A stretch of DNA of 63,589 bases, the filler included, from Sluysia triapertura (lineage: Eukaryota): the NCBI GenBank assembly GCA_046118255.1. It is 4 parts of 4 records of this genome, joined end to end, with 100 filler letters (N's around TTAATTAATTAA, not from the genome) between each part and the next. Parts side by side here need not be neighbours in the genome. Positions count along the whole stretch, not along the records: positions 12,702 to 26,723 come from JBJNIA010009211.1; 3 more parts are not named here. One strand, 5' to 3'. The notes under the pieces were generated by a model. The model did not search any database and was not told the DNA's origin. It saw only the letters and a list, made by a program, of their open reading frames with translations. A program made the translations under genes and the position numbers. Each line of letters opens with the position of its first letter. Positions within the stretch are counted from its first letter, which is position 1. This document shows, in pieces, positions 1 to 63,589 of the stretch.

Positions 1-66
1 CATTCGCACTGCGCATCGAAGGTCCCGGGTTCGATCCCCGGTCAGTCCATTTTATTAAGTCTAACA
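1..66 (+). mobile_element. 3' part of tRNA-containing short LTR (tRNA-like 3' half, TTTT, GTCTAACA end)
   Basis: T-arm/B-box CCGGGTTCGATCCCCGG, acceptor-like TCAGTCCA, TTTT, then AAGTCTAACA, a tail shared with the copies at 54206, 59977 and 60280. A truncated inverted tail follows at 75-102. Confidence 0.7.
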
Positions 67-295
67 TATATATATGTTAGACTTAATATATATATAGTGG
101 ACACGCACAGTTATTTATATTGATTAATTTTAAAATTTTAAAATTTCGTAAGTAATATTATTCAAAAATTTGAATTTTTTAAATTTTATTTTAATGTATT
201 ATTTACTTAGATTAGTATTATATTAATTTTTTACAATTATTATTTATAAAATTTCCCCAACAGATTATTTAAAAACGTCAATATTTACCATTAAG

Positions 296-523
296 ATAAT
301 TTTTCAATTGTATTAGTACCTCAACGCAAAGAATATTATTGTTATCAAGATATATCAATTTATTTAAAAAGTAGCAGTGCTGTTAATGTGACCCCTGATT
401 ATTGTTTATTAGAAAATCATAACATTACAACGTATATTCCAAAAGTAGATTTCACTAATTATTATAATATAACATGTAAAATTGGTTCATTAATTAATTA
501 TAAAAAAATTTATATCGTACAAG
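296..523 (+). CDS. internal exon of a putative Ig-like/extracellular glycoprotein
   Basis: AG|...|GT, phase 1 at both ends, open (NFSIVLVPQRKEYYCYQ...YYNITCKIGS...IVQ); splices in frame to the exon at 3735. Confidence 0.55.
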
Positions 524-2984
524 GTTACGTTTATTAATTTTTAGAATTTAATAATTGCGAATAAATTTATCAAATTACATTTTGTTTATATCAAGTGAAA
601 ATATCGCGGTTAAAACTAAATTAATATAAGGTATTAATATCTTGTTAGATTTCTTCTTAATATTCAGTTAACGGAAAACTTCTACTTGTTTTGACATAAA
701 TAATTAAGTTTTACAATTTAATACATATGCAACATAATGTTAATTTATTTTTAAACTTTTAAATTTAATTTAAAATTTATTTAATTTAAATTTATTCTTC
801 AAATTTTTAAAATGAAATTAAGATCATTATCTTTAAGATTACAATACTTTTATATTAATTTAAAATAAGATTTAATAGGATTAATATAAGTTTAAAATTT
901 AGTAACAAATAATAACTAGTTTTAAAATCGAAATTAGATAAGCAATCGTTTTAAAATGAGATTCTATAAAGACAATGTGAAATCAAACTTTAAGAACATA
1001 AAGTCCAAGAAGAATTATTTTAATACGTAAGTTAAATTAAGATTGAATAAAATTAGTATGCAATTAAAAATTAGTAACATTATTCTCGATCAAAATTAAC
1101 TTAAATTAAAAATTAAGTAGAATAGAAGGAATAATGTGGTATCAAAATTTGGAAGCATTGTAATCGACAAAAATCATTTTAAAGTAAAAATAAATGAAAA
1201 TATATGTAAATAAATTTTAATAACGCTAAAATTTGATAATAAATCAGTATAAAAATCTCGGACAAAGGAAAAGCCGATTTTTTATGTATTGTATATTTAA
1301 AATTAATTGCATATGATCAGTGTGCGATTATATATTAACAATTGAATTGCCTATATTTTGATAAAATTAATTGTATATAAATTAAATTTTATATATTAAA
1401 TAAAATAATATTAAAAATTTCGGACAGAGAGAAATTAATTATCACAAACTAATATAAAAATTGATTAATAGTACATATGTATGTATATATAGAGAGAAAT
1501 TGTAAGAGATAGTATAAGTATCACTGAAAATCAGAAATCAAACAATAATAAAGCAGGAGTTAATCGACATTACTGAGGGTTATAAAAAAGTTGGAATTAA
1601 TTTAATTTATCTGTCCGTGCATCAGACTTCGAAATTTTATTGAGATTAAATTGAGTAAGTATCAAGCTACTCAAAAACCTATCAAGAACTGTTTCATCCA
1701 GTTATGTGGATTAATTTGATTTATTAAACTGAATTGATAATTTTAGCGAATGATTTTCCGAGAGAAAGATCATGTAAGATCCTTTAATAAAAATTAAAAT
1801 TTAACGAATAAATGTTATAAAATAATTACGTTAAATAAACTTCATAGAGTTTTATTTTGATAAATTTTATAGATTATCGATTTTATTTTATACCAGCTAT
1901 TAATTGGTTATATTGAAGAAAATTTATCCAGTGTTAATTTTATTTGTTGTTCGAAGATTAAACGAAGTTAAAAGTTTTCTTTAATTAGCCTCCGTTAATT
2001 TTATCACAGAGATAACGGAATTAAAGTTGTATTCATTAATAATTAAACAAGTTCTATTAAGTTTTAATTTTAGAAGTTAAAATATCCATTTGTAATACAC
2101 TACACAAAAATATTTTGTTTTAATTTCAATTATTAAAAAGCCCGAGAGATAAAATAAATTACATAAATATAAAATTTATTAACATAACAAATTATTGCAT
2201 CAAACTTGCACACCACCATTCAATTTCAGTCTATCGAGACGAGTAGAATAACTATACCTCGAGACAAGAAATTTTAGAGTGAATAATCTATTAAGAAACA
2301 TGTAAGGTACATATGACAAAAACAGAAAAAGTTTTAATTTTACGAAAGTAAAACAATTTTATCAGACAACTAACAATAAGAAATTATTACATTAGAGAGT
2401 TAAATTTTACATTTGTAAAAGATTGTAACTCCAATTAAATCTAAGTATATTATAAAGTGAGAATATCCATAACAATCGTTCGTTTTAAATACTTAACAGA
2501 AATAAAAGAATAATTTTTAATTTTTAAACTCTTTAAGCCAATAAGATTTTTCTAGTAGATAAATCTAGTACAATTACATATGTGCCACATATTGTAGACG
2601 AAATCTGAAATCACAATTTTTATTTTGCTGTATTAATCATTCTGGTGAACCATAATCGATAATCATACAATCACAAATAACAACAAATAACATTATTGTT
2701 TATATAAAACTAACAATTATTACATTTTCTCATTCTTATGCATTTTAATAATCTCATTTACACAATCTTTATATCTTCTATAACCTCACTATGCATAAGC
2801 TTAAACTCAAATTATAATTTCAAATCATTTATTGAAATCAAATATCTTATTATAATTTTATTAATTTTACCCTTATTATTATTACTATTACTATTATTAT
2901 GATTATGCTTATGATTAGTATTATTATTATAAAATTGTTAATTTTTTCTTTTAATATTTATAACATATTTTTACTGTTAAAAGA

Positions 2985-3400
2985 AAAATTTTGAAGTAAG
3001 AGAAATAAATAATGAAATAATTTATAAAGACGAATTTGCTAAGTATTATCAGTAAAGAATTCTAACAATGCCACCCTTTCACATAAAGAAAAATTGTATC
3101 AAGAGATAAAAATTCATCGTGCATTGTTTCATGGACACAAAGTATCAATTTTGGTACTTCGAGAATAAAACTAATATTATGCAAATACTAAAATTTCACT
3201 CTATTAGAATTATGTAAAAGGATCTGAAACAAAATACATAATGATCGACAAATTGCATTTGTGTGTAGTCATCGATATTTAAAATTGTCACATGATTCTA
3301 AATAATGTTAAGAAAGTCAGAAATAATAATTTTGAATTGATACTTAATCTGGAATATGCAAATGAGTGTCTTAGAACAATGTCAAATACATAAATTTTGT
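2985..3400 (+). pseudogene. intronless degenerate Polo-like kinase fragment
   Basis: Frameshifted peptides HKEKLYQEIKIHRALFH, TLLELCKR, SETKY, RQIA..C and HRYLKL match the order of PLK1 motifs (QKEKMSMEISIHRSLAH, SLLELHKR, PEARY, RQIV..C, HRDLKL). Confidence 0.7.
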
Positions 3401-3734
3401 AATTCATTTTAAAGTTCTTATGAAATCAAACTTTGTTTTTTATCTTTGCATTGTAATGTATTGAATCGCCTCCGGCAGATTTAAAACTGATTCCCACGTT
3501 TATGATTTAGTAATAACAACAAAAGACCATAAGCCTATTTTAAAAGTCAAAAAGTGTCATCACTTTAACTGTGGTAATTGTAATATCTGCCATCTAAAAC
3601 ATAAACCTTAACAATATTATAATAATTATTATCATAATGATTAATAATAAATCTTAATTATCATGATGAATATATAGTTTAGCAAACAACAATTGATACA
3701 AATAAAAATTGATTTAAATTTTCCTTTTTTACAG

Positions 3735-4073
3735 GTAAAAAGAATGTATATATTTTGAGCTATGTACCAATTAATTATGAATTAGATCACAATATAAAAT
3801 GTACTACTTTTAAATATGACATTAAGACAACATTTAAATGGTCGTGTATTATTGAAAATAAATCATATGTAATAACACCAAATTTATGGAAACGTAATTT
3901 TACTTCGGCGTATGCACTTTTTATTGCCGAAAACATTATTTACATTAATCCACAAACGATTCTGTTTCGTAGCACTATTCCCGATGACACGTATAATTGT
4001 ACTTGTCACGGAATAATTGCTGATGTTAATAAAAATATTACAATGAAATTAGTTGCGTTATTTGAATTTAGAA
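3735..4073 (+). CDS. internal exon, Ig-like domain
   Basis: TTTTTTACAG acceptor, A|GTAAAG donor, phase 1/1; C...W...D-x-x-Y-x-C pattern (IKCTT..FKWSC..DDTYNC); N-glycosylation sequons. Confidence 0.65.
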
Positions 4074-4416
4074 GTAAAGATATTTCTTACATTTTAAATA
4101 TTAATGTATCCTATGTTATATATAAAATCTAAAAAGTACTGAGGAATTATATATATGCTTGTGTGTATTATCTAACATACAGTTGAGCTTATGTTTTACG
4201 TTTTTTGGTGAGAAAAATTTTAATGTCTAACTCAGTTTAAAATAATTAATGAGTAATTGAAAATATATAGCAAATCTGGCTTTTTAAAAACAAAATGATA
4301 ATTCAAAAATTAAAGCTTTATCTCTAAGTTTCATTTCTAACAAGTTTTAAAACGAATATCTTTAATTAAATTTTTGAACAAGCAATGGGATCGTTTCTTA
4401 GAAACAATTAATCGTG

Positions 4417-4800
4417 TCATGCAAGGGTTTCATAAATACAACTCATTAACGAAAATTTATTAGATAGTAATGAATAAATGACGCCTTTAGTGTCTAATTC
4501 AATTTGTTTCTTTTCTTCGCTTTTTCTTGGATCAGGCTGTCTTTTAATAGTATTTGTTTCTTTGTCACTAGTTTCAATATGTGGATTTCTGTTAAGATCC
4601 ACTATATAATCAGGTTCCTCTGTTATATCTATATATTCATTATTCTCCAAACCTTCATTTTCATCCATTAATTGTCATAAAAATGAATGCGGGTTTACGT
4701 TAACTTCATCCTCAGATACATTTTCTAACAAATTATCATATTCAGCCTCTTACATATATTAATAGTTTACCAATTCTTCATAGTTTACTAACGGATAACC
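4417..4800 (-). pseudogene. acidic degenerate ORF, probable element cargo
   Basis: 83-aa acidic ORF with coding-like upstream sequence interrupted by stops. Confidence 0.3.
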
Positions 4801-4959
4801 GTAATCATTGAAAAAGCTTAGGTATAAAATATCTACTATTAAAATACAATTCTACATTCAAAATTGATGGGTCATTCATTTTAATTATTTCAATAATGTT
4901 GTAATGGCCAACCTTAACAATCACTAAAATTTTATTAAAACTAATATCCTTTTCTTCTC

Positions 4960-5460
4960 TTTTCATTATACTTAAACAGCCACAGATCTATCTATTACAT
5001 ATTTTTAAAACTAATCTATATCCACAATTTTACAACATTTTTTATCACGATTACACCTAACAGTACCAATTCACCAGAAACATTACTCGACAATCACAAC
5101 AATCCAACAACAAACACATTCGAAATAATTTATTCAATACTTTCGAACCCTTTATTTTACACTACACTTTAACAATTAATACTTAATATTTAATAATATT
5201 TATTCAATAGTTTATTTGCTTAAACCAAATCACAATCACAAACTTACAACACATAAACCACAATTACATCTAATACTATTTCACAACACCAATAAATCTA
5301 CTCGAAACATAAAATACCTACTTCACATCTTCGAATCAATTACAACATTTCAAACTCACTATTCATTTATGCATAATCATCAAAAACACAGTACAACACC
5401 AAAAACTTCAAATAAACAAACCACACAGAACATTGTACAATAACATCTTAAATGTGCCAA
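4960..5460. repeat. C/A-skewed dispersed repeat
   Basis: Shares blocks (tatatccacaat, actcgaca..cacattcgaaat, cttcgaatcaatt.caacattt) with 19400-19900. Confidence 0.65.
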
Positions 5461-6059
5461 GATTTATATTGTAGTTGTCCTTGTAGATTCATTAAATTAC
5501 AATATTCTCAATAAGCCTTTTTATCCACGATATTTCAATACTTAAACCTTGTTTTCAATTTTAAACTTCAATCAATGTTTAAAAACTTATTCTAACATCC
5601 TCTATTTCACTTTCGACTCAAATCATTTATCATTTATATTCAAAGGTTAAATATATTTATCAATTCTTTCAAAACAATTCTTACTCAGGAATTTAGTCTC
5701 AAATATATTTTAATTTATTTCAACATATTAAAATTCTACAAGAATTAAGGAAGATTGTATACAGTTTCAAAGAATTCAATTTCATACAACGAAATAACGA
5801 CGATAATTCGAGCATTGTACACTGTTATCGTCGCTATTTCGTTCAATTTTATCAATTTCATTCATTTTTATTTTCATATGTTCAGAAGAAATAAATATTA
5901 AAGAATAGGAAGATCGTGTTATTTTTTTAAAAAAGAGATTTGTGCGGTTTTCTTTTCTTTATTTATTTTTCTTGTTAATAATAATAATAACGATATTATT
6001 ATTGTTATTATTATTATCAATTATCAAATTAATTATTATAAAAATTTTTATAATACAAA

Positions 6060-6275
6060 ATTGTACTTACAGTTGCTGACATCACCTGTATTGACACAGC
6101 TCGTCAAAATCTTCATTATTGTGTCAATACTGATGATGGTCAATCATCAGCAATCACGTTTTTGTGTGTCAGATATAATTTTCTGGCCATCATCCAATCA
6201 GGACCGATTTTACTGATTTATCTTTTTAAAAGCCCTGATTGGATGACTAACCACATACTGAAAAACAAAAATAGA
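6060..6275. promoter_or_regulatory. hairpin/inverted CCAAT module
   Basis: Inverted repeats gtattgacaca/tgtgtcaatac (6088-6130) and tcatccaatcagg/cctgattggatga (6190-6246); similar modules at 20270 and 25140. Confidence 0.5.
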
Positions 6276-6987
6276 AGTATTAAAAAATCACAAAATAATA
6301 ATTATATTTAATTACTAATTTTTCATTTGAGTTGATGGATTTAAAAGACACAAAACGTAAAGATATTGAAATTTTATTCGTTAAACTTTAATTGTTGAAT
6401 TTTGTGATAGGCTCTATTTCTCAATTCCCTTTCTCAAATTAAAATTAACAAGTGAAATGCATTTTTATTTCAGTAAGAAATTATATCAAACATTAAGTCT
6501 TTGTGTCAGTGTTCATTAAATGTACTAGATTCAAGTTAAAGTTTACAATTATTTTAATTTAAATTAACTGAACAATTTATTTTATCTTAAATTAATCAAA
6601 TTAATGTTCTACAAAAAATTTTGATAAAATAGAAGTTTGATTTGATTGACGATGGTTGCTACTGCTGTGGTGGATTAGACCGACTAGAAAGTTTTTGTAA
6701 AACTCTGGTAACTTGAATCAATCAATCCTCAAATGTATTTTTGGAATATCACGGTTTATCTATCGACTTTTATAGTCGATACAGATTTACAATCAATAAA
6801 TTAAAATTTTATTGATTAACAATTATTTATGTTAATGTGAATGTTATAAATTCACAATTCATAATAAATCAGTAATTCACAATTCATATATGAAATTCAA
6901 AAATTCAATGAACTAAATTTATAAAATTCTTATAAAATTATACCTTACAAAATTATATTACATATTAGGAAATTTAATACTAAATGA

Positions 6988-7037
<50 letters not shown>
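6988..7037. repeat. (ATT)n microsatellite
   Basis: perfect trinucleotide run. Confidence 0.95.
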
Positions 7038-7038
<1 letters not shown>

Positions 7039-7449
7039 ATTATAAATTATTACTAACACAATTTTATTCAAACTTTATTCATACAGTCATATTAATTTTC
7101 TTATAAAATTGCACTATTTTGCGTAATAATCAAACTCTTAACGTTCGTAAATTTAGATTTCATACTATTTAAAGTGATTCAATTTAAAACATTTTATTTG
7201 ATATTACTGTTGAGTATTATGTTACTTTGTTATTTGTAATAATATTAATAAATTTTAACGAGCCAAACGAAAAATAAAAATTTATATTGGTTTCTCAAAT
7301 AATTTTAAAGAGAATTTGGTATTATAAAATCCTCATGTAATAAAGTATTTTAATAAAATTTTATCTATAGTAAAGTTATAAAATTTACTCGAATATTTTT
7401 TTAATGTTAATCTTTATGCCTGATTCTTCCACGTATATTAAACGTATTT

Positions 7450-9150
7450 GTATATTTATCGACATTTAGTTGTATCAAAATTTCGGATTAAAACCTCCTT
7501 AAATCTTAGCGTTCGTCTTTATTTGTGATTTTTTTACTTAAAAACATCTTACATATTAGTTTTATTCTGGTACTAAATACTAGCCAATTATTTCCTTGTA
7601 TATGTTCTATAATAATTTTTCTATGATTAGTTTCACCTTATACATTTATTTTAATTTAATAGCCAATTTTTTAATTCCAGACACTAATATATTTATTTTC
7701 AACATTATTAATATTTTACACTATATCGCTGATGTTACTTATTACCTTAAAACAATTTACAAAATGATATCAATTTTAATTCAGGGGTCGCTTATAGTAA
7801 GTGCTTTATAACTGAAATGGAGGTGCTCCTGTGGGATTTTTGAATTGTTTACTCAAAACTGGTCATTTCTGATACTAAATTCCATTCTTTTTAACTTAAC
7901 TTCCTAATGTTTTAACTTTTTATCCGATGAGTATTGTTCCCTATGTGTAATGTCTTTAGTTATGAAGAAACTAGCATTATTTTTTTCTTTACCTGAGTTT
8001 ATACTTTGTAATTAAATCAATCAGTTTCTTTGTAAAAGTTCAGTGAAGTTTTAATAATATTTCAATCCAGCACTCGAAATTGATACGAACGACACTTTAG
8101 ATTGTTAAAATCAATTTACAAATAGGAAGTGAATCTACTACATTTTTAAATTATAAAAGACCAAAACAAAAACTTGTTAATATATTATACAACAGAGTGA
8201 AGTTGAACTGTATGCACTTAAAACAATATAAAGTGTTTTTTTTCAGGAACTGTTCACTTTAAAAAGTCAATACAAATCTTTTTAGTACATTAAGAAAAAT
8301 GAGTCCTTAGGTTTTTCTAGATAAAATGATTTTTGATTTTTCATGGATTTTAAATCTTAGATTAACTAAAATAAAGCTTAAAATAAAAAAATTACGCTTA
8401 CAATTAAAAACGATTATAAATATAATTACGGTAGATTTAATTTAGTGTACTAATTTGGAATAGTCAAAGTTTTTATACAAACATTAAATTGATGTTAAAA
8501 ATGGACGCTGCAGTGGTAAATATATAATTTCCTGATTGGAAGATGGTAAAGTCCTTTTATAAACAGAACTATTATTGTGCATGATTTTATAATGTCGATT
8601 GATCAGTCTTAGTGACATTTCTAATTATTGGAAATACATTGCACTTAATACAATACCTTTGTGATTTGGCATATGAACTTCTGTCGAATTACCTTTTCTT
8701 TATCAATTTTAATACATTAAATATTATATTTATTGGTGTTTCTTGAACATATACATATTAACTATTATTTTCATTAATTGTCTAAATATTTTTTAACATA
8801 AATATGTCGCACGTATTTCATTGCTTCTGAATTTCTTCATCCAATGCTACTATAGTGAACTTTTTTGAAATTATAAAAGTTTTGTCTTAGAAAATTTGAA
8901 ATTATTAAGTTAATTTTGATTTTAACTTAAATAAATTTTTATGCTCGATAAAGTTACTATAGAGTTTTATCTTTTTATATAACCGAATTCATCATTTATT
9001 ATTTCCTTTCCGTTTCCTGATAAAATATAAATGTCCTTCTATAAAGAGAAATAATAATGTTGATTATATGCCTACTTTTGATCGCAATCTTGTAATGATT
9101 TTCTAGTGCAAAAAATAAACATAAAATAATTACTTAGGGGGTCTCTTTCG
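7450..9150 (-). mobile_element. highly decayed Gypsy pol relic (RT/RNase H/integrase scraps)
   Basis: Minus-strand peptides YIFTTAAS (RNase H TDAS-like, ~8510) and NPTGAPPFQL (integrase STG.SPF.L-like, ~7820) in pol order. Confidence 0.45.
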
Positions 9151-11279
9151 GACATCGAAGCATTATCATTAAGCACTTTAATATAATTTAATAAAATGTA
9201 TATAAAATTTATACCTTACTATTTAAAATAGTATACCTTACTATTTAAAAAATTAAACGATATTTATTATTTCAATATTATTTATTAAATAAACGATACT
9301 TATTATTTTTTATTATATAATTTCAAAACTCATAATGCACTTTACTAATTTAAAAAATTGAGTTTATAAATATGCATTTATATGTTTTAAAATTAACTTT
9401 TATCTATAATCAATGTTTTATTTTTATGAATAACTTAAATTTATAGATAATTTATTTTTTGAAGGGAGTTTTATTTGAGAGCATATTAGAAATTAATTAT
9501 TGTTTTAGAAATTTTTAATTACCTTGCTGCAATTGTTCTTAAGGTGCTTGAGGCTTTGATATGGCAATTTTCTTTCTTAATTATTCTTTAATTTGAAGTA
9601 ATTATAAATTTGAGTGACATTTTGATTTGATGCCGAAGGCAGTATCTATTTGCAATTATGAAGGTTTTAATTTTAATTTGATGGCGTCAAATTTTGGGTT
9701 AAAGAATATTGGGGTTATGAAAGATATGAAGATCGCGTAAAGAAGATTATTGAAATGAGTGTTTATAAGAATGTGAAAATGTAATAATTAATAATATAGG
9801 TTGTTGATGCTTTGAGAATGTTGAGAAGTGTGTTGTTATTTGTGAATGCATGATTTTGGATTCTGACCCACTATATTTAGTTTCGTTTGATGGTACTATC
9901 AAATCTATTTCAATCTGATATGAAGTGTATATAATATAATATAATTGTGTGAGTTCCTTACGATCGTGGTCTTACTTATAGGCCAGTCCGTAGTGTCAGC
10001 GAAAGGTAATACAATAGTGGAAAATATGGAGGTTAATTAAAAATTGATGCTACGATAAATGCTAATATGCTTTTAAATGCTAAAAATTTTCTGCTATTCA
10101 AATTCCGTTTTTGAAGCGAGATTATATTCAGTAGTTTATTTATCATCCTATTATTTAAAAATGATCTAGAATTATTGGTAATTTAAATTAATATATTTGA
10201 TGTAATTATTAATTTAAATTAATATAAATTAAATTATATAAATTAGTTCACTATGTAAAGATTGGAAGTTTATCAAACTTTAAACAAACTTATAACCGTT
10301 ATTGTTATATTAATATCGAAATTCAAGGAGTTAATTTATACGATTTTTTGTTATAGCAATACCGTCATTAATCCAATAAAGTTAAATTTAATTATCTGTA
10401 ATAAGTTTTATAAAATTTTAATTATAAAACTTAATTATCTGTAATAAAACTGAACAAAATTATTTAAGAATTTTAACGATTACCAATGTAGTTGATAAAG
10501 CTTCTTTTTGGTATTTTTTGAAATTTAATTTCTATAGGTAAAATTATTAAATAATTACCAAAAGTTTAAATAGAAAACAATGTTGAAACTTATTTAAGAG
10601 TCTGTATCAAAATTCAACTAATGATAACTTGTACAATTTTTATTCAAGTAGATCGTATATGAAAGTTTTCCTTGATATGATGCAATTGTTTTTCGTTAGC
10701 TCTTTTAATATCCAGTTACAAATTACACAATAGTAAATAGCTTCAAAGTTTTTTTTACTTTTTTTTGGTTCTGCCTTAATGAATTTTTTAGTTCACTATT
10801 TATACTCAACATAATTCTAAGGGGAGATGAACTTTTAGAGTCTTTAAACAATTAATCATTATTTTACAATGAATCAGTTCTACTAGGACATTGACACAAA
10901 TATATAATGAAAATAAAGATTAATTATACATTTTTGCCTATAAAATTCTTACATTTACTTATTCAAAACAGGAATTTTCTTAATAATGTTTAATTTACAA
11001 ATAGCCATTTAATTATTAGTTTCAATTATTAAACTAATCGTCTCCAATGATTGAATTAATAGTCCTCAGTTATTAAAAATATCGAGTAAAACTCGATCTA
11101 AACCTTTATAACAATATACAAAAATCCGAATCCAGTAATAGTTTTTGTGTGTCTTTAATTTGTTTAAAGTCAAACTTTGCGTTTTATTCATTTAAAAATT
11201 TTCAAGAATTTAAGTACATTTTGTATTTGTTATTTTAAATAATTATTATCAAGGCCTCTAGGCATTTGAAATGCTTAAC

Positions 11280-11280
<1 letters not shown>

Positions 11281-11357
<77 letters not shown>
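11281..11357. repeat. (TTA)n microsatellite
   Basis: perfect trinucleotide run. Confidence 0.95.
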
Positions 11358-11971
11358 TTCAGGAAAATTAATTTTGTTTTTATTGGTTCTGTTAAAACTA
11401 ATAAAATGTGCTTAGTTAAAATTTATTGCGAAGCATTTCCTTGGCTGTGAAGGGAGCTATTGCAGCGTTACTTTTGTATTATGTTGTAATTACATATCTA
11501 GCAATCAAGTGTCAGTAGTAAAATTTTGATATGTAATTTTTATTTATTGTCAGAATTCGTAGTTAAGATCTTTATTGTCATTACTTGAATTACAAAAATA
11601 TGAAAATGGCATTGTATTTTCAAATATTTACAATTTCTCAGTTTGTTTATCGAAAGCTCGTTTTAATTAAATGTTTATATCCGATTATACGAACTCCTAA
11701 TTTGTTAATGTTTTAATTGGTTTTTAAAATATATTAAATTTCGTATTGTAGTAGTTTTATACAAATATTTAAAATAAAATGTAAATGAAAGTAATAAATC
11801 TATAAAAGTAATAAATTTCAATACTTATAAAAAGTACACTTAATAACGTTTTATATTCAAACTTAAGGTATTTTAAAAGTATCGTAATATTGAAGTGCTT
11901 TTTATAAATCGCACAAATCCAATGTAATTTAAAAATTAAATACTAATTATTAAGGAATAATATTTGTTTAG

Positions 11972-12502
11972 GCCAAAGTGGATATGGAGGAAATCCTCCA
12001 AGCCGAAGTGGTGTATTATCACGTCCAAGTAAACGAATACCTCATTCTTCAGTAGGGTCAGGAATTATTTTGACAGGAATTACTTCTGTTAATTCTTCCG
12101 AAACATCCATTAGTAATTCTGGCATTGATTCAACAGCAATGATGAATAATGAAACCCAAGATCAAAGTGCAGTTGTGTCGGAAAATGCGATTGAGGGTTA
12201 TGCTGATAATGCGGATGTAAATAATGAAATTACTTGTAAAACTGTGACTGGTGTCCTAGGACAATCAGTGAGTACACCAGCAACACCTGTTATGTTATCT
12301 AAAGTGAGTCATGGTTATCAGAAAATAATCCATAACAAACCTCCACCATCCCCAGCTCACTTCTCAAATCAACAATTTAACAATAGTAAGTGCAAAATTA
12401 TTTTATTAACTTCATTGATGTTAAATCAATTTACATTTTTCAGTTTCATATCTCTGCTTACTTAAACGTTGGGAAGAGAGCGGTTTGTTGAATCGAATTT
12501 AA
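11972..12502 (+). CDS. last two exons (11972-12385, 12444-12502) of an unknown gene, Ser/Thr/Pro-rich C-terminus
   Basis: TTTAG acceptor, A|GTAAGT donor, TTTTTCAG acceptor; spliced frame open to TAA (...PPPSPAHFSNQQFNN-ISYLCLLKRWEESGLLNRI*). Confidence 0.75.
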
Positions 12503-12601
12503 TATTGTTGTAGTGTTCTACCTACCTCAACCTTAACACATACAATTTAAACATTCTTTATACTTTATATTAATATAATATAACTCAAATAAATAATAAG
12601 T

Positions 12602-12701
12602 NNNNNNNNNNNNNNNNNNNNNNNNNNNNNNNNNNNNNNNNNNNNTTAATTAATTAANNNNNNNNNNNNNNNNNNNNNNNNNNNNNNNNNNNNNNNNNNN
12701 N
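12602..12701. other. artificial contig linker
   Basis: N44-TTAATTAATTAA-N44, stop codons in all six frames. Confidence 0.98.
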
Positions 12702-13578
12702 TTATTACATTAGTTCACTATAAAAACAAATGCGTCGTTTATTTTTATAATGTGAATTTTAAATGTTTTTGTATAATTATTTTATTGAAATAGATATCTT
12801 TATCTAATTTTTATCTAATTAAATAAAGAAATTCTTTATTATATTGCAGAAATTTGAATGGAGATCTCAAATAGAGTATTCTTTGTAAATGAATTTTAAT
12901 AAGAGAAATAATGTTATTTATTGTGCAATAATGATTTATTATTATTTGCTTTTGGTGCTAATTTAAAAAAATACAAATGAAGAAGCATTTTCTTCTCAAA
13001 ATGTGTTAGAAATGCTAAAAGTTAATATAAAAATATTTATACAATTATTAATAAATAAACTTCTGATTTTTGTTATTTTTATTACTTGAATAATTTATTT
13101 ATTATTTCTATATATTATGATCATACGGCTTTATGATGGTCTCTGTATCGTAAAGGTCAGTTCTGAACTCTTCCCTGGTGATAGAGTTGGAAGTATTAAT
13201 CAAACTAAATCAAGGTCAAGAATATCTATTCTCTAAAAAATTAAACTTTTAGTACATTAATTTTGTATAATTTTGTGCAACATAGAAAAGTAATCACAGA
13301 TAAAATTTTATTAATCATTAAAATTGTAAGTAATTAACAAAATGGCAAATCTGTGAATCATGATGAGGGGCATAAGATTAATGTGATCATCGAAGGAAAT
13401 TCGCATTTTGAGATTGTTAGCTAGTATTCAAAATGTACTAGTGTCCTTGTATAATAGCTATATGAATGGATGATGAGCAGTTCATAGGACAGTCATTTTA
13501 TTGCTTATTTTCATACAGGATAAATGAAAAACATTAAATCCTATAAATTCTTTAATTCATTTTATTTTATTTGTTAAG

Positions 13579-14341
13579 GTCGTCGGCAAATTTTACAAGT
13601 ACAATCTGATGGTTTGCAAACTGTCACAGATTCCGAACCATTGTGGAGTTATGTAACACTTAGTGTATTACAATGGTGTTTAGCATTCAGTTTGGTCTGG
13701 ATTAGTAGTTGGAATAAACGATACAAATTTCAGAAATGGACTACTATATCTTTTCAATTTGTTTTACAAAAATTATTTGGTTATTTTATTGATCCATTTC
13801 GATTATGTCGGCAACAAAATAATGTTAAATTGGCATTATCAGAGGTTGGTTTTTATGACATGGCATTAATGAATAATATCATAGATAAGGATTTTACAAT
13901 TTGTTTTTAATATATGTCTGTTAAATGTAAAATTAAGCGTTTAATTTTAATTACATGAATTATTGATTAATTTTAATTAATATTTTATATTTTGAGATTA
14001 TTTATAATATTTAGAAAATGAATTTAAATTTAATTACTTGTTACTTATAAATTATATTTATTTTGTTACTATCAATAATAAGTATAATATATTAATTATA
14101 AATATATTAATTATAGATTCAACAGAAAAATAATCTTCAATATAACGAATTCATATCCATTTTAATGAAGTACGAATGTTTATTACCGAATCACTACGGA
14201 AAAATTCGTTTGATATTTTCAGTAATATTAATGTCAGTGGCAAATTTATTAAAATTTGCATTCTCTTATTCAACGTCTTCTGGGGAATCAATAGAATCGT
14301 ATTTAATTATCTATACAATTTATCTGGAATTTGTTATACGG
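13579..14341 (+). CDS. two exons (~13579-13843, ~14117-14341) of an unknown multi-pass membrane protein
   Basis: Open frames bounded by AG and GTTGGT, splicing in frame (LALSE|IQQKNN); hydrophobic segments. Confidence 0.6.
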
Positions 14342-15665
14342 GGTTGGTATAAAATGTTTATAATGAGAATAATGTGTCTTTAAACATAAAAGTTTACATT
14401 ATCAGTATTATAAAATTTAGATTGGCCCGAATTAATATACTATTTTATTTTTACCTTGATCTAGACAATCTCAACAACAAATACTTGTCATTTTAATAGC
14501 AATCTTTATTCTATAGCGCAAAAATCTTTTTATCATCATTTTGATTTTTAAAAATGAGTCACTGACCGAAACAAGAAGGAGCAAGATTTGTACTATAATT
14601 CCAATGCGTCAAAATCGTCTAATAATTAATTTTTTTCAGCATCTGAGATTTGGTGTTAAACCTTTCTTTTTAATTCTGAATAATGATCAATCACAATAGC
14701 TTCATTTCTTTTGATCTGATTATAAGAATGATTATTAAGAATGTATTGAAGTGGGTGATACCTTCAAAATTTCACCAAACGCAAATAATGGTTTTTAACA
14801 TCTATCTTTTTAACGACTAATCTTCTTTGTTAGTGGTTCATCTCATAATTCAGAATTTTACATTACTCTATTCACACACAAAAACAGAAATCACTCACTC
14901 AAAAAATCTCCATATATCAATTAAACAATCCATCACAATTTCTTAATCTCAATCTAATCCAGTTTTTACGAAACACTAACATTTTCTGTCCTGACTTTTT
15001 CAGTTGTCATTACCTATTAAAAAGTTCTATCTTTTCAAACTTTCGGCTTATGGTAACAATAGCAATTATTTTAATTATTCTTTATTTTAATCATTTCGGT
15101 CTTTCGTACTTTTGTCAACAATACGTACACATGTGAGAACAGTAACTAATATTCATTTATTGACTTTGTCATTCGTTGATATTTTACATTTATTATCGAT
15201 AATTTTCGTAGCCAACCTTGCTTATTACGAAACATGTTTATTTAATAGCAATTTATGTCGAATGTATTTGTTGACTGAATCTGTTTATTGGTTTGCAAGC
15301 ATTTTTATTGACAGCTCTTAGTATAGATCCATATATAGCTGTTTGACACAGTGCTATTGCGAGCTATTTGCATTATCATTTCAATTTTACTAATTTGTTG
15401 TATCTTATTATCACTATTAGCTATTGATCCAATATTTTTGAAAGAACAATCAAAACAATCACAAAACAGCAATAATATTGTAATTTTAAACATTACTAAA
15501 CGTATTTGTACACCGCTAATATTCCAATCATCGATATTTTTTATTGGTTTTAATATAACTGTTGTTTTAATCTATATATTTTCTGTTAATAAAAAATTCA
15601 AAAAATAATAGTGATCCATAATTTATGTCAATTTTTTGGAATTATTGTAAACGGCCAAACAAATT

Positions 15666-16262
15666 ATGTCAGAAAATGGAGATGAAATTTCTATCGATTA
15701 CGTTCTAGGTGATAGTCCAGAAACAAAGCCGGACTTACGAATTATTTGTTCTCAATGTCACAAGTGTTATGCGGAAGCAGTGATATTAAATTGTTTACGT
15801 GTTTTTGATAGAACGTGTTTATTAAATTTCGATTTTGGTGAAGGTATATTTCCAACAGTTACTCGTCCAAAATGTGGAATGCAAAGTGGAAATCCATTAG
15901 AAAATGAAGACAGTGAAGAAGTAAATGAATCTCAATGCGTGGATCGTGTTGGTCTCTTGTGTGAAAGGAGTAAAATCTTGCACAATGAGTTATGTTTTTG
16001 AGTTCTCATTTGGAAGTTAGTGAACTATCAGAAAGTCACAAAAATATTTTTCAACAAATGAACCTTTTAAACGTGATACACATTCTGATGAAAAGTATAC
16101 AAATTATTGTGTGCAATGCGGGATCTTCCTAATGAAATTAATCGATATGTCAAAAGTCGAAAAATGTCCAAATAAGAAAATAATTTAATAATGAAAAAAT
16201 TTAACTCAAGTTTAACTGAAGTTAATAATAATCAAGATGAAAATGAATTTTGTAATGGTTAG
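15666..16262 (+). pseudogene. intronless TRIM-like (RING-B-box-B-box) relic
   Basis: Degenerate RING CSQC..AVILNCLRVFDRTC..RPKC, B-box-like CVDR..CER..ELC, and B-box2-like (C)DTHSDEKYTNYCVQC at ~16072; stops and frameshifts. Confidence 0.7.
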
Positions 16263-18047
16263 CAAAATGCAATCGACGATCTGAATAAGTGTTCATAAAT
16301 TTGTCCAAATCGTTTTCCACATGTTTAATTTTACGTTTTTCGGCGTTTTTATATAATTTTTATATAAAATTTAAATGGTATTGAGTATTTTTGTTCATTT
16401 AATTTAATTTTTAATCTTTTCACAGTCCTCATGACTGTAACCTTTAATAAGATAAGTAATCGTAGGTTTGTTTCAAAAAAACATAAACTTTATTATTTCG
16501 TAAAGTAACAAATAACAAAGTTAAAAGTTTCTATTGTAATTATTTTCATTGTATAACAATATTTCATGAGATCAATAAATTCCTACGAAAACAATGATAT
16601 ATCCATTTTTATCATTAGTAACAACATTTAAAAAATTATTCCATAAATTATTTTAAAAAGTTATTCCATAAATATGTTCAAATTTGTAATCAAATCAAAC
16701 GGTATTCTTTCCAGTTTCAAATTCCGAGATATTTGAAGTTCACTTGAAATTGTCCGTACTATTTGAACTCGATTTGTTTCCGTACCATTTAAATATACAA
16801 TACTGAGAGAGCACGATTATTTTTTTGTCTTATCTCCAGATATTCATCAGTGGAGATATTATTGCACCATTTTTACATTGATAATGACAGAACTTTCTAC
16901 TTTAGATAACATTCCAACCATGTAATTCATTTATTTCATTCTTCATTATATTGAAATTCGAAAAATTCAATCAAAATAAATAATTAATTGAAATATAGAG
17001 TATCATTTTTAACCTTTCGTCTACCAAAGAAGTATGTATGAATTTTTCATTAGACAGTTTTATTTAATACATTTTATTTATTCTGTACATCATTATCGCA
17101 ATTCTCATGCATCATATTACTAGGAAATAACTCGATAATAAGTTGAATATTCCTCGTGTAGTGTCAATTTAAAAATATAACAATTTTTAATTATTTACCG
17201 ATTCCAATTCACAACGAATTATTTAAACAAAAATTCAGGATATACTAATACTACAAATATTGTGAAAATATGTCACTATATCTATCATAACAAGCATCTC
17301 TTAGATCACAAATAATGCATCTATTGTTAGCATGTTAATGAGATAAAGTCTTTTTAAAATGTCAGTCTAATATTTGGAATTTGAAATTATTATTATTATT
17401 CAATTGATAATCTTTATTATTTACATTATTTTCTCTTTGTACAAAGTACAAATACTAAAACTCGATTGATTAGATAAATGTTTTTTGGTTTTGATAATAT
17501 TATGTTAATGATTATTTATTTACCTTGAAATTAAAGGTTAATTTTTTATCTCTATCTTTTACGTTAATATTTTTGTTGTTTTGAACTTTAGAATTTACTT
17601 AGCAAATTAAATCATCCAATCACATCTTTCTGAGGCTTTTCTATTTTTATTATTATTATAATTATAATGATAATCATTGTAAAGTTAGCTTTTTATTTTA
17701 TCTGACTCTAGTGATTTCTTCGATCCCATTGTACAATTTCAGAATGTTGTCAAAAATAATTATATAAAATCTTAATTTATTGATTATTTGCCGTTAGTTA
17801 CACAACGAAGTCATTGCTATCGTTTTTTGTTAAACTATTGATGTATGTCCATCAATAGAAATTAGATATCTATGATTTGGAGTCACACGATACGTCGCAC
17901 AACGTTGTGTCAAGGTCAAATATGGTTGTGCATAATAAATTATAAATTTAGCAAACATTTGTGTTTTGTTTCTTGGCTAATAGACTCAACGGAATTAAAA
18001 CTGAGTATTTAAAGGTTTTTTATTTCAACAATAATGATGCGCATTAA

Positions 18048-18504
18048 CCCTTTCACCAATTGGTTCCACTCGTATTTCTGCAAGTTTCTCAGGCTAAGCA
18101 GGTCATGTTACATATTGTTTTAGAGGATTAAATGAGGACAATGTTTTGCATAATCGTTTCTGTTTTTAAAGTGTGTGCACAAAGTTACTTCAATAATATG
18201 CCACCATTTTGTGAGAAAAATATTATAAAGTCTAAAGTTATTATTACTTTTGTTAGAAGATGACATATTGTTTTAGAACATTCCACACTATATTATACTT
18301 TGATAGAGAATACTAAATTTACCAATTTTCACATTTTATGCTATTTTATTGAAAATTCATGAAAAACTATACATTTTTATTAATTTTGAAATTAACACTA
18401 ACACATGTGGCGCCAGCCTTTTAATGGCTTTTCTCACACATATTTCATATGATCTCTCAAATAATTTTATGTTCACAAAAATGCGCTCACTGGCGGTTAA
18501 AGGG
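18048..18504. mobile_element. piggyBac-like non-autonomous element
   Basis: TTAA|CCCTTTCACC ... GGTTAAAGGG termini; right TTAA degenerate. Confidence 0.5.
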
Positions 18505-18886
18505 TAGAAAGTAGAAAGGCGAATTACATATTTTCACTTGTGATAACTAGTATTTATCATAAAATGTTAATAAATTTTTAATTATGACAATAATTTTATC
18601 TTTCATAACAATAATTTTTAATTGTGCATGTTAAGAAATATGACTGATAATGTCTGAAATAAGCAATATGAAGTAGTACCTGTAATTTAAATAAATGGTA
18701 CTATAAAACGAATATTTGATTGTATGTAGAAATAAATGAATGAATATAAATATATGTAGCTAAAAAATTGTATGATGATAAATACTAAAATATTGAATTT
18801 AATAATATGTAATTAATTTTGTTTCATAAATTTGAATATAGAATAAAATAAATAAATTTAATAATAAATTATATAATCCATGCATA

Positions 18887-19030
18887 CAGTAACTACTCTC
18901 TTATCCTCCAAAAACGGGACTATGAAAAAAGGTAGCGGTTTCTAAAAAATGGCGGCTTTTTGAGTAAAAAATTAAAAATTAGACATTCATTTTCGCAAAA
19001 ATAAATTGGCGGATTCCAGAAAATGGCGTA
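18887..19030. mobile_element. pogo/Tigger-like terminal fragment
   Basis: TA|CAGTAACTACTCTC start with repeated GGCGG subterminal motifs; no partner end found. Confidence 0.3.
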
Positions 19031-19399
19031 TAATTGTATGTTTTTAATAGTAGTTTAATAACCAATGTAAAATGACCAAAACAGTATATAAGTTGCAATA
19101 ATACAATAATACTAGCTGGTAATTTACACGGTGTTTTATCGATAAATTCGAATATTATATTCAATATCTTGATTTCATATACAGTACTTTGGTCGATAAA
19201 CTTGAAAATTTTACAGTATATTGGACAATACATTTTATAATTTGCAAAGTGATTAATTTAAAGAAAGTAAGTGAATGTATCATTATTTTCCTGCATAAAT
19301 TTTAAAAATATTAAAAATAATTTTTGTAAAAGTTTGTGTGGTGGTCAACCATCACTATTATCAAATTTTATAAAAAATCCTTTAACATTTTAACATTCA

Positions 19400-19900
19400 C
19401 ATATTTATTTTATCTACATTCACTAAAACAGTTCATCTGCCAAAGTCAATTTATATCCACAATCTTATAACATATAAACCACATTGACATCCAATACCAT
19501 CAATTTACATCAACAGATTCATCAAAAATATTTCACTCGACATTCATAACAATCAAACTACAACCACATTCGAAATTATCCACCCGACACCTTCGAATCA
19601 ATTCCAACATTTTAAATTCATCATTTGTTATCATTTAATCCCTAACAGCACAAAAGACAATACCACTTAAAAATAGCAAGAGAATAAATCACATTATCAC
19701 TCTTCTCAATGTATCGTTAGGCCACAATATACCAATATTCAAATATTACTTTCAGTCAAAACATTAATCACCATCTAAAAAATTCATTAAAACGTTCTAC
19801 ATTTTACTGCATAGCATTAGAACTGCTATCATATCTTGAAACATCAATTATGTCAAACTAACATATATGTCAAACTAACTCAAACCAACCTTCACTTAAA
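19400..19900. repeat. C/A-skewed dispersed repeat
   Basis: homologous to 4960-5460. Confidence 0.65.
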
Positions 19901-20269
19901 TATCTTTAGTTTTAAATATATTTAAATATGTTAAGAAATCTTGAAGGATTTAAAGTAAGATCATGTACAATTTTTAAAGAATTCAATAATAACGATAACA
20001 TTGTCGCTCTTGTTATTATTGTTATTAGACTTAATACTACCATTTTTAATTCTAGCTTCCAAGTATTATAAAGAAAATATAAATATAAAATATAAAGAAA
20101 ATTAAAGAAAGGTCGTCTAAAACTCGGAAAGAGTTTATGCAATTTAACAACAATAATAATAATAACATTGTGTTATTATTATTATCATTTTTACGATTAT
20201 CATCAACTTTCGTCCTAAATTTTCATTTACCACTCATAGCAACTATATATTTCATTGCAAAATTTAATT

Positions 20270-20480
20270 ACCATTAGCTGTCATCAGTTGACAGATATTT
20301 CAAATCAATTGTTACCCTTTTGTTAGCTGTCCACTATTGACAGCTCATTACACGACAATCTATTTGATTTTCTACTCATGCTGACTGCCCAATAAAAGTT
20401 CGTATTTTTGTTATACTGGTCATATTCACTTTGATTGGGCAGACAATCACGATATTTGTCTACAAAAATTAAACAAACGT
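20270..20480. promoter_or_regulatory. hairpin/inverted CCAAT module
   Basis: CTGTC/GACAG palindromes and ctgcccaataaaagt/actttgattgggcag (20385-20442), directly upstream of the CCCH gene. Confidence 0.5.
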
Positions 20481-20593
20481 CTGAAATAAAAATCAATAAT
20501 TGACTAAAAGCTTCCATTAATTATTAAAAATTTGTGATTGTTTAAAAAAAAGTATAAAAAATTTTCCATTTCGATAAATAAAAAAATAATCAC

Positions 20594-21800
20594 TTGTTTT
20601 ATATGTATAAAAAACAATTTGAGTTTAAACTTAAGGCGTTAACGAAAATATTTGATGAAATGATTTTTAGGAACACGATTGATGATATAATATTCGGTAA
20701 CAGATGTTCTTTTGCTTATACTGTAGGTGAAGCATATTTAAACAAATATAGGAGTGAAATACATGTACCTCGTGTAAAATTAACTCTTACTAAAATGGAG
20801 TCTATTAGTAATTTAGTGGGTGCAATATTGTTATGTTCTCAGGTATACGTAAGTCTACTTAGACAAATACAAAACGTTCTTAATGAAGTCAACGATCAAT
20901 TTATTCTCCAACAACATTATTATCTCCGAAAAGATTTTCTGAAACAAGCATCAAATGAAATTTGTCTTGTTATTAGCGATGAACCTAAATTCGTGCTTAT
21001 TCCGGCACTCTATCATAATAAAAAATCAAGTAATGACTACTTTAATCATTTAAAAAAATTAAATCAATTATGCCTTTGGGTTAACTCTGTTCAGAATTGG
21101 CGAGATAATATATTTGAAACATCAACTTAAGATACTGAAAAGAATTACAACATGCAATTGAAATGTCACGAATTAAATAAAGATTATATTTATATTAAAG
21201 GTCAATCATTTCAAAATACGCCATGCTACAGAATAATTAGTTCAGTATTCTGTACTAAAGCAATCCAATTTAATAGACAATCTTATCAGTTAAATTCAAG
21301 TCTAATACGTGAATTAAACAGAAAATTATACAATGGTTCAAAAAGATGCAATGATACAGCAAACCGTCATGAGAACAAAGATCATCGTGAAGTTAATTAT
21401 AAAGAATGATGTGCACTTACCCAGCTGATCTAAGTGGATTGTGCTTGAAATACAGGATTACTTGCAGCTATGCACACAACGTTTATCAATTAGAAGATGC
21501 AATATTGTTTGGCGTTTCGTGTTTGTCACAAAACACTAGATTGGAACAGTTTTTGCTTTCACTTAATGTCCAGTTGGCTGGTGATCGGATGGTAAAGAAG
21601 ATCGAGCAACCTTGTCAAAACAACGATGATATTACAAGCGAGGTAAACAATTACAAATTTTATAATAAAACTTATTTATACATGATTTTTATTTCAGATG
21701 TCAAGATCCTGAACATGGTCGGAGAAGCTATTTGGAAAAATTTAAAGTTCATAGAAATTAAAACTAATTTTACTTTCGTTATTTTTTGTTATTTAAAATT
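20594..21800 (+). pseudogene. CCCH zinc-finger cargo gene, copy 1
   Basis: Three abutting ORFs; C-x9-C-x6-C-x3-H at 21412-21477; candidate intron 21643-21697. Confidence 0.7.
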
Positions 21801-21949
21801 AGTCGTTAATAATTACCTAAGACCTATAAAAGTAATTAAATCTTTACAGTTGTCTTTATTACTATGTAAACTCCTAGCCTTTTTCCCTGAGAAAAAAGCA
21901 TGTTTTAAGTGGTCATATTGATAATTATCGTCTTCTACTGAATCGTAGC

Positions 21950-22417
21950 AGAATTTGAATTGACGCTATTAGAAATTGATTCTATCTGAATATTCGAATA
22001 TTTTTTTGTTTTAGTCGATTATTCGTTTTCTTCCTTTTCTTAAAATTGTTTTGATTCTGAATTAAATTTTAACCGCTTATAGGATGCATTATCAGATAAT
22101 GGTGACTGCTCAATCCATTTAGCTTGTTTCATTTTGAATAATATCTAATTCATCCATTTTCTTTGAGCAAAAATTCTATTTCTTTGTCTTGTGGAGTTAT
22201 GATTTGTTGTCGTCGCATGTCGAATAATTCAACATTGAGATTTTTCAATTTCTTGCATTGAGAAAGCATCATTTAGATGTTTTTTTGTCTTCCTCATATT
22301 TTCTTCATTAAATTCGTTCAATTAAATGTTTCTTTTCCAATTCGAGTATCTGTTTTCGGAACTTTTATATTCGTTGTTTAATTTATTGTTTACTTCTTGA
22401 TATAGTTCATCTGACAT
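21950..22417 (-). pseudogene. degenerate coiled-coil ORF convergent with the CCCH gene
   Basis: MSDELYQEVNNKLNNEYK..FRKQILELEKKH.. heptad-like, frameshifted. Confidence 0.4.
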
Positions 22418-24077
22418 CTTGAACAATGATATTGTGATATAATATCATTGTTATAATATTGATTGTAAGAAATATATTTATACGATTTCTAATAACAATT
22501 AATTAAATATGATCTTGATACATTTTACTATTTATTTTAATAATAATACTATTTTAAATAACTTACATTATTATTAATTTGAATCGTAAGTGTCGTTAAG
22601 ATTAATTTTGATTCAAATTTTTAAAACATTTGAGTAAATAAAATTATTTTTAACGATAAAATTGTTACTGATCTTCATATTTTTAAGATAAATTTTTAAC
22701 ATTTTATTGATAAAATATTAAACTATACGTTAAATTATTGTTATCAATTGTGATAAATTACATTATTACATAAATAATTGTTTAATATAAATAAATTATT
22801 GTTTAGTTCATTTTCATTTTTAAACTAAGGGATTTGGAATAAAGTTACAAAATCAAATCGAAGTCATATAAGTTTCTATAATAAAATAGAATCATTGTAA
22901 CATAAATAAAGTATTAAAATAAAGTCTCAAAGTTGAATAACAATGAAGTATAATTGTACGGAATTATTCAAGATATAGTCAGACAATAATAGGAGTTTAA
23001 CAAAATACGACTCTAAAGAATAAATTAGTTACTGAGCACATCTATCTCGAATAGCTGAGACGAGTATTCGAATTCATACCTTCTCATAAAGTAAATATAA
23101 TCTACTAATATAGAGCATAGATATCACTTGTAAAATAAATTAGTAAAAGAAGTGTACGTAAACAATAATAATTTAGCCTATCGAATTTTGATTTACATTT
23201 CCCAGACAAAATTTTAAAGTTTAAATCATATAAAGTATACATAACTATTCATTAGCTGTAAATCAGAGAAGCTTCAACAAAATTACTGCCAGAAATAAAG
23301 AGTTCGTTTAAAAACATTCATCTACTCAATAACAAAAATTTAACATATATATATAATAAACTAAATTTGATAATATACAGATTACAGACGAGTGAAATTA
23401 GAGCTAGTTTGAAACTAGAATTACAGAAACAAACGAAACAAACTGAGGAATAAAATTTTTAAATATTTAAGTAGATGAAGGACAGGTAAGAAAGCTTATT
23501 ATATTATTAACCAAGAGCATTCACCTTAAGTGAAGCGACTTATATTTAAGCAACAACGCATTTTACTTTATTTGAAGCAAAGAATTTAACCAAACATTTT
23601 AAGCAAAGAAACTTAATTTCGTAATTATTACATTTTGGTCAGAATTTCATAGTTATTAATCCGAATCGGGAATCATAAATAGTTATACAATTATCGCACA
23701 ATTAAGTTAAACACATATTTGCCGCAATTCAAAAATACAAAAAAATTTAACTTCATAATGATCTTCACATTAATCAACCGAAACTATTTTTGTAACAATT
23801 ATTGTTTCGTGAAGCACGTATTATTGATCTTCATTATTTTAACGTTCAGGTTTTTTATTTAGACGTTGCAGTTATTGAAAAATTGAAGACTTGTCCAAAT
23901 ATAAGTTAATTAACAGAAATGACTCCATTTAGGTTGATCAATGGCTTTATAGGAAAATTTTAATAAATATATTCTTAAAAAATGTGATCAATCGATTTTT
24001 CACATAAGTTATTGATTGTAGAAGCATTTTTTGTTTAAGAATTACAAAAACCAGTTATTAAAACATTAAACACTAAC

Positions 24078-24468
24078 AATGCAATCTTCATAAGAATCAC
24101 ATTTCTTTTGGATTGATAAACAATGTTTAGGAATTAAAGAGTCACGTTGATATACAATACCAGCTCGACATAGAACAGGACATGATATATCAGTGAGAGG
24201 TTTCTGGTAAGCACACGTTTCTTGTAATCGAATATGGTTTGGATTCTTATTTGCTGGATCATTTGGTTGTAAAAGTAGTGGTGCAGGACAAGCACATCGA
24301 AATTTTACAGCTCTATTGATTGGATTTGAAGAAAAGATAAGAGAAGGACCTGCAATAACTCCAAGATCAATTGGTAATGTGGACACACAAAGATGACTGC
24401 ATGGTTTTAAGGCACCATTGCTTTGAGAACAAGGGTGAATTCGTTCTATTGCGCCGACTGAAGACAAT
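24078..24468 (-). CDS. exon of an LDL-receptor-related (LRP-like) protein: EGF-like module plus LDL-A module
   Basis: HPCSQSNG..CSHLC..FRCACP..TC then C..C..CLSIQKKCDSYEDC; TTATTAG acceptor and GTTAGT donor on the minus strand. Confidence 0.85.
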
Positions 24469-25040
24469 CTAATAAAATATATAAAATAAAAAAATATTAA
24501 TAAAATGATAGTAAAAAAATTAGTTGGCATAAATAAACATATTTGTTATTTCGAATGTGGTCTTATTTCCTCCAAATTCAAAATTTAATATTTTACCAAA
24601 AAAAATGAATAATGATTTCATAGATAAACAATGAATTCAATAATAGAGTTACAAACATTTCAAATTCAATTAGATTTAAAATGCTCACGTTTTCTAAGAT
24701 TGAACTGTGCAAAATTTTAAGGATTATCATATGAAAAATCACAACAAAATGTGTTTGGTGGCATAAATAAAAGAAATATGGTTTTAAATATACATATAGA
24801 AATCTACCTGTAAATAGTGTTACCATAAAACTAGAAGCACTCAAAGTTTACATACGTTTATTAATATGTTTCATCTAATAATATCTAATAATAAAAAATA
24901 CTAAGATCACATTATAGAACCGATTTAAAATATAGAAATCAAAAAGAGCATCAACTAAATTAAGAACTTTAAAATATGTTGAGAAGATAAAAGGAATATA
25001 AGAAAGCTTGTGTTGACATTTAAAGAATCTATGTATTTTC

Positions 25041-25041
<1 letters not shown>

Positions 25042-25084
<43 letters not shown>
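25042..25084. repeat. (AAT)n microsatellite
   Basis: perfect run. Confidence 0.95.
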
Positions 25085-25139
25085 GTAAAATTATTATTAT
25101 AATTATCACCATTTTTATTTTTCATTAGTCTTGTACTTT

Positions 25140-25370
25140 AATAATTATATTAACCAATAATTACTACTATCAATGGTGACACTATTGGTTTCTATGTATA
25201 AATTCTTGTCATCATTGATAGTGGCTTACTCATTTTAATTTTATTTATTTCTAATGCCATTATTGTTTGTTTTACAGTGTTTGGATGACTGCCTAATTAA
25301 AACTATTTACAACATCAATTATAAGCGTTTTGATTGGGCAGCCACTCAGATACAGAACAAAAATCAGCAA
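25140..25370. promoter_or_regulatory. hairpin/inverted CCAAT module
   Basis: ctatcaatggtgaca/tgtcatcattgatag and gactgcctaattaaaac/gttttgattgggcagcc (25287-25343). Confidence 0.5.
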
Positions 25371-25399
25371 TAATATGTAAAAATAATAAATTTTGTTAA

Positions 25400-26400
25400 A
25401 TGGTGTTCACAGAGAGATAGCCACAAGATTATTATTACGAATTTTTGATTATGATCAAAGATGGTAATTGCATGACTTATTAAAAGTAATTCTTATGATA
25501 TGCGGTGATTGTAGTCAACGAACGTTGCCTATTACAATAAATGATTTTCTAATAAATATGCATCAACCATTAAACTATTTAGATATTAGATTAAATTGAG
25601 AGAATTATCTAAAGAATAAGGAATTAATGTTTGCGTTTGTCATACAAGGAACACCTACGTGCAAGAAAAAGCAAGAAGTTCATCCTCTCTGTGAAATTGT
25701 TAAAGAAAAAAGAATAAAAACATATTTTATCGAAAGAAGTACTAATTCCCATGATAGTTTTAGTATCTTTAATGTGGAATCAGAAAAACTCCATGTTCCC
25801 GAACAAATGAATTTGCACCAAATGTTGCTAATCAAAAATTTATCATCAATAACTGACAACAATCTGGATATTTCTGTCTACATCATAAAGATATTAGAAG
25901 GGTATATCGAATTTATAGTAGACATCGATACTGTTAGAACGAACAATATAGTCAAGTTGTCAACACCATCCACAAGAATAATGAAATTCCAAACATATAA
26001 AGTTGTTCGAGCAAATAATTGACATTCTTGTTATTTTAAAACCGCTATGTGTCCTTATATCACAATACTGAATGCTAAATGTTCCAGATATGGTAAGCAA
26101 TGTATGTACGCACATAATGTTGCCGAATTAAAAAACAAATTCATTCGATCATCTTAGTAGAATTCACAACCTGATAAGTGAATTGACTTCAAACCAAATT
26201 CATCAAAAGAATGATCGTAATATTAAAGTAATTAACGTTTATTTACTTTATAAAACTATGATTTTCATTTCCTTTATTTACCTTATTTTCAATTATTTAG
26301 GAAACAAATAAAACAGATGGCAAGGTACACTCAGAAAAAAATAAACTTTGATAACTTAAATTCATACTTAAATGTTGTAAACTCTAGAGAAATAAAGTTT
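25400..26400 (+). pseudogene. CCCH zinc-finger cargo gene, copy 2
   Basis: Reading through stops gives YFKTAMCPYITILNAKCSRYGKQCMYAHNVAEL (finger at 26050-26115); candidate intron 26228-26300. Confidence 0.7.
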
Positions 26401-26646
26401 TTTTGTGTTGGTTTTTATATCGTATATATCTTGTATTTATTTTTATATAATACAAAAATGAAAATTTATCTAAAATTACGAAATATTCATAATTAGTATG
26501 TTTACTACCAAAATAAAAATATATAATTTCATTAACGTAATTATTAAATATTATTCGAAGTTAAGTTTAAATGGTTTAAACATATTTAATCATCTATTTT
26601 CACAACAACTACAAAAAATTATTATTTACTTTAGCATTAAGTACAG

Positions 26647-26716
<70 letters not shown>
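26647..26716. repeat. (ATT)n microsatellite at contig end
   Basis: perfect run. Confidence 0.95.
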
Positions 26717-26723
26717 GTATTAG

Positions 26724-26823
26724 NNNNNNNNNNNNNNNNNNNNNNNNNNNNNNNNNNNNNNNNNNNNTTAATTAATTAANNNNNNNNNNNNNNNNNNNNN
26801 NNNNNNNNNNNNNNNNNNNNNNN
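26724..26823. other. artificial contig linker
   Basis: N44-TTAATTAATTAA-N44. Confidence 0.98.
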
Positions 26824-28910
26824 TATATTGCATATATTTTGAACCATTGATAATAGAAAAGCCTTCAATAATAGATTATATTTTTAAATGCAAACAATCG
26901 ATTCAATATACCACAGTAATGACGTTTACACTTTATAATAAGTCAGTAACAATAGATTTCATGGAGATTTTTAAGAAAAAAGATGTAAATAAAACAATAA
27001 GTACACTATTTCCTACTGAATTAAGTAAGCATCCAGATAAGAATATAAGTAAGAAAATAAGTAAGGATACAAAATATTTTTATAATTGCACTTTTAATCT
27101 TTACCATAATCTATATGTTATTCACTATTTATTACATAATTACTTGTAATAGGGTACCAAGTATGATCTTATCAATTACGTACGCGTCGCAGAGAATTTA
27201 CAAATCGAAATACTTGGATTTTTATAATTTCGACACAGAAGTTCAAATTAAGGTAACTAAAAATATTAAAGCATACAGTACATATGTATCAATCCAGCAA
27301 GACTTAATTTTAGTATATGTGAATTACATAGACATGTTTTACCAAATACAGAGTATCCAGTAACAATCTGCAAGGACTATTTACTTTCAGAAGATATACA
27401 TATAATAATATTTATCCAGCATCAGGCTAAAACTATTAAACAACTTCATTTTGCTATACAGGGAATCAAAGAACCAACTACAATTATAGATACTTTAAAA
27501 AAGGATCCGTCAATAGTTATTCTAGTAATCTCAGCTAAATTATTTATTATTGCATTAATAATAACCTTACTAATGATTATGATGTTCCTTATGAATAAAT
27601 GTAAGTATACTAATACTAATTGAAATAACGACAACGATAATCATCATTATTATAATGATGATTCAAAGATATTATGCTCTTCCTCCAGGACTGCCATCAC
27701 CAATATATGAACACAATACATTTAAGACTACCTACATATTATAGTGGATTCCAAATATCATCAGTATTATTATGTATTAGTTTAATAACAACCAAAGCCT
27801 CTTCCGAAGTAACCATAAAGAAATTAAGGAAACAAATTATTCTACAATAATATACAAATTACTATTCAAGCTAAGACCAACATAATAATAGTCGTAGCTA
27901 AGCAAATAGATGAGTAATTAGTTAGTCTATCTATTAATTGCTGTTTCAATAAGTTTTGTACTACTTCCTCAACACCAATTAAAGCTTCAATATACTGGGT
28001 AGTAGCTTGTGAAGATCCATTAAAATCCCAATTATACCAAGTCAAAATAACAATGGAATTAAATGATAGAGTAATACTATATTATTGGATTGAAACCTTG
28101 CCTTATGTATTCTACGATAAATTCAGTAAGCAATGGTTAAACTGTTCCATAACGGCATTAGCTAATGAAATCGACTTAATTAAGGTAGCAAATAATTCAA
28201 TTATAATAAGATATGAAACTGATAAAGAAACTATTACAGAATTAATTCCACCGAAACACACTACTATATTGAATTATTATCCTGAGTCGATCTTTTCAAC
28301 AATTTATGCATGGATTCTCAAAGCTAATGAATCATTAAAAGCGAATGACTGGTGAATCACAAAACCATACATTTTCATTATACCCATTGTTAAGGAAACT
28401 ACAATTATTAAACCAGATAAGAATATGCTAAGTAAATCAATACAAGTTAAGAAAACAATATCAATAGCTAGGAATATAACTAACATACCTAATAAAATTA
28501 ATAAAATCAGTTTAATTAATTCGAAAATCTCCAAACACAATGTTGACACTAATGAACTTAAAATCAACATTCATCTTTGCATTATCATATTCATGCTTTA
28601 TGCTTTTCTTGCAATTAATCTTGTGACTGAAGCTACAAAAATGTATAAAGGAATACCTCGTAGACTGACACATGCAATTAAAGTATAGGATTAAACAATA
28701 TATAGAAAAGTTACGTGTGATCGATGTTGATGGTTTTATTTCTGTCCAACCGGTCACCTAACTTTACAGAATATTCTTTAATATATTTCATATTTTTTAC
28801 CATGTACATAAATTAGGACCATAATGTAGTACTTTAATTAATTAATTAACTAACTAACTAACATTAAAATATTATTACTTTATTATATTTATATTTTTCT
28901 TTTTCAGTTA

Positions 28911-29366
28911 ATGTATTTTCACCGCTGCTCAATTTGTCAACGTTCCATTCATAAACACTTCATAAAAACATATCCTTGTTTTCACAAATTTCACTTCAAA
29001 TGTATTATTAATTTATTTCATTACACTATCACAGAATATATGAACTGCCCTTTGTGCAGAACATCAGTGAAAGAAATTTATACTTTTTATAAAGGAAAAC
29101 AGCAATTTACATATACATTAGAAAAGGTTCCATTATATCTTCACGATCAACACGTAGAAGTTCAGGAGGTAGTGATTAATCACCCTGAGCATTTTAAGAA
29201 AAATAATAAACATTCATTAGCGATACCGCCTCCAAATTTTCCTTCTGGGTTGTTAAAGTCCCAGAAGCATAATAGACGTCGTCAAATAAGACGTCTTTAC
29301 AAAAGAGCGGGTTTATACAATAAGGATAAAATAATTAATCCATTTATTAAGAAAAATCGTAGTTAA
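28911..29366 (+). CDS. RING-H2 finger protein with basic C-terminus (element accessory ORF)
   Basis: C-x2-C-x13-C-x-H-x2-H-x2-C-x14-C-x2-C; intact 151-aa ORF; splice acceptor at 28907; AATAAA near 29413. Confidence 0.8.
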   Translation: MYFHRCSICQRSIHKHFIKTYPCFHKFHFKCIINLFHYTITEYMNCPLCRTSVKEIYTFYKGKQQFTYTLEKVPLYLHDQHVEVQEVVINHPEHFKKNNKHSLAIPPPNFPSGLLKSQKHNRRRQIRRLYKRAGLYNKDKIINPFIKKNRS

Positions 29367-29515
29367 GGTTTTTATTTTTTTTACTCCAAAATCATATAAG
29401 GTACTATAATTAAATAAATAAAAATGTAAAATATTTAAAATTAAACTAACGTTTTATTTCATTTTTATGTGCTCTTCACTTCTTTTATGTATATTATTTT
29501 ATTTAGAACTGTAAC

Positions 29516-30660
29516 ATGAATGCACAGGCAAAAATTATAAATAATATTACATCTTTTTACAACAGTATAGACCGTTATTGTGGTCAGAACGACTCCCCTT
29601 TGTCTTTCCTTAAACCAAATCTAACACCTAACATACTTAAGAATGAAATGAATATACCATTTATCATTCATCTTTTCCGAGTGGATAAATTAGAAGCGCC
29701 TTTAGTGGTAAACCTCTTACAAGGTTACCCTGAAAATAACCAAGCAATATTAATCGCGGCAGCAAGATGAAATATTAAAGTAACAATGTATATAGACTTC
29801 AACCCCTTGTAAATAAGACTCCAAAGTTACTCATCGCATCAAATAATCAAAATGTGCATGATGCCACACCACAAAACTTATCACATCACAGAAACCATCA
29901 AGCCGAGAATACGAATTAAAAACTACTTGACAATTGATCACAAAATAAAGGAAAAAGATTTAGATAATGCGAAAGATATAAGTGATATTAGAAAATTCTG
30001 GGATCTTTCTACCCAGAACTCATAATTAAAACTTTAGCCATACTACACGGTTGGTTGACAGGTGTTGTAAATCTGACCTTCACCAACCTCGTATCTCAAA
30101 ACTCATTGAATTTAATTTTAATTTGCTATACACTGTTGTCCCGAAATCATTCACGTGTAAACAACACATGAAGGACTCCATTTCTATTTTCGATATCTTA
30201 ATAAACAAAGATGAGTCGTTCCTACCACAAATAATTAAAATTAATCATACAGATAGTTCTATCTCATCTCAAAATGATTCTCCTAAAAATAATAAAATCA
30301 TTCCTTTTTCTTCATCTTCTTTTTTACATTTACATGACAATACCTCTTGCTGCACAAATAACAATTGTAACATTTTCAATTTTTCAAAACCGATACCGCA
30401 TGCAGAACACATCACACGCCTAAAAAATCAATCCAGGAAAAGAAAGACATCAGAGTCGACACCAGATGCAGATGAACTGAAAGCAGTGGACTTCAACCTG
30501 ATATTCAAATCCAGTACACAACGTGGACTTGGATGACGATGACATCCAATCTCCGGAAATGGATATTAAGGATGCTGAAGATAATGACTACTATTTTTTG
30601 TCTTCACTACTATCAGACGATCAATTCTTCAGAATGGATGAGGTCATCGACCTTATATAA
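29516..30660 (+). pseudogene. fragmented accessory ORF with NLS-like and acidic C-terminus
   Basis: ORFs 29516-29770 and 30051-30536 plus frameshifted DLDDDDIQSPEMD..* tail; RKRK motif; acceptor at 29506. Confidence 0.5.
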
Positions 30661-32699
30661 AATTGGAGACCAATTTTCCCGGTCGGGGTAGCTCTTATTG
30701 TAATAAGAGTATATTGATATTCAGTGTATTGATATTTATAACAATGTGTAATATAACAGTCAGTGACTAAAGTGATTAAATATTAATAAATAATGGTTGT
30801 GAGAATATTGATATTTATAACAATGATTGATAACATTGTGATATTTATTATTCTGATTATAACTTTGTTTTAATTTGGAATTTTAATAAATTTTAATAAA
30901 ATGAATTTACATAAATTTTATTAGAATACTGTAACAATTTAATGTAAGAATTTTTATTTATTTAACTTTACCAATTAATTTTTATTTTATTTTATTTCTA
31001 AATCTAGCGTCACTAAATTATTAATTTTAAATTTTGTTTAAATTTTTAATTTTTACTTTGTTTTAGTCAGACTAAAACATGTATATAAAGGTCTACTCTT
31101 TTAACTTGAAACACACACAGAAAATTTTACAAGATTCTTAAGACAGAGTTTTACGAAAGTTTTTTTGGGTTTCAGCTAATATATAGATAATTCTACGGAA
31201 ATTTTTCAACTACCCATAAGTGACGTTAGTTTAATAATTTTAAGGCTGATATAATCTTTATATCTTCAGTAAAATATACTTAAAATCTGTATTTAGAATT
31301 TAGATCTTATAAAGATCCATGGCAAAATCATTTTTTAAAATAATAATCGCTGAGTATAACTAACTAACAATAGTTAGTTAAAGTAAATTTTTTAATTACT
31401 ATTATTGTCAATATTATTTGTCAATTTTATATTTTGTAATTAGATAATAAAAAGATTCTTTTGTTACGATTTTTTTAATTTACATATTTACAAAATCCAT
31501 TAAATTCATAATATTTGTAGCTTTCAAGAATCTAGAATTTAATTCTAGAAAGTAAATTTGCATTTAATGATTCCGTATAAGTGTAAAGATGGGTTCTCAC
31601 CTAACCTACGATGCAAATAAACCTGGAGAGAGTTCGCCTAACAGAAAACGACTTAAGTCTGAATGACGACCGATTTACTGTGCAAAAATCGAAATGAACA
31701 AGTGTCAAGATAAGGATCACCTAAGGAGAATTTTAGTCTATTTAGAATGTTGTAATTGATAATAAATTTAACTGATTTTGAGTTAGCCTTTTTAGACTTG
31801 TTAATGAAATATTAAATTAGCCGTTTACGGTCTAATTATTGAAAACTGTGATGTAAATTTTATAATATTAATCTAGTCTTGTTACGGTCTAGCGTTTGAC
31901 AATGATTTTAATAATAATTTCAAAACAAATTTTAAGTAAAGAAAGTTTTATTTACCACAAAGAATACTCAAAATTATAATTCAACACAAAATATTAGGAA
32001 GAATTTATATTACAGACAATGATTTTATTCAACTTAAATTCCGAAGAATTTAGTTTTATTATTTTAGACTGATTTTTACTTATCCGTTTACGGGATAAGC
32101 AAAGTTAAAAAATAGTTTAAGTAGAAATTTACTTCTCCCTTTTTACGGTGAGAAGGTCATACAACTTAATAAATATAAACTTGCCACTTTCATGGATATC
32201 TGGTGGAAGATTTTGAAGATTAGTTACCAACTGGCTATTAAAATAAAATTGTGTTAAATCTGCAAAAGTCAGTGACTTTTATACACAATTTTCTTTCAAC
32301 GGCCATGTTGTTTGTTATTTTGAAAAACTGGCACATATAATTAATTTACTTTAATTAAACAAAATTTATAAATATTACTTTCAATAAGGATTTTTAAATA
32401 TTAAGAAATAATGATTTTTAATGATTTTTAAATATTTCTTTTAATGATTTTTTAAATATATTTCTTTATAATAATAATTTTTTATATCATAATAAATAAT
32501 AAATTAAATGTAAAATAAATCATAATAAAAATCATAATAAAGTAAATAATAACTAAATAAATTTACACAATAAAGTAAATTATCAACAGTTTAGGCAGTT
32601 AACAATTGATTTCTCACATAAGTTTCACACACCCAAATCTCACAGATATAAATTTGTATAAATCTGTGATCGGAGAACTTTTACTTCCGCTATCCCATT

Positions 32700-33560
32700 A
32701 TGATTTTAGTAATTTTTTCATTATCTCCAAAAAGTTCACTTTTAACAACGTTCCCCGACCACTTGTATAATTTAAGAAAATTTTGATTGCATTTATTTTT
32801 TTCATTTCGTTCATAATTTAAGATTTATATTTATGTTTGGATTGCCAAAGTATGAAAAGTGTGGAATTAGAAGTATGACAAGAGGAGAATGGAGCACTGT
32901 TGGAAGATGAAAACAAATAAAGTTATGTTGACAGCTGAAGAATATTTGAAATTAGAAAGACCTTTAAAAGACCTGAGGTTGGTTTTGAATTGGTGAGACA
33001 CCTTTGAATTTCTGAATCTGAGATCATCTAAGACCTTATTAAACTTTAAGAATGTTTGAGACCTCGATAAGCATTTAATATCTTTGAGTAACCTTACAAG
33101 CTAGTTGAAATCTTTAAAATATTTGAGAAATAAAATCATTGTTGCTAATATTAAAAATAAGTTTATGAATGGTTTGTTTGAGAATAAAAACCTTAAAGAT
33201 CTTTCATTAGAAAATCGGGTGCAAAAAACCGAAAATCAATTAAATTCTAAAAACTAAAATTAAATTCATTATTTTCGTGTATGTTAATAGTACTAATGAT
33301 TGTTATTTTGACGTGGAAAGTAATTTAAGTAAAAATAAATGATCATAAATCTTTTTTTTGTGTTTCGTACATAATAAAGTCTGGCAGACCGTACCATATA
33401 AATGTCAAAATTATTATTGTCGGTTTAATTCCCAAAGAATGATGTCTGTGAAAGAATGTTTGATTGTAAATCTTAAGGGCGATTGAATAATGAAAAGTAT
33501 AAAAGTACTTGGAAATTTTATTAAGGGTATCGCTCAAAAAATATGTTCCGGTCCTAATTC
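32700..33560 (-). pseudogene. leucine-rich-repeat gene relic
   Basis: Periodic F.GL..L-like peptides: FSNERSLRFL, FKDFN*L, NAYRGLKH, KFKGVS, SFKGLSNF. Confidence 0.5.
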
Positions 33561-35539
33561 CATGCCTGAATAAAGTTTTTTGTTAAGTTATACTTTATAA
33601 TTTCACTAATGATATTAGACCCTTTTTTGTCATTATAAAAGGAATTTTCCTTTATTCTACATAAATATTTTAAGAATTCCCTATTTATTTAAAATCATTT
33701 TTTGAAATTCCCTATAAAATTATTTTGGAAGATTATTATAAATAGTAATAATAAAAAGTAGTAATTGCATTTTTATTTGTCTGTGTTGCATCATTGTATT
33801 ATTAACATTATTTTAAAATTATTGATAATTTTGAGATTTAGCCACTTTGTATTAGTATTAAAATAAAAACTGTTAGTAAACAATGTGTAACTGATATTGT
33901 AATTATTAAATTATTGAGTTGGTGTTATTAATTTAAATTGACACAGGTAATATTTTGGTTTTAATACATAAGTAAATGTAATATCTGATATGTGATGAGA
34001 TGTTTTATTATGTGTAATATTTTATAAGATTGATATTTTATAATTATTTTATAATTATTTGGACATTGTATGATTTAAAATGTTTTAATCATTGGCACGA
34101 ATAATTATTGAAATTATATTTTAAAATAGATTTTTGAATAATTTAGTTTAAATAATTGTAAATAATTAATTGCATTCAAATAAATATAAATATAAACTAA
34201 CTGAATTTAATTAGAAAAATACAATCAATAATTCTATGATCATAAAACTAGTATATAAACTAGACACATTCTTTATAGAGTTAAAAATACAAAAAAGCAA
34301 AAAACTATTAATCAATGAATCTCGTTGTCTCTCAAGCAGTATTTCTTCGATCTTCGAATATCGATCGTCACAACAATTGTGAAATTCTTAAAAATACCTA
34401 ACCAGCTCTTTCAATCGAATTTGAATTATTGTTAGTTTTTATATATAGATTGTGAAGACAAAATCAAATAAAATTTTCTTTTTACAGATCAGTTAATTAC
34501 AAAATCTTAATTAAAATCTCATCAACAAGATTATTACAGTTTAATTAATAATCTTAGTAATTCAATATTAATATTATTCGTGACCGTCATTTTGTAGATA
34601 AAAGCATTATTGAATTTTAAATTTTAATATAATCTAATGTTTGGTAAATTTTATATGAAAAACTATTCTAAAATTATAGTTATTGATCCCTTTAATTGGA
34701 TCAAAAGTAACTTATCTCTAAAATTAAGTTTGATAAAATTACTCTTTCTCGCAGGTTCTAGTTACACAGGACCTTAATAAAATCAAATTAACAATCTCGC
34801 GAATACGCGGAACATTAACAAGCAGATAAATAGTTTTAAAATCTTATTAACTCACCAGAAGGCAGAAAAAGAATCAACACATCCCACTGGGATAAACTTT
34901 AGTGACAATTGCATAATTGGTAAATTAACCTCAATCATCATTTTTATTTACGTTCTTCAAAATCCTACGACTAGCCCTAACATGTAAGACTATAAACGTA
35001 AGTGAACTCACTGTTAATTTTTCTTTTTGATTATTACACAAAGTAATCTTCCAAATATTATTGCCAAAATAAGAGAATTTGTGATAATTTAAATTTGATG
35101 TGTGAATATTGAATTTATTGGGATTTCATTAAGTAAACTGATCTGTTTTTGACTTACTGTTATTAACAATATTAAAGACGCAACATAATTTTTGGTGCCC
35201 TCAGTACTTTAACTTGATAATTATTTATAAATTATTTAAGTTTTGGTTTATTTTTACACGTAACACTAAAAATATCAAACAATTACACAATCGCTTACCG
35301 ACTTAGCACACTAACAAAACCACTAAAACTTAACAATGAAATTTCTATCTTTCTATCTTATTTTTTTCCTTCTTTTAACTCGCATTTCATTTCTTTCCAC
35401 ACTTTTGCCAACAGGAATCTCATATCTTTTTCTTTGAAATATTCTCTACTATTATTGCGGTTTCTCAGTTTATTTATTGTTTGAATGCTCTTATTTTCGA
35501 GGGAAATTTGATTTACAAAAAAAATTTATCGCACAAGGT

Positions 35540-36260
35540 CGTTTTGGATTCATTCACTGTTACTATATCGTTTTTGTTTACATTATCAACCAGAATACAA
35601 TGACTAGCTTGAATTAAATACAAATGATGAAAGTATTTGATATTCAAAGATTCGAAAAAATCTAATTTATGACATACTGCATCGTAAGATGTAGTTATAT
35701 CTATCGTCAATATAAATAGTAGCAGATACAAATAAAATTTAGTTTTCTTAAATTTAGTCAGAATTTTAACTCAAAAAGAAAAATTAGACGATCAAATAAA
35801 TTTAGGCAATGGGAATGCTAAGCATAATGAATTTAAAGTTGTAATTGTATTTTTGCAAGATATCAAGAAGAGGTCCAATGTTAGATACCATGTAATGATA
35901 ATGAAATAATGAATTTAGAGTCAAGTAATATCATCAAACTATTACGAAATTTAGAAACAAGAGTACAGGTTGATCTACCACGTAACCTAAATGTCATGAT
36001 GAATATCGTTGAAGTAACCATCGAGCTAGCATAAGACATTGAAAAAAATCAAGGCGTATCGTTTAATACCGACGTAACTATGATTTCGAAGACGAGCAAC
36101 CTTAGTGCAGATAACGCTACCTCTGGACAGAATAGACCAGTTACAAGTAAGAGAATCATTTTTCTCTTTCATTTTATTGCTGCAGTTGTCATATTATGTG
36201 CTTTTTATGTCTACGAATTTTTCATTCTTCATAATTTGTTAATTAATATTACACAATTAG
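35540..36260 (+). pseudogene. LRR-LRRCT-stalk-TM gene relic
   Basis: IINQNTMTSLN, LYLSS, HNEF..CNC....C*IP (LRRCT-like), S/T stalk, TM IIFLFHFIAAVVILCAFYVY. Confidence 0.5.
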
Positions 36261-36949
36261 TTGATAATTTCGTTTATTTCATTAAATGTTATATCATCAA
36301 TGTTAATTCGTTAAAAGTATTTTTACTAATGACAATAATGGTTATAATTATAAGTATGGTTGAAAATCACACAAAAATAACGCACATCACAAAATATTTA
36401 AGAATAAACACTAAAAATATAAAACATAGATACTACACCAGCAAAACATCAAACACCAAAATAATCGTACAATTGATCAGTTCTTAATAACAATGAAATT
36501 TCTATAAAACAATTTCTTTCTTATTTAACACTCTTTTTACGAGTTCACACGATTATTTCGATCAATAAAGAACGATATTCTGTAATTAATTCGAAATCAA
36601 AACGAAGAATCAACAATTAACAAGTACCAACGAAAAACATATCAAATTTCTCTGAACACGAAAAAGTAGTGCTACAGCACTAAGATATTATTCAAACACA
36701 AGATGATGAAATCTAAAAGTTAAAGTCGAATATTTAAATGAAGAAATAAAAAGCATTAATCATTTGAAGAAAATTATTAGTGTGAAATTATAATAAATTT
36801 TTCGAAATTTTATTATAATTTCAATATATATAGGCTACTAAATTTAGTAGCTTTCATAATTAATTTATAATTCTACCCACAATCAATTTATTTGTATACT
36901 TATCAACAGTTTTAGTATTAATCCTTAATAAAGTTATGAAATAAATAAA

Positions 36950-37690
36950 GATGTTATAATATTGATTTTTAATAAAGTTATATCTCTAATACATGATATA
37001 AATAAGATTAACATAATCTTGAATTTTAACCATGCAAATGTGAATAACGATAGTAATATCCTAATTTGTAACGAAATGATTGTAATTGAAATTCTAATTT
37101 TATTAAATAGAGGTAAAGTAGTCTCAAAGTTGAATAAAGTAGAATTAGACAAATTTATAAACTTATTTTATAAACGTGAACTACTTATGAACTCTAATAA
37201 ATTGCACGTTGAGAAGGATACACGTCTTTCTTATAGCTTAAATGCAGAAACATCGATCTTAATATTTAACAACCTGAATATATATAAAGTAATATTTCTT
37301 TTTAGAAGTTTTACTCAGATGAAGTAAATTACTTAACCAAAATCACAACTATGGAAATCAGCATCGGCAGAAGTAGAATTTTATACAAGATCAAAGCCTA
37401 TCATATCATCTACTTAATCCCATATATTACAAACACAACATACCAATTCACATTACCAAAATTGGAATAGTTTGGTTATAGAACTAGTATCTACCAATTT
37501 ACACCTAAATGATTTACCTATGTACCCTTACTTAGAAGTGTACACTTCTCATAGATCATACATCCATCGAATCTTTTTCTCTATTTGTTTTTACAAAAAA
37601 GTAGACTTTACAATTGTTATTTATATCGTTCAAGTTATAAATTCTTGTGGTCTTGTCTTTTCATTTTTTCAGAGTTTATTAATATAAATT
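36950..37690 (+). pseudogene. LRR-TM gene relic
   Basis: FINLFYKRELLMNSNKLHVEKDT, IFNNLN, terminal hydrophobic segment. Confidence 0.5.
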
Positions 37691-38759
37691 GTGTTGTGGT
37701 TTTAAAAAATTAAATAAAAATTGTATATTTAATCATTTTACAAATTTCAATAATGTGATAATTTATTATTTTCGAATTTTAAATCAAATGAAATGTTTAC
37801 TAAAATGCTTAATAAACCAATCTTACCAATCTTATATCAAACTATATACAATAAATATTCCCATCTTTCATTAAAATTTAAAAAATTTATCACAATAAAT
37901 AACATTTTTCTTAACAAATATTATATAATATCTATAATAAGACTAGGATAGTAGGCGAACTAATTGTATTAACTATTTTATTGGTGAGTATAGACTTAAT
38001 TTTCATAACCCTTCCACCAATAATAATTGCGTTAGCACTAAATAAATATAAAAGTAAATTTTCATTTTTTATTGAATTTCAGTCATTTTGTGTGAAAACT
38101 TGATATTAAGGATTTTTTAATTATATTGCTTAAAGGATTATTTGTGAAAAATATTATATTGCACAATAAGAGATAATTGAATTTTTAAGTTATTGTTTGG
38201 GATTTTACAAATAATTTATTATTTATAAATATATTTTCAGAATTATTAATTAATATTCGGACCGTGTTAGTTATATTAATTATTGTGGATATTTATAGTA
38301 CATATACATCAGTTTTCTTTACTTTTCGGATTAGTACATTTAATTTAATAATTTTAATTTTTTTTGACCTTAGAAAAAATTAATATACACAGTGGTTAGT
38401 GCACTTTTATTTGATTAATAATTAAAGTTTTCGGGCACTATTATAGTAACCAATATTGCATTTTGCTTTAGTACTGAACCTTTTTGAAGGATCATTTTTC
38501 TATTTATTAGAAAACACGGTATCGATTGGTGCATATTTCTGTTTGACTTTTAATTTCGTCAATTTCAAATTAATTTTAAATATATTGTAATTATTTTAAA
38601 AATTAAAACAAAATTGAAGACGCAACATTTACAGAAACTGTGCAATATAATATTGTTATGCTATGTTATGTAATTTATGTATGTTATGAAATGTTTTCGT
38701 TTTAAATTATAACATAGTGACGATCCAACTACGCTTAAGCCAATTATTGTGTTATTAAA

Positions 38760-38990
38760 TAATACTGGTTATGTAAAAGTGGCTATCCATTTTCGGGAAA
38801 ATGCCCCGATCATATTTACATGTGGAAAATGTTATAATATACACGAATTTACAACTAGTCAAATGATGCTAGTTCCAGTTGGTGCCTAGTTGCTGACTAA
38901 GATGACAAGGGAATTAAAGTTGTACGAATCAATACTCTCAAAGATGACACCAACATTTTTGGTATTGCCCCTAACTTCTGGCCCACCCCG
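38760..38990. mobile_element. Tc1-like terminal fragment
   Basis: ends AACTTCTGGCCCACCCCG|TA, a typical Tc1-superfamily TIR. Confidence 0.4.
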
Positions 38991-39599
38991 TATTTTAAAA
39001 TATCATACCGAGTTATAAAATCGAACTTTTCAACGGATTCTGTTTAAATAGAATCCCAAATAAGTTTTTATTATTAATAATCTCGCTATTACATAAGTTA
39101 AGGAATTTTGGAGCTTACTATTTTTAAATTTTATAATATTATAACATACAAAAGCTAGTAACTTTACAACGTCTTAACCATTTATTTCATCACAAATCAT
39201 TAAATTTGTAAATTAAATTCAAATATAATAGTGATGTAAATTGAATTTCTCTTAACATCTCCAATTTCAATGTCACGTATTTTTCCTTCAACATTCAATT
39301 TTGTAACACAGATACCAAAGTTAACAACTCCAAGCTGAACTACTTTAACACTATACAATAGTTAAAAAACTTCTAAAGTAATTGAAACATTCATAGCATC
39401 AGAAATACAAGAAATGCACTTATTCAACATGTAAGTAACAAACGAGCAGTAACTGTAAAAAGACACGAACACTTTTCACATTTACAGATCTTAGATAAAA
39501 CAAAAGTATATTCAAGAACTATAAGAATTAAGTTTCAAAATAATTTTAATTTCAAAGAAAACGTTTTGAAAATTTTATACTCTTAGAGTATACTTACTA

Positions 39600-40520
39600 T
39601 TTGATACATTAAAATCTATCAATAATAATGATGTCTTTGATGACAATATATTAGAAAATATTTTTTTTCAAACATTTAGAATAAATCAGAAAATTCTACC
39701 TTATTCCGATTATCTTAGTCATGTAATTGTAGAAGAAATTGTAGATGATACCGTGTCAAGTAAAAAGGTAACGCAGTTCAAAACTATGATGAATCAAAGT
39801 TATATTAAAAGGAAAAGTGATGTTCCTAATTTATAAAGATGATCATAATAAAAGAGAGATCGTATAATTATTATTTACCGTGACATGTTACGAAAATGAT
39901 TCACCTTTTCAAGTATTTTGTTTCCGAACCTCTAAGTGACAGATCATCAACGATGGGATTCCAATTGACTGTGAGAAATTATTATCCGAATGATTTACAT
40001 AAATTCAATTATATTCATTCTAATCAAAATACAGGAGATACAGAACCACACATTAACCTATGTCATTATAAAATGAGCCGATGTCTTTTTGGTACCTCAA
40101 ATACTGGCGAATGTCTTATCTATAGCCGACGCTGTATTTATTTTCATGGTCTCACAGATGCACAACATACTTTCGGTGACGGTCAGATATTCAACTATAA
40201 TTCTGAACGAATTGCAAACCTGTTGACTACATTAAGATTAAAGCCATTCCTAACAAGTTCTTCAATATTTAGTATTTCAAATGATGAGCTTTAAACAAAT
40301 TAAAACATTATAAAAAATGAAAATTTATTTTTGAAGGTAAATTATTATATTTTAAAAATTTTATTAGACTTTCATGATTATATTTTTATTTATTTTTTAA
40401 GAATTCCAATTAACGTGTGGAAGGTGACATATACAAACATTGACCATCAATTATTAATATATAACTTTTATATTTTTAAATGTCCTTTTATTGAATTAGC
40501 TTTATAATAACAAATATATA
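39600..40520 (+). pseudogene. CCCH zinc-finger cargo gene, copy 3
   Basis: HYKMSRCLFGTSNTGECLIYSRRCIYFH (finger at 40082-40147); candidate intron 40337-40401; followed by a PPT-like motif at 40555-40598. Confidence 0.7.
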
Positions 40521-41032
40521 TCCTAGGTCTTATTTTAATCGTTTAATTTTTAACGATATTACACCAATATCTCACTTTGCGTCGGGGTTACGTTCTTAAT
40601 AAACCATGTAAAGATCGAAGATAGGTTCCAGGGTTACGAAAATACTACTTTTTAAAAAGAAAATTGAACAAAGTAAACATTTAAAAAACAAAAATAATGT
40701 AAATTAATTGAAACTGAACTCTAAAATTAGCAAAACAAAAGAAAATTGCGTTGATTTTCAGTTAGAAAGAGAATACCCAAGTTTTGATGGCATGACACAA
40801 TTAGAAACAAAAGTGGTGCCATCTTTTAGAAGAAAAAGAAAATTAAAGACTCGAACCCAAACAACGCAACATCGAAAATTTAACGACGCACAGTGAAAAT
40901 TAGTACTAATTAAACAACGAAGCAACTTCGAAAAAATGCAAAACGTAACGACGCAAAGCGAGGTATTGCATGATAAATATTAAAAATGAAATGATTAAAG
41001 TTTATCTAAATAATAGTTATAATATTTCAATA

Positions 41033-41750
41033 ATGGATAAATATAAAACATTTTTTAATAATTTCAAAATCAAATTACCAAAGTATTCTTCAGCATAAAA
41101 CCTTAGAACTTACGTCAGAGAAGTAGAATCATAATATAATAGTCAAATGACCTCTTCTAAAATCTACGAACTAGCCGTTTCTTGTATGACTAGGATCTTA
41201 GGCTAACTCATTTATTGATCAGAGTAAGTTTAAGTATTAACAAAAACCCGACAATGTAAACCTCGGTGCATTCAGTACATGAATAATATTTTGAAAATTT
41301 TATTTTTATTTTACGAATTATTTAAATTGCTGTTCAGATAAACATGTTTCAAGTTAGACTAGCAAACGTAAAAGGAATGTATCATAAATTATATCAAAAT
41401 AAGTGGTTTTAAGTAACTATCGATTTTCTTTATGAACATGAATTAGATATACATGTGATTTTTGGGGCGATTCAGCGATCTTGCTTAGACACATTGCATC
41501 AAAAAGAAACTTGACGATTAAGATATTAAATAAAACAAGAGATATTACAAAAAAATGATGCACCAAATTCTAAACAATGTTGGAGATCAATTTATATGAC
41601 AGCGCTATATAAGGTTATACCTTATATAAATTTAAAAGACTGTAAACAAGAACTAAAAAATGCAATTTTAAAATTTTCAGTTGAGACAAGAGAAATCAAC
41701 TTTAAAAATGAGAGAAAATTCAAATTATACATTCTCAGAAAACACAAATA
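41033..41750 (+). mobile_element. gag-like relic
   Basis: MDKYKTFF..KLPKYSSA*NLRTYVREVE resembles a retrotransposon Gag N-terminus; many stops. Confidence 0.35.
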
Positions 41751-42429
41751 TAACCGAACTGCAAACTTAAATAAAAATTAGATATCAAAAACAAAAAATG
41801 TAATTTCTTTTATGTCATTTTATGTTATCTTCACTATTATTCATTTCCTTCTGCGAATAGTAGTCTTATTGATTTTGTTCTGAAGTCACTGCTTGATTTT
41901 TGTTCGTCGTGCAGGGAAGGACTGAATGGCACAATTGTGTACATTGGGACAGTGAGAATCTACCGGAGTTACAGTGTGAGCTGGAATCGGCAGCACTGGT
42001 TTAGTTGGCTAATTTTTCTTTGATGGAACTGTTAATGGTGGATACTAAAATGTTTCCTGTTGTTAACGAGTTCCCCCATTTACAAGAAGATGGAGTACGT
42101 GCGCACTATACCAAAGATATTAAACAATGGCTTGATAAAATATTTCCTGGAAGTTGGATTGAACGCCGAGGACCAATTTGACACCGCCTGATTTTTTTCT
42201 GTAAGTTCTAAAAAGCGCAGTTTATGCTAAAAAGCCTAGGACAATTGATCAACTAAAACAAAGTATTCAGCACGAATGGAGCCAAATTTCAGAGGAACCT
42301 TGTCAGAAAGTATATCGCAGTGTTGTCAAAAGAAGGTGGACATTTTAAATATTTGTAAATACTAAATATACATATTAAATTTGTCGTTTTTATTTAAGTT
42401 TGCGGTTCGGTTACTTTTGGGACACCTTG
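41751..42429 (+). mobile_element. Tc1/mariner (rosa/DD41D-like) deletion derivative, family A
   Basis: Transposase scraps VTV*AGI, FFFDGTVNG, QEDG..AH, WL...FPGSWIERRG, LTPPDFFL, VYAKKPRT; right TIR ...GGGACACCTTG|TA. Confidence 0.85.
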
Positions 42430-42554
42430 TATGTTTAGATATATTAATAATACATTAATAGGGACATTTCAGAAGAAAATATTTTCCTAAATTGAAATAA
42501 TTACATAATAAAATATTCCCCAAAAATGAGAAGGCTTGAAAATGTCTTACTTAC

Positions 42555-42814
42555 TCGTGAAACCTTTGAAACCGCTTGTTGATACAACTTTTTGAAAGCG
42601 AATAATATTCCAATATTTCGATACGCTTTCACGAAATTGTCTACATCTTCTAAATTCGATAAATCTTGACGTAGCTTTTGATAGTTCCAACAGCGAGTAC
42701 CGTTTATAGCATTCAAGGCGCTTTTATTTCTTGTGACAAACAAGCGCAAATCATGAACATATTTTATTATTTTTATAAATAGTTTCTCATTCATTAATTT
42801 CATTCCAAATGGAC
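42555..42814 (-). CDS. NCKAP1: exon of Nck-associated protein 1 (Nap1/Hem, WAVE complex)
   Basis: GPFGMKLMNEKL..LRLFV..VDNFVK..IGILFAFKKLYQQAV matches NCKAP1 GPYGMKFLSESL..VDSVLK..IGVILSFRSLAQEAL; TTCAG acceptor, GTAAGT donor. Confidence 0.85.
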
Positions 42815-43244
42815 CTGAAGTGATTTAAATAATCGATAATAATAATACATTTATAAATATTGTTGAAAATCATTCGAAAATAAAAACATTTTAAATAAAC
42901 TTGTATTACATTTACTTTACAATATGAAAATATCCACAAACATTCACTTTATAACTATCGAAATATCAAGAAGTACTAAGGAACATCTTCAAACACAAAT
43001 TAGTAAACAAACATAAAGAAAGAAGACAAAAGTCTATCACAATTAATTATGGATCAAAGACAGAAGCCAATAAAACAAGGAAAATTATCTAAAAAGTGAC
43101 AAATGAATAAAGTACATAATCAGAATTATAGTATATAGTGAAAAAAATGGCTATACAGACGTGTGTAAGATCCAAATTATCAAAGATATAACTTGATGAA
43201 AATTAAATAGTTAGTGGAAAATATCGTATATAAACATCAAAAAT

Positions 43245-43547
43245 TGTCCCAAATCAACCGAACCGCAAATTTAAATAAAAATTAGATATCAAAAACCACA
43301 AATGTAATTTCTTCTTTTATGTCATTTTATGTTATCTTCATTTCCTTTTGTTGCGTGATCTTACTGATTTTGTCCCGATGTCATTGCTCAAGTTTCAGAA
43401 GAAACTTGCCAGAAAGTATGTCTCAGTGTTGTCAAAAGATGTTGTGCTTATATAGAAGTTCAAGGTGGACATTTTGAACATTTGTAAATACTTAATATAA
43501 ACCTATTAAATTTGTCGTTTTTGATATCTAGTTTGCGGTTCGGTTAC
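43245..43547 (+). mobile_element. MITE, Tc1/mariner family A
   Basis: partial TIRs AACCGAACCGCAAA / TTTGCGGTTCGGTT; transposase C-terminus GGHFEHL*. Confidence 0.85.
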
Positions 43548-45416
43548 ATTGTTCAAAATTAGTTAAATTTAAGAATATTTTCACTTTTCAATGTGTTTTT
43601 TGGTTGCCAATAAAAGCAATAATAGAATTCAAAATCATGACAATAATTTACAAATGCTTATATTACGAAGTCATGGATATTTTTTAGAAATAATGCGAAA
43701 ATTGGAAACCAAGATGAATATTTCATTGAGGCATGATAATATATACAGAATCCACAGTGATAACAAACTAGGTAATATGTTGTATACCATTTATGTCTCA
43801 AAAATATACAACCACTTACAATAGAATGTCAAATTGCTGGAAGATTATAAAATATTTCAGAAAAAAGCAAAGTTCTTTTTGTTTCAGAAATATCATGGTG
43901 AATGATTTACCTTAAGCGGTTTTGAGTACTTTCGCGGTAGATATGAGCGCAATATAAAGTAATATATTATTATTAATAATAAAATATAAATTACATTAGA
44001 AATTAATTCTATTTAAATATGAAATAATAAACTATGTGTAGTTCAAAGATAATTATTTTAAAATAATCTAAAAAGTTTGTTTATGTAAACATTAATTCAC
44101 TTATTTTATTTATTTTAAAATAAACAATATCAATTATTTAGTTATTATTAAGTTAAAACAAATAAGTGATTTAATATCTGAATTTTAAATGAAGAGATTT
44201 TTATTTCAGATCTTTATTATTTATTCTATTATTCTTTACCATCTTTTCTTATAAAGCGATTGATTTTCTTTGAAGTGCTTTGAGAGATTTAGCACAATGT
44301 GAAATTTTCCTGTCATGCGTTATTTGTGTGTGGTAAAATGGCTGTGCTTGGAATTAAGGTGGTAGAAAAAATTTGAAATGATTTGATGTCTCATTTATAA
44401 TCGGACAATTTCAAGTGAAAAAAATTAGTATATAAATTAGTGTATTTAGAAAATCATATTATCATTTATTAGCAATTATTATGAATCACATGGATCAAAG
44501 ATATAACCAATACCAAAGGCCGAATGGAAAGATAAATTGAATCCGAAAAAGAAAATGTCGACTCATTAGAAATTATCATAATCAATGATGAAACAGTACC
44601 CAAATCACCGGAGAGTAAAATTGTAGTAAAACAATTAATGTTCAATTAATGATTTTTCCGAATTGTGTCTAAGTACACCGCTCTCTTTCAATTTGTAAAC
44701 TAGTACTGAAAATGATGCGGAGTTAATTTTATTGCGATTGTAACCAATAAGATTGTTCCGATTTTACTACATATTTGCTACCATGGCTAGAATCGTTCTA
44801 CCTTTTCTACAATGATTTCTACATAATATTTTTATCACAATCAAGGTTTTTCCATAGATTTTTTTGGTTAACAATAGATTCTTGTTTATGTTGTTTCTAT
44901 GGTGATTTGATTTATTCGATATTTTTCATTTTATTTAATTATTACTTTATTATTAATTTAATTTATTCTATAATAAATAATAATAATAATAATAAACAGT
45001 ATTTTAACCCAATATATGCACCAGTGCCTCCATTTCTGAAACATCTGTGTATTCATCGACTGGTAAACTGGAACTGTGATCTTTGTTTTGTGAAGGTAAT
45101 GGCAGAAAGCACGAATAAGTCGGACTAAAGATAATGTTGGGTTGTTCAAGTATAACATCTAAATACCACTGACTGTACAATTCAGATAATGTTTCATGAT
45201 TCTAAATTTAATTGACTAATTAAACAACCAATAAAATTAAACAAAGAGATCATTTGGTTTCTTTTAGTTTCTATTTCAATCGAAATCGATCATCACTATA
45301 AATTCGATATTAAAGTGTGCTTTCACAAAAAAACAGACACTGAAGATATCGATCTCTGTATGGTCAATTTTTACTTATTTTGTCTGTAATAAATCATCAA
45401 TTCCTTGAAATAAATA

Positions 45417-45780
45417 CAAGGTGTCCCAAAAGTAACCGAACCGCAAAAACAACAAATGTAATTTCTTCTTTTGTCATTTTATGTTATCTTCGCTACTATT
45501 CATTTCCTTCTGCGAATAGTAGTCTTTGGAATGACTTTTGTTGCCTGATCTTATTGATTTTGTTCAGCGTGCGCTTCTGGACCGCCATTCTTAAAAATGC
45601 AGCGAAGGAAACTTGCCAGAAAGTATGTCTCAGTGTTGTCAAAATATCTCATATTTGTATTGAAGTTCACGGTGAACATTTTGAACATTTGTAAATACTA
45701 AATATACCTTATTAAATTTGTCGTTTTCGATATCTAATTTTTGTTTAAGTTTGCGATTCGGTTACTTTTGGGACACCTTG
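45417..45780 (+). mobile_element. complete MITE, Tc1/mariner family A
   Basis: TA|CAAGGTGTCCCAAAAGTAACCGAA ... TTCGGTTACTTTTGGGACACCTTG|TA. Confidence 0.92.
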
Positions 45781-46339
45781 TAATATGGTAAGACCTCTAC
45801 ATAACAAATATATGCTATAATATTTATTTTTTGAAATTTTCTACTAATATTTTTTCTCCTGAAATAACTTTTGAGCTGATATTATTATGTCTGCTTTGGA
45901 AACATTCAAACCATCCCCATTTGAATCTTTAAAAGTATCCTTTCCAATTTCAATTCGTAGTGCCACAGTCTTGATCATGAAGTTTTTGTGTCGTTTCTTA
46001 ACAAACCACTCTCATACACTAAACTATCAATTTTTAAAGTGGAGAATAAACTCTTTTTGCACCTTTAAACTCATTCATTCACTTTATTTTTAAGAATTTT
46101 GTTTATGACCAATAATTTTCAACACTTAAGTATTCAAATTGCTTTTAATAATCATGTACTTATTCAGATTCTTTCTTTACTTCTTTTCAATTCCACTGCT
46201 ATATTTAGAATTTTGGGTGAATTTTCAAACTTATCTGCTATCATCAGTTAAAATGTTATATGAAACTATGGTATAAATAGCACGAAAGTAGACAGAATAT
46301 ATTATTTTTATTATTACTTAAACCTATAGTAATCAGAAC

Positions 46340-46690
46340 AAAAATATTAATGACAACTGTCAGATCTGGCTCTAAAGTGATTATCTTCAATGTCGCTGCT
46401 ATTTCATTATAAGCACAACGCATAAGTTGTTGTTGTTGTTGTTTATGCTGTTGTAAAATAAAATGTACTACAGGATTCATTGTAATTCTATATAATTAAC
46501 CCTTTCCGTACGAGTATATTTCGCAATATGGCAAAAAAATCCGTTATAAAATTGTTCATATTTCGCCAAGTAAAACTGCCTATCACTGATAGTATCACTA
46601 GGGTCATTTCTTTCTATTTCTGGAATCATAATGGCGAGAAATAACAGTAACAAACTCATTTCGAAAAATATAGAAATCCGAATGAAAGTA
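46340..46690 (-). pseudogene. NCKAP1: NCKAP1 C-terminal-region fragment, interrupted
   Basis: SLLLLFLAIMIP..YEQFYNGFFC[insert]LMRCAYNEIAATL vs [33 protein letters not shown]. Confidence 0.65.
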
Positions 46691-46963
46691 ATGAAGCGAC
46701 GAGACTAGTAAACTATTTATCCATAATCATAGTTTAGGAATTCCGTAATTCTAACAAACAAATCAAGCTCTAACATAAATAAACAACGCATTCTCAACAT
46801 ATATGCAGCTCAATAAGCGTTATTCGGCTATTAAAACAAGTAAACAAGTAAGAACGCTTATTGATGCTACCCGGCTGTCGCGGAAGTTACTCAAAAACGC
46901 AAAAACATTAAACTTATTTGAGTTTTGTTAATTATTTATAATTTAATCTTTATTATTACTAAC

Positions 46964-47310
46964 GTATTTGTCATACTTCAATGATTGCTGCATAAATATT
47001 GATTTAAAAATGACATTCGGATTTACACAAGCGTATTCGTTAACTCGTACTACCGCATTCATCATAATTTTCAAAATTTGGAGCATTTCTGATGGTTTGT
47101 GCATACATTCTCTTGAAACTTGTTTAGGTCGTTCCATTCTATGAATTAAAATTAAATTGATAAGTTTTGAGTCGCACACACAATTTAGTCAAAGAATAAA
47201 CAATAGCTCATTTGGAAATACTTGTAGCACTTTCTTTTGCACAAGCAATTAACCATTTCTTGCGGTATTGTGCACGCGTAACAATTGATGAGCGAAAATA
47301 AATGTATTCA
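46964..47310 (-). pseudogene. NCKAP1: NCKAP1 central exon, 5' part disrupted
   Basis: KPSEMLQILKIMMNAVVRVNEYACVNPNVIFKSIFMQQS vs [45 protein letters not shown] donor; in-frame stop upstream. Confidence 0.75.
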
Positions 47311-47380
47311 ATATATTAAAAAGTTCAAATAAATCAGGAGGGATTAATTATAAACTATCAAATGATTGGAAAAACAAATA

Positions 47381-48103
47381 CAGGGTGATTGAAAAGTAAA
47401 ATTTAATTCAAAAGCCGTAATGTGCTTCTCAATTTTTGTATATATCTTACTTAATGTATGACAATTTAATCTATGCTCTCGTTTTCTTTTTAGATCTTTT
47501 TTGTGAATTTGTTTTAATTAATTCGTTTGAAATTTCAAAACCCTACAAAAACTATTCTCTGGAGTGAAATCATTACTAGACAGAAGATCATCGTGTTACT
47601 TGTGAAAAAGTGCAGAAACGACCTACAGTGACGGTAAGGTTTGGAATGGCTTCGGATAGAATTGTGCGTCCATTTACACTATGTTTAGAGATGAAGTTTG
47701 GCCAATTATCAATGCTTTGGACAATATTGAAGATTTTATTTTTATGCAAGATGGAGCTCCTTCACACTTTGCTATCACTGTTCATGAATGGCTGAATAAA
47801 TTTTCCGGAAGACGAATGGCCTGACTTAACACCATGCGACTTTTTTTTACTCGGATTGGTTGAAAGAACAAGCCTACTCAACCAAACCAAGAAATTTGGA
47901 AGATCTTGAAGGGTTTTTTGTGAAATCAATTGATGTGAATCCTGGTCGACTTGAGAAACTAGTGGGCCGAATGATGGTGTCTATATTGAATTTTAAATAA
48001 AGTCCATACAATATACTTTCTTATATTTATTAAACATATAAATTATATTTAAATTATAAACTACAGTTATTTTAAAATAGGGAGTTACTTTTCAATCGCC
48101 TTG
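47381..48103 (+). mobile_element. Tc1/mariner (rosa/DD41D-like) deletion derivative, family B
   Basis: TA|CAGGGTGATTGAAAAGTAA ... TTACTTTTCAATCGCCTTG|TA; FMQDGAPSH, PDLTPCDFF, WLKEQAY. Confidence 0.9.
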
Positions 48104-48989
48104 TACATTATTAGAATATTTTTGACTGGCTGATAACTATTAACTAACAAAAAATCGTTATACCCTGTAATTCTTATTTCCTTTAAAAACAGAATAATTT
48201 ACGATTTTATTATTTTAACAATACAATATATAGATTAATTCTTTATTATTTATCGATTTAATACTTAATTAATTGATGATTATTTAGCATATTTATACAG
48301 TTAATCTTTATTATTCGATGTAGGTAGCAATTAAATATGAACTTCCGAATTTATAAAGTCGTGTGTGCACAAAAAAGATATGAAATAATGAAATGTTGTT
48401 ACGTCGATTGAATGTGACTTTGACTGTGACTTGTGTCATCATGGAAGATGTATTTCACTCCTTCTGTGTAATCATAAAATTCTATTATGTACAAATTAAA
48501 TTTACTTTTCAGAGTATGAAAACATAAAATTTTATTAATATTTAAATATACTTCACATACTATCATTACTATACATATTTAATACGGTTTTATAACTAGC
48601 ATCTTGTTTAATTGTATACTTAAGACAAATTTATTATTAATCATTGAGAAGTTAATTAAATTATAAAGAGATTATTATGGATCTTTGAAGGATTATTTGT
48701 GGCTCCCGAGTTCCTTTTCATTTTTGTATTATTATATTTCAAAAATTTATTATCGCTTATTATGTGTTTCAAAATGTCTTAAACTACTGACAGCAAATAT
48801 GAAAGACTAAGTGCAACGCTTCATTTTCGTCCAAGTTAAGAATGATATGACTCATCGAAAAAAAAACATTTTTAATACCTTTTGGCATACCTTTTTAATA
48901 CGTATTTAATTGCGACTCGCGAAAAATTTCAAATTTTGAAAAATTATAGCTTGGCCACCCCTGTTATAAGTAGAAGGATATCATACATT

Positions 48990-49256
48990 AATACTTGAAT
49001 TCCATCCAGAATCAATACGAGAACCAACAAGAATGTAAACTTGGAATAACTGATTTATTCATCAATTTTTCTTTGAAAATCAACAATGCTGTTAGGTTTA
49101 ATTTCCATATTGTACTATTCAATTTCGAAAAAACAGTGTCACATTTATTAAGTATAATACACATTATTAAAATTCATTTGCATCTGAAGTAGCTAATTCA
49201 CATTATATTGGATTTACGCACTTACATCATTTTTTTCAAACAATAAGAAAGCCTAG
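48990..49256 (-). pseudogene. possible further decayed NCKAP1 exon
   Basis: weak peptide similarity (QYNVN*L..DA, LVGSRID); same strand and upstream of the other fragments. Confidence 0.3.
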
Positions 49257-49419
49257 ATTTGTGGCTATTTTTGTTTTGAATTATTATTATTACTTTATCG
49301 TTATTAAGTTAAAATTTCTTTATTTCTTACACAAACTTTAGCATCAGTTACATATTATGTGGTGTTGCAATGTCTGCCATGCGGAATGTCACATGATTTG
49401 AAGTAGAAATGGTTTACTA

Positions 49420-49879
49420 TTGGGTTGGTGCATAAATTCGTGAGGTTTTATTTGCTGCAAAGAAAACACACCAACTTCTTGTTTTAAATGATATGAGTTA
49501 TATTCGTTCAGCTGAATTATCTATTTAAATCATTTTAGACTAACTTTCACTTTCATTACCCTCATTAAAATGGAGTGTCAGGTAGGTAAAAATGAACATT
49601 TTCGGTATCTACTCCTTTTCTATCTTAATCAACATTTAAACGCTGCTGAAAACGAAGAAGCAATAACAACGTGGATTTAAGAATTTTTCGAACAAAAATC
49701 ACCAATCTTCTTCAAACGTGGGATTGATAAACTGTCAGAACGGTGAAAGGAAGTGATCGATTGTGGCGGAGAATATCTCAATGATTTTGTTATTTGTAAT
49801 TTTTTGCATGGTTTTTATTTTTGATCAGTATGCATTTTTCATAATTGTAAAAACCACACGAACTTAAGCACCAATCTAA
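49420..49879 (+). mobile_element. mariner internal-deletion derivative
   Basis: TA|TTGGGTTGGTGCATAAATTCGTG ... CACGAACTTAAGCACCAATCTAA|TA; N-terminus KNEHFRYLLLF fused to C-terminus FFKRGIDKLSER*KEVIDCGGEY. Confidence 0.9.
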
Positions 49880-50083
49880 TAAATAACTTTTCTTTGTTGA
49901 TTCTTTGATCTTTTCATAAATTATGTATTGTCGGAGTATAAATAGCAAAGTATAAAATTATTTATTGGTTTAAAAAAAAGGTATTTGTAAATAACAAGAA
50001 AATTTTATAAAAATCTTTACTAATTTAAGTAAATAAATAAAATTTATTGGGTTTAAAAATATTAAATTAAAGGATAAAATATA

Positions 50084-50368
50084 GAGGGTGGTCGCTAGAA
50101 AAGCGGAAAATTTGTCAAACAGTTATTTATTTTAACAATGTTTTTTAAAGACATAAGTTATAGATGCTCTTAGATACTCAAAATGTCGTCTGTGCACTTC
50201 AGAACAGCGTTTTAACCTAGAAATCCAAGCTCGTGTAGCGTTTTGAAGAGTAACTTGTGAGATATCATACCAAACTCGTTTTCAATAGAGTTTATGTCAC
50301 GTTTAGTAACGTTGTAAATGTTATTCTTTGTAAAAATAAATAGCTTTTTGACACATTTTCCGCTTTTC
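50084..50368 (-). mobile_element. Tc1/mariner MITE
   Basis: inverted GAAAAGCGGAAAAT.TGTCAAA / TTTGACAC.TTTTCCGCTTTTC. Confidence 0.65.
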
Positions 50369-50989
50369 AAAAAATTGAAGTAATTTTTATTATTCAGGAA
50401 ATATAATTAAGTATTAGAATTGCATTATGGATATATTTTTGGTGTAACATCTACAACAAATAGACGTAAATTTATATTCATATTAAAGGATAGTTAGTTA
50501 ATCGACTGAATTATTTTAATTACGCAGAAAGATAACGTGAAAATGTTATAATTGTTCGACATAACGACGCGATAGATTTGATTGCAGCGAATTTTCATAC
50601 AATTTTTATGATTTAATCTGGAATTTTGCAATTGATATTCGAAAATTGGAATTTAACTACCTTCGAAATTATTGATATAGCTGTTGACAATTTTAGAATA
50701 AATCGTAAGTTGATATTAACATAATCAACTTTAATATAATGGTTAAAGTAAAATGCAACAGTTTTTAAAAGAGTATAACATTAGGCTCAAACTTCAAGCT
50801 AAAATTTTATTTAGTTTTATTTAGTGATGACCAAATTATTAATACTATTATTAAACTATTAATACATGCCATTTACCGACGGTTGTCACGGAAAATGTAA
50901 AGTGTTGGAAAATAAATACTTTCTCCAAAAAATTCTGATGAAAGTAAAATAATAGATAAAAATACTGAGATTCAAAACCTACAGAAATT

Positions 50990-51241
50990 CTATTAATGTA
51001 GAACTTCACAATTTACTGCAAATCAAATATGTACAAACTCTTGTATGCCCTCCTTTGTTATCCAATAATTTCCTGATCCTTAAGGCATGCCACTGTTGAG
51101 CTTGGGGCACACGTCTTTTATCTCGTCATCATGATGTCATACTTTTAGCAGGGTTTCAATAAGTTCCGTCCTGGTTTATGGATAGATTTTCTATGGGATT
51201 CATGTCTGGAGAGTTTCCAGGCCAGGGTAGCAAATATTAAG
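50990..51241 (-). mobile_element. Tc1 (DD34E) transposase C-terminal fragment
   Basis: LLPWPGNSPDMNPIENL ... GMP..IRKLLDNKGGHT. Confidence 0.85.
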
Positions 51242-51341
51242 NNNNNNNNNNNNNNNNNNNNNNNNNNNNNNNNNNNNNNNNNNNNTTAATTAATTAANNN
51301 NNNNNNNNNNNNNNNNNNNNNNNNNNNNNNNNNNNNNNNNN
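51242..51341. other. artificial contig linker
   Basis: N44-TTAATTAATTAA-N44. Confidence 0.98.
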
Positions 51342-51399
51342 ATTTTCTATATTCCTATAATTCGGCAAACAACGAGTACAAACAGTGGTTAATATATTA

Positions 51400-51940
51400 A
51401 CCATTCGTACGATAAAGGCTAATAAAGTATCTTCCAAGGTTTTAATGAATCCAAATTATTAAAACCTTTTATTTTCGGACAGGAATGGCAAGTTTTCAAT
51501 TTTACTTGATCTTTTGGTGAATACAAAGAATTTGGAAAGATGTTATTAATATCAGCGGAATTAAAAGTATTTTCTTTCTATTTGAACTGCTTTGTTAAAA
51601 ACAACAATAACTTTTGATTTCTCAATAGGGTTCTGTTTGCCAAATAAAAATCGTTAATAAACAAACTTTGAACTTATAAAATTCATTAAGTTACATGAAT
51701 ATATTTGCTTTCAAATCTTGCTTCTGAGTAATTGATAAATTAATAATCTCCATAGAAAGTACAACCGCGATATTTGAATAATTGACTTTCTATGAGACAA
51801 TTCAATTGAAATGTTGGAGTTGTTAAAAGATCAAATTTTATAACAGATAGATTGACACATACACAAATATATAAACACACATATATATAAAAATAAAGAA
51901 TAAGAAGAAAGATTAATAATAAGGATAAAAGAAATAATAA
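51400..51940 (-). pseudogene. signal peptide-LRRNT-LRR gene relic
   Basis: hydrophobic leader, CLYICVC (LRRNT-like), then ENTFNS, INNIFPNSL, FNNLDSLK. Confidence 0.45.
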
Positions 51941-52958
51941 TGATAACAATAAAGTGATTGTTATATGTTTAAAAATATTGGTATTATTGATGTTAATATG
52001 AAATTTATTATAAAAGTTATTATTTGATAATCATATGATACAACAATAATAACATAATTATTATGTATAGTTTAGTACGATTTGAATTATAATAACAATA
52101 GCTGTGGTTCATGATAATTATGTGCAATGGTTATGTTTGTTTTTTGAATGAGTTTAGTAGTTTGTTTAATGATCTGTGTTTATGTGAAGTGTTTTTATGT
52201 GATTAAGTGTTATGAATTTTATGTGATTTCCCTACACTTTCGATTCTTATTATTTTTTTGTTATAACGACTTGATTTATATTCTATTTTAATTAATATTG
52301 TTCCTAAGTACTTCCAAATATAATTAAAACTTTGTATTAGATATTAAATACGAATTGTTGTTAAAAAATATTATATACGAATTGTTATATAAAATTATCA
52401 AAAATTGTTATAACAAATTATAGACAATAAATTATTCATTATATACAGTTAACAAATTACAGCACTAAATTACAAATCGTTCTTTGAGATGAACAATTAT
52501 ACAAATTATGTTAGAAGTTATTGTATGGTAGCGAATTATATTATGATTATTCTTTGATATACTGTGATATTACAAGATTGTTCCTAAAATTGTGATGCTA
52601 AATTTGTATTTAATCCAATTAAAGTTGATTTTACTGATTTCAAATCAATGTTATTGATTCTTAATTTAAAATGCTTTGTTTTATAGAATCTCATTTTAGA
52701 ATGATTATTTGTGCAATTTCAATTTAACATTGTTATTCGTTACTAAATTTTAAATTTATATTAATTCTACGTAATGTCATTTTCAATTAATATAAAAGCA
52801 TTATAATTTCAATGATAATTTTAAATTAGAAATGAATAAAAATGGGAAAATAAAGACCTCTGAGACATTGTTAATCTTTCATCTCTACATTTTGTTTTCG
52901 GAGAGATTATAATGTATAAATCAATGTTAGTTTAATAATCTAATTTTCATTATTGTAG

Positions 52959-53159
52959 GGAAACTTAGATCCAGCTGCATTATATGCTTCTGATGAAGAA
53001 TTATTATTATTGACACGTGAAATGTTAACTAAGTTTGGCTGTCAGCGATATATTGCCAATCTAGGACATGGGATTTATCCGGATATGGATGTAAATCGTG
53101 TTAAAGCGTTTGTTGATTGTGTACATAAATTTTCGACAGATATAATACAAAATAATTAA
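52959..53159 (+). CDS. UROD: uroporphyrinogen decarboxylase, last exon
   Basis: TTGTAG|[37 protein letters not shown]; AATAAA near 53182. Confidence 0.95.
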
Positions 53160-53499
53160 CTATCTACTTTTTGGTTTTACTAATAAATGTAGTTTGAAAT
53201 TTTGAGCTCATAAATATATTAAATAATTAAAAAAGGTATTTTTTTATTTATACATTATTAGTTTGTTTCACTTATTTAATGCATGAAATATTTTTATTAA
53301 CAAATGGCGTACAATTTATTATTTTGTTTTTCAGGTAATTAGTTGAGTACGTTCGGCTTTATATATTTTCCGAATTATGTACAAAACTGTGCAAAAACAA
53401 TTCATAATTAATCTCACTATTTTTGATTTTATTACAAACAAATATACAGGTATATAAATTAAAATTCGATATGAAATAAACTAAAAATTAGATTCGAAA

Positions 53500-55850
53500 A
53501 TAAGCATATGTATTCAAATTTTAGTGTCCTTTATATAAATTGGCTTTTTTGACTATGTGTAAAAATTGGTTTTCAACAAGTGCCTCTACCCAAACAAAAA
53601 TGGTATATCTTATCCAAGTAATAGTATCGACCGTCTCTAACAACAAGATAGTAAAGAATGATAATATAGGTAAACTTATATGTTCAATTAGTACTGTCAT
53701 AAAATTTCGACAAAATCTTGACGGAATCATTTATGAGTGTTTACAAAGTCAACTGCTTTCACAGTTGATTCAAATATTTTATCATTACATTGTTTTGCAT
53801 TGTTTATAAATTCCTTTATGTTACCTGAATGTTACTCATTATCCAAATTGAATCCAATCAACAATAGGAACACGCATAATAGAATGTAGTTTACTGATAA
53901 ATAAAGATAGATGCAGTAAATTTCGAATGAATGTCGTATAATTAATCTTTTAGAAATGAACTCTGATTTGGAGGATCTATTATAAATATTGGTGATAATG
54001 ATTTTTTGTTATCTGCAACTGTTTTTAGCTACACTCATATTTTTAAATTTTTTGGTGGAATACTTCATCCAAAAATGATCTTTTTTGTTTTCTTTCAATC
54101 TTAACGCTGGCTAGAAACATTAAAATACTATGATGCTCAAACCTTGTCTCCGATGACTCTGAAACTTCACCGAATGATACCGTTGATACGGTGGATGGTT
54201 CAGAGTCTTAGACTTCATAAAATGGATTGACCGAAAATTGAACTCGGAACCTTTCGCTTCATATCTGTGAATTTAGATGCTTTGACCACTGAACGATCAG
54301 AGTCAATTATACTATCACTATTCTATGGTACTTTAGGCCTGTACCCTAACAAGAGGTAATTATGGATTTGATATTAATTAACTGGGTAGTTGCGTTTCAG
54401 ATTCGAAAAATCATGGAAATGAATTTGTAATTGGTATCTGCCTCGAAGTTAATTCATTTCAAATATGTGGGACAATTACTTGAGTTACTATCATCTATGA
54501 TCCCGGTGAAAGTTTTACAAGTCCATATTTACTATGTATTACTATATCATCCATCTTATCGAAAATATATAATCCTATTACTTCATGCATTTATTAGTAT
54601 AATTATACATTTATCCAGAATTGTTATAAAACATGTTAATATGCCGTTAATATTTACTGATGTACAATTAACGTCAACGTTTTGCTTTTAGCTTGTTCAT
54701 CAAAAAATTATAATTGTCGTTGCACCTGTATCTATAACAGCTCTTATCTCTCTGCCATTTAGATATAGATTTTGAAATACGTGATTTTTTAAATTCAATG
54801 ATAAACTCAATCATTATTAACGAATTAATGTATCCAAAATCGCTTATAGTGGTCTTTCGTCTTTGGTTTAACTTTTAAAATGGTTTTTGTGACTTCCTTA
54901 TTATATTACTTTTTTGGTGCTGCTTTTTATCTATTCAGAGTTAACTTTATTGGAACACTTAATGAATAAGTTAGCGAATCACTTCGTACATTCCTTTAAA
55001 CGGCTAACGTCCTGATTTTGATAATCCATCAATATTTTGTCACCAACTTAAAAATTACTCTTTTTAGCTTTCTTATCGTAAACATCCCTGTAAGACTCTT
55101 GTGAGTATTTTATATGTAAATCTACACGTCTCCGTGCATCCTTCAAATTTTCCTCATTGTCACGCAGTCTGGCGTTTTCAAATATTGATAAGTAGGAACC
55201 ACCCAATAAAAATAAGATGTTTTTGAGTGTCTATTGTATATCAAGTAAAATTGATTTTGTTTCTTGGACGAACTACATTTGAATAGGCGAATAAAAATTG
55301 TGCTATGTGTAAATCTCAGTCATTTTGTGGATTGTCAACGTATGAGTATACATGTTGGTTAGATTCCGATTAAACCATTCAACTAACCTGTCGCAAGTGG
55401 CATGTGAAGTGTAAAATCTTATGGCACTAGTAAAGTTTGGGCCTTGGCGTGTCACCTATAAATAATCTTATCTACAAGAATTTGTGAGACTCTTTCGGCC
55501 TTTTGATTTAGCATGGTATGTTTTGGCTATTTTGTAAAGTAATCGGCGAACACTAATATATACTTATTTCTACTAATTGTTTACGGTATTGTAACTAGGA
55601 TGTCAATTTCTGTGAACTCCATTCCTGAAAATAGTAAAAGCATGGGTCTTGGTGGTACTTTTATTTTTATTCCCAGGTTTTTTCTCCTGTAACAAATTCC
55701 TTGCACCACTTTTTAATGTCATCTTCCATATCTTCTCAGTAATACTTACTTTTTATTCTTGATAGTAATTTTCTGCATGATAAATGACCACCCAAATGTC
55801 CGTTATGAAACTGAATCAATATAGAATTAATAAATGATTGTGAAAGATTA
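53500..55850 (-). mobile_element. Gypsy relic: integrase (H2C2, core, GPY/F), then aspartic protease and a further decayed ORF
   Basis: FHNGHLGGHL..RIKSKYY*EDMEDDIKKWCKE; NKYILVFADYFTK; LVEWFNRNL; F*VGDKIL..PFKGMYEV; then LNGREIRAVIDTGATT (DTGA at 54721-54732). Confidence 0.85.
54206..54351 (-). mobile_element. solo tRNA-containing LTR with 4-bp TSD
   Basis: AGAG|T(C)TTAGAC...CCCTAACA|AGAG; the minus strand carries A-box-like and B-box-like sequence and TCAATCCATTTT. Confidence 0.8.
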
Positions 55851-55854
55851 TTCT

Positions 55855-58800
55855 TCACTGATCCTTTGTACTCTTGAATCTTAGCACTCCACCACAGTAC
55901 TACATAGATTTGACTACCACATCTTTATCTCCACTAAGGGTTACATTAAATGTTCACTCCTCGACTGTAACTTAAAGGGCCTTACAATTACGAACTCCTC
56001 TGATTGTAGTGAACTCCGTAGACACTTTATCCGGAAACACAAATTCACTACCCCTATAAATGAATTATAGATAAAGTGAACTTGTGGTGCAATCAAAACA
56101 TGTCTCATACTGAGCACACTAATGCATTAAACAGTGACATCCGCGGCGCAGGGAAAAGAATCACTGCCATGCTTTGTGTACCGGAGATTGTCGTCAAATC
56201 CTTTATTATATATCTTCTCCTAACATGGTTCAGAATTACACAAAAACTGAACCTTAATGATGCTCTTAGCCTTAAACGACATCAGCGTAAGAAACATAAA
56301 CTTACTTGTACCCAGCTCGTTATTAAATGTTCTCTTGCTTTTGACAACCTAACTTCACTTTCCCAACATCTCCTAATTCATACTCCCTCCGCTAACCTTA
56401 ACTTTGTCCCAACTGCCAAAGATCTGGATTCCACCCACCAGTCCGATTGACTATTTTTGGGCGCCGTCATGACTTTCTTTGATGCATTCATCTCTGATGC
56501 TTACTCAGTAGTGATTCATTTTATTGTTGCTAATTTTGCAATGTTCAATGATGGACAAGAATTTCTAAGCAATTTACCCCTTCCAAAATGAATAACTTGG
56601 CAACATTTAAAATCACATTGAAACATTGAAAATCACTGGATTCTTCTTAATTTTAGCAGAGATAATAATTTTTATTGCTTTGTTGATCCTTTGGAAATCT
56701 CTCCTCGTCACTTTGTGAATTTTTTAGAAATGTCATGACCACATATACTATATTACCAGTATATCCAACCAGACAATAGTTCTCTCATAAACGTATACTC
56801 TACCCAACTCAGGTTGGTCCTACTGATTGTGGTCTCTTTAAATGTAATACCGCCCTACAATACAAACGTAACCCTAATATACTTATGTTCTGCCAACCTG
56901 ATATCGACGCCACAAATGAAATAATATACAATATTGTAGCCCACTCTATTAAGCAACCATCCCTCTATTCAATCCCTTTGTAAAAGAATTCATACGTATA
57001 ACCTTTCTACTGATTATGCGTTTTCCAAATTTTGTGACCTCATACAAACTTTTCCCACCAAAATTCCCCAATATCCTATTCAAATTTAAAAAGAGTTCAC
57101 AGAAAACATGAAATTCGGAATCTTTCAGTCTTGATTTAGACAAAATATTTGAACATAATCAGACTAAAGCATTTCAATAGATTACAGGTACCGAGTCCCA
57201 TCCTATTACTCCTTCGGCGCTTGAAATCTGTCATTAATATGGAACTAGGATCGTTCTTCCTTTCGATCCATCTCAGATTGGAATGCTACCTTACTATATG
57301 ACGCATCAAGTAATGATTCAATAACTGAAACAGAAATCCAGATCACCCTAAAATCTTATAAAAATCCGCTCCCGGATCAAACAAAATTACTTTTAAAATG
57401 TTGATCCCTCGCCTACATTTCTTTTCTTTAATAAAATTATTTCCCTTTAAAAAATACCACGGGCCTGGAAAACCTTCACACCCTGCTTATGATTAAACCG
57501 AATAAATTTCACCTTGCGCACAAAGTCTCATCCTGGCGACCTATTGCTATTGTAGATATCGTATCTTTGCTAAAGTATTAAACGATCGCCTTCTTTCGTT
57601 ATTACATAGTGGTATCAGCTCTCAGTAGGCCGCGTTGTTACGTTCCGATGGATGCACTGAGCATAATTTCTTACTACACTCCCTTCAGGAAATTATTGCG
57701 TCTCTCAATCACCGTAAAACTAATAAAAATGAGCTCCATGTAATATTTCTTGACTTAGCTAATGCCTTTGGCTCTATCCACCACCAACTTATCTGGCACA
57801 CTCTATCACTCATGGTCTAGACCAACATAACCTAAACCTTATCAAAGACCTATATGAGGGTAGCACTACGAATTACAAATGTAACAAACTTGTAATTGAT
57901 CCAGTTCCAATAAAATGTGGAGTTGAACAGGATTGTCCTATATCCACGACCCTTTTCTGTCTAGCCATTGATTATCTCTTTCATAGATTTAATTCTGGTT
58001 CCAGAAAATCATTTCTTCCTTATCTTGCTTACGCAGATGATATTACATTAATTGATACTTCACATAATTACCTCCAGCGAACACTTACATCCATAGTATA
58101 ACATGCGAAATCTCATCTCTCGCCCCAACAAATGTTTATACTCTCACAATATTCCAAGTAATACAAACCTTTCCCTTCTCATCAATAATACATCAGTCAT
58201 GAACTTGAAAGATGAATAGACATGATTTAAGTGGGTGTTCCCTTTGGTGAACTAAAGAAACATAATTTGATTGACCTTCTCAATGAAAACCCAACTCTGG
58301 CCCGTAAAATGCAGAACTCTATTTTAATTTGCAGAAACCAATTCATCGTGTTTCGCAAATTTATTCACTCGCGCCTTCCATTTCATTTGCGCAATATAGA
58401 TGTAAACACTCAAACCTTATCTAGACCTCATGCAACGCAATCTAAGAGCCTTCCGCAAACAATTGGATATGCTGAGAAAATGCATCATATACTTAAGGGT
58501 TTCCTTGGTCTGAAAAACTTTCCATTTAACAATTCCTTTTTCTTTACCCATAAAAATCATGGCGGCTTCAGCTTAATTTCCTCTTAAGATGACTATATCT
58601 GCCAGAATATAGTCTGTGCCTTCCGACTTTTACATAGTCGAACAACCCTAATTCGCACCCTACCTTTACAAGAAATACCCCGAGTCGCTTCTGACAGACT
58701 GAATGAAGTTGATAATATGTCTGATGTCCTTTTGTGGCTAAATGGTGTTAAAGCCAATAAAATCTCAAGACTTCAGATATGGTGGACCAAGATTCGCCAA

Positions 58801-59850
58801 TCAATCCTTAACCTGTTCCGCAAATATAAAATCAGAGTCAGATTCTCTTATTGTGAGGAACATATAACTGAATGTTAAATGTGACATACTTGGAGATTTC
58901 GAAGTCACTTTTAATCGGTTTCATAATGATAAAGTGGGGAAATATCTGTATGAGCTGATTAACCTTCCCAACACCAATTCCTATAAATCCCGCAAAGTTC
59001 AAGATTGCTTTGTAGAATATTTCATGAAAAGTCCTCTATATGGTCGTCCTTTTCCGTACAGTTAAGAAACCGGTGTTGGATTTTCATGACTAAAGCTAGG
59101 AATAATGTTCCGAAACTTAATTTTTGCCCTAAAAACATTCGACTTAATCTTCCTCTTGGTGTGTCTTCGAACGAGTAACTCTTGCCCATGTATTATGTCT
59201 TTGCCCACATACCATCACTGGCCATACAGTAAGACAATAAAATTGTAGAATGTTTACTTAGTAAACTAAAACAAATTGCCTTCTCGGTGAAAAAAGCTAC
59301 TCAAAACCCCTCAGTTGGAGATTATAGGCGACCTGATCTTCAAGCGCAAGGTACTAATTCTTCACAACTGTTTCTCATGGACATCAAATACCCTATTGAT
59401 GATTATGAAAACTTTCAAGCGGTCTGAACATTTAATATTACCAATTATCTGACCTGAGGCAAAAACTCCAAGACCAGCTCAAATGTCCTGTCTCCCTAGA
59501 CACATTTGGAGTTGGAACTTTTGGTTCTTGGGATGCAGAAAATGGTCCTGTCCTTAAAAAGTTAGGTTTCCATAAAGCAGATATTACTGGTTTTGCACTC
59601 CAGTGTATCAAGCTATCCCCAGAATCTTTCTTTAATATCTAAAGACCATTCTCTTCAATATCCCACTTAACTATTAATTCTCGTACCTTTCGGTTTCCTT
59701 TTTTGTGTGGTGAATAATAGTGTTTATTTCATTTTTCCCCCTACAATATATTAATGAAATCCTTTAAATTTTTCAATACGACAACTCCTCTTTATGAATG
59801 TTTATAAATCTTCTCATATTTCCTTTTATGTAAATAAATAAATAAATAAT
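55855..59850 (+). mobile_element. NeSL/R2-group (RLE) non-LTR retrotransposon with C2H2 fingers and Ulp1-like protease; degenerate, near full length
   Basis: C2H2 fingers (LRRHFIRKH, LKRHQRKKH, LSQHLLIH); NHWILL..VDPL..TQVGPTDCG; RT SAPG, WRPIAI, FLDLANAFGS, LAYADD (~58030); TLAHVLC.C, RPDL, DIKYP, VGTFGSW; A-rich (TAAA)n tail. Confidence 0.92.
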
Positions 59851-59976
59851 CAATCAACAACAGTAGAAACGGCAGCACCAGCAACAACAGAAGCACCACA
59901 GACAATAAATTCTTATTTACATTTACTTTGATCCCTTATATATATTTATATAATTATTATTAATATTTATACCATA

Positions 59977-60035
59977 CGTCTCGGGTTAGATCCCCGGTCA
60001 GTCAACTTTCATAAAGTCTAACATTTGGTGAGCCC
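59977..60035 (+). mobile_element. tRNA-containing LTR 3' end plus primer-binding site
   Basis: CGGGTTAGATCCCCGGTCAGTC..AAGTCTAACA (ends 60023), TT, TGGTGAGCCC. Confidence 0.7.
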
Positions 60036-60279
60036 ATATATCGAATAGCCTTCTGATATTGGAATTATATGATGTTTGAGAACAAGCATAATTCATTTGT
60101 GTGAGATATGTTGGGATGTAAGCCTAAGGTGCTATGATGGTAATATTGATGGTAATCCCAATGCTAGGATTTAATTAAATTTTATCAAGACTTGCAAATA
60201 GAATAAATCGTCATGAATAATTATTTCCGTCTGTATCACGAACTTTGAACAGTGACATGAAAAACTTAATCCTTGTCAT

Positions 60280-60449
60280 TGTTAGACTTTATAAAATGGA
60301 TTGACCGGGAATCGAACCAGAACATCACGCTGAAAAGCTGTGTAGTTCGATGCTCTACTCACTGAGTTCTCAGCGCCGGTTAACAATTTTATTTTATTAT
60401 AGTCATTATTATTATCATAATTTTAGGCATTTTAGGCTTTACCCTAACA
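60280..60449 (-). mobile_element. tRNA-containing LTR copy
   Basis: TGTTAGAC...TACCCTAACA; minus strand AACTCAGTGAGTAGAGC..GGTTCGATTCCCGGTCAATCCATTTT. Confidence 0.8.
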
Positions 60450-61620
60450 CAAAATTTGATTCATTTTTAATTAATAAAAGCAAATATGTTGAAATTTTTG
60501 AAACATTTTCAATAAATTTTCTATGGAACCCTGCTACTCCTAAAAATCTTTGTAAAACTTTTACTTTAATAGGAATCTTAAAATCTTGGATTTTTTTACA
60601 TTTTTGGAATCTGGTTGAATTCTTGTAACTGAAAGAATATGGCGTAATAATGATACACTAAATATATCCGACTCACATATAGATAAATTAATTTTTTGTC
60701 CTGAAAAATATAATCATTGCAATACTTGACTTAAACCATTTAAATGTTTCCATAAGTTTTTGAATATATCATCAATACATACAAAACATGAGATACATCC
60801 ATCAAAATATGATTCGTATATCTTTGAAATGCAACCGGTCCTCCTGTTAAACCACATGGATTTCATTAAACTCATACAATCTACTATTAGTTATAAACGC
60901 TATTTTTGGTTTATCCTCCAACAATTTGTATTTGCCAATATCCATTCTCTAAATCAATTGATGTAAAATATTCTGCATTACTCAACTTATCAGAGTAAAA
61001 TTGGAAAAGTTTATGGAGGTTATTAAACTTGTGTATATGAAACTACGGCTTTATTAATATGAAGTATATCGAATACTTAAATCTTAACAAGTGAGTTTGA
61101 CATGAAATTTTAATTTCATTTGAGTCTAATAAAATTCGTTAACCAATTCTATTTCTTCGTATTAATGAGGTTTAATCATATCATGATTTTATAATCCTTT
61201 ATTGAACAGGATTTGTATCTAAAAACAAATAAATATCAACTGATTTTATGAAATTAAAACTATAAAAGTTTATTTCTTTTAATTTAAATTATCGAATAAA
61301 AGATAACTGAAAAGTGTGCGTTAATTATTAAAATTATTATTACTCAAAAATAATGTCTTCAAAGAATTGATGCTATTGATAAATGCGTTTAACAAGTTAA
61401 TCAATTCCATGATATAGTATGAAGAATAAAAAATTTTGAATTGAATTATTAAAATTCAATGACTCAAATAAATTTTAATGAAAGTTTAAAAACGTACTGC
61501 AAGTATTTATATTGAAACTAAATCTTACTTACAAAATATCTAGAGTCGGTTCGCCTAATATGTACCATTTATATTACTAATGGAGACATATTATTCGTAT
61601 TTTTATATTTAACTTACGAA
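60450..61620 (-). mobile_element. Gypsy relic: protease scrap and reverse transcriptase
   Basis: AEYFTSIDLENGYWQI, KIAFIT..LYEF, PCGLTGGPVAFQR, CIDDI, LQRFLGVAGFHRKFI. Confidence 0.9.
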
Positions 61621-61699
61621 CTTTAATAAACTTTCGCTTATACTTTACTTTACAACAATTTCAACTTCAATATGAATTAGCTATAGATTTTATATTTAT

Positions 61700-61972
61700 G
61701 CAACCCATATTAAGGTGTTTCTTTGAAAAATTAATATACGAATTTAAAGAGTACGCAACCTTTCTTAAGGGGTTGCTTTGAAACAGTCAGTTTATTTAAA
61801 AATTATTCTCTTAAAAAATAAAACTTAATTTACTAAAGATTATTACATAAAAACTAAAAATAAAATTTTACAAAAGATAATTATAATAAAATATTTTATA
61901 AAAGACAACTCAACCTCGATTGGTTGTTGAAAAGTTTAGGAGTATATTTCGCAACCATTCTTAAGGTGTTGC
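61700..61972. repeat. array of ~22-bp imperfect palindromes GCAACC..TTAAG..GTTGC
   Basis: copies at 61700, 61755 and 61951, plus a variant at 61910. Confidence 0.7.
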
Positions 61973-63589
61973 ATAAAAGAAGATAGATTTTAGGTAGATT
62001 TTGTGATTCCATTTCGGTGAATCCGAAAAAACGATTATGCAATGAAAAATCTTCTACAAATCTTCTTAAATCTTTTGATTTGAAAAATTTTGTTTTTCTA
62101 AAAATTTTGTTCTCTAAATTCTAAAAATTTACTTACCTATTTATACTATAATTTTTCAATCATCCATCTTATTTTAAATAATTTGATTAACAAATTATTC
62201 TTGAATATTCCAAATAAATTTTAATATTCTAAATATCTAAATTTATTAAATTTTATTCTAAATTTATAAAATTTATTTCTAATTTTTTATTTTACAAATT
62301 TTTAATTTATTGTTATTAAATTAAATTCTAATCTATTTAATTTATTAAATTTTTAATTTATAAAATTTTAATCTATTAAATTTTAAATTATAAAAATAAT
62401 ATTTATACAAAATTTAAAAAATGCAAAACACCGTAAATAAACTATAAAAATGACTCACTCTGACAGTACTTTAACTTTGGCCGAAAAAATAATTAAAATA
62501 ATTAATTTACATGGAATTTATCGCACCTATTAAGCGTGCTTAATAAGAAAATAAACTAACACCAATCAATTTGATACCTAAATTCGGTCGAATAAAGCTT
62601 TATAATATATAAATTGCTAACAATTAAAACTGAAATAATTGATTATTAATGTTAACTTTTATTGTATATTTAGCTGTTTACTTCATTATTGTTGATAAAA
62701 TAGTTATCAAAAATATTTATGTGATAGTATAATTGTGAGTTTTACTTCTATCACAGCGCTATGTGTAATTTATTTGAGTAAATGATATTAAAAGTTCAAT
62801 TAAATGAATAATAAATGAGTACTAAAGTAATCTTATTTTTAGTGTGACAGGTTGTAAATTGTAAATTTGATATTTCATTATCAATTTGATTATGAGTATA
62901 TAATTTTTATTTAACAATTTTTAATTTTTATAAATTTGCATATATAAAATTTTATGCATTTTATTAAAAAAACTATTTTTATTATAGAATAAATTTTAAT
63001 AGAATATTAATTTAAATATTTTTACATTTTTAATTTTAACCTAAAAAATAAATATTAATAAATTTTAAAATTAATATAAATATTTTAAATAAAATTTAAA
63101 CTAAATATTTTTTATAAATTTTAAATAAATATTTTAAAAAAATTTTCTTTATTTCACAAAGGATTTGTTTGATTAAATCAATTAATTAATTCGAGTAAGT
63201 TTCAAGATGGCTACGGCCTAATTAATATAAATAGCAATAATTTTTTAGGCACAAAAGCAGAAAATTTTTATGAAAAAAATTTTAATTTTTTTGGAAGATA
63301 CAAATTTATTAAAGAAAATCTTTTACCGAATACGATTTATTCATTATTTCCATGCAATATTAATTTCTTTTATTATGTTTATGTTGTAAAAGTATAAATA
63401 TTTGATTTTTATTTAAACAGTGTTTTTATATTGGTGTGTTATAATGTTTTTATTCAAATTATTAATATTATTATTATAATTAAATATAAAATACAAAATT
63501 AAATAGAATTATTTTAATTTTATTAAAAAATTAATTTTAAAATAAATTGTTTAAATATATTAAAAAATAAAAATAATAAAGAAAATGTT

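What the first reader, a model, noticed from the sequence alone, without database searches (positions are those of the whole stretch)
21412..21477. Three diverged genes share a non-canonical C-x9-C-x6-C-x3-H zinc finger
Seen: identical spacing at 21412, 26050 and 40082, each with a YK/FK lead-in, near the C-terminus of an otherwise poorly alignable protein, and each followed by a short candidate intron. A relic at ~6335-6750 (IPFLKLKLT vs VPRVKLTLT) may be a fourth member. Known: TIS11/Roquin-type RNA-binding CCCH fingers are mostly C-x7/8-C-x5-C-x3-H. Inference: an old element-specific RNA-binding family, for example regulating export, splicing or anti-silencing.
Basis: partly seen in the sequence, partly recalled or inferred. 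Interest (0 to 1): 0.75.

Follow-up and report, generated by a model that had tools for sequence, protein, structure and literature searches.

The report
Two decayed Unkempt-type CCCH finger genes
Two old, tandemly placed copies of a host gene share one RNA-binding CCCH zinc finger of an already catalogued (Unkempt-like) type; both reading frames are interrupted, and nothing ties them to a transposon, so the finding is real but ordinary.

Summary
The C-x9-C-x6-C-x3-H motif is present on the + strand at 21412-21477 and 26050-26115. About 0.002 such motifs are expected by chance in this piece and 2 are seen. The third site and the "relic" lie outside my piece and were not checked.

The spacing is not new. 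Both fingers align without gaps to Pfam PF25427 (UNK-like CCCH finger), and copy 2 scores above the curated cut-off. Copy 2 also aligns without gaps to finger 3 of Unkempt (PDB 5elh). Next best are TTP/TIS11-type fingers.

Identity between the two fingers is 58%, 64% and 30% at codon positions 1, 2 and 3, against 31% by chance. The duplication is therefore old and the finger was kept at protein level. Nothing outside the finger aligns.

The upstream protein parts have no relatives in 1.84 billion representative proteins, in the PDB or in Pfam.

Both genes are interrupted as they stand. Copy 1 has one in-frame stop and one frame change. Copy 2 has one to three stops. They are probably pseudogenes, or the assembly has errors.

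No LTRs, terminal repeats, shared flanks or transposon protein domains were found. The neighbours are weak relics that resemble animal genes.

Verdict: a new member of a known finger type, in a lineage-specific host family. Transposon linkage is unsupported.

The parts
20603..21712 (+). CCCH gene copy 1, one interrupted gene from the first ATG to the stop of the spliced model (one in-frame stop, one frame change)
   Evidence: It holds the two longest open stretches of the piece (182 and 172 codons; in 300 shuffles the longest averaged 96 and never exceeded 149). The finger matches PF25427. The N-terminal part has no relatives.
21412..21477 (+). Copy 1 CCCH finger, C-x9-C-x6-C-x3-H
   Evidence: PF25427 E 8.4e-6, 26 bits, below the 31.1-bit cut-off; ungapped match to profile positions 9-33.
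21643..21697 (+). Candidate 55-nt intron after copy 1's finger (GT..AG, pyrimidine-rich 3' end), unverified
   Evidence: Sequence; base rate of such pairs. If it is spliced, four more codons and a stop follow.
25390..26157 (+). CCCH gene copy 2, one interrupted gene (one to three in-frame stops depending on how far upstream it reaches; upstream limit uncertain)
   Evidence: A tract of 256 codons with few stops. It holds the fourth-longest open stretch of the piece (140 codons). The finger matches PF25427 above the cut-off.
26050..26115 (+). Copy 2 CCCH finger, C-x9-C-x6-C-x3-H, with an in-frame FKT lead-in
   Evidence: PF25427 E 3.9e-8, 33.5 bits against a 31.1-bit cut-off, ungapped to profile positions 4-37. 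Ungapped alignment to Unkempt 5elh_A residues 95-129.
26229..26300 (+). Candidate 72-nt intron downstream of copy 2's finger, unverified
   Evidence: Sequence; base rate. It lies beyond the first stop after the finger, so it belongs to the gene only if the frame has also shifted there.

Best explanation
These are two anciently diverged, same-strand paralogues, 4.6 kb apart, of a lineage-specific host gene family in a very AT-rich eukaryotic genome (probably an animal). Each encodes a fast-evolving N-terminal part with no detectable relatives, followed near the C-terminus by a single CCCH zinc finger of the Unkempt/TIS11 kind. In an intact member the three Cys and one His would hold one zinc ion. 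The conserved aromatic residues (Tyr after the first Cys, Tyr in the second spacer, Tyr two residues before the His) would stack on two or three bases of single-stranded RNA, as in TTP/TIS11d and Unkempt; this step is inferred from established knowledge of those fingers. As they stand, both copies here are interrupted, so they are most likely pseudogenes left by birth-and-death evolution of the family. They are not parts of a mobile element.
For: The motif is real and non-random. Pfam PF25427 matches both fingers without gaps, and copy 2 is above the gathering score. PDB matches are 6nzl_A 1.2e-6, TTP 1m9o_A 3.3e-5, Unkempt 5elh_A 1.3e-4 (same spacing, ungapped) and TIS11d 1rgo_A 2.1e-3. Codon-position identity of 58/64/30% against 31% by chance shows old divergence with selection on the protein. 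The loci hold three of the four longest open stretches of the piece, beyond all or nearly all shuffles. Interruptions: copy 1 has one stop and one frame change, copy 2 has one to three stops. There are no LTRs, terminal inverted repeats or dispersed repeats, no TE domains in 28 scanned ORF pieces, and no RIP signature. [quoted passage not shown]
Against: Only one 14-kb piece of the genome was available, so copy number, the existence of intact members and genome-wide association with repeats are unknown. The N-terminal parts of the two copies do not align, so homology of the whole genes, as opposed to a shared finger module, is not shown. No relative of any part was found in the protein databases, so a 'host family' is inferred, not observed. 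The interruptions could be assembly errors. The animal origin rests on weak neighbour matches.
Confidence: 0.6

Rival explanations
1. One reading: the genes belong to an old mobile element (LTR-type or other) and encode an element-specific RNA-binding accessory protein.
For: There are several diverged copies with orphan N-terminal parts, which is common for element-borne genes. No cellular relatives were found. The copies are decayed.
Against: No LTR or terminal repeat pair, and only AAT-type microsatellites repeat. No reverse transcriptase, integrase, protease, gag or transposase domain. The two copies share no flanking DNA. The nucleic-acid fingers typical of retroelement Gag proteins are CCHC knuckles, not TIS11-like CCCH fingers (general knowledge).
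Confidence: 0.1
2. Both are working genes, and the interruptions are assembly errors, undetected introns or unusual decoding (for example read-through of TGA).
For: The open stretches are far longer than chance. Reading TGA as sense opens 229 codons in copy 2. Indels and miscalls are common in AT-rich, homopolymer-rich assemblies.
Against: Copy 1 needs both a stop and a frame change to be explained away. Alternative genetic codes do not lengthen other ORFs coherently. No GT..AG stretch of intron size spans the interruptions as far as I read them.
Confidence: 0.2
3. The two fingers are exons of one large multi-finger gene, an Unkempt orthologue.
For: Same strand, the same spacing as Unkempt finger 3, and a PF25427 match.
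Against: Unkempt has six clustered fingers and a RING domain (PMC4358403). No further CCCH pattern exists in any frame of the 14 kb. An LRP-like relic on the opposite strand lies between the two fingers. Each finger continues from its own long upstream open tract.
Confidence: 0.03
4. The resemblance is chance or low-complexity in AT-rich DNA.
For: The surrounding sequence is 25% G+C, and many weak matches in it are noise.
Against: 0.002 motifs expected against 2 observed. Pairwise E 1e-7. The Pfam gathering score is passed. Identity follows codon position.
Confidence: 0.01

Closest known systems
Unkempt (UNK) CCCH finger 3 / Pfam PF25427 zf-CCCH_UNK
   Same: Identical C-x9-C-x6-C-x3-H spacing, a (Y/F)KT lead-in, an aromatic-Ala-His ending, and ungapped alignments. 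It is an RNA-binding finger (PMC4358403).
   Different: Unkempt carries six fingers in two clusters plus a RING domain and is deeply conserved in animals. Here there is a single finger per gene, an orphan N-terminal part, and no other finger in 14 kb. This is not an Unkempt orthologue.
TTP/TIS11 family tandem zinc fingers (PDB 1m9o, 1rgo) and the nematode-type 'cytoplasmic zinc-finger protein' (PDB 6nzl)
   Same: The best sequence matches to solved structures. The lead-in, the Tyr-Gly in the second spacer and the aromatic-Ala-His ending are shared.
   Different: Those fingers are C-x8-C-x5-C-x3-H and come as a tandem pair. The window's fingers have one extra residue in each of the first two spacers (HMMER places gaps there) and occur singly.
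Nucleic-acid-binding fingers of LTR retroelement Gag proteins (CCHC knuckles)
   Same: Small zinc-binding modules that bind nucleic acid.
   Different: A different ligand order and spacing (CCHC, much shorter; general knowledge). No Gag, protease, reverse transcriptase or integrase domain, and no LTRs, are present here.

Membership tests
CCCH (C3H1) zinc fingers, broad definition | C-X4-15-C-X4-6-C-X3-H ligand pattern | tested here: met
   Both fingers have x9/x6/x3. The definition is quoted in PMC2478707.
Pfam PF25427 UNK-like CCCH finger | Score at or above the curated gathering score (31.1 bits) | tested here: met
   Copy 2: 33.5 bits, E 3.9e-8, ungapped.
Pfam PF25427 UNK-like CCCH finger | The same cut-off, applied to copy 1 | tested here: not met
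   Copy 1: 26 bits, E 8.4e-6, below the cut-off. The piece scanned lacks an in-frame lead-in.
Unkempt orthologues | Six clustered CCCH fingers plus a C-terminal RING | tested here: not met
   Only two CCCH patterns in six frames of 14 kb, 4.6 kb apart. Architecture from PMC4358403.
TTP/TIS11 tandem zinc finger proteins | Two fingers of C-x8-C-x5-C-x3-H in tandem, each with a YKTEL-type lead-in | tested here: not met
   A single finger per gene with spacing x9/x6. The alignment to 1m9o and 1rgo needs gaps.
CCCH fingers as zinc and RNA binders | Zinc coordination and single-stranded RNA binding | not testable with these tools
   The AlphaFold model of the finger alone has pLDDT 51, too poor to use. 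Binding is inferred from homology only.
LTR retrotransposon or other mobile-element gene | Flanking LTRs or terminal inverted repeats | tested here: not met
   Only AAT/ATT microsatellites repeat.
LTR retrotransposon or other mobile-element gene | Linked gag, protease, reverse transcriptase, integrase or transposase coding sequence | tested here: not met
   No such Pfam domain in 28 ORF pieces of 43 aa or more. Shorter relics could have been missed.
LTR retrotransposon or other mobile-element gene | Many dispersed copies with conserved non-coding flanks across the genome | not testable with these tools
   Only this piece of the genome is available. Within it the two copies share no flanks.

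The most novel reading that the evidence does not exclude
An uncatalogued, lineage-restricted gene family joins a rapidly evolving orphan N-terminal domain to a single Unkempt-type CCCH finger and turns over by tandem birth and death. Such turnover is seen in families caught in a genetic conflict (for example host RNA-level control of parasites or repeats) or in germline RNA regulators. The copies here would be its dead members.
Probability: 0.12. Interest if true: 0.45.

Novelty: new member of a known kind. Interest (0 to 1): 0.2.

Why it matters
It matters little beyond annotation. The finding shows that an apparently odd CCCH spacing is the Unkempt-finger-3 subtype, and that single-finger genes with orphan N-terminal parts carrying it exist, at least as relics, in this AT-rich genome. 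If intact, expressed members exist elsewhere in the genome, the family would be a modest addition to lineage-specific RNA-binding proteins. The transposon link, which gave the finding its interest, has no support here.

Tried and rejected
- Three word-index protein searches (the N-terminal piece of copy 1, the finger region of copy 1, and a two-finger alignment) found nothing. The length window of that tool would also have hidden full-length relatives of about 350 aa.
- The exhaustive HMMER search of 1.84 billion representatives with the 178-aa N-terminal piece gave 0 hits.
- PDB sequence searches of the three non-finger pieces gave nothing below E 0.3.
- AlphaFold on the N-terminal piece (pLDDT 34) and on the finger alone (pLDDT 51) was too poor for a fold search, so none was run.
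- Five exact-protein look-ups to find the source contig or organism found nothing on record.
- A degenerate DNA pattern of the finger in metagenome contigs gave 0 matches. A looser pattern would have matched by chance about a hundred times, so the second scan was not used.
- Rfam found 0 families and there are no tRNA genes.
- Alternative genetic codes give no coherent gain apart from copy 2 under TGA = sense.
- Fungal RIP as the cause of the AT-richness and stops is rejected: TpA/ApT is 0.84 and (CpA+TpG)/(ApC+GpT) is 1.24.
- A literature search for the exact spacing string found 0 papers (one search was a syntax error).
- Comparison of the N-terminal parts of the two copies by BLASTP and tblastn showed no significant similarity.

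Full report
**Scope.** Only places 12702-26723 are genome, and everything else in the window is N or linker.

- These are the only two CCCH-like patterns in all six frames of the 14-kb piece, even with the spacers widened to x4-15 and x4-8.
- In 1000 first-order Markov shuffles of the piece, the exact spacing turned up 0.002 times per shuffle and never twice.
- A degenerate DNA pattern that adds the other shared residues matches exactly these two places and none of 100 shuffles.
- The two fingers share 13 of 33 residues with no gap (pairwise E 1e-7). The shared residues include three tyrosines and a five-residue block around the histidine.

The motif is therefore real and homologous between the two places.

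- The FK lead-in of copy 2 is in frame with its finger. The YK lead-in quoted for copy 1 is not in the finger's frame as the sequence stands.
- Neither gene is an uninterrupted frame. Copy 1 has one in-frame stop and one frame change. Copy 2 has one in-frame stop for certain and up to three if the gene reaches as far upstream as the tract with few stops. It may also have a frame change after the finger if the downstream candidate intron belongs to it.

**Are these (former) genes?** The four longest stop-free stretches of the piece are 182, 172, 159 and 140 codons. The first, second and fourth belong to the two CCCH loci. In 300 shuffles the longest stretch averaged 96 codons and never exceeded 149. 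The loci are coding, or were until recently.

Identity between the two finger segments is 58%, 64% and 30% at codon positions 1, 2 and 3, with 31% expected by chance from base composition. Synonymous sites are saturated while the protein was kept. The duplication is therefore old and the finger was under purifying selection for most of that time.

Outside the finger the two copies show no significant similarity at protein or DNA level.

**What kind of finger is it?**
- Pfam's generic CCCH model does not match, but PF25427 ('UNK-like, CCCH zinc finger') matches both copies without gaps.
- Copy 2 scores 33.5 bits (E 3.9e-8), above the curated 31.1-bit cut-off. Copy 1 scores 26 bits (E 8.4e-6), below it.
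- Against solved structures, copy 2 matches a 'cytoplasmic zinc-finger protein' (6nzl_A, 1.2e-6), tristetraprolin (1m9o_A, 3.3e-5), Unkempt (5elh_A, 1.3e-4) and TIS11d (1rgo_A, 2.1e-3).
- The TTP-type alignments need a one-residue gap in each of the first two spacers. The alignment to Unkempt residues 95-129 (its third finger) needs none, because that finger has the same x9/x6/x3 spacing.
- The spacing also lies inside the published definition C-X4-15-C-X4-6-C-X3-H (PMC2478707; also PMC2267713).

So 'non-canonical' is true only relative to the TTP consensus. The subtype is known and curated.

This is not an Unkempt orthologue. Unkempt has six clustered fingers and a RING domain (PMC4358403). 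Here there is one finger per gene and no other finger in the piece.

**The rest of the protein.** The longest N-terminal piece of copy 1 (178 aa) gave the following.
- No Pfam family.
- No hit in the word-index search.
- No hit at E of 0.001 or better among 1.84 billion representative proteins read exhaustively by HMMER.
- Nothing in the PDB.
- An AlphaFold model of pLDDT 34, which is useless for fold comparison.

The other pieces gave nothing either, apart from one weak, sub-threshold Pfam match of copy 2's N-terminal piece (GatF, E 0.0023, 18.5 bits against a 33.4-bit cut-off) that I take for noise. Searches seeded from the finger also found no close relatives. The word-index tool only sees proteins of 0.55-1.75 times the query length, so full-length relatives of about 350 aa were outside its view. 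The exhaustive search had no such limit.

I searched the pieces apart.

**Is it linked to a mobile element?** Within this piece, no.
- The only repeats are AAT/ATT microsatellites and short AT-rich chance matches. There are no LTR pairs, no terminal inverted repeats and no flanks shared by the two copies.
- None of the 28 ORF pieces scanned (43 aa or more) carries a reverse transcriptase, integrase, protease, gag or transposase domain.
- There is no RIP-type mutation signature.

What lies around the two copies are weak relics that resemble ordinary animal genes.
- A rhodopsin-type receptor fragment (7tm_1, E 1.1e-4, below cut-off).
- A TRIM-like RING in which some metal ligands are replaced (best PDB match TRIM2, E 0.12).
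- On the opposite strand, between the two CCCH copies, an LRP-type EGF/LDL-A-like stretch (FXa_inhibition E 0.0019; LRP6 E 0.77).

None of these is significant on its own. I use them only as a hint that the host is an animal.

CpG is not depleted (observed/expected 1.0). I could not identify the organism: exact-protein look-ups, Rfam and a metagenome pattern scan all came back empty.

**Candidate introns.** A 55-nt GT..AG stretch follows copy 1's finger after 55 codons. A 72-nt one lies 113 nt after copy 2's finger, beyond the first stop. Comparable GTAA..TTYAG pairs occur about once per 1.4 kb on this strand. Two such stretches so close to the fingers is mildly suggestive (roughly 1-2% by chance, my estimate) but unproven without transcripts.

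**Most likely explanation (confidence about 0.6).** These are two old paralogues of a lineage-specific host gene family. Each encodes an orphan, fast-evolving N-terminal part plus one Unkempt/TIS11-like CCCH finger near the C-terminus.
- Shown: the motif, its homology between the copies, its family assignment, the old protein-level conservation, the interruptions, and the absence of transposon hallmarks in this piece.
- Inferred from established knowledge of TTP/TIS11d and Unkempt: an intact finger would bind one zinc ion and recognise two or three bases of single-stranded RNA through its conserved aromatic residues.
- Inferred: the copies here are pseudogenes left by birth-and-death turnover.

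**Rivals.**
- Working genes with assembly errors or unusual decoding (0.2).
- Exons of one multi-finger gene (0.03).
- Chance (0.01).

**Novelty and score.** This is a new member of a known kind, with interest 0.2. The most novel reading still open is an uncatalogued, rapidly turning-over RNA-binding family involved in a genetic conflict or in germline regulation (probability about 0.12).

- My scripts (later 33 and 56) and the ORF tool printed translations and open-stretch bounds.
- My first notebook entry lists the ORF bounds of the two interrupted genes.
- My early reasoning noted where copy 1's frame changes and what kind of one-base change would put the lead-in and the finger in one frame.

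Those outputs show where the frames end. I found no evidence that these genes belong to a virus-like element. I still report this as a possible slip and have deleted nothing. This report gives only counts. I built no joined, repaired or consensus sequence.

Noticed in passing
window 25042-25103 and 26647-26722: An (AAT)21 and an (ATT)25 microsatellite flank copy 2 as a 58-nt inverted pair about 1.55 kb apart. They are probably just the commonest microsatellite of an AT-rich genome in both orientations, not terminal repeats of an element.
   Followed up: partly
window 15666-16001 (+): A 111-codon ORF resembling a TRIM-type RING finger (best PDB match TRIM2, E 0.12) in which some expected metal ligands are replaced. 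It looks like a decayed RING/B-box gene.
   Followed up: partly
window 15112-15608 (+): A rhodopsin-family receptor fragment (Pfam 7tm_1, E 1.1e-4, below cut-off) followed by hydrophobic helix-like stretches. It lies directly upstream of the RING-like ORF on the same strand.
   Followed up: partly
window 24066-24530 (-): A 154-codon ORF with an LRP/LDL-receptor-like EGF module and an LDL-A-like Cys/Asp stretch (FXa_inhibition E 0.0019; LRP6 E 0.77). It lies between the two CCCH copies on the other strand.
   Followed up: partly
window 12702-26723: The piece has 25.5% G+C, CpG observed/expected about 1.0 and no RIP signature. This fits a genome without germline CpG methylation. The organism was not identified.
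   Followed up: partly
window 25390-26157 (+): Reading TGA as sense opens 229 consecutive codons in copy 2, so the in-frame stops in that stretch are TGA. No other ORF in the piece gains from this, so I take it for chance rather than a reassigned codon.
   Followed up: partly

Follow-up and report, generated by a model that had tools for sequence, protein, structure and literature searches.

Positions 26824-30660 of the window, by which we mean the whole 63,589-nt stretch of Sluysia triapertura DNA analysed here, are a decayed copy of a high-copy repeat with a train of small accessory genes on one strand. We see about an even chance that the train represents the 3' accessory-gene part of an LTR-type element carrying cargo, which is of unproven class and has been cut by an assembly gap.

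Gene content of the train

An ORF scan of 26824-30660 yielded seven reading frames of at least 100 codons, every one on the plus strand. Dinucleotide shuffles of the train gave at most one such frame, and 0 of 300 matched the observed seven. The co-oriented ORFs described in an earlier note on this DNA were borne out, with ATG starts at 28053, 28425, 28911, and 29516. The features, from left to right, are as follows.

26724..26823, no strand: artificial spacer at the assembly gap; the element is cut at the contig start, and its upstream part (gag/pol, 5' end) is out of view
26826..27149, plus: 107-codon frame open from the contig start, matching no family (the "integrase scraps" of the earlier note)
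27061..27363, plus: frame with a predicted membrane-spanning segment at 27076-27132 (hydropathy 2.68 over 19 residues)
27270..27623, plus: frame with four Cys, a predicted C-terminal membrane-spanning segment at 27513-27569 (hydropathy 2.95), and a short basic tail
28053..28355, plus: intact 100-aa ORF with an ATG start and no known family
28425..28688, plus: intact ORF of 87 aa, predicted to cross the membrane at 28569-28625, and with a basic tail
28840..28907, plus: predicted 3' splice acceptor with branch-point-like repeats, a pyrimidine tract, and CAG, 3 nt before the RING ATG
28911..29366, plus: intact 151-aa RING-H2 protein with a beta-hairpin, an Arg-rich helix, and a C-terminal NPF motif
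29367..29515, plus: spacer with AATAAA at 29413 and 29417; a weaker acceptor-like TAG precedes the following ATG by 9 nt
29516..30660, plus: broken ORF or ORFs that match no family and contain stops and frame changes; the end has a basic patch and an acidic tail

The identical spacer occurs at three gaps of the window. Within the 26826 frame, 27038-27069 is a 12-nt tandem repeat that differs in length among copies (joint 27069 to 27038). At the other end of the train, the ATG at 29516 opens an 84-aa ORF, and the frames are broken from there to 30660. A single-sequence fold of the 28053 ORF was uninformative (pLDDT 41); a suspected likeness to Tudor/chromo-barrel domains had no backing in Pfam or PDB.

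Membrane-spanning segments are predicted in three frames of the train, starting at 27061, 27270, and 28425. In the hydropathy controls, run for both this train and the second one described below, a value of 2.5 was reached by 2-9% of shuffled ORFs (the control for the 2.68 segment), and 2.9 by none (the control for the 2.95 segment). Pfam and phmmer searches with the 27270..27623 frame gave no family match, and no env family or PDB match was found when the membrane-anchored, Cys-containing region 27061-27623 was searched for an F-type or gB-type env glycoprotein. Judged by its sequence features, the 27270 frame is a candidate remnant of an env-like or small membrane protein.

The acceptor before the RING gene is in the top 0.4% of 2382 YAG sites by pyrimidine content. 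Among the four ATG-started ORFs, one is preceded by a strong acceptor, one by a weak acceptor, and two by none.

Copy depth

Depth was taken as the summed contig depth from one public run, possibly the window's own source, and it is not a copy number. Over 26824-29523 it ranged from 4,000 to 19,000, compared with 12-21 for the seven unique contigs that matched exactly and with 75-195 in the bins within 35464-38163. In the contigs of this run, 26824-29520 is therefore hundreds of times deeper than unique DNA, which makes it a high-copy repeat rather than single-copy host genes. Each of the 20 listed sites in 26916-29325 (a skipped repeat excluded) was covered by 19-69 different contigs, and most of the aligned contigs were less than 95% alike. 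The earlier note had named single-copy host genes as the finding that would count against its cargo; the high contig depth and the conserved RING family (below) show that the cargo ORFs are not such genes but belong to a high-copy repeat.

The depth drops about tenfold at 29500 and climbs again at 31144, and the window is rich in nested remnants. Both observations would fit a mosaic in which a high-copy repeat at 26824-29500 lies beside unrelated lower-copy insertions, or a multicopy host gene family, with no single element behind the train. We consider such a mosaic improbable. One other copy covers 29282-29724, thereby linking the RING gene with the ORF that follows; it shows 55 differences and 34 gap letters. 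The RING-to-next-ORF order therefore predates this locus. Moreover, all frames run in one direction, and the train is without long introns, unlike the nearby host Nckap1 gene. For an LTR-type element, the approximately ten times lower depth at the 3'-most gene slot means that this slot seems to be exchangeable among copies.

The RING-H2 protein and its family

The RING-H2 assignment at 28911 was confirmed by Pfam (zf-RING_2, E = 2.8e-6, better than the family cut-off). The eight zinc ligands C-C-C-H-H-C-C-C (C3H2C3) are invariant in eight aligned proteins, and the predicted model has pLDDT 74-88 across the RING and matched RING folds, the best matches being RINGs of the baculovirus CG30 and herpesvirus ICP0 types. 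The protein is likely to be a ubiquitin ligase, as E3 activity would be expected from its RING family.

Five full-family relatives, with about 30% identity to the 28911 protein, were found in Logan and ENA assemblies. The Arg-rich C-terminal motif is common to all six proteins, and the arrangement of beta-hairpin, Arg-rich helix, and NPF tail is common only to the 28911 protein and these five. The part C-terminal to the RING scored 35.6 bits, compared with at most 14.7 in 1000 shuffles. Three of the relatives are 70-77% alike among themselves, as expected of paralogous copies of a mobile family. None of the six members is named, and the family is a solid new handle. In the literature surveyed, with subscription papers, Repbase, and Dfam outside the survey, we found no retroelement with a stand-alone RING-H2 and Arg-rich accessory gene; element catalogues in Repbase, Dfam, or supplements may already contain the family.

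When the 1200-residue frame was compared by phmmer with 1.84 billion proteins, 14 of the 14 matches lay on the RING. A word-indexed search with the RING alone gave no match. The JGI scan with the 28911 protein gave three matches, all generic RINGs. In IMG/VR, a motif search gave 0 matches, and scans yielded no full-family relatives, giving either nothing or generic RINGs (15 loci, RING part only). The nearest feature-level neighbours of one RING relative in the Atlas are viral clusters at 0.90-0.92, mostly Nucleocytoviricota and one Preplasmiviricota.

Together with the CG30 and ICP0-type fold matches, these neighbours speak for another kind of element, to which we give a possible but minority chance: the train would be cargo of a Penelope/Terminon-like element, a Helitron-like rolling-circle element, or an endogenous DNA virus (Polinton/adintovirus-like or giant-virus-like). 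The DNA-virus clusters nearest to the RING relative count against the LTR-type reading, as they fit a DNA-virus origin equally well. However, the viral matches to the 28911 protein are confined to the generic RING, and the full family is absent from IMG/VR. The small viral RING E3 ligases (baculovirus CG30/PE38, herpesvirus ICP0, giant-virus RING proteins) likewise share the N-terminal RING fold with the 28911 protein, but the likeness stops there; the hairpin, Arg-rich helix, and NPF tail are not matched. Furthermore, Pfam scans of the window ORFs gave no match to Rep/helicase, polymerase, or capsid, and an Rfam scan of the window returned nothing real and no hammerhead. Penelope-like or Terminon elements would be marked by an Athena-type RT and by hammerhead ribozymes between units; the train has no linked RT.

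Search for integrase, protease, and other pol parts

The earlier note had read the region from 26847 as holding integrase and protease remnants of a Gypsy-like element, pointing to the planarian Burro elements, and much of the window as the debris of one superfamily. A version in which these remnants are present, the element is Burro-like, and most of the window is such debris appears very improbable. Our Pfam scans covered 131 and 143 stop-free frames, plus six frames read with X at stops. No rve or Integrase_H2C2 match supported the integrase scraps in any of the six frames; for the protease-like scrap, the six frames gave no aspartyl-protease match, and there is no D[ST]G on the plus strand of 26824-31000. 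Over 26824-31000, Pfam and phmmer linked no gag, protease, RT, RNase H, or integrase to the train, and phmmer with residues 1-690 of the 1200-residue frame gave no match among the same 1.84 billion proteins. An Atlas search for integrase or protease gave no usable match. PDB searches for the two gave nothing significant, a result of no weight, as this route also missed the control integrase.

As the positive control we used a true decayed integrase of the same window, at 54.7-56 kb. The Pfam and motif method picked up its zinc-binding domain (E = 2e-10) as well as a protease motif, but detected neither in the train. The rve core of the control was missed, so that a very decayed core could escape the method, and a stretch at 26946 does resemble the start of an integrase core by eye (one motif match). 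Still, in eight of nine frame pairs the train aligns to the control integrase no better than shuffles do, and the ninth pair aligns outside the integrase. The supposed catalytic core is filled by the variable 12-nt tandem repeat and membrane segments, which argues against a position between integrase and 3' LTR.

The 3' end

The last ORF is followed by three features.

30659..30697, plus: 8-bp hairpin (30659-30677), then a GTCGGGG motif (30682-30697); not a canonical polypurine tract
30699..30936, plus: candidate LTR, C-poor, with TG...CA ends and AATAAA at 30885 and 30895
31144..32223, no strand: non-coding, separately deep segment (summed depth 4,900-5,900), which either continues a longer terminal repeat or belongs to a different one

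The hairpin, the motif, and the TGT at 30699 lie where the earlier note had put them, but the tract before the TGT is not polypurine: only half of the preceding 14 nt are purines, and no purine run of 11 or more adjoins. Decay of the locus could have eroded a polypurine tract. The 3' LTR proposed in the note is unproven: the candidate at 30699-30936 is without a partner in the window and has the lowest depth of the element (289 in its bin, with two contigs at 30796). The 31144..32223 segment had no Pfam match in six frames.

Around this end, 30640-30710 folds into several hairpins (z = -2.4 on the plus strand and -3.4 on the minus strand), and the TGT at 30699 sits within a palindrome. Were the train cargo of another class of element, these hairpins would be a rolling-circle or recombination end rather than a polypurine tract and LTR start; that there is no LTR partner, polypurine tract, or pol agrees with this.

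The LTR-type reading is favoured by the excess of ORFs on one strand, the high depth, the RING relatives, the acceptor in the top 0.4%, and a TG...CA segment that follows the last ORF and has AATAAA 40-50 nt before its end. Against it we count the absence of linked pol or gag and of a polypurine tract, the unpaired candidate LTR, the single strong acceptor among the four ATG-started ORFs, and the nature of summed depth, which is not copy number. The depth of 289 at the candidate LTR also counts against it, since the terminal repeats of an element should be no shallower than its interior.

Possible function of the accessory genes

Accessory genes are the retroviruses' means of beating host defence. 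To our knowledge, few accessory genes are known from invertebrate retroelements, and most of the known ones are single ORFs. If the LTR-type reading is true, a high-copy element with a row of accessory genes, one of them for a conserved stand-alone RING ligase whose basic helix looks RNA-binding, would offer a candidate transposon-encoded counter-defence factor, a larger claim that depends on first fixing the element class of the train.

Such an element would be Ty3/gypsy-like or Bel/Pao-like, with its gag-pol in the unassembled DNA left of 26824, and would copy itself via full-length RNA. The strong acceptor before the RING gene and the AATAAA after it suggest that splicing or separate 3' processing would supply the RNAs for the accessory genes. 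The RING-H2 and Arg-rich protein is predicted to be a small nuclear ubiquitin ligase whose basic helix binds RNA or chromatin and which would disarm a host factor for silencing or RNA retention. Cell-to-cell spread would be the role of the small membrane proteins, by analogy with ORF3 of the rotifer Vesta elements (proposed) and sORF2 of flies (shown).

A bolder version, which we think unlikely, is an undescribed lineage of invertebrate retroelements built like complex retroviruses. Behind pol it would have an exchangeable series of four to six accessory genes, each spliced separately. Among their products would be small membrane proteins serving cell-to-cell spread and a RING-H2 ligase of ancient origin, whose arginine-rich helix, similar to those of Rev and Tat, would couple the binding of element RNA to the destruction of a host silencing factor. 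The family would be present in several hosts, with hundreds of copies here.

Comparison with known elements

Invertebrate LTR elements are known to carry additional ORFs behind pol, some of them for short two-TM proteins (PMC5408684, results 3.2-3.4), and in the LTR element Cer1 of C. elegans a spliced mRNA yields the accessory regulator CERV (PMC10309623); both precedents favour the LTR-type reading. The Vesta, Juno, and TelKA LTR retrotransposons of bdelloid rotifers carry extra ORF3s after pol (PMC5408684); that of Vesta4 is a 220-230 aa, two-TM, Cys-containing protein, and the LTRs are 159-551 bp with TG...CA. Our train resembles them in its extra genes (after pol, on the LTR-type reading), a Cys-containing TM frame, a candidate short TG...CA LTR, and cargo that seems exchangeable. 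The rotifer elements typically have one ORF3 (env, GDSL, DEDDy, or TM); the train has four or five separate genes at the least, one of them for a RING-H2 ligase, and shows neither pol nor an LTR pair. The same source (section 3.4) describes Terminons with trains of TM and other ORFs, a point in favour of a Penelope/Terminon-like origin.

Burro/GYPSM1 are giant Ty3/gypsy elements of planarians (PMC6431247, section 7) that, by that section, resemble the train in their many copies, AT-rich invertebrate host, ubiquitin-pathway cargo, and accessory ORFs. Their cargo (AIR1, Smc, MATH, BIR, ankyrin, BCL2, SUMO-like, env) is described there as lying mostly inside one gag-env-pol ORF of 4,900-5,100 aa; a polyprotein of 4,873 aa with the cargo in frame is also given. 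The train, by contrast, consists of separate short ORFs with ATG, stop, acceptor, and AATAAA signals of their own, and this speaks against membership of Burro. None of the cargo domains just listed was found in the train, and Pfam gave no match there to MATH, BIR, ankyrin, BCL2, or SUMO-like domains.

In the MDG1 group, according to bioRxiv 10.1101/2025.03.14.642691, sORF1 and sORF2 encode a small nuclear accessory protein and a small TM protein whose membrane segment is followed by a basic patch; a polyA site lies between accessory ORFs, and the sORFs are upstream of gag and unspliced. Compared by description, with no sequence link, the 28425 ORF also has a TM segment and a basic tail, but it is without the MGxxxS/T start found in four of six sORF2s in that account. 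Cer1 CERV is a possible parallel, in function only, for the RING and Arg-rich protein, for which a role in RNA export is no more than a guess.

The second train

A second train lies further along the window.

35600..40598, plus: membrane ORF at 36035, LRR-like remnant at about 36932-37680, CCCH gene at 39884-40294, and a second GTCGGGG motif at the end

It has three frames of at least 100 codons on the plus strand, compared with at most one in shuffles. The LRR (36932-37680) was judged by eye and had no Pfam match. The earlier note had seen the same terminal arrangement here as in the first train. A 6-bp hairpin at 40555 and the motif at 40581 do follow the CCCH gene, but the likeness is within chance: the two motifs score 19 and 22 against each other, compared with 17-24 for the best chance matches in 25 random windows, and the window contains 18 hairpins as strong as the first (8-bp class) and 121 as strong as the second (6-bp class). 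The TGT at this site lies 9 nt further on than at the first.

A single superfamily for the whole window found no support in the proteins, as none of the cross-train pairs among the 136 protein pairs tested showed real homology. One point in its favour is that the three UNK/TIS11-like CCCH fingers in the window are mutually related; the CCCH gene of the second train matched Pfam zf-CCCH_UNK (E = 0.005).

Gene content of the repeated element

The plus-strand ORF row at 26824-30660 (train 1), on contig JBJNIA010191828.1, contains seven frames that run for 100 or more codons without a stop, all on that strand. Dinucleotide shuffles of the region gave at most one such frame on the better strand (n = 300), and both of two control stretches of equal length had none. 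In a second row, train 2, three such frames lie in 35600-40300, matched by none of 300 shuffles. The features are as follows:

27038-27069, 12-nt tandem repeat
28053, plus strand, ATG of an ORF
28425, plus strand, ATG of an ORF
28911, plus strand, ATG of the RING-H2 ORF
29516, plus strand, ATG of the last ORF
30699-30936, candidate LTR
35600-40598, train 2, with a CCCH gene at 39884-40294

All four ATGs are where the earlier note placed them, as are the hairpin, GTCGGGG motif and TGT after the row, and the ORF at 28911 is intact and encodes a 151-aa RING-H2 protein. Hydrophobic segments reach a hydropathy of 2.68 in frame 27061, 2.95 in frame 27270 and 2.50 in frame 28356/28425; among shuffled ORFs of both trains, 2-9% attain 2.5 and none 2.9. 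A predicted CAG splice acceptor lies 3 nt upstream of the RING ATG (by pyrimidine content, in the top 0.4% of 2382 YAG sites), and there is an AATAAA 47 nt past the RING stop codon. There is a weaker acceptor-like site before the 29516 ORF, and none was found before the 28053 and 28425 ORFs.

Copy number

Copy depth was taken from one public run covering part of the stretch (share 0.42), aligned at 80% likeness; this run may be the source of the window itself, and therefore bears on genomic copies and is not independent support. Summed contig depth, which is no copy number, was 4,000-19,000 over 26824-29523, 290-580 over 29524-31143, 4,900-5,900 over 31144-32223 and 75-195 over 35464-38163; seven exact-match unique contigs had a depth of 12-21. 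At each of 20 listed sites in 26916-29325 (skipped repeat excluded), 19-69 different contigs carried a differing letter, compared to 5, 13, 3 and 2 at 29810, 30044, 30492 and 30796, respectively, and some 14,100 of the 19,667 aligned contigs were under 95% alike. The part from 26824 up to the RING gene can safely be read as a high-copy, diverged family of roughly hundreds of copies, and the last ORF and the candidate LTR, as safely, as having far fewer. One 450-base contig of another copy spans 29282-29724, hence the order of the RING gene and the next ORF is common to at least two copies. A mosaic, or a host gene family, seems improbable.

An extremely deep non-coding repeat at 32764-33843 (summed depth 25,000-127,000, no Pfam match) is probably a MITE or SINE.

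A family of small RING proteins

When the 1200-residue plus frame was searched against 1.84 billion proteins, all 14 matches fell on the RING and none elsewhere; this search yielded the relatives P0001, P0004 and P0006. P0019 and P0020 were added by a profile search, in which five of nine matches were family members and four generic RINGs. These five proteins (116-157 aa, unnamed, in single-member clusters) are encoded on 0.6-2.4 kb contigs of Logan and ENA assemblies and are 29-32% identical to the window protein; three of them are mutually 70-77% alike. Beyond the RING, all members of the family have in common a lysine that follows the finger, an RRRQ helix rich in Arg and, at the terminus, an N-x-F motif. 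Against a post-RING profile built from the five relatives, the window protein reaches 35.6 bits, and 1000 shuffles reach 14.7 at most. In the predicted structure (pLDDT 68), the RING is accompanied by a long beta-hairpin and a basic helix.

Comparisons by fold and by feature led to generic RINGs, many of them viral, and scans of IMG/VR and JGI for relatives returned generic RINGs or nothing. A large mobile element of another class, or an endogenous DNA virus, is a possible if rather unlikely source of train 1.

Proposed integrase, protease and LTR landmarks

The earlier note had described a Gypsy-like element with integrase and protease scraps, accessory genes and a 3' LTR. The scraps had no Pfam match, whether as stop-free frames or in six frames with X at stops; a PDB search for either enzyme gave no significant match, and the plus strand of 26824-31000 has no D[ST]G motif. 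In a control, the decayed gypsy integrase at 54.7-56 kb, the same Pfam method recovered the zinc-binding domain (E 2e-10) together with a protease motif (E 0.01) and missed the catalytic core, so that a missing rve match alone is weak evidence. More telling is that the supposed integrase core contains the 12-nt tandem repeat, whose length differs among copies, followed by membrane-spanning segments. The control integrase lies on the minus strand (54700-56000), and the aspartyl-protease-like motif is downstream of it in the same orientation; either this order is unusual or a piece is nested.

The candidate LTR is bounded by TG...CA and has AATAAA close to its end. It has no partner anywhere in the window, and purines make up only half of the 14 nt before TGT, which do not form a canonical polypurine tract. 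Its low depth tells against it, unless this AT-rich segment diverges below 80%. Nor does the supposedly identical arrangement at 40555-40598 stand out: motif likeness (30682 vs 40581) scores 19 and 22, within the 17-24 of random windows (n = 25), and the window holds 18 and 121 hairpins of the two strengths cited. The element exactly as first described is very improbable; the observation is confirmed in part, including the gene row, and its interpretation is supported in part.

A third GTCGGGG site (32450-32761, minus strand), followed by TGTT, faces train 1. Behind it lie 300 nt whose alignment with 62680-63000 outscores 100 mononucleotide shuffles, which control partly for composition; site and adjoining 300 nt are possibly an LTR of another element.

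Comparison with known elements

According to the sections consulted of PMC6431247, PMC8532177 and PMC11410931, Burro cargo is part of one 4,873-aa gag-env-pol polyprotein. Train 1, in contrast to such in-frame cargo, is a row of short separate genes, and the proposed Burro membership does not match this layout. Closer in layout, as far as the consulted parts of these sources go, are the Vesta/Juno elements of rotifers, whose ORF3s vary and include a short two-TM protein (PMC5408684), the MDG1-group sORF1/sORF2 (bioRxiv 10.1101/2025.03.14.642691) and the spliced Cer1 regulator CERV (PMC10309623). Flatworm members have gag-env-pol order in the portion consulted of a survey of env-carrying gypsy elements (PMC13524379), so an env at the 3' end would not fit if the host is a flatworm. 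The literature covered, with repeat databases and most subscription papers outside its scope, held no element with a RING plus Arg-rich gene.

What is directly observed is a repeated element bearing a one-strand row of short genes. We regard the element behind train 1 as genuine and high-copy, with several accessory genes in a row and a new family of small RING proteins, its class being putative; it works like a cargo-bearing retroelement, with Ty3/gypsy membership unproven. Since the stretch begins directly after the gap at 26724-26823, across which the joined records give no adjacency, the left part of the element is missing. In our preferred reading, train 1 would form the 3' portion of an LTR-type retroelement with pol in the gap, and its accessory genes would be expressed from RNAs that are spliced or have separate ends. 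The RING protein is a predicted small ubiquitin ligase that a basic helix may steer to RNA or chromatin, with host silencing or RNA retention as the probable target; the membrane proteins may aid spread between cells, and the last gene slot may be exchangeable. Taken whole, this reading is an even call.

Window setting

The window is AT-rich animal DNA, mostly 20-30% GC, with many decayed mobile elements scattered through it. Its three gaps, each of 100 bases, are filled with one identical artificial spacer. A single superfamily across much of the window, as had been proposed, finds no support: in 136 pairwise protein comparisons that covered both trains and the DNA around them, real homology was confined to three CCCH fingers, and one further pair at z 3.8 was a low-complexity match. 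The three CCCH genes (20582-21921, 25600-26157 and 39884-40294) are decayed, apparently intronless and all outside train 1; their UNK/TIS11-like fingers are related, their N-terminal parts unrelated, and the gene at 39884-40294 shows joints from other copies. A decayed non-LTR element (56064-59640, plus strand) combines a C2H2 finger and a reverse transcriptase in a layout that we take to be R2/NeSL-like.

Host exons belong to Nckap1 (minus strand, 42504-47188), uroporphyrinogen decarboxylase (52959) and an EGF/LDL-receptor-like gene (24066-24545). A search with one Nckap1 exon returned no relative. In the scanned parts of 26824-42500, the minus strand gave no match to the final ~190 residues of Nckap1; therefore, both trains may sit antisense inside one large intron, or else the exons may be too short or too diverged for detection. 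Nckap1 introns also hold several remnants with terminal inverted repeats, presumably Tc1/mariner-like (41752-45782, 47400-48100 and 49420-49860). At 15091-16250, an intronless 7TM gene remnant of the rhodopsin family (E 1.6e-4) adjoins a broken, likewise intronless frame with a RING and a B-box-like part, TRIM-like by eye.

Follow-up and report, generated by a model that had tools for sequence, protein, structure and literature searches.

The late unit of adenoviruses combines leader-to-body splicing with internal poly(A) sites. Foamy viruses offer a precedent for accessory mRNAs that are spliced from an internal promoter (PMC13220597), and the retrotransposon Cer1 offers one for a spliced mRNA of 2.4 kb (PMC3315495). 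In the operons of flatworms, a median of 99 bp lies between cistrons and 300 nt has served as the operon threshold (PMC12582326). Where a cis donor and a spliced leader (SL) both exist, the cis donor out-competes the SL (PMC4558846). The ubiquitin and apoptosis cargo of giant invertebrate elements is known, and the expression of separate downstream ORFs is rarely described. Among these elements, Burro has left decayed fragments in Dugesia japonica (PMC6431247, PMC13465017). A literature search, in which subscription journals lay mostly outside the coverage, returned no paper on an invertebrate element in which several cargo ORFs are each led by an acceptor, although the primary Burro papers may hold such a case.

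The window analyzed here, meaning the whole stretch of DNA of 63,589 nt with its filler, carries what reads as a real, well-formed pair of donor-less acceptors before cargo genes that an unclassified repeat family carries. The row of acceptors and ATGs gives the exact positions at which a cis leader and SL trans-splicing can be told apart. If SL trans-splicing is true, a selfish element uses host operon machinery; if the cis leader is true, an unclassified invertebrate element is expressed in the style of a complex virus. The locus also contains a member of a RING-H2 family with an RRRQ/NPFxK tail, which is unnamed and recurs in five other records.

The window consists of four AT-rich pieces with N linkers between them (12602-12701, 26724-26823, and 51242-51341; 100 nt each, composed of 44 N, TTAATTAATTAA, and 44 N), and adjacency in the genome is not implied. 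Pfam matches revealed UROD and NCKAP1 exons and an EGF-type match in an LRP-like exon, the LRP name being given by eye. These predicted host exons indicate an animal genome. The UROD exon argues against a nematode, a group that lacks haem synthesis, and a host-taxon search that used the NCKAP1 exon gave no match. The Rfam scan of the window gave no credible match and no SL RNA match. The third piece starts at 26824, and the element is cut off there, so that its 5' part is missing. In the visible part of the element, no LTR, gag, PR-RT-RH-IN, leader, or donor was found, the 5' side lying beyond the piece edge. Pfam likewise gave no pPolB, integrase, capsid, or ATPase in this part, and no terminal repeat was seen there, neither end of the element being visible. 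In the Pfam scans of the window ORFs, an RT was detected solely in an unrelated non-LTR fragment at 57763.

Table 1 Coordinates of the coding regions, spacers, and splice-site-like features of the element, counted along the window.
Feature	Position	Strand	Details
Region U, decayed, apparently intron-free coding	26826..28688	+	stops and frameshifts break the frame
Membrane-like hydrophobic segments of U (three)	27076-27132, 27513-27569, 28569-28625	+	
Spacer 1	28689..28910	+	222 nt; 22% GC; ATTAAA at 28690 and 28863
Three overlapping CTAAC branch-point-like motifs	28847..28862	+	last A at -46 from the G of acceptor 1
Acceptor 1, TTTTTCTTTTTCAG	28894..28907	+	AG-free for 78 nt upstream
RING-H2 (C3H2C3) ORF	28911..29366	+	intact; 151 aa; Pfam zf-RING_2, E 2.2e-6
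Spacer 2	29367..29515	+	149 nt; 16% GC; AATAAA at 29413 and 29417; CTAAC at 29446
Acceptor 2, TTTTATTTAG	29497..29506	+	AG-free for 106 nt upstream; branch-point-like A at -57
ORF-B	29516..30660	+	84 open codons, then likely decayed continuation; ~380 codons in all
Third acceptor-ATG pair, weak	31046..31141	+	T-rich tract; AG 31065-31066; ATG 31079; offset 12

The sequence-only reading that preceded this analysis had placed two orphan acceptors, with their AGs at 28906-28907 and 29505-29506, 3 nt before the RING ATG (28911) and 9 nt before the next ATG (29516), and these positions proved to be exact. The AATAAA and the U-rich spacer that it had described between the two genes were also recovered, the hexamer at both 29413 and 29417 and the spacer with 70 T in 149 nt. 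The form of a U2-type 3' splice site is complete at both sites (branch-point motif, pyrimidine tract, YAG, and AG-free zone), and neither acceptor-to-ATG interval contains a stop codon. The acceptor of the host LRP-like exon (24469, minus strand) displays the same build, with CTAAT at -51. A GTRAG donor was sought in spacers 1 and 2 and was absent from both. Both sites look like real acceptors by these signals, with branch points that the earlier reading had left unmentioned.

The acceptor match at both sites exceeds chance, under criteria that are post hoc. When both strands of the window were scanned, acceptor 1 was the sole YAG with a 10/10 pyrimidine tract, and the AG-free runs of 78 and 106 nt ranked in the top 4.7% and 2.0% of plus-strand AGs, respectively. 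The combined criteria of tract, branch point, and AG-free zone were passed by 8 of the 5,257 AGs in the window, and of those eight, just these two sites lie within 12 nt of an ATG. Examined from the side of the ORFs, an acceptor-like site within 30 nt upstream was present in 2 of the 25 ATG-started ORFs of at least 80 aa in the window, namely the RING ORF and ORF-B. A looser acceptor test was passed by 26 AGs, including the host exon acceptor at 24469 (-); it misses other likely host acceptors and is therefore insensitive. Dinucleotide shuffling of the whole spacers, scored for the tract only, produced a site in 197 of 20,000 trials for spacer 1 and 137 of 20,000 for spacer 2, and the inclusion of a branch point gave 23/20,000 and 28/20,000. 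The loosest shuffle test, limited to the last 100 nt, gave 1,165/20,000 (spacer 1) and 304/20,000 (spacer 2). Depending on strictness, shuffled spacers yielded an acceptor-like site in 0.1-6% of trials; the shuffle and count figures flatter the result because the criteria were fixed after the sites were known.

Other copies of the region were visible only in a single DNA run (X1), in the form of short contigs. This run matches the stretch (47% of words), is not recorded as RNA, behaves as genomic DNA, and possibly derives from the window's own species or sample. When positions 26830-31500 were compared with this run, 3,660 contigs aligned: 277 at 99% identity or above, 617 at 95-99%, 1,372 at 90-95%, and 1,394 below 90% (2,766 below 95% in all). 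The summed depth was 1,760-23,600 over U and the RING ORF, 170-970 over most of ORF-B, 70-100 at 30574-30885, and 310-1,890 past 30886, and seven of the eight contigs with a listed depth had values of 10-25. The summed depth, which is not a copy number, and the contig pattern therefore point to many diverged copies, and the approximately tenfold drop in depth from RING to ORF-B suggests that many copies may lack ORF-B or diverge in it. As in a dispersed family, the ORFs are intron-free and many contigs align over a range of identities. The region is a multi-copy family, partly decayed and likely a mobile element. None of the three joints listed in the run lies at an acceptor (6 of the 136 loose ends were among those listed). 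A further CTAACTTTACAG in spacer 1 was rejected as a candidate, its G at 28769 differing in 1,129 of a depth of 1,153.

The RING protein is a predicted E3 ligase, and its basic tail carries the RRRQ and NPFxK motifs common to the family. A library at 50% identity contained 51 RING matches, four of them full-length (P0001, P0003, P0005, and P0034), and a profile search added P0053 to the full-length relatives. These five relatives are single records, none of them named, on contigs of 714-2,374 nt. All eight C3H2C3 zinc ligands are invariant in five of five aligned RING proteins, and in the alignment RRRQ and NxFxK are also common to the full-length relatives. The position of the start Met is identical in the same 5/5 proteins, which argues against the RING ORF being an internal exon. 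The RING domain matched Arkadia, AMFR, and RNF165 in the PDB, and the Atlas clusters nearest to it by features (0.90-0.92) consisted mostly of RING proteins from viruses. When viral and metagenome contigs were scanned for relatives, 10 and 11 loci were returned with a RING domain match only, two further scans returned no loci, and the RING protein by itself gave no match in a word-based search.

Among the 40 of 69 differences listed for run X1, 33 lie inside the RING ORF. Synonymous changes make up 17 of these 33 (one of them stop-to-stop), compared with an expectation of 19-27% (p 2e-5 to 3e-3). Third codon positions account for 17 of the 32 variable RING ORF sites among the same 40 of 69. 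One difference was scored as a stop in a codon that has a second variable site too. The comparison shows that the RING ORF is a constrained gene under purifying selection. No difference among the 40 of 69 listed falls in the segment of acceptor 2 and its ATG (29498-29521, depth 250).

The best plus-strand frame of region U has 17 stops in 621 codons, compared with 59 and 79 in the other plus frames and 37-74 on the minus strand. No Pfam match was obtained for U, and one weak PHROG match of unknown function was found (E 0.036). A single-sequence fold of 27270-27620 was confident solely at the C-terminal helix, with pLDDT below 50 for residues 17-74. U is possibly envelope-like. By eye, its ectodomains look FN3-like. 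On the other side of the RING ORF, the continuation of ORF-B has just 2 stops over 169 codons, where 12.2 would be expected, and none over 168, where 10.8 would be, and the protein has a basic RKRK stretch followed by an acidic C-terminal end. ORF-B had no match in Pfam or PHROG, and its first 84 aa had no usable match in the Atlas. It is likely a decayed gene.

The third acceptor-ATG pair is followed by 20 open codons in this copy and has no CTRAY branch point, and the X1 repeat family still covers its stretch. The gene row may continue past this pair, given the features at 31357-31760. Another TAACTAACTAAC repeat, resembling the one in spacer 1, is located at 31357-31368 (+), and a GC-richer, decayed ORF-like stretch extends from an ATG at 31590 (31590-31760, +), with no acceptor adjoining. 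Right after the last stop of ORF-B stand three adjacent short hairpins (30659-30710; -11.3 kcal/mol with DNA parameters, unshuffled), followed by a 43-nt direct repeat in two copies (30711 and 30790). The hairpins were rejected as the end of the element, as the family covers sequence beyond them.

Other elements were observed elsewhere in the window. Decayed ORFs with an UNK-like CCCH finger (Pfam PF25427) occur at 20582-21921, 25285-26160, and 39400-40294 (+), with E values of 2.6e-5, 2.8e-8, and 0.005, respectively. The first two align at the fingers alone, and no homology was found between the three fragments and the RING-bearing element. All three regions are likely pieces of further elements that bear cargo. 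In another assembly piece, the second CCCH ORF is followed by an AT-rich spacer, an AG in a T-rich setting (26299-26300), and an ATG at 26317 that a CAG immediately precedes (26161-26496, +), a layout resembling ORF-spacer-acceptor-ORF. Two diverged C/A-rich blocks (5069-5279 and 19427-19597; 74-78% identity), the second upstream of the first CCCH ORF, are possibly the leader or LTR of a large element. The non-LTR retrotransposon at 56064-59640 (+) is decayed and encodes a C2H2 finger together with an RT (Pfam RVT_1, E 2.4e-7); from its layout we take it to be R2/NeSL-like. Four short stretches (1-67, 54208-54292, 59978-60024, and 60280-60365) are repeats related to one another that share a tRNA T-arm-like motif, probably a SINE family. 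Around the NCKAP1 exon, nested small-element copies with inverted ends (41752-45782) appear mariner/MITE-like by eye.

The sequence-only reading had pointed out that the offsets of both acceptors are multiples of 3, as an AUG supplied by the SL would favor, and had allowed that two such cases could be chance (1 in 9). The argument from frame should be dropped. In the window, 9 of 21 strict pairs are in frame, which is about chance, and for S. mansoni an in-frame SL AUG is reported in 28% of the transcripts that are trans-spliced (PMC9851317, quoting Cheng 2006). The frame thus lends support to none of the models and does not tell them apart. An acceptor-like site at 25277, in another decayed fragment, has an offset of 7 and is a counterexample to the multiple-of-3 rule. 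The offset of 12 in the third pair and a Gln in P0053 may be taken as small hints: at the protein level, the start of this relative reads F-I-Q-M, with the Gln near the family Met as in the window, which reads F-L-F-Q-L-M before RING, the Q being the CAG of acceptor 1. The wider proposal of that reading, expression of the downstream cargo by SL trans-splicing or subgenomic splicing, is supported in part: it loses its frame component, while the acceptor form, the lack of GTRAG, the element-like multi-copy family, and the constrained RING ORF are in keeping with it.

That splicing uses these sites is an inference, as are the donor and the element class. When the three models that involve splicing are taken together, the sites very probably act as acceptors giving each downstream gene its own mRNA. 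Our tentative preference, held at somewhat less than an even chance, is that alternative cis-splicing joined them to one leader exon, shared and upstream, and so provided every gene with a separate mRNA. This exon would be located at the main promoter beyond the piece edge, or at an internal promoter, and would be spliced alternatively to acceptor 1 or acceptor 2, so that the first ATG would differ between the spliced forms. The RING protein and ORF-B would then be made separately, each starting at its own Met, whatever the frame of the AG. A cis leader is favored because it makes no assumption about the host and would suit an env-bearing retroelement as well as a DNA-virus-like element, and because a cis donor out-competes the SL when present. 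Acceptor quality beyond that of shuffles, the similar host acceptor, the lack of a GTRAG donor in the spacers, and the variability of three GT candidates in spacer 2 are consistent with it, and the genes are co-oriented without sign of introns; against it stand the lack of a visible leader, donor, LTR, RT, or integrase, the operon-like spacing, the lack of a joint at acceptor 2 among the three listed, and the drop in depth from RING to ORF-B. Fusion of RING or ORF-B to donors in U was rejected, since the donor-like sites examined by eye (27025-27061, 27601, and 28126) are in phase 1 of the best U frame and phase 0 is needed at both acceptors. The operon-like spacing would suit SL trans-splicing, a somewhat unlikely model in which the element is an operon or has short outrons and the host SL is added at each orphan acceptor; the upstream AATAAA would end the previous cistron, and the proteins would gain 2 or 4 residues in frame if the SL brought an AUG of the flatworm type. 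The co-oriented genes are no more than 300 nt apart (222 and 149 nt) with donor-less acceptors, the AG-to-ATG intervals of 3 and 9 nt have no stop between and no local GTRAG donor, and AATAAA stands ~90 nt before acceptor 2, like the operon spacing of S. mansoni (PMC12582326). The Gln against the family Met in P0053, like the CAG of the window, and the addition of SL1 to Cer1 retrotransposon RNA (PMC3315495) point in the same direction. However, the model requires an SL-using host, and Rfam gave no SL match in the window; the frame is uninformative on both counts given above; AATAAA occurs once per 280 nt on the plus strand of the window anyway, and spacer 1 was scanned and has none; and internal cleavage would be expected to cut the genomic RNA if the element copies through RNA. 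It is unlikely that an element or endogenous virus has its own SL-resolved operon in which acceptor phase is kept for the leader AUG. If this were true, a string of cargo (membrane protein, RING-H2 ligase, transactivator-like ORF-B, and more) would be released by host SL machinery.

Each gene might have its own promoter in the spacer and a short, ordinary 5'UTR intron ending at the acceptor, which we consider quite improbable. TATA-like words are found in both spacers, a GTAAAA at 29426 would give an 81-nt intron with the branch point inside, and an intron-like segment of ~55 nt at 21643-21697 shows similar shortness. The first three GT candidates of spacer 2 are, however, variable among the X1 copies, with differences in 3,184 of a depth of 3,357 at 29368, 1,512 of 2,240 at 29403, and 831 of 2,000 (29 contigs) at the G of the 29426 donor, copies that may not carry ORF-B. 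From the TATA-like words near 29394 and 29404, transcription would be expected to begin no earlier than the donor, and the donors of spacer 1 are weak (GTACAT and GTAGTA). It is distinctly improbable that the sites have no splicing role, as U-rich 3'-end or spacer sequence that by chance ends in AG before an ATG. The spacers are 78-84% AT, the criteria are post hoc, and the third case has neither a CTRAY motif nor an open frame, all of which would fit such an origin; against it, composition-keeping shuffles rarely yield such a site, the only two of the 25 ORFs to have one are neighbors, and CTAAC and long AG-free runs precede both sites.

Retroviral accessory ORFs usually abut or overlap, unlike the ORFs described here, which are separated by long AT-rich spacers. 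The order of a membrane-protein gene followed by small accessory ORFs from spliced RNAs is nevertheless like that of foamy virus tas/bet (PMC13220597), and the basic stretch and acidic tail of ORF-B resemble a transactivator, the likeness being one of resemblance alone. Complex retroviruses differ in having gag, pol, and LTR, which are not seen here, and no sequence similarity to them is shown. The small stand-alone RING proteins of large DNA viruses and Polinton-like viruses are the nearest by Atlas cluster, but the Atlas matches and the viral loci (L001-L010) match the RING domain alone, and the visible part of the element has no capsid, pPolB, ATPase, or terminal repeat. Co-oriented genes less than 300 nt apart, with an acceptor before the downstream ATG, are shared with the SL operons of flatworms and nematodes and with Cer1 (PMC12582326, PMC5832876, PMC3315495). 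Those operons consist of host genes and Cer1 is a single site, both resting on SL reads, whereas the present case is read from sequence alone. The Burro giant Ty3/gypsy elements of planarians are alike in being very large and high-copy, with accessory ORFs and ubiquitin/apoptosis cargo that includes RING (PMC6431247, PMC13465017). By their description, Burro elements carry cargo and env mostly in one polyprotein of 4,900-5,100 aa or in an upstream ORF, and their RING goes with BIR, whereas here a stand-alone RING-H2 and further ORFs come after a membrane-protein region. If the host is a planarian, Burro would be the nearest idea (PMC6431247, PMC13465017, PMC8532177, PMC13238120).
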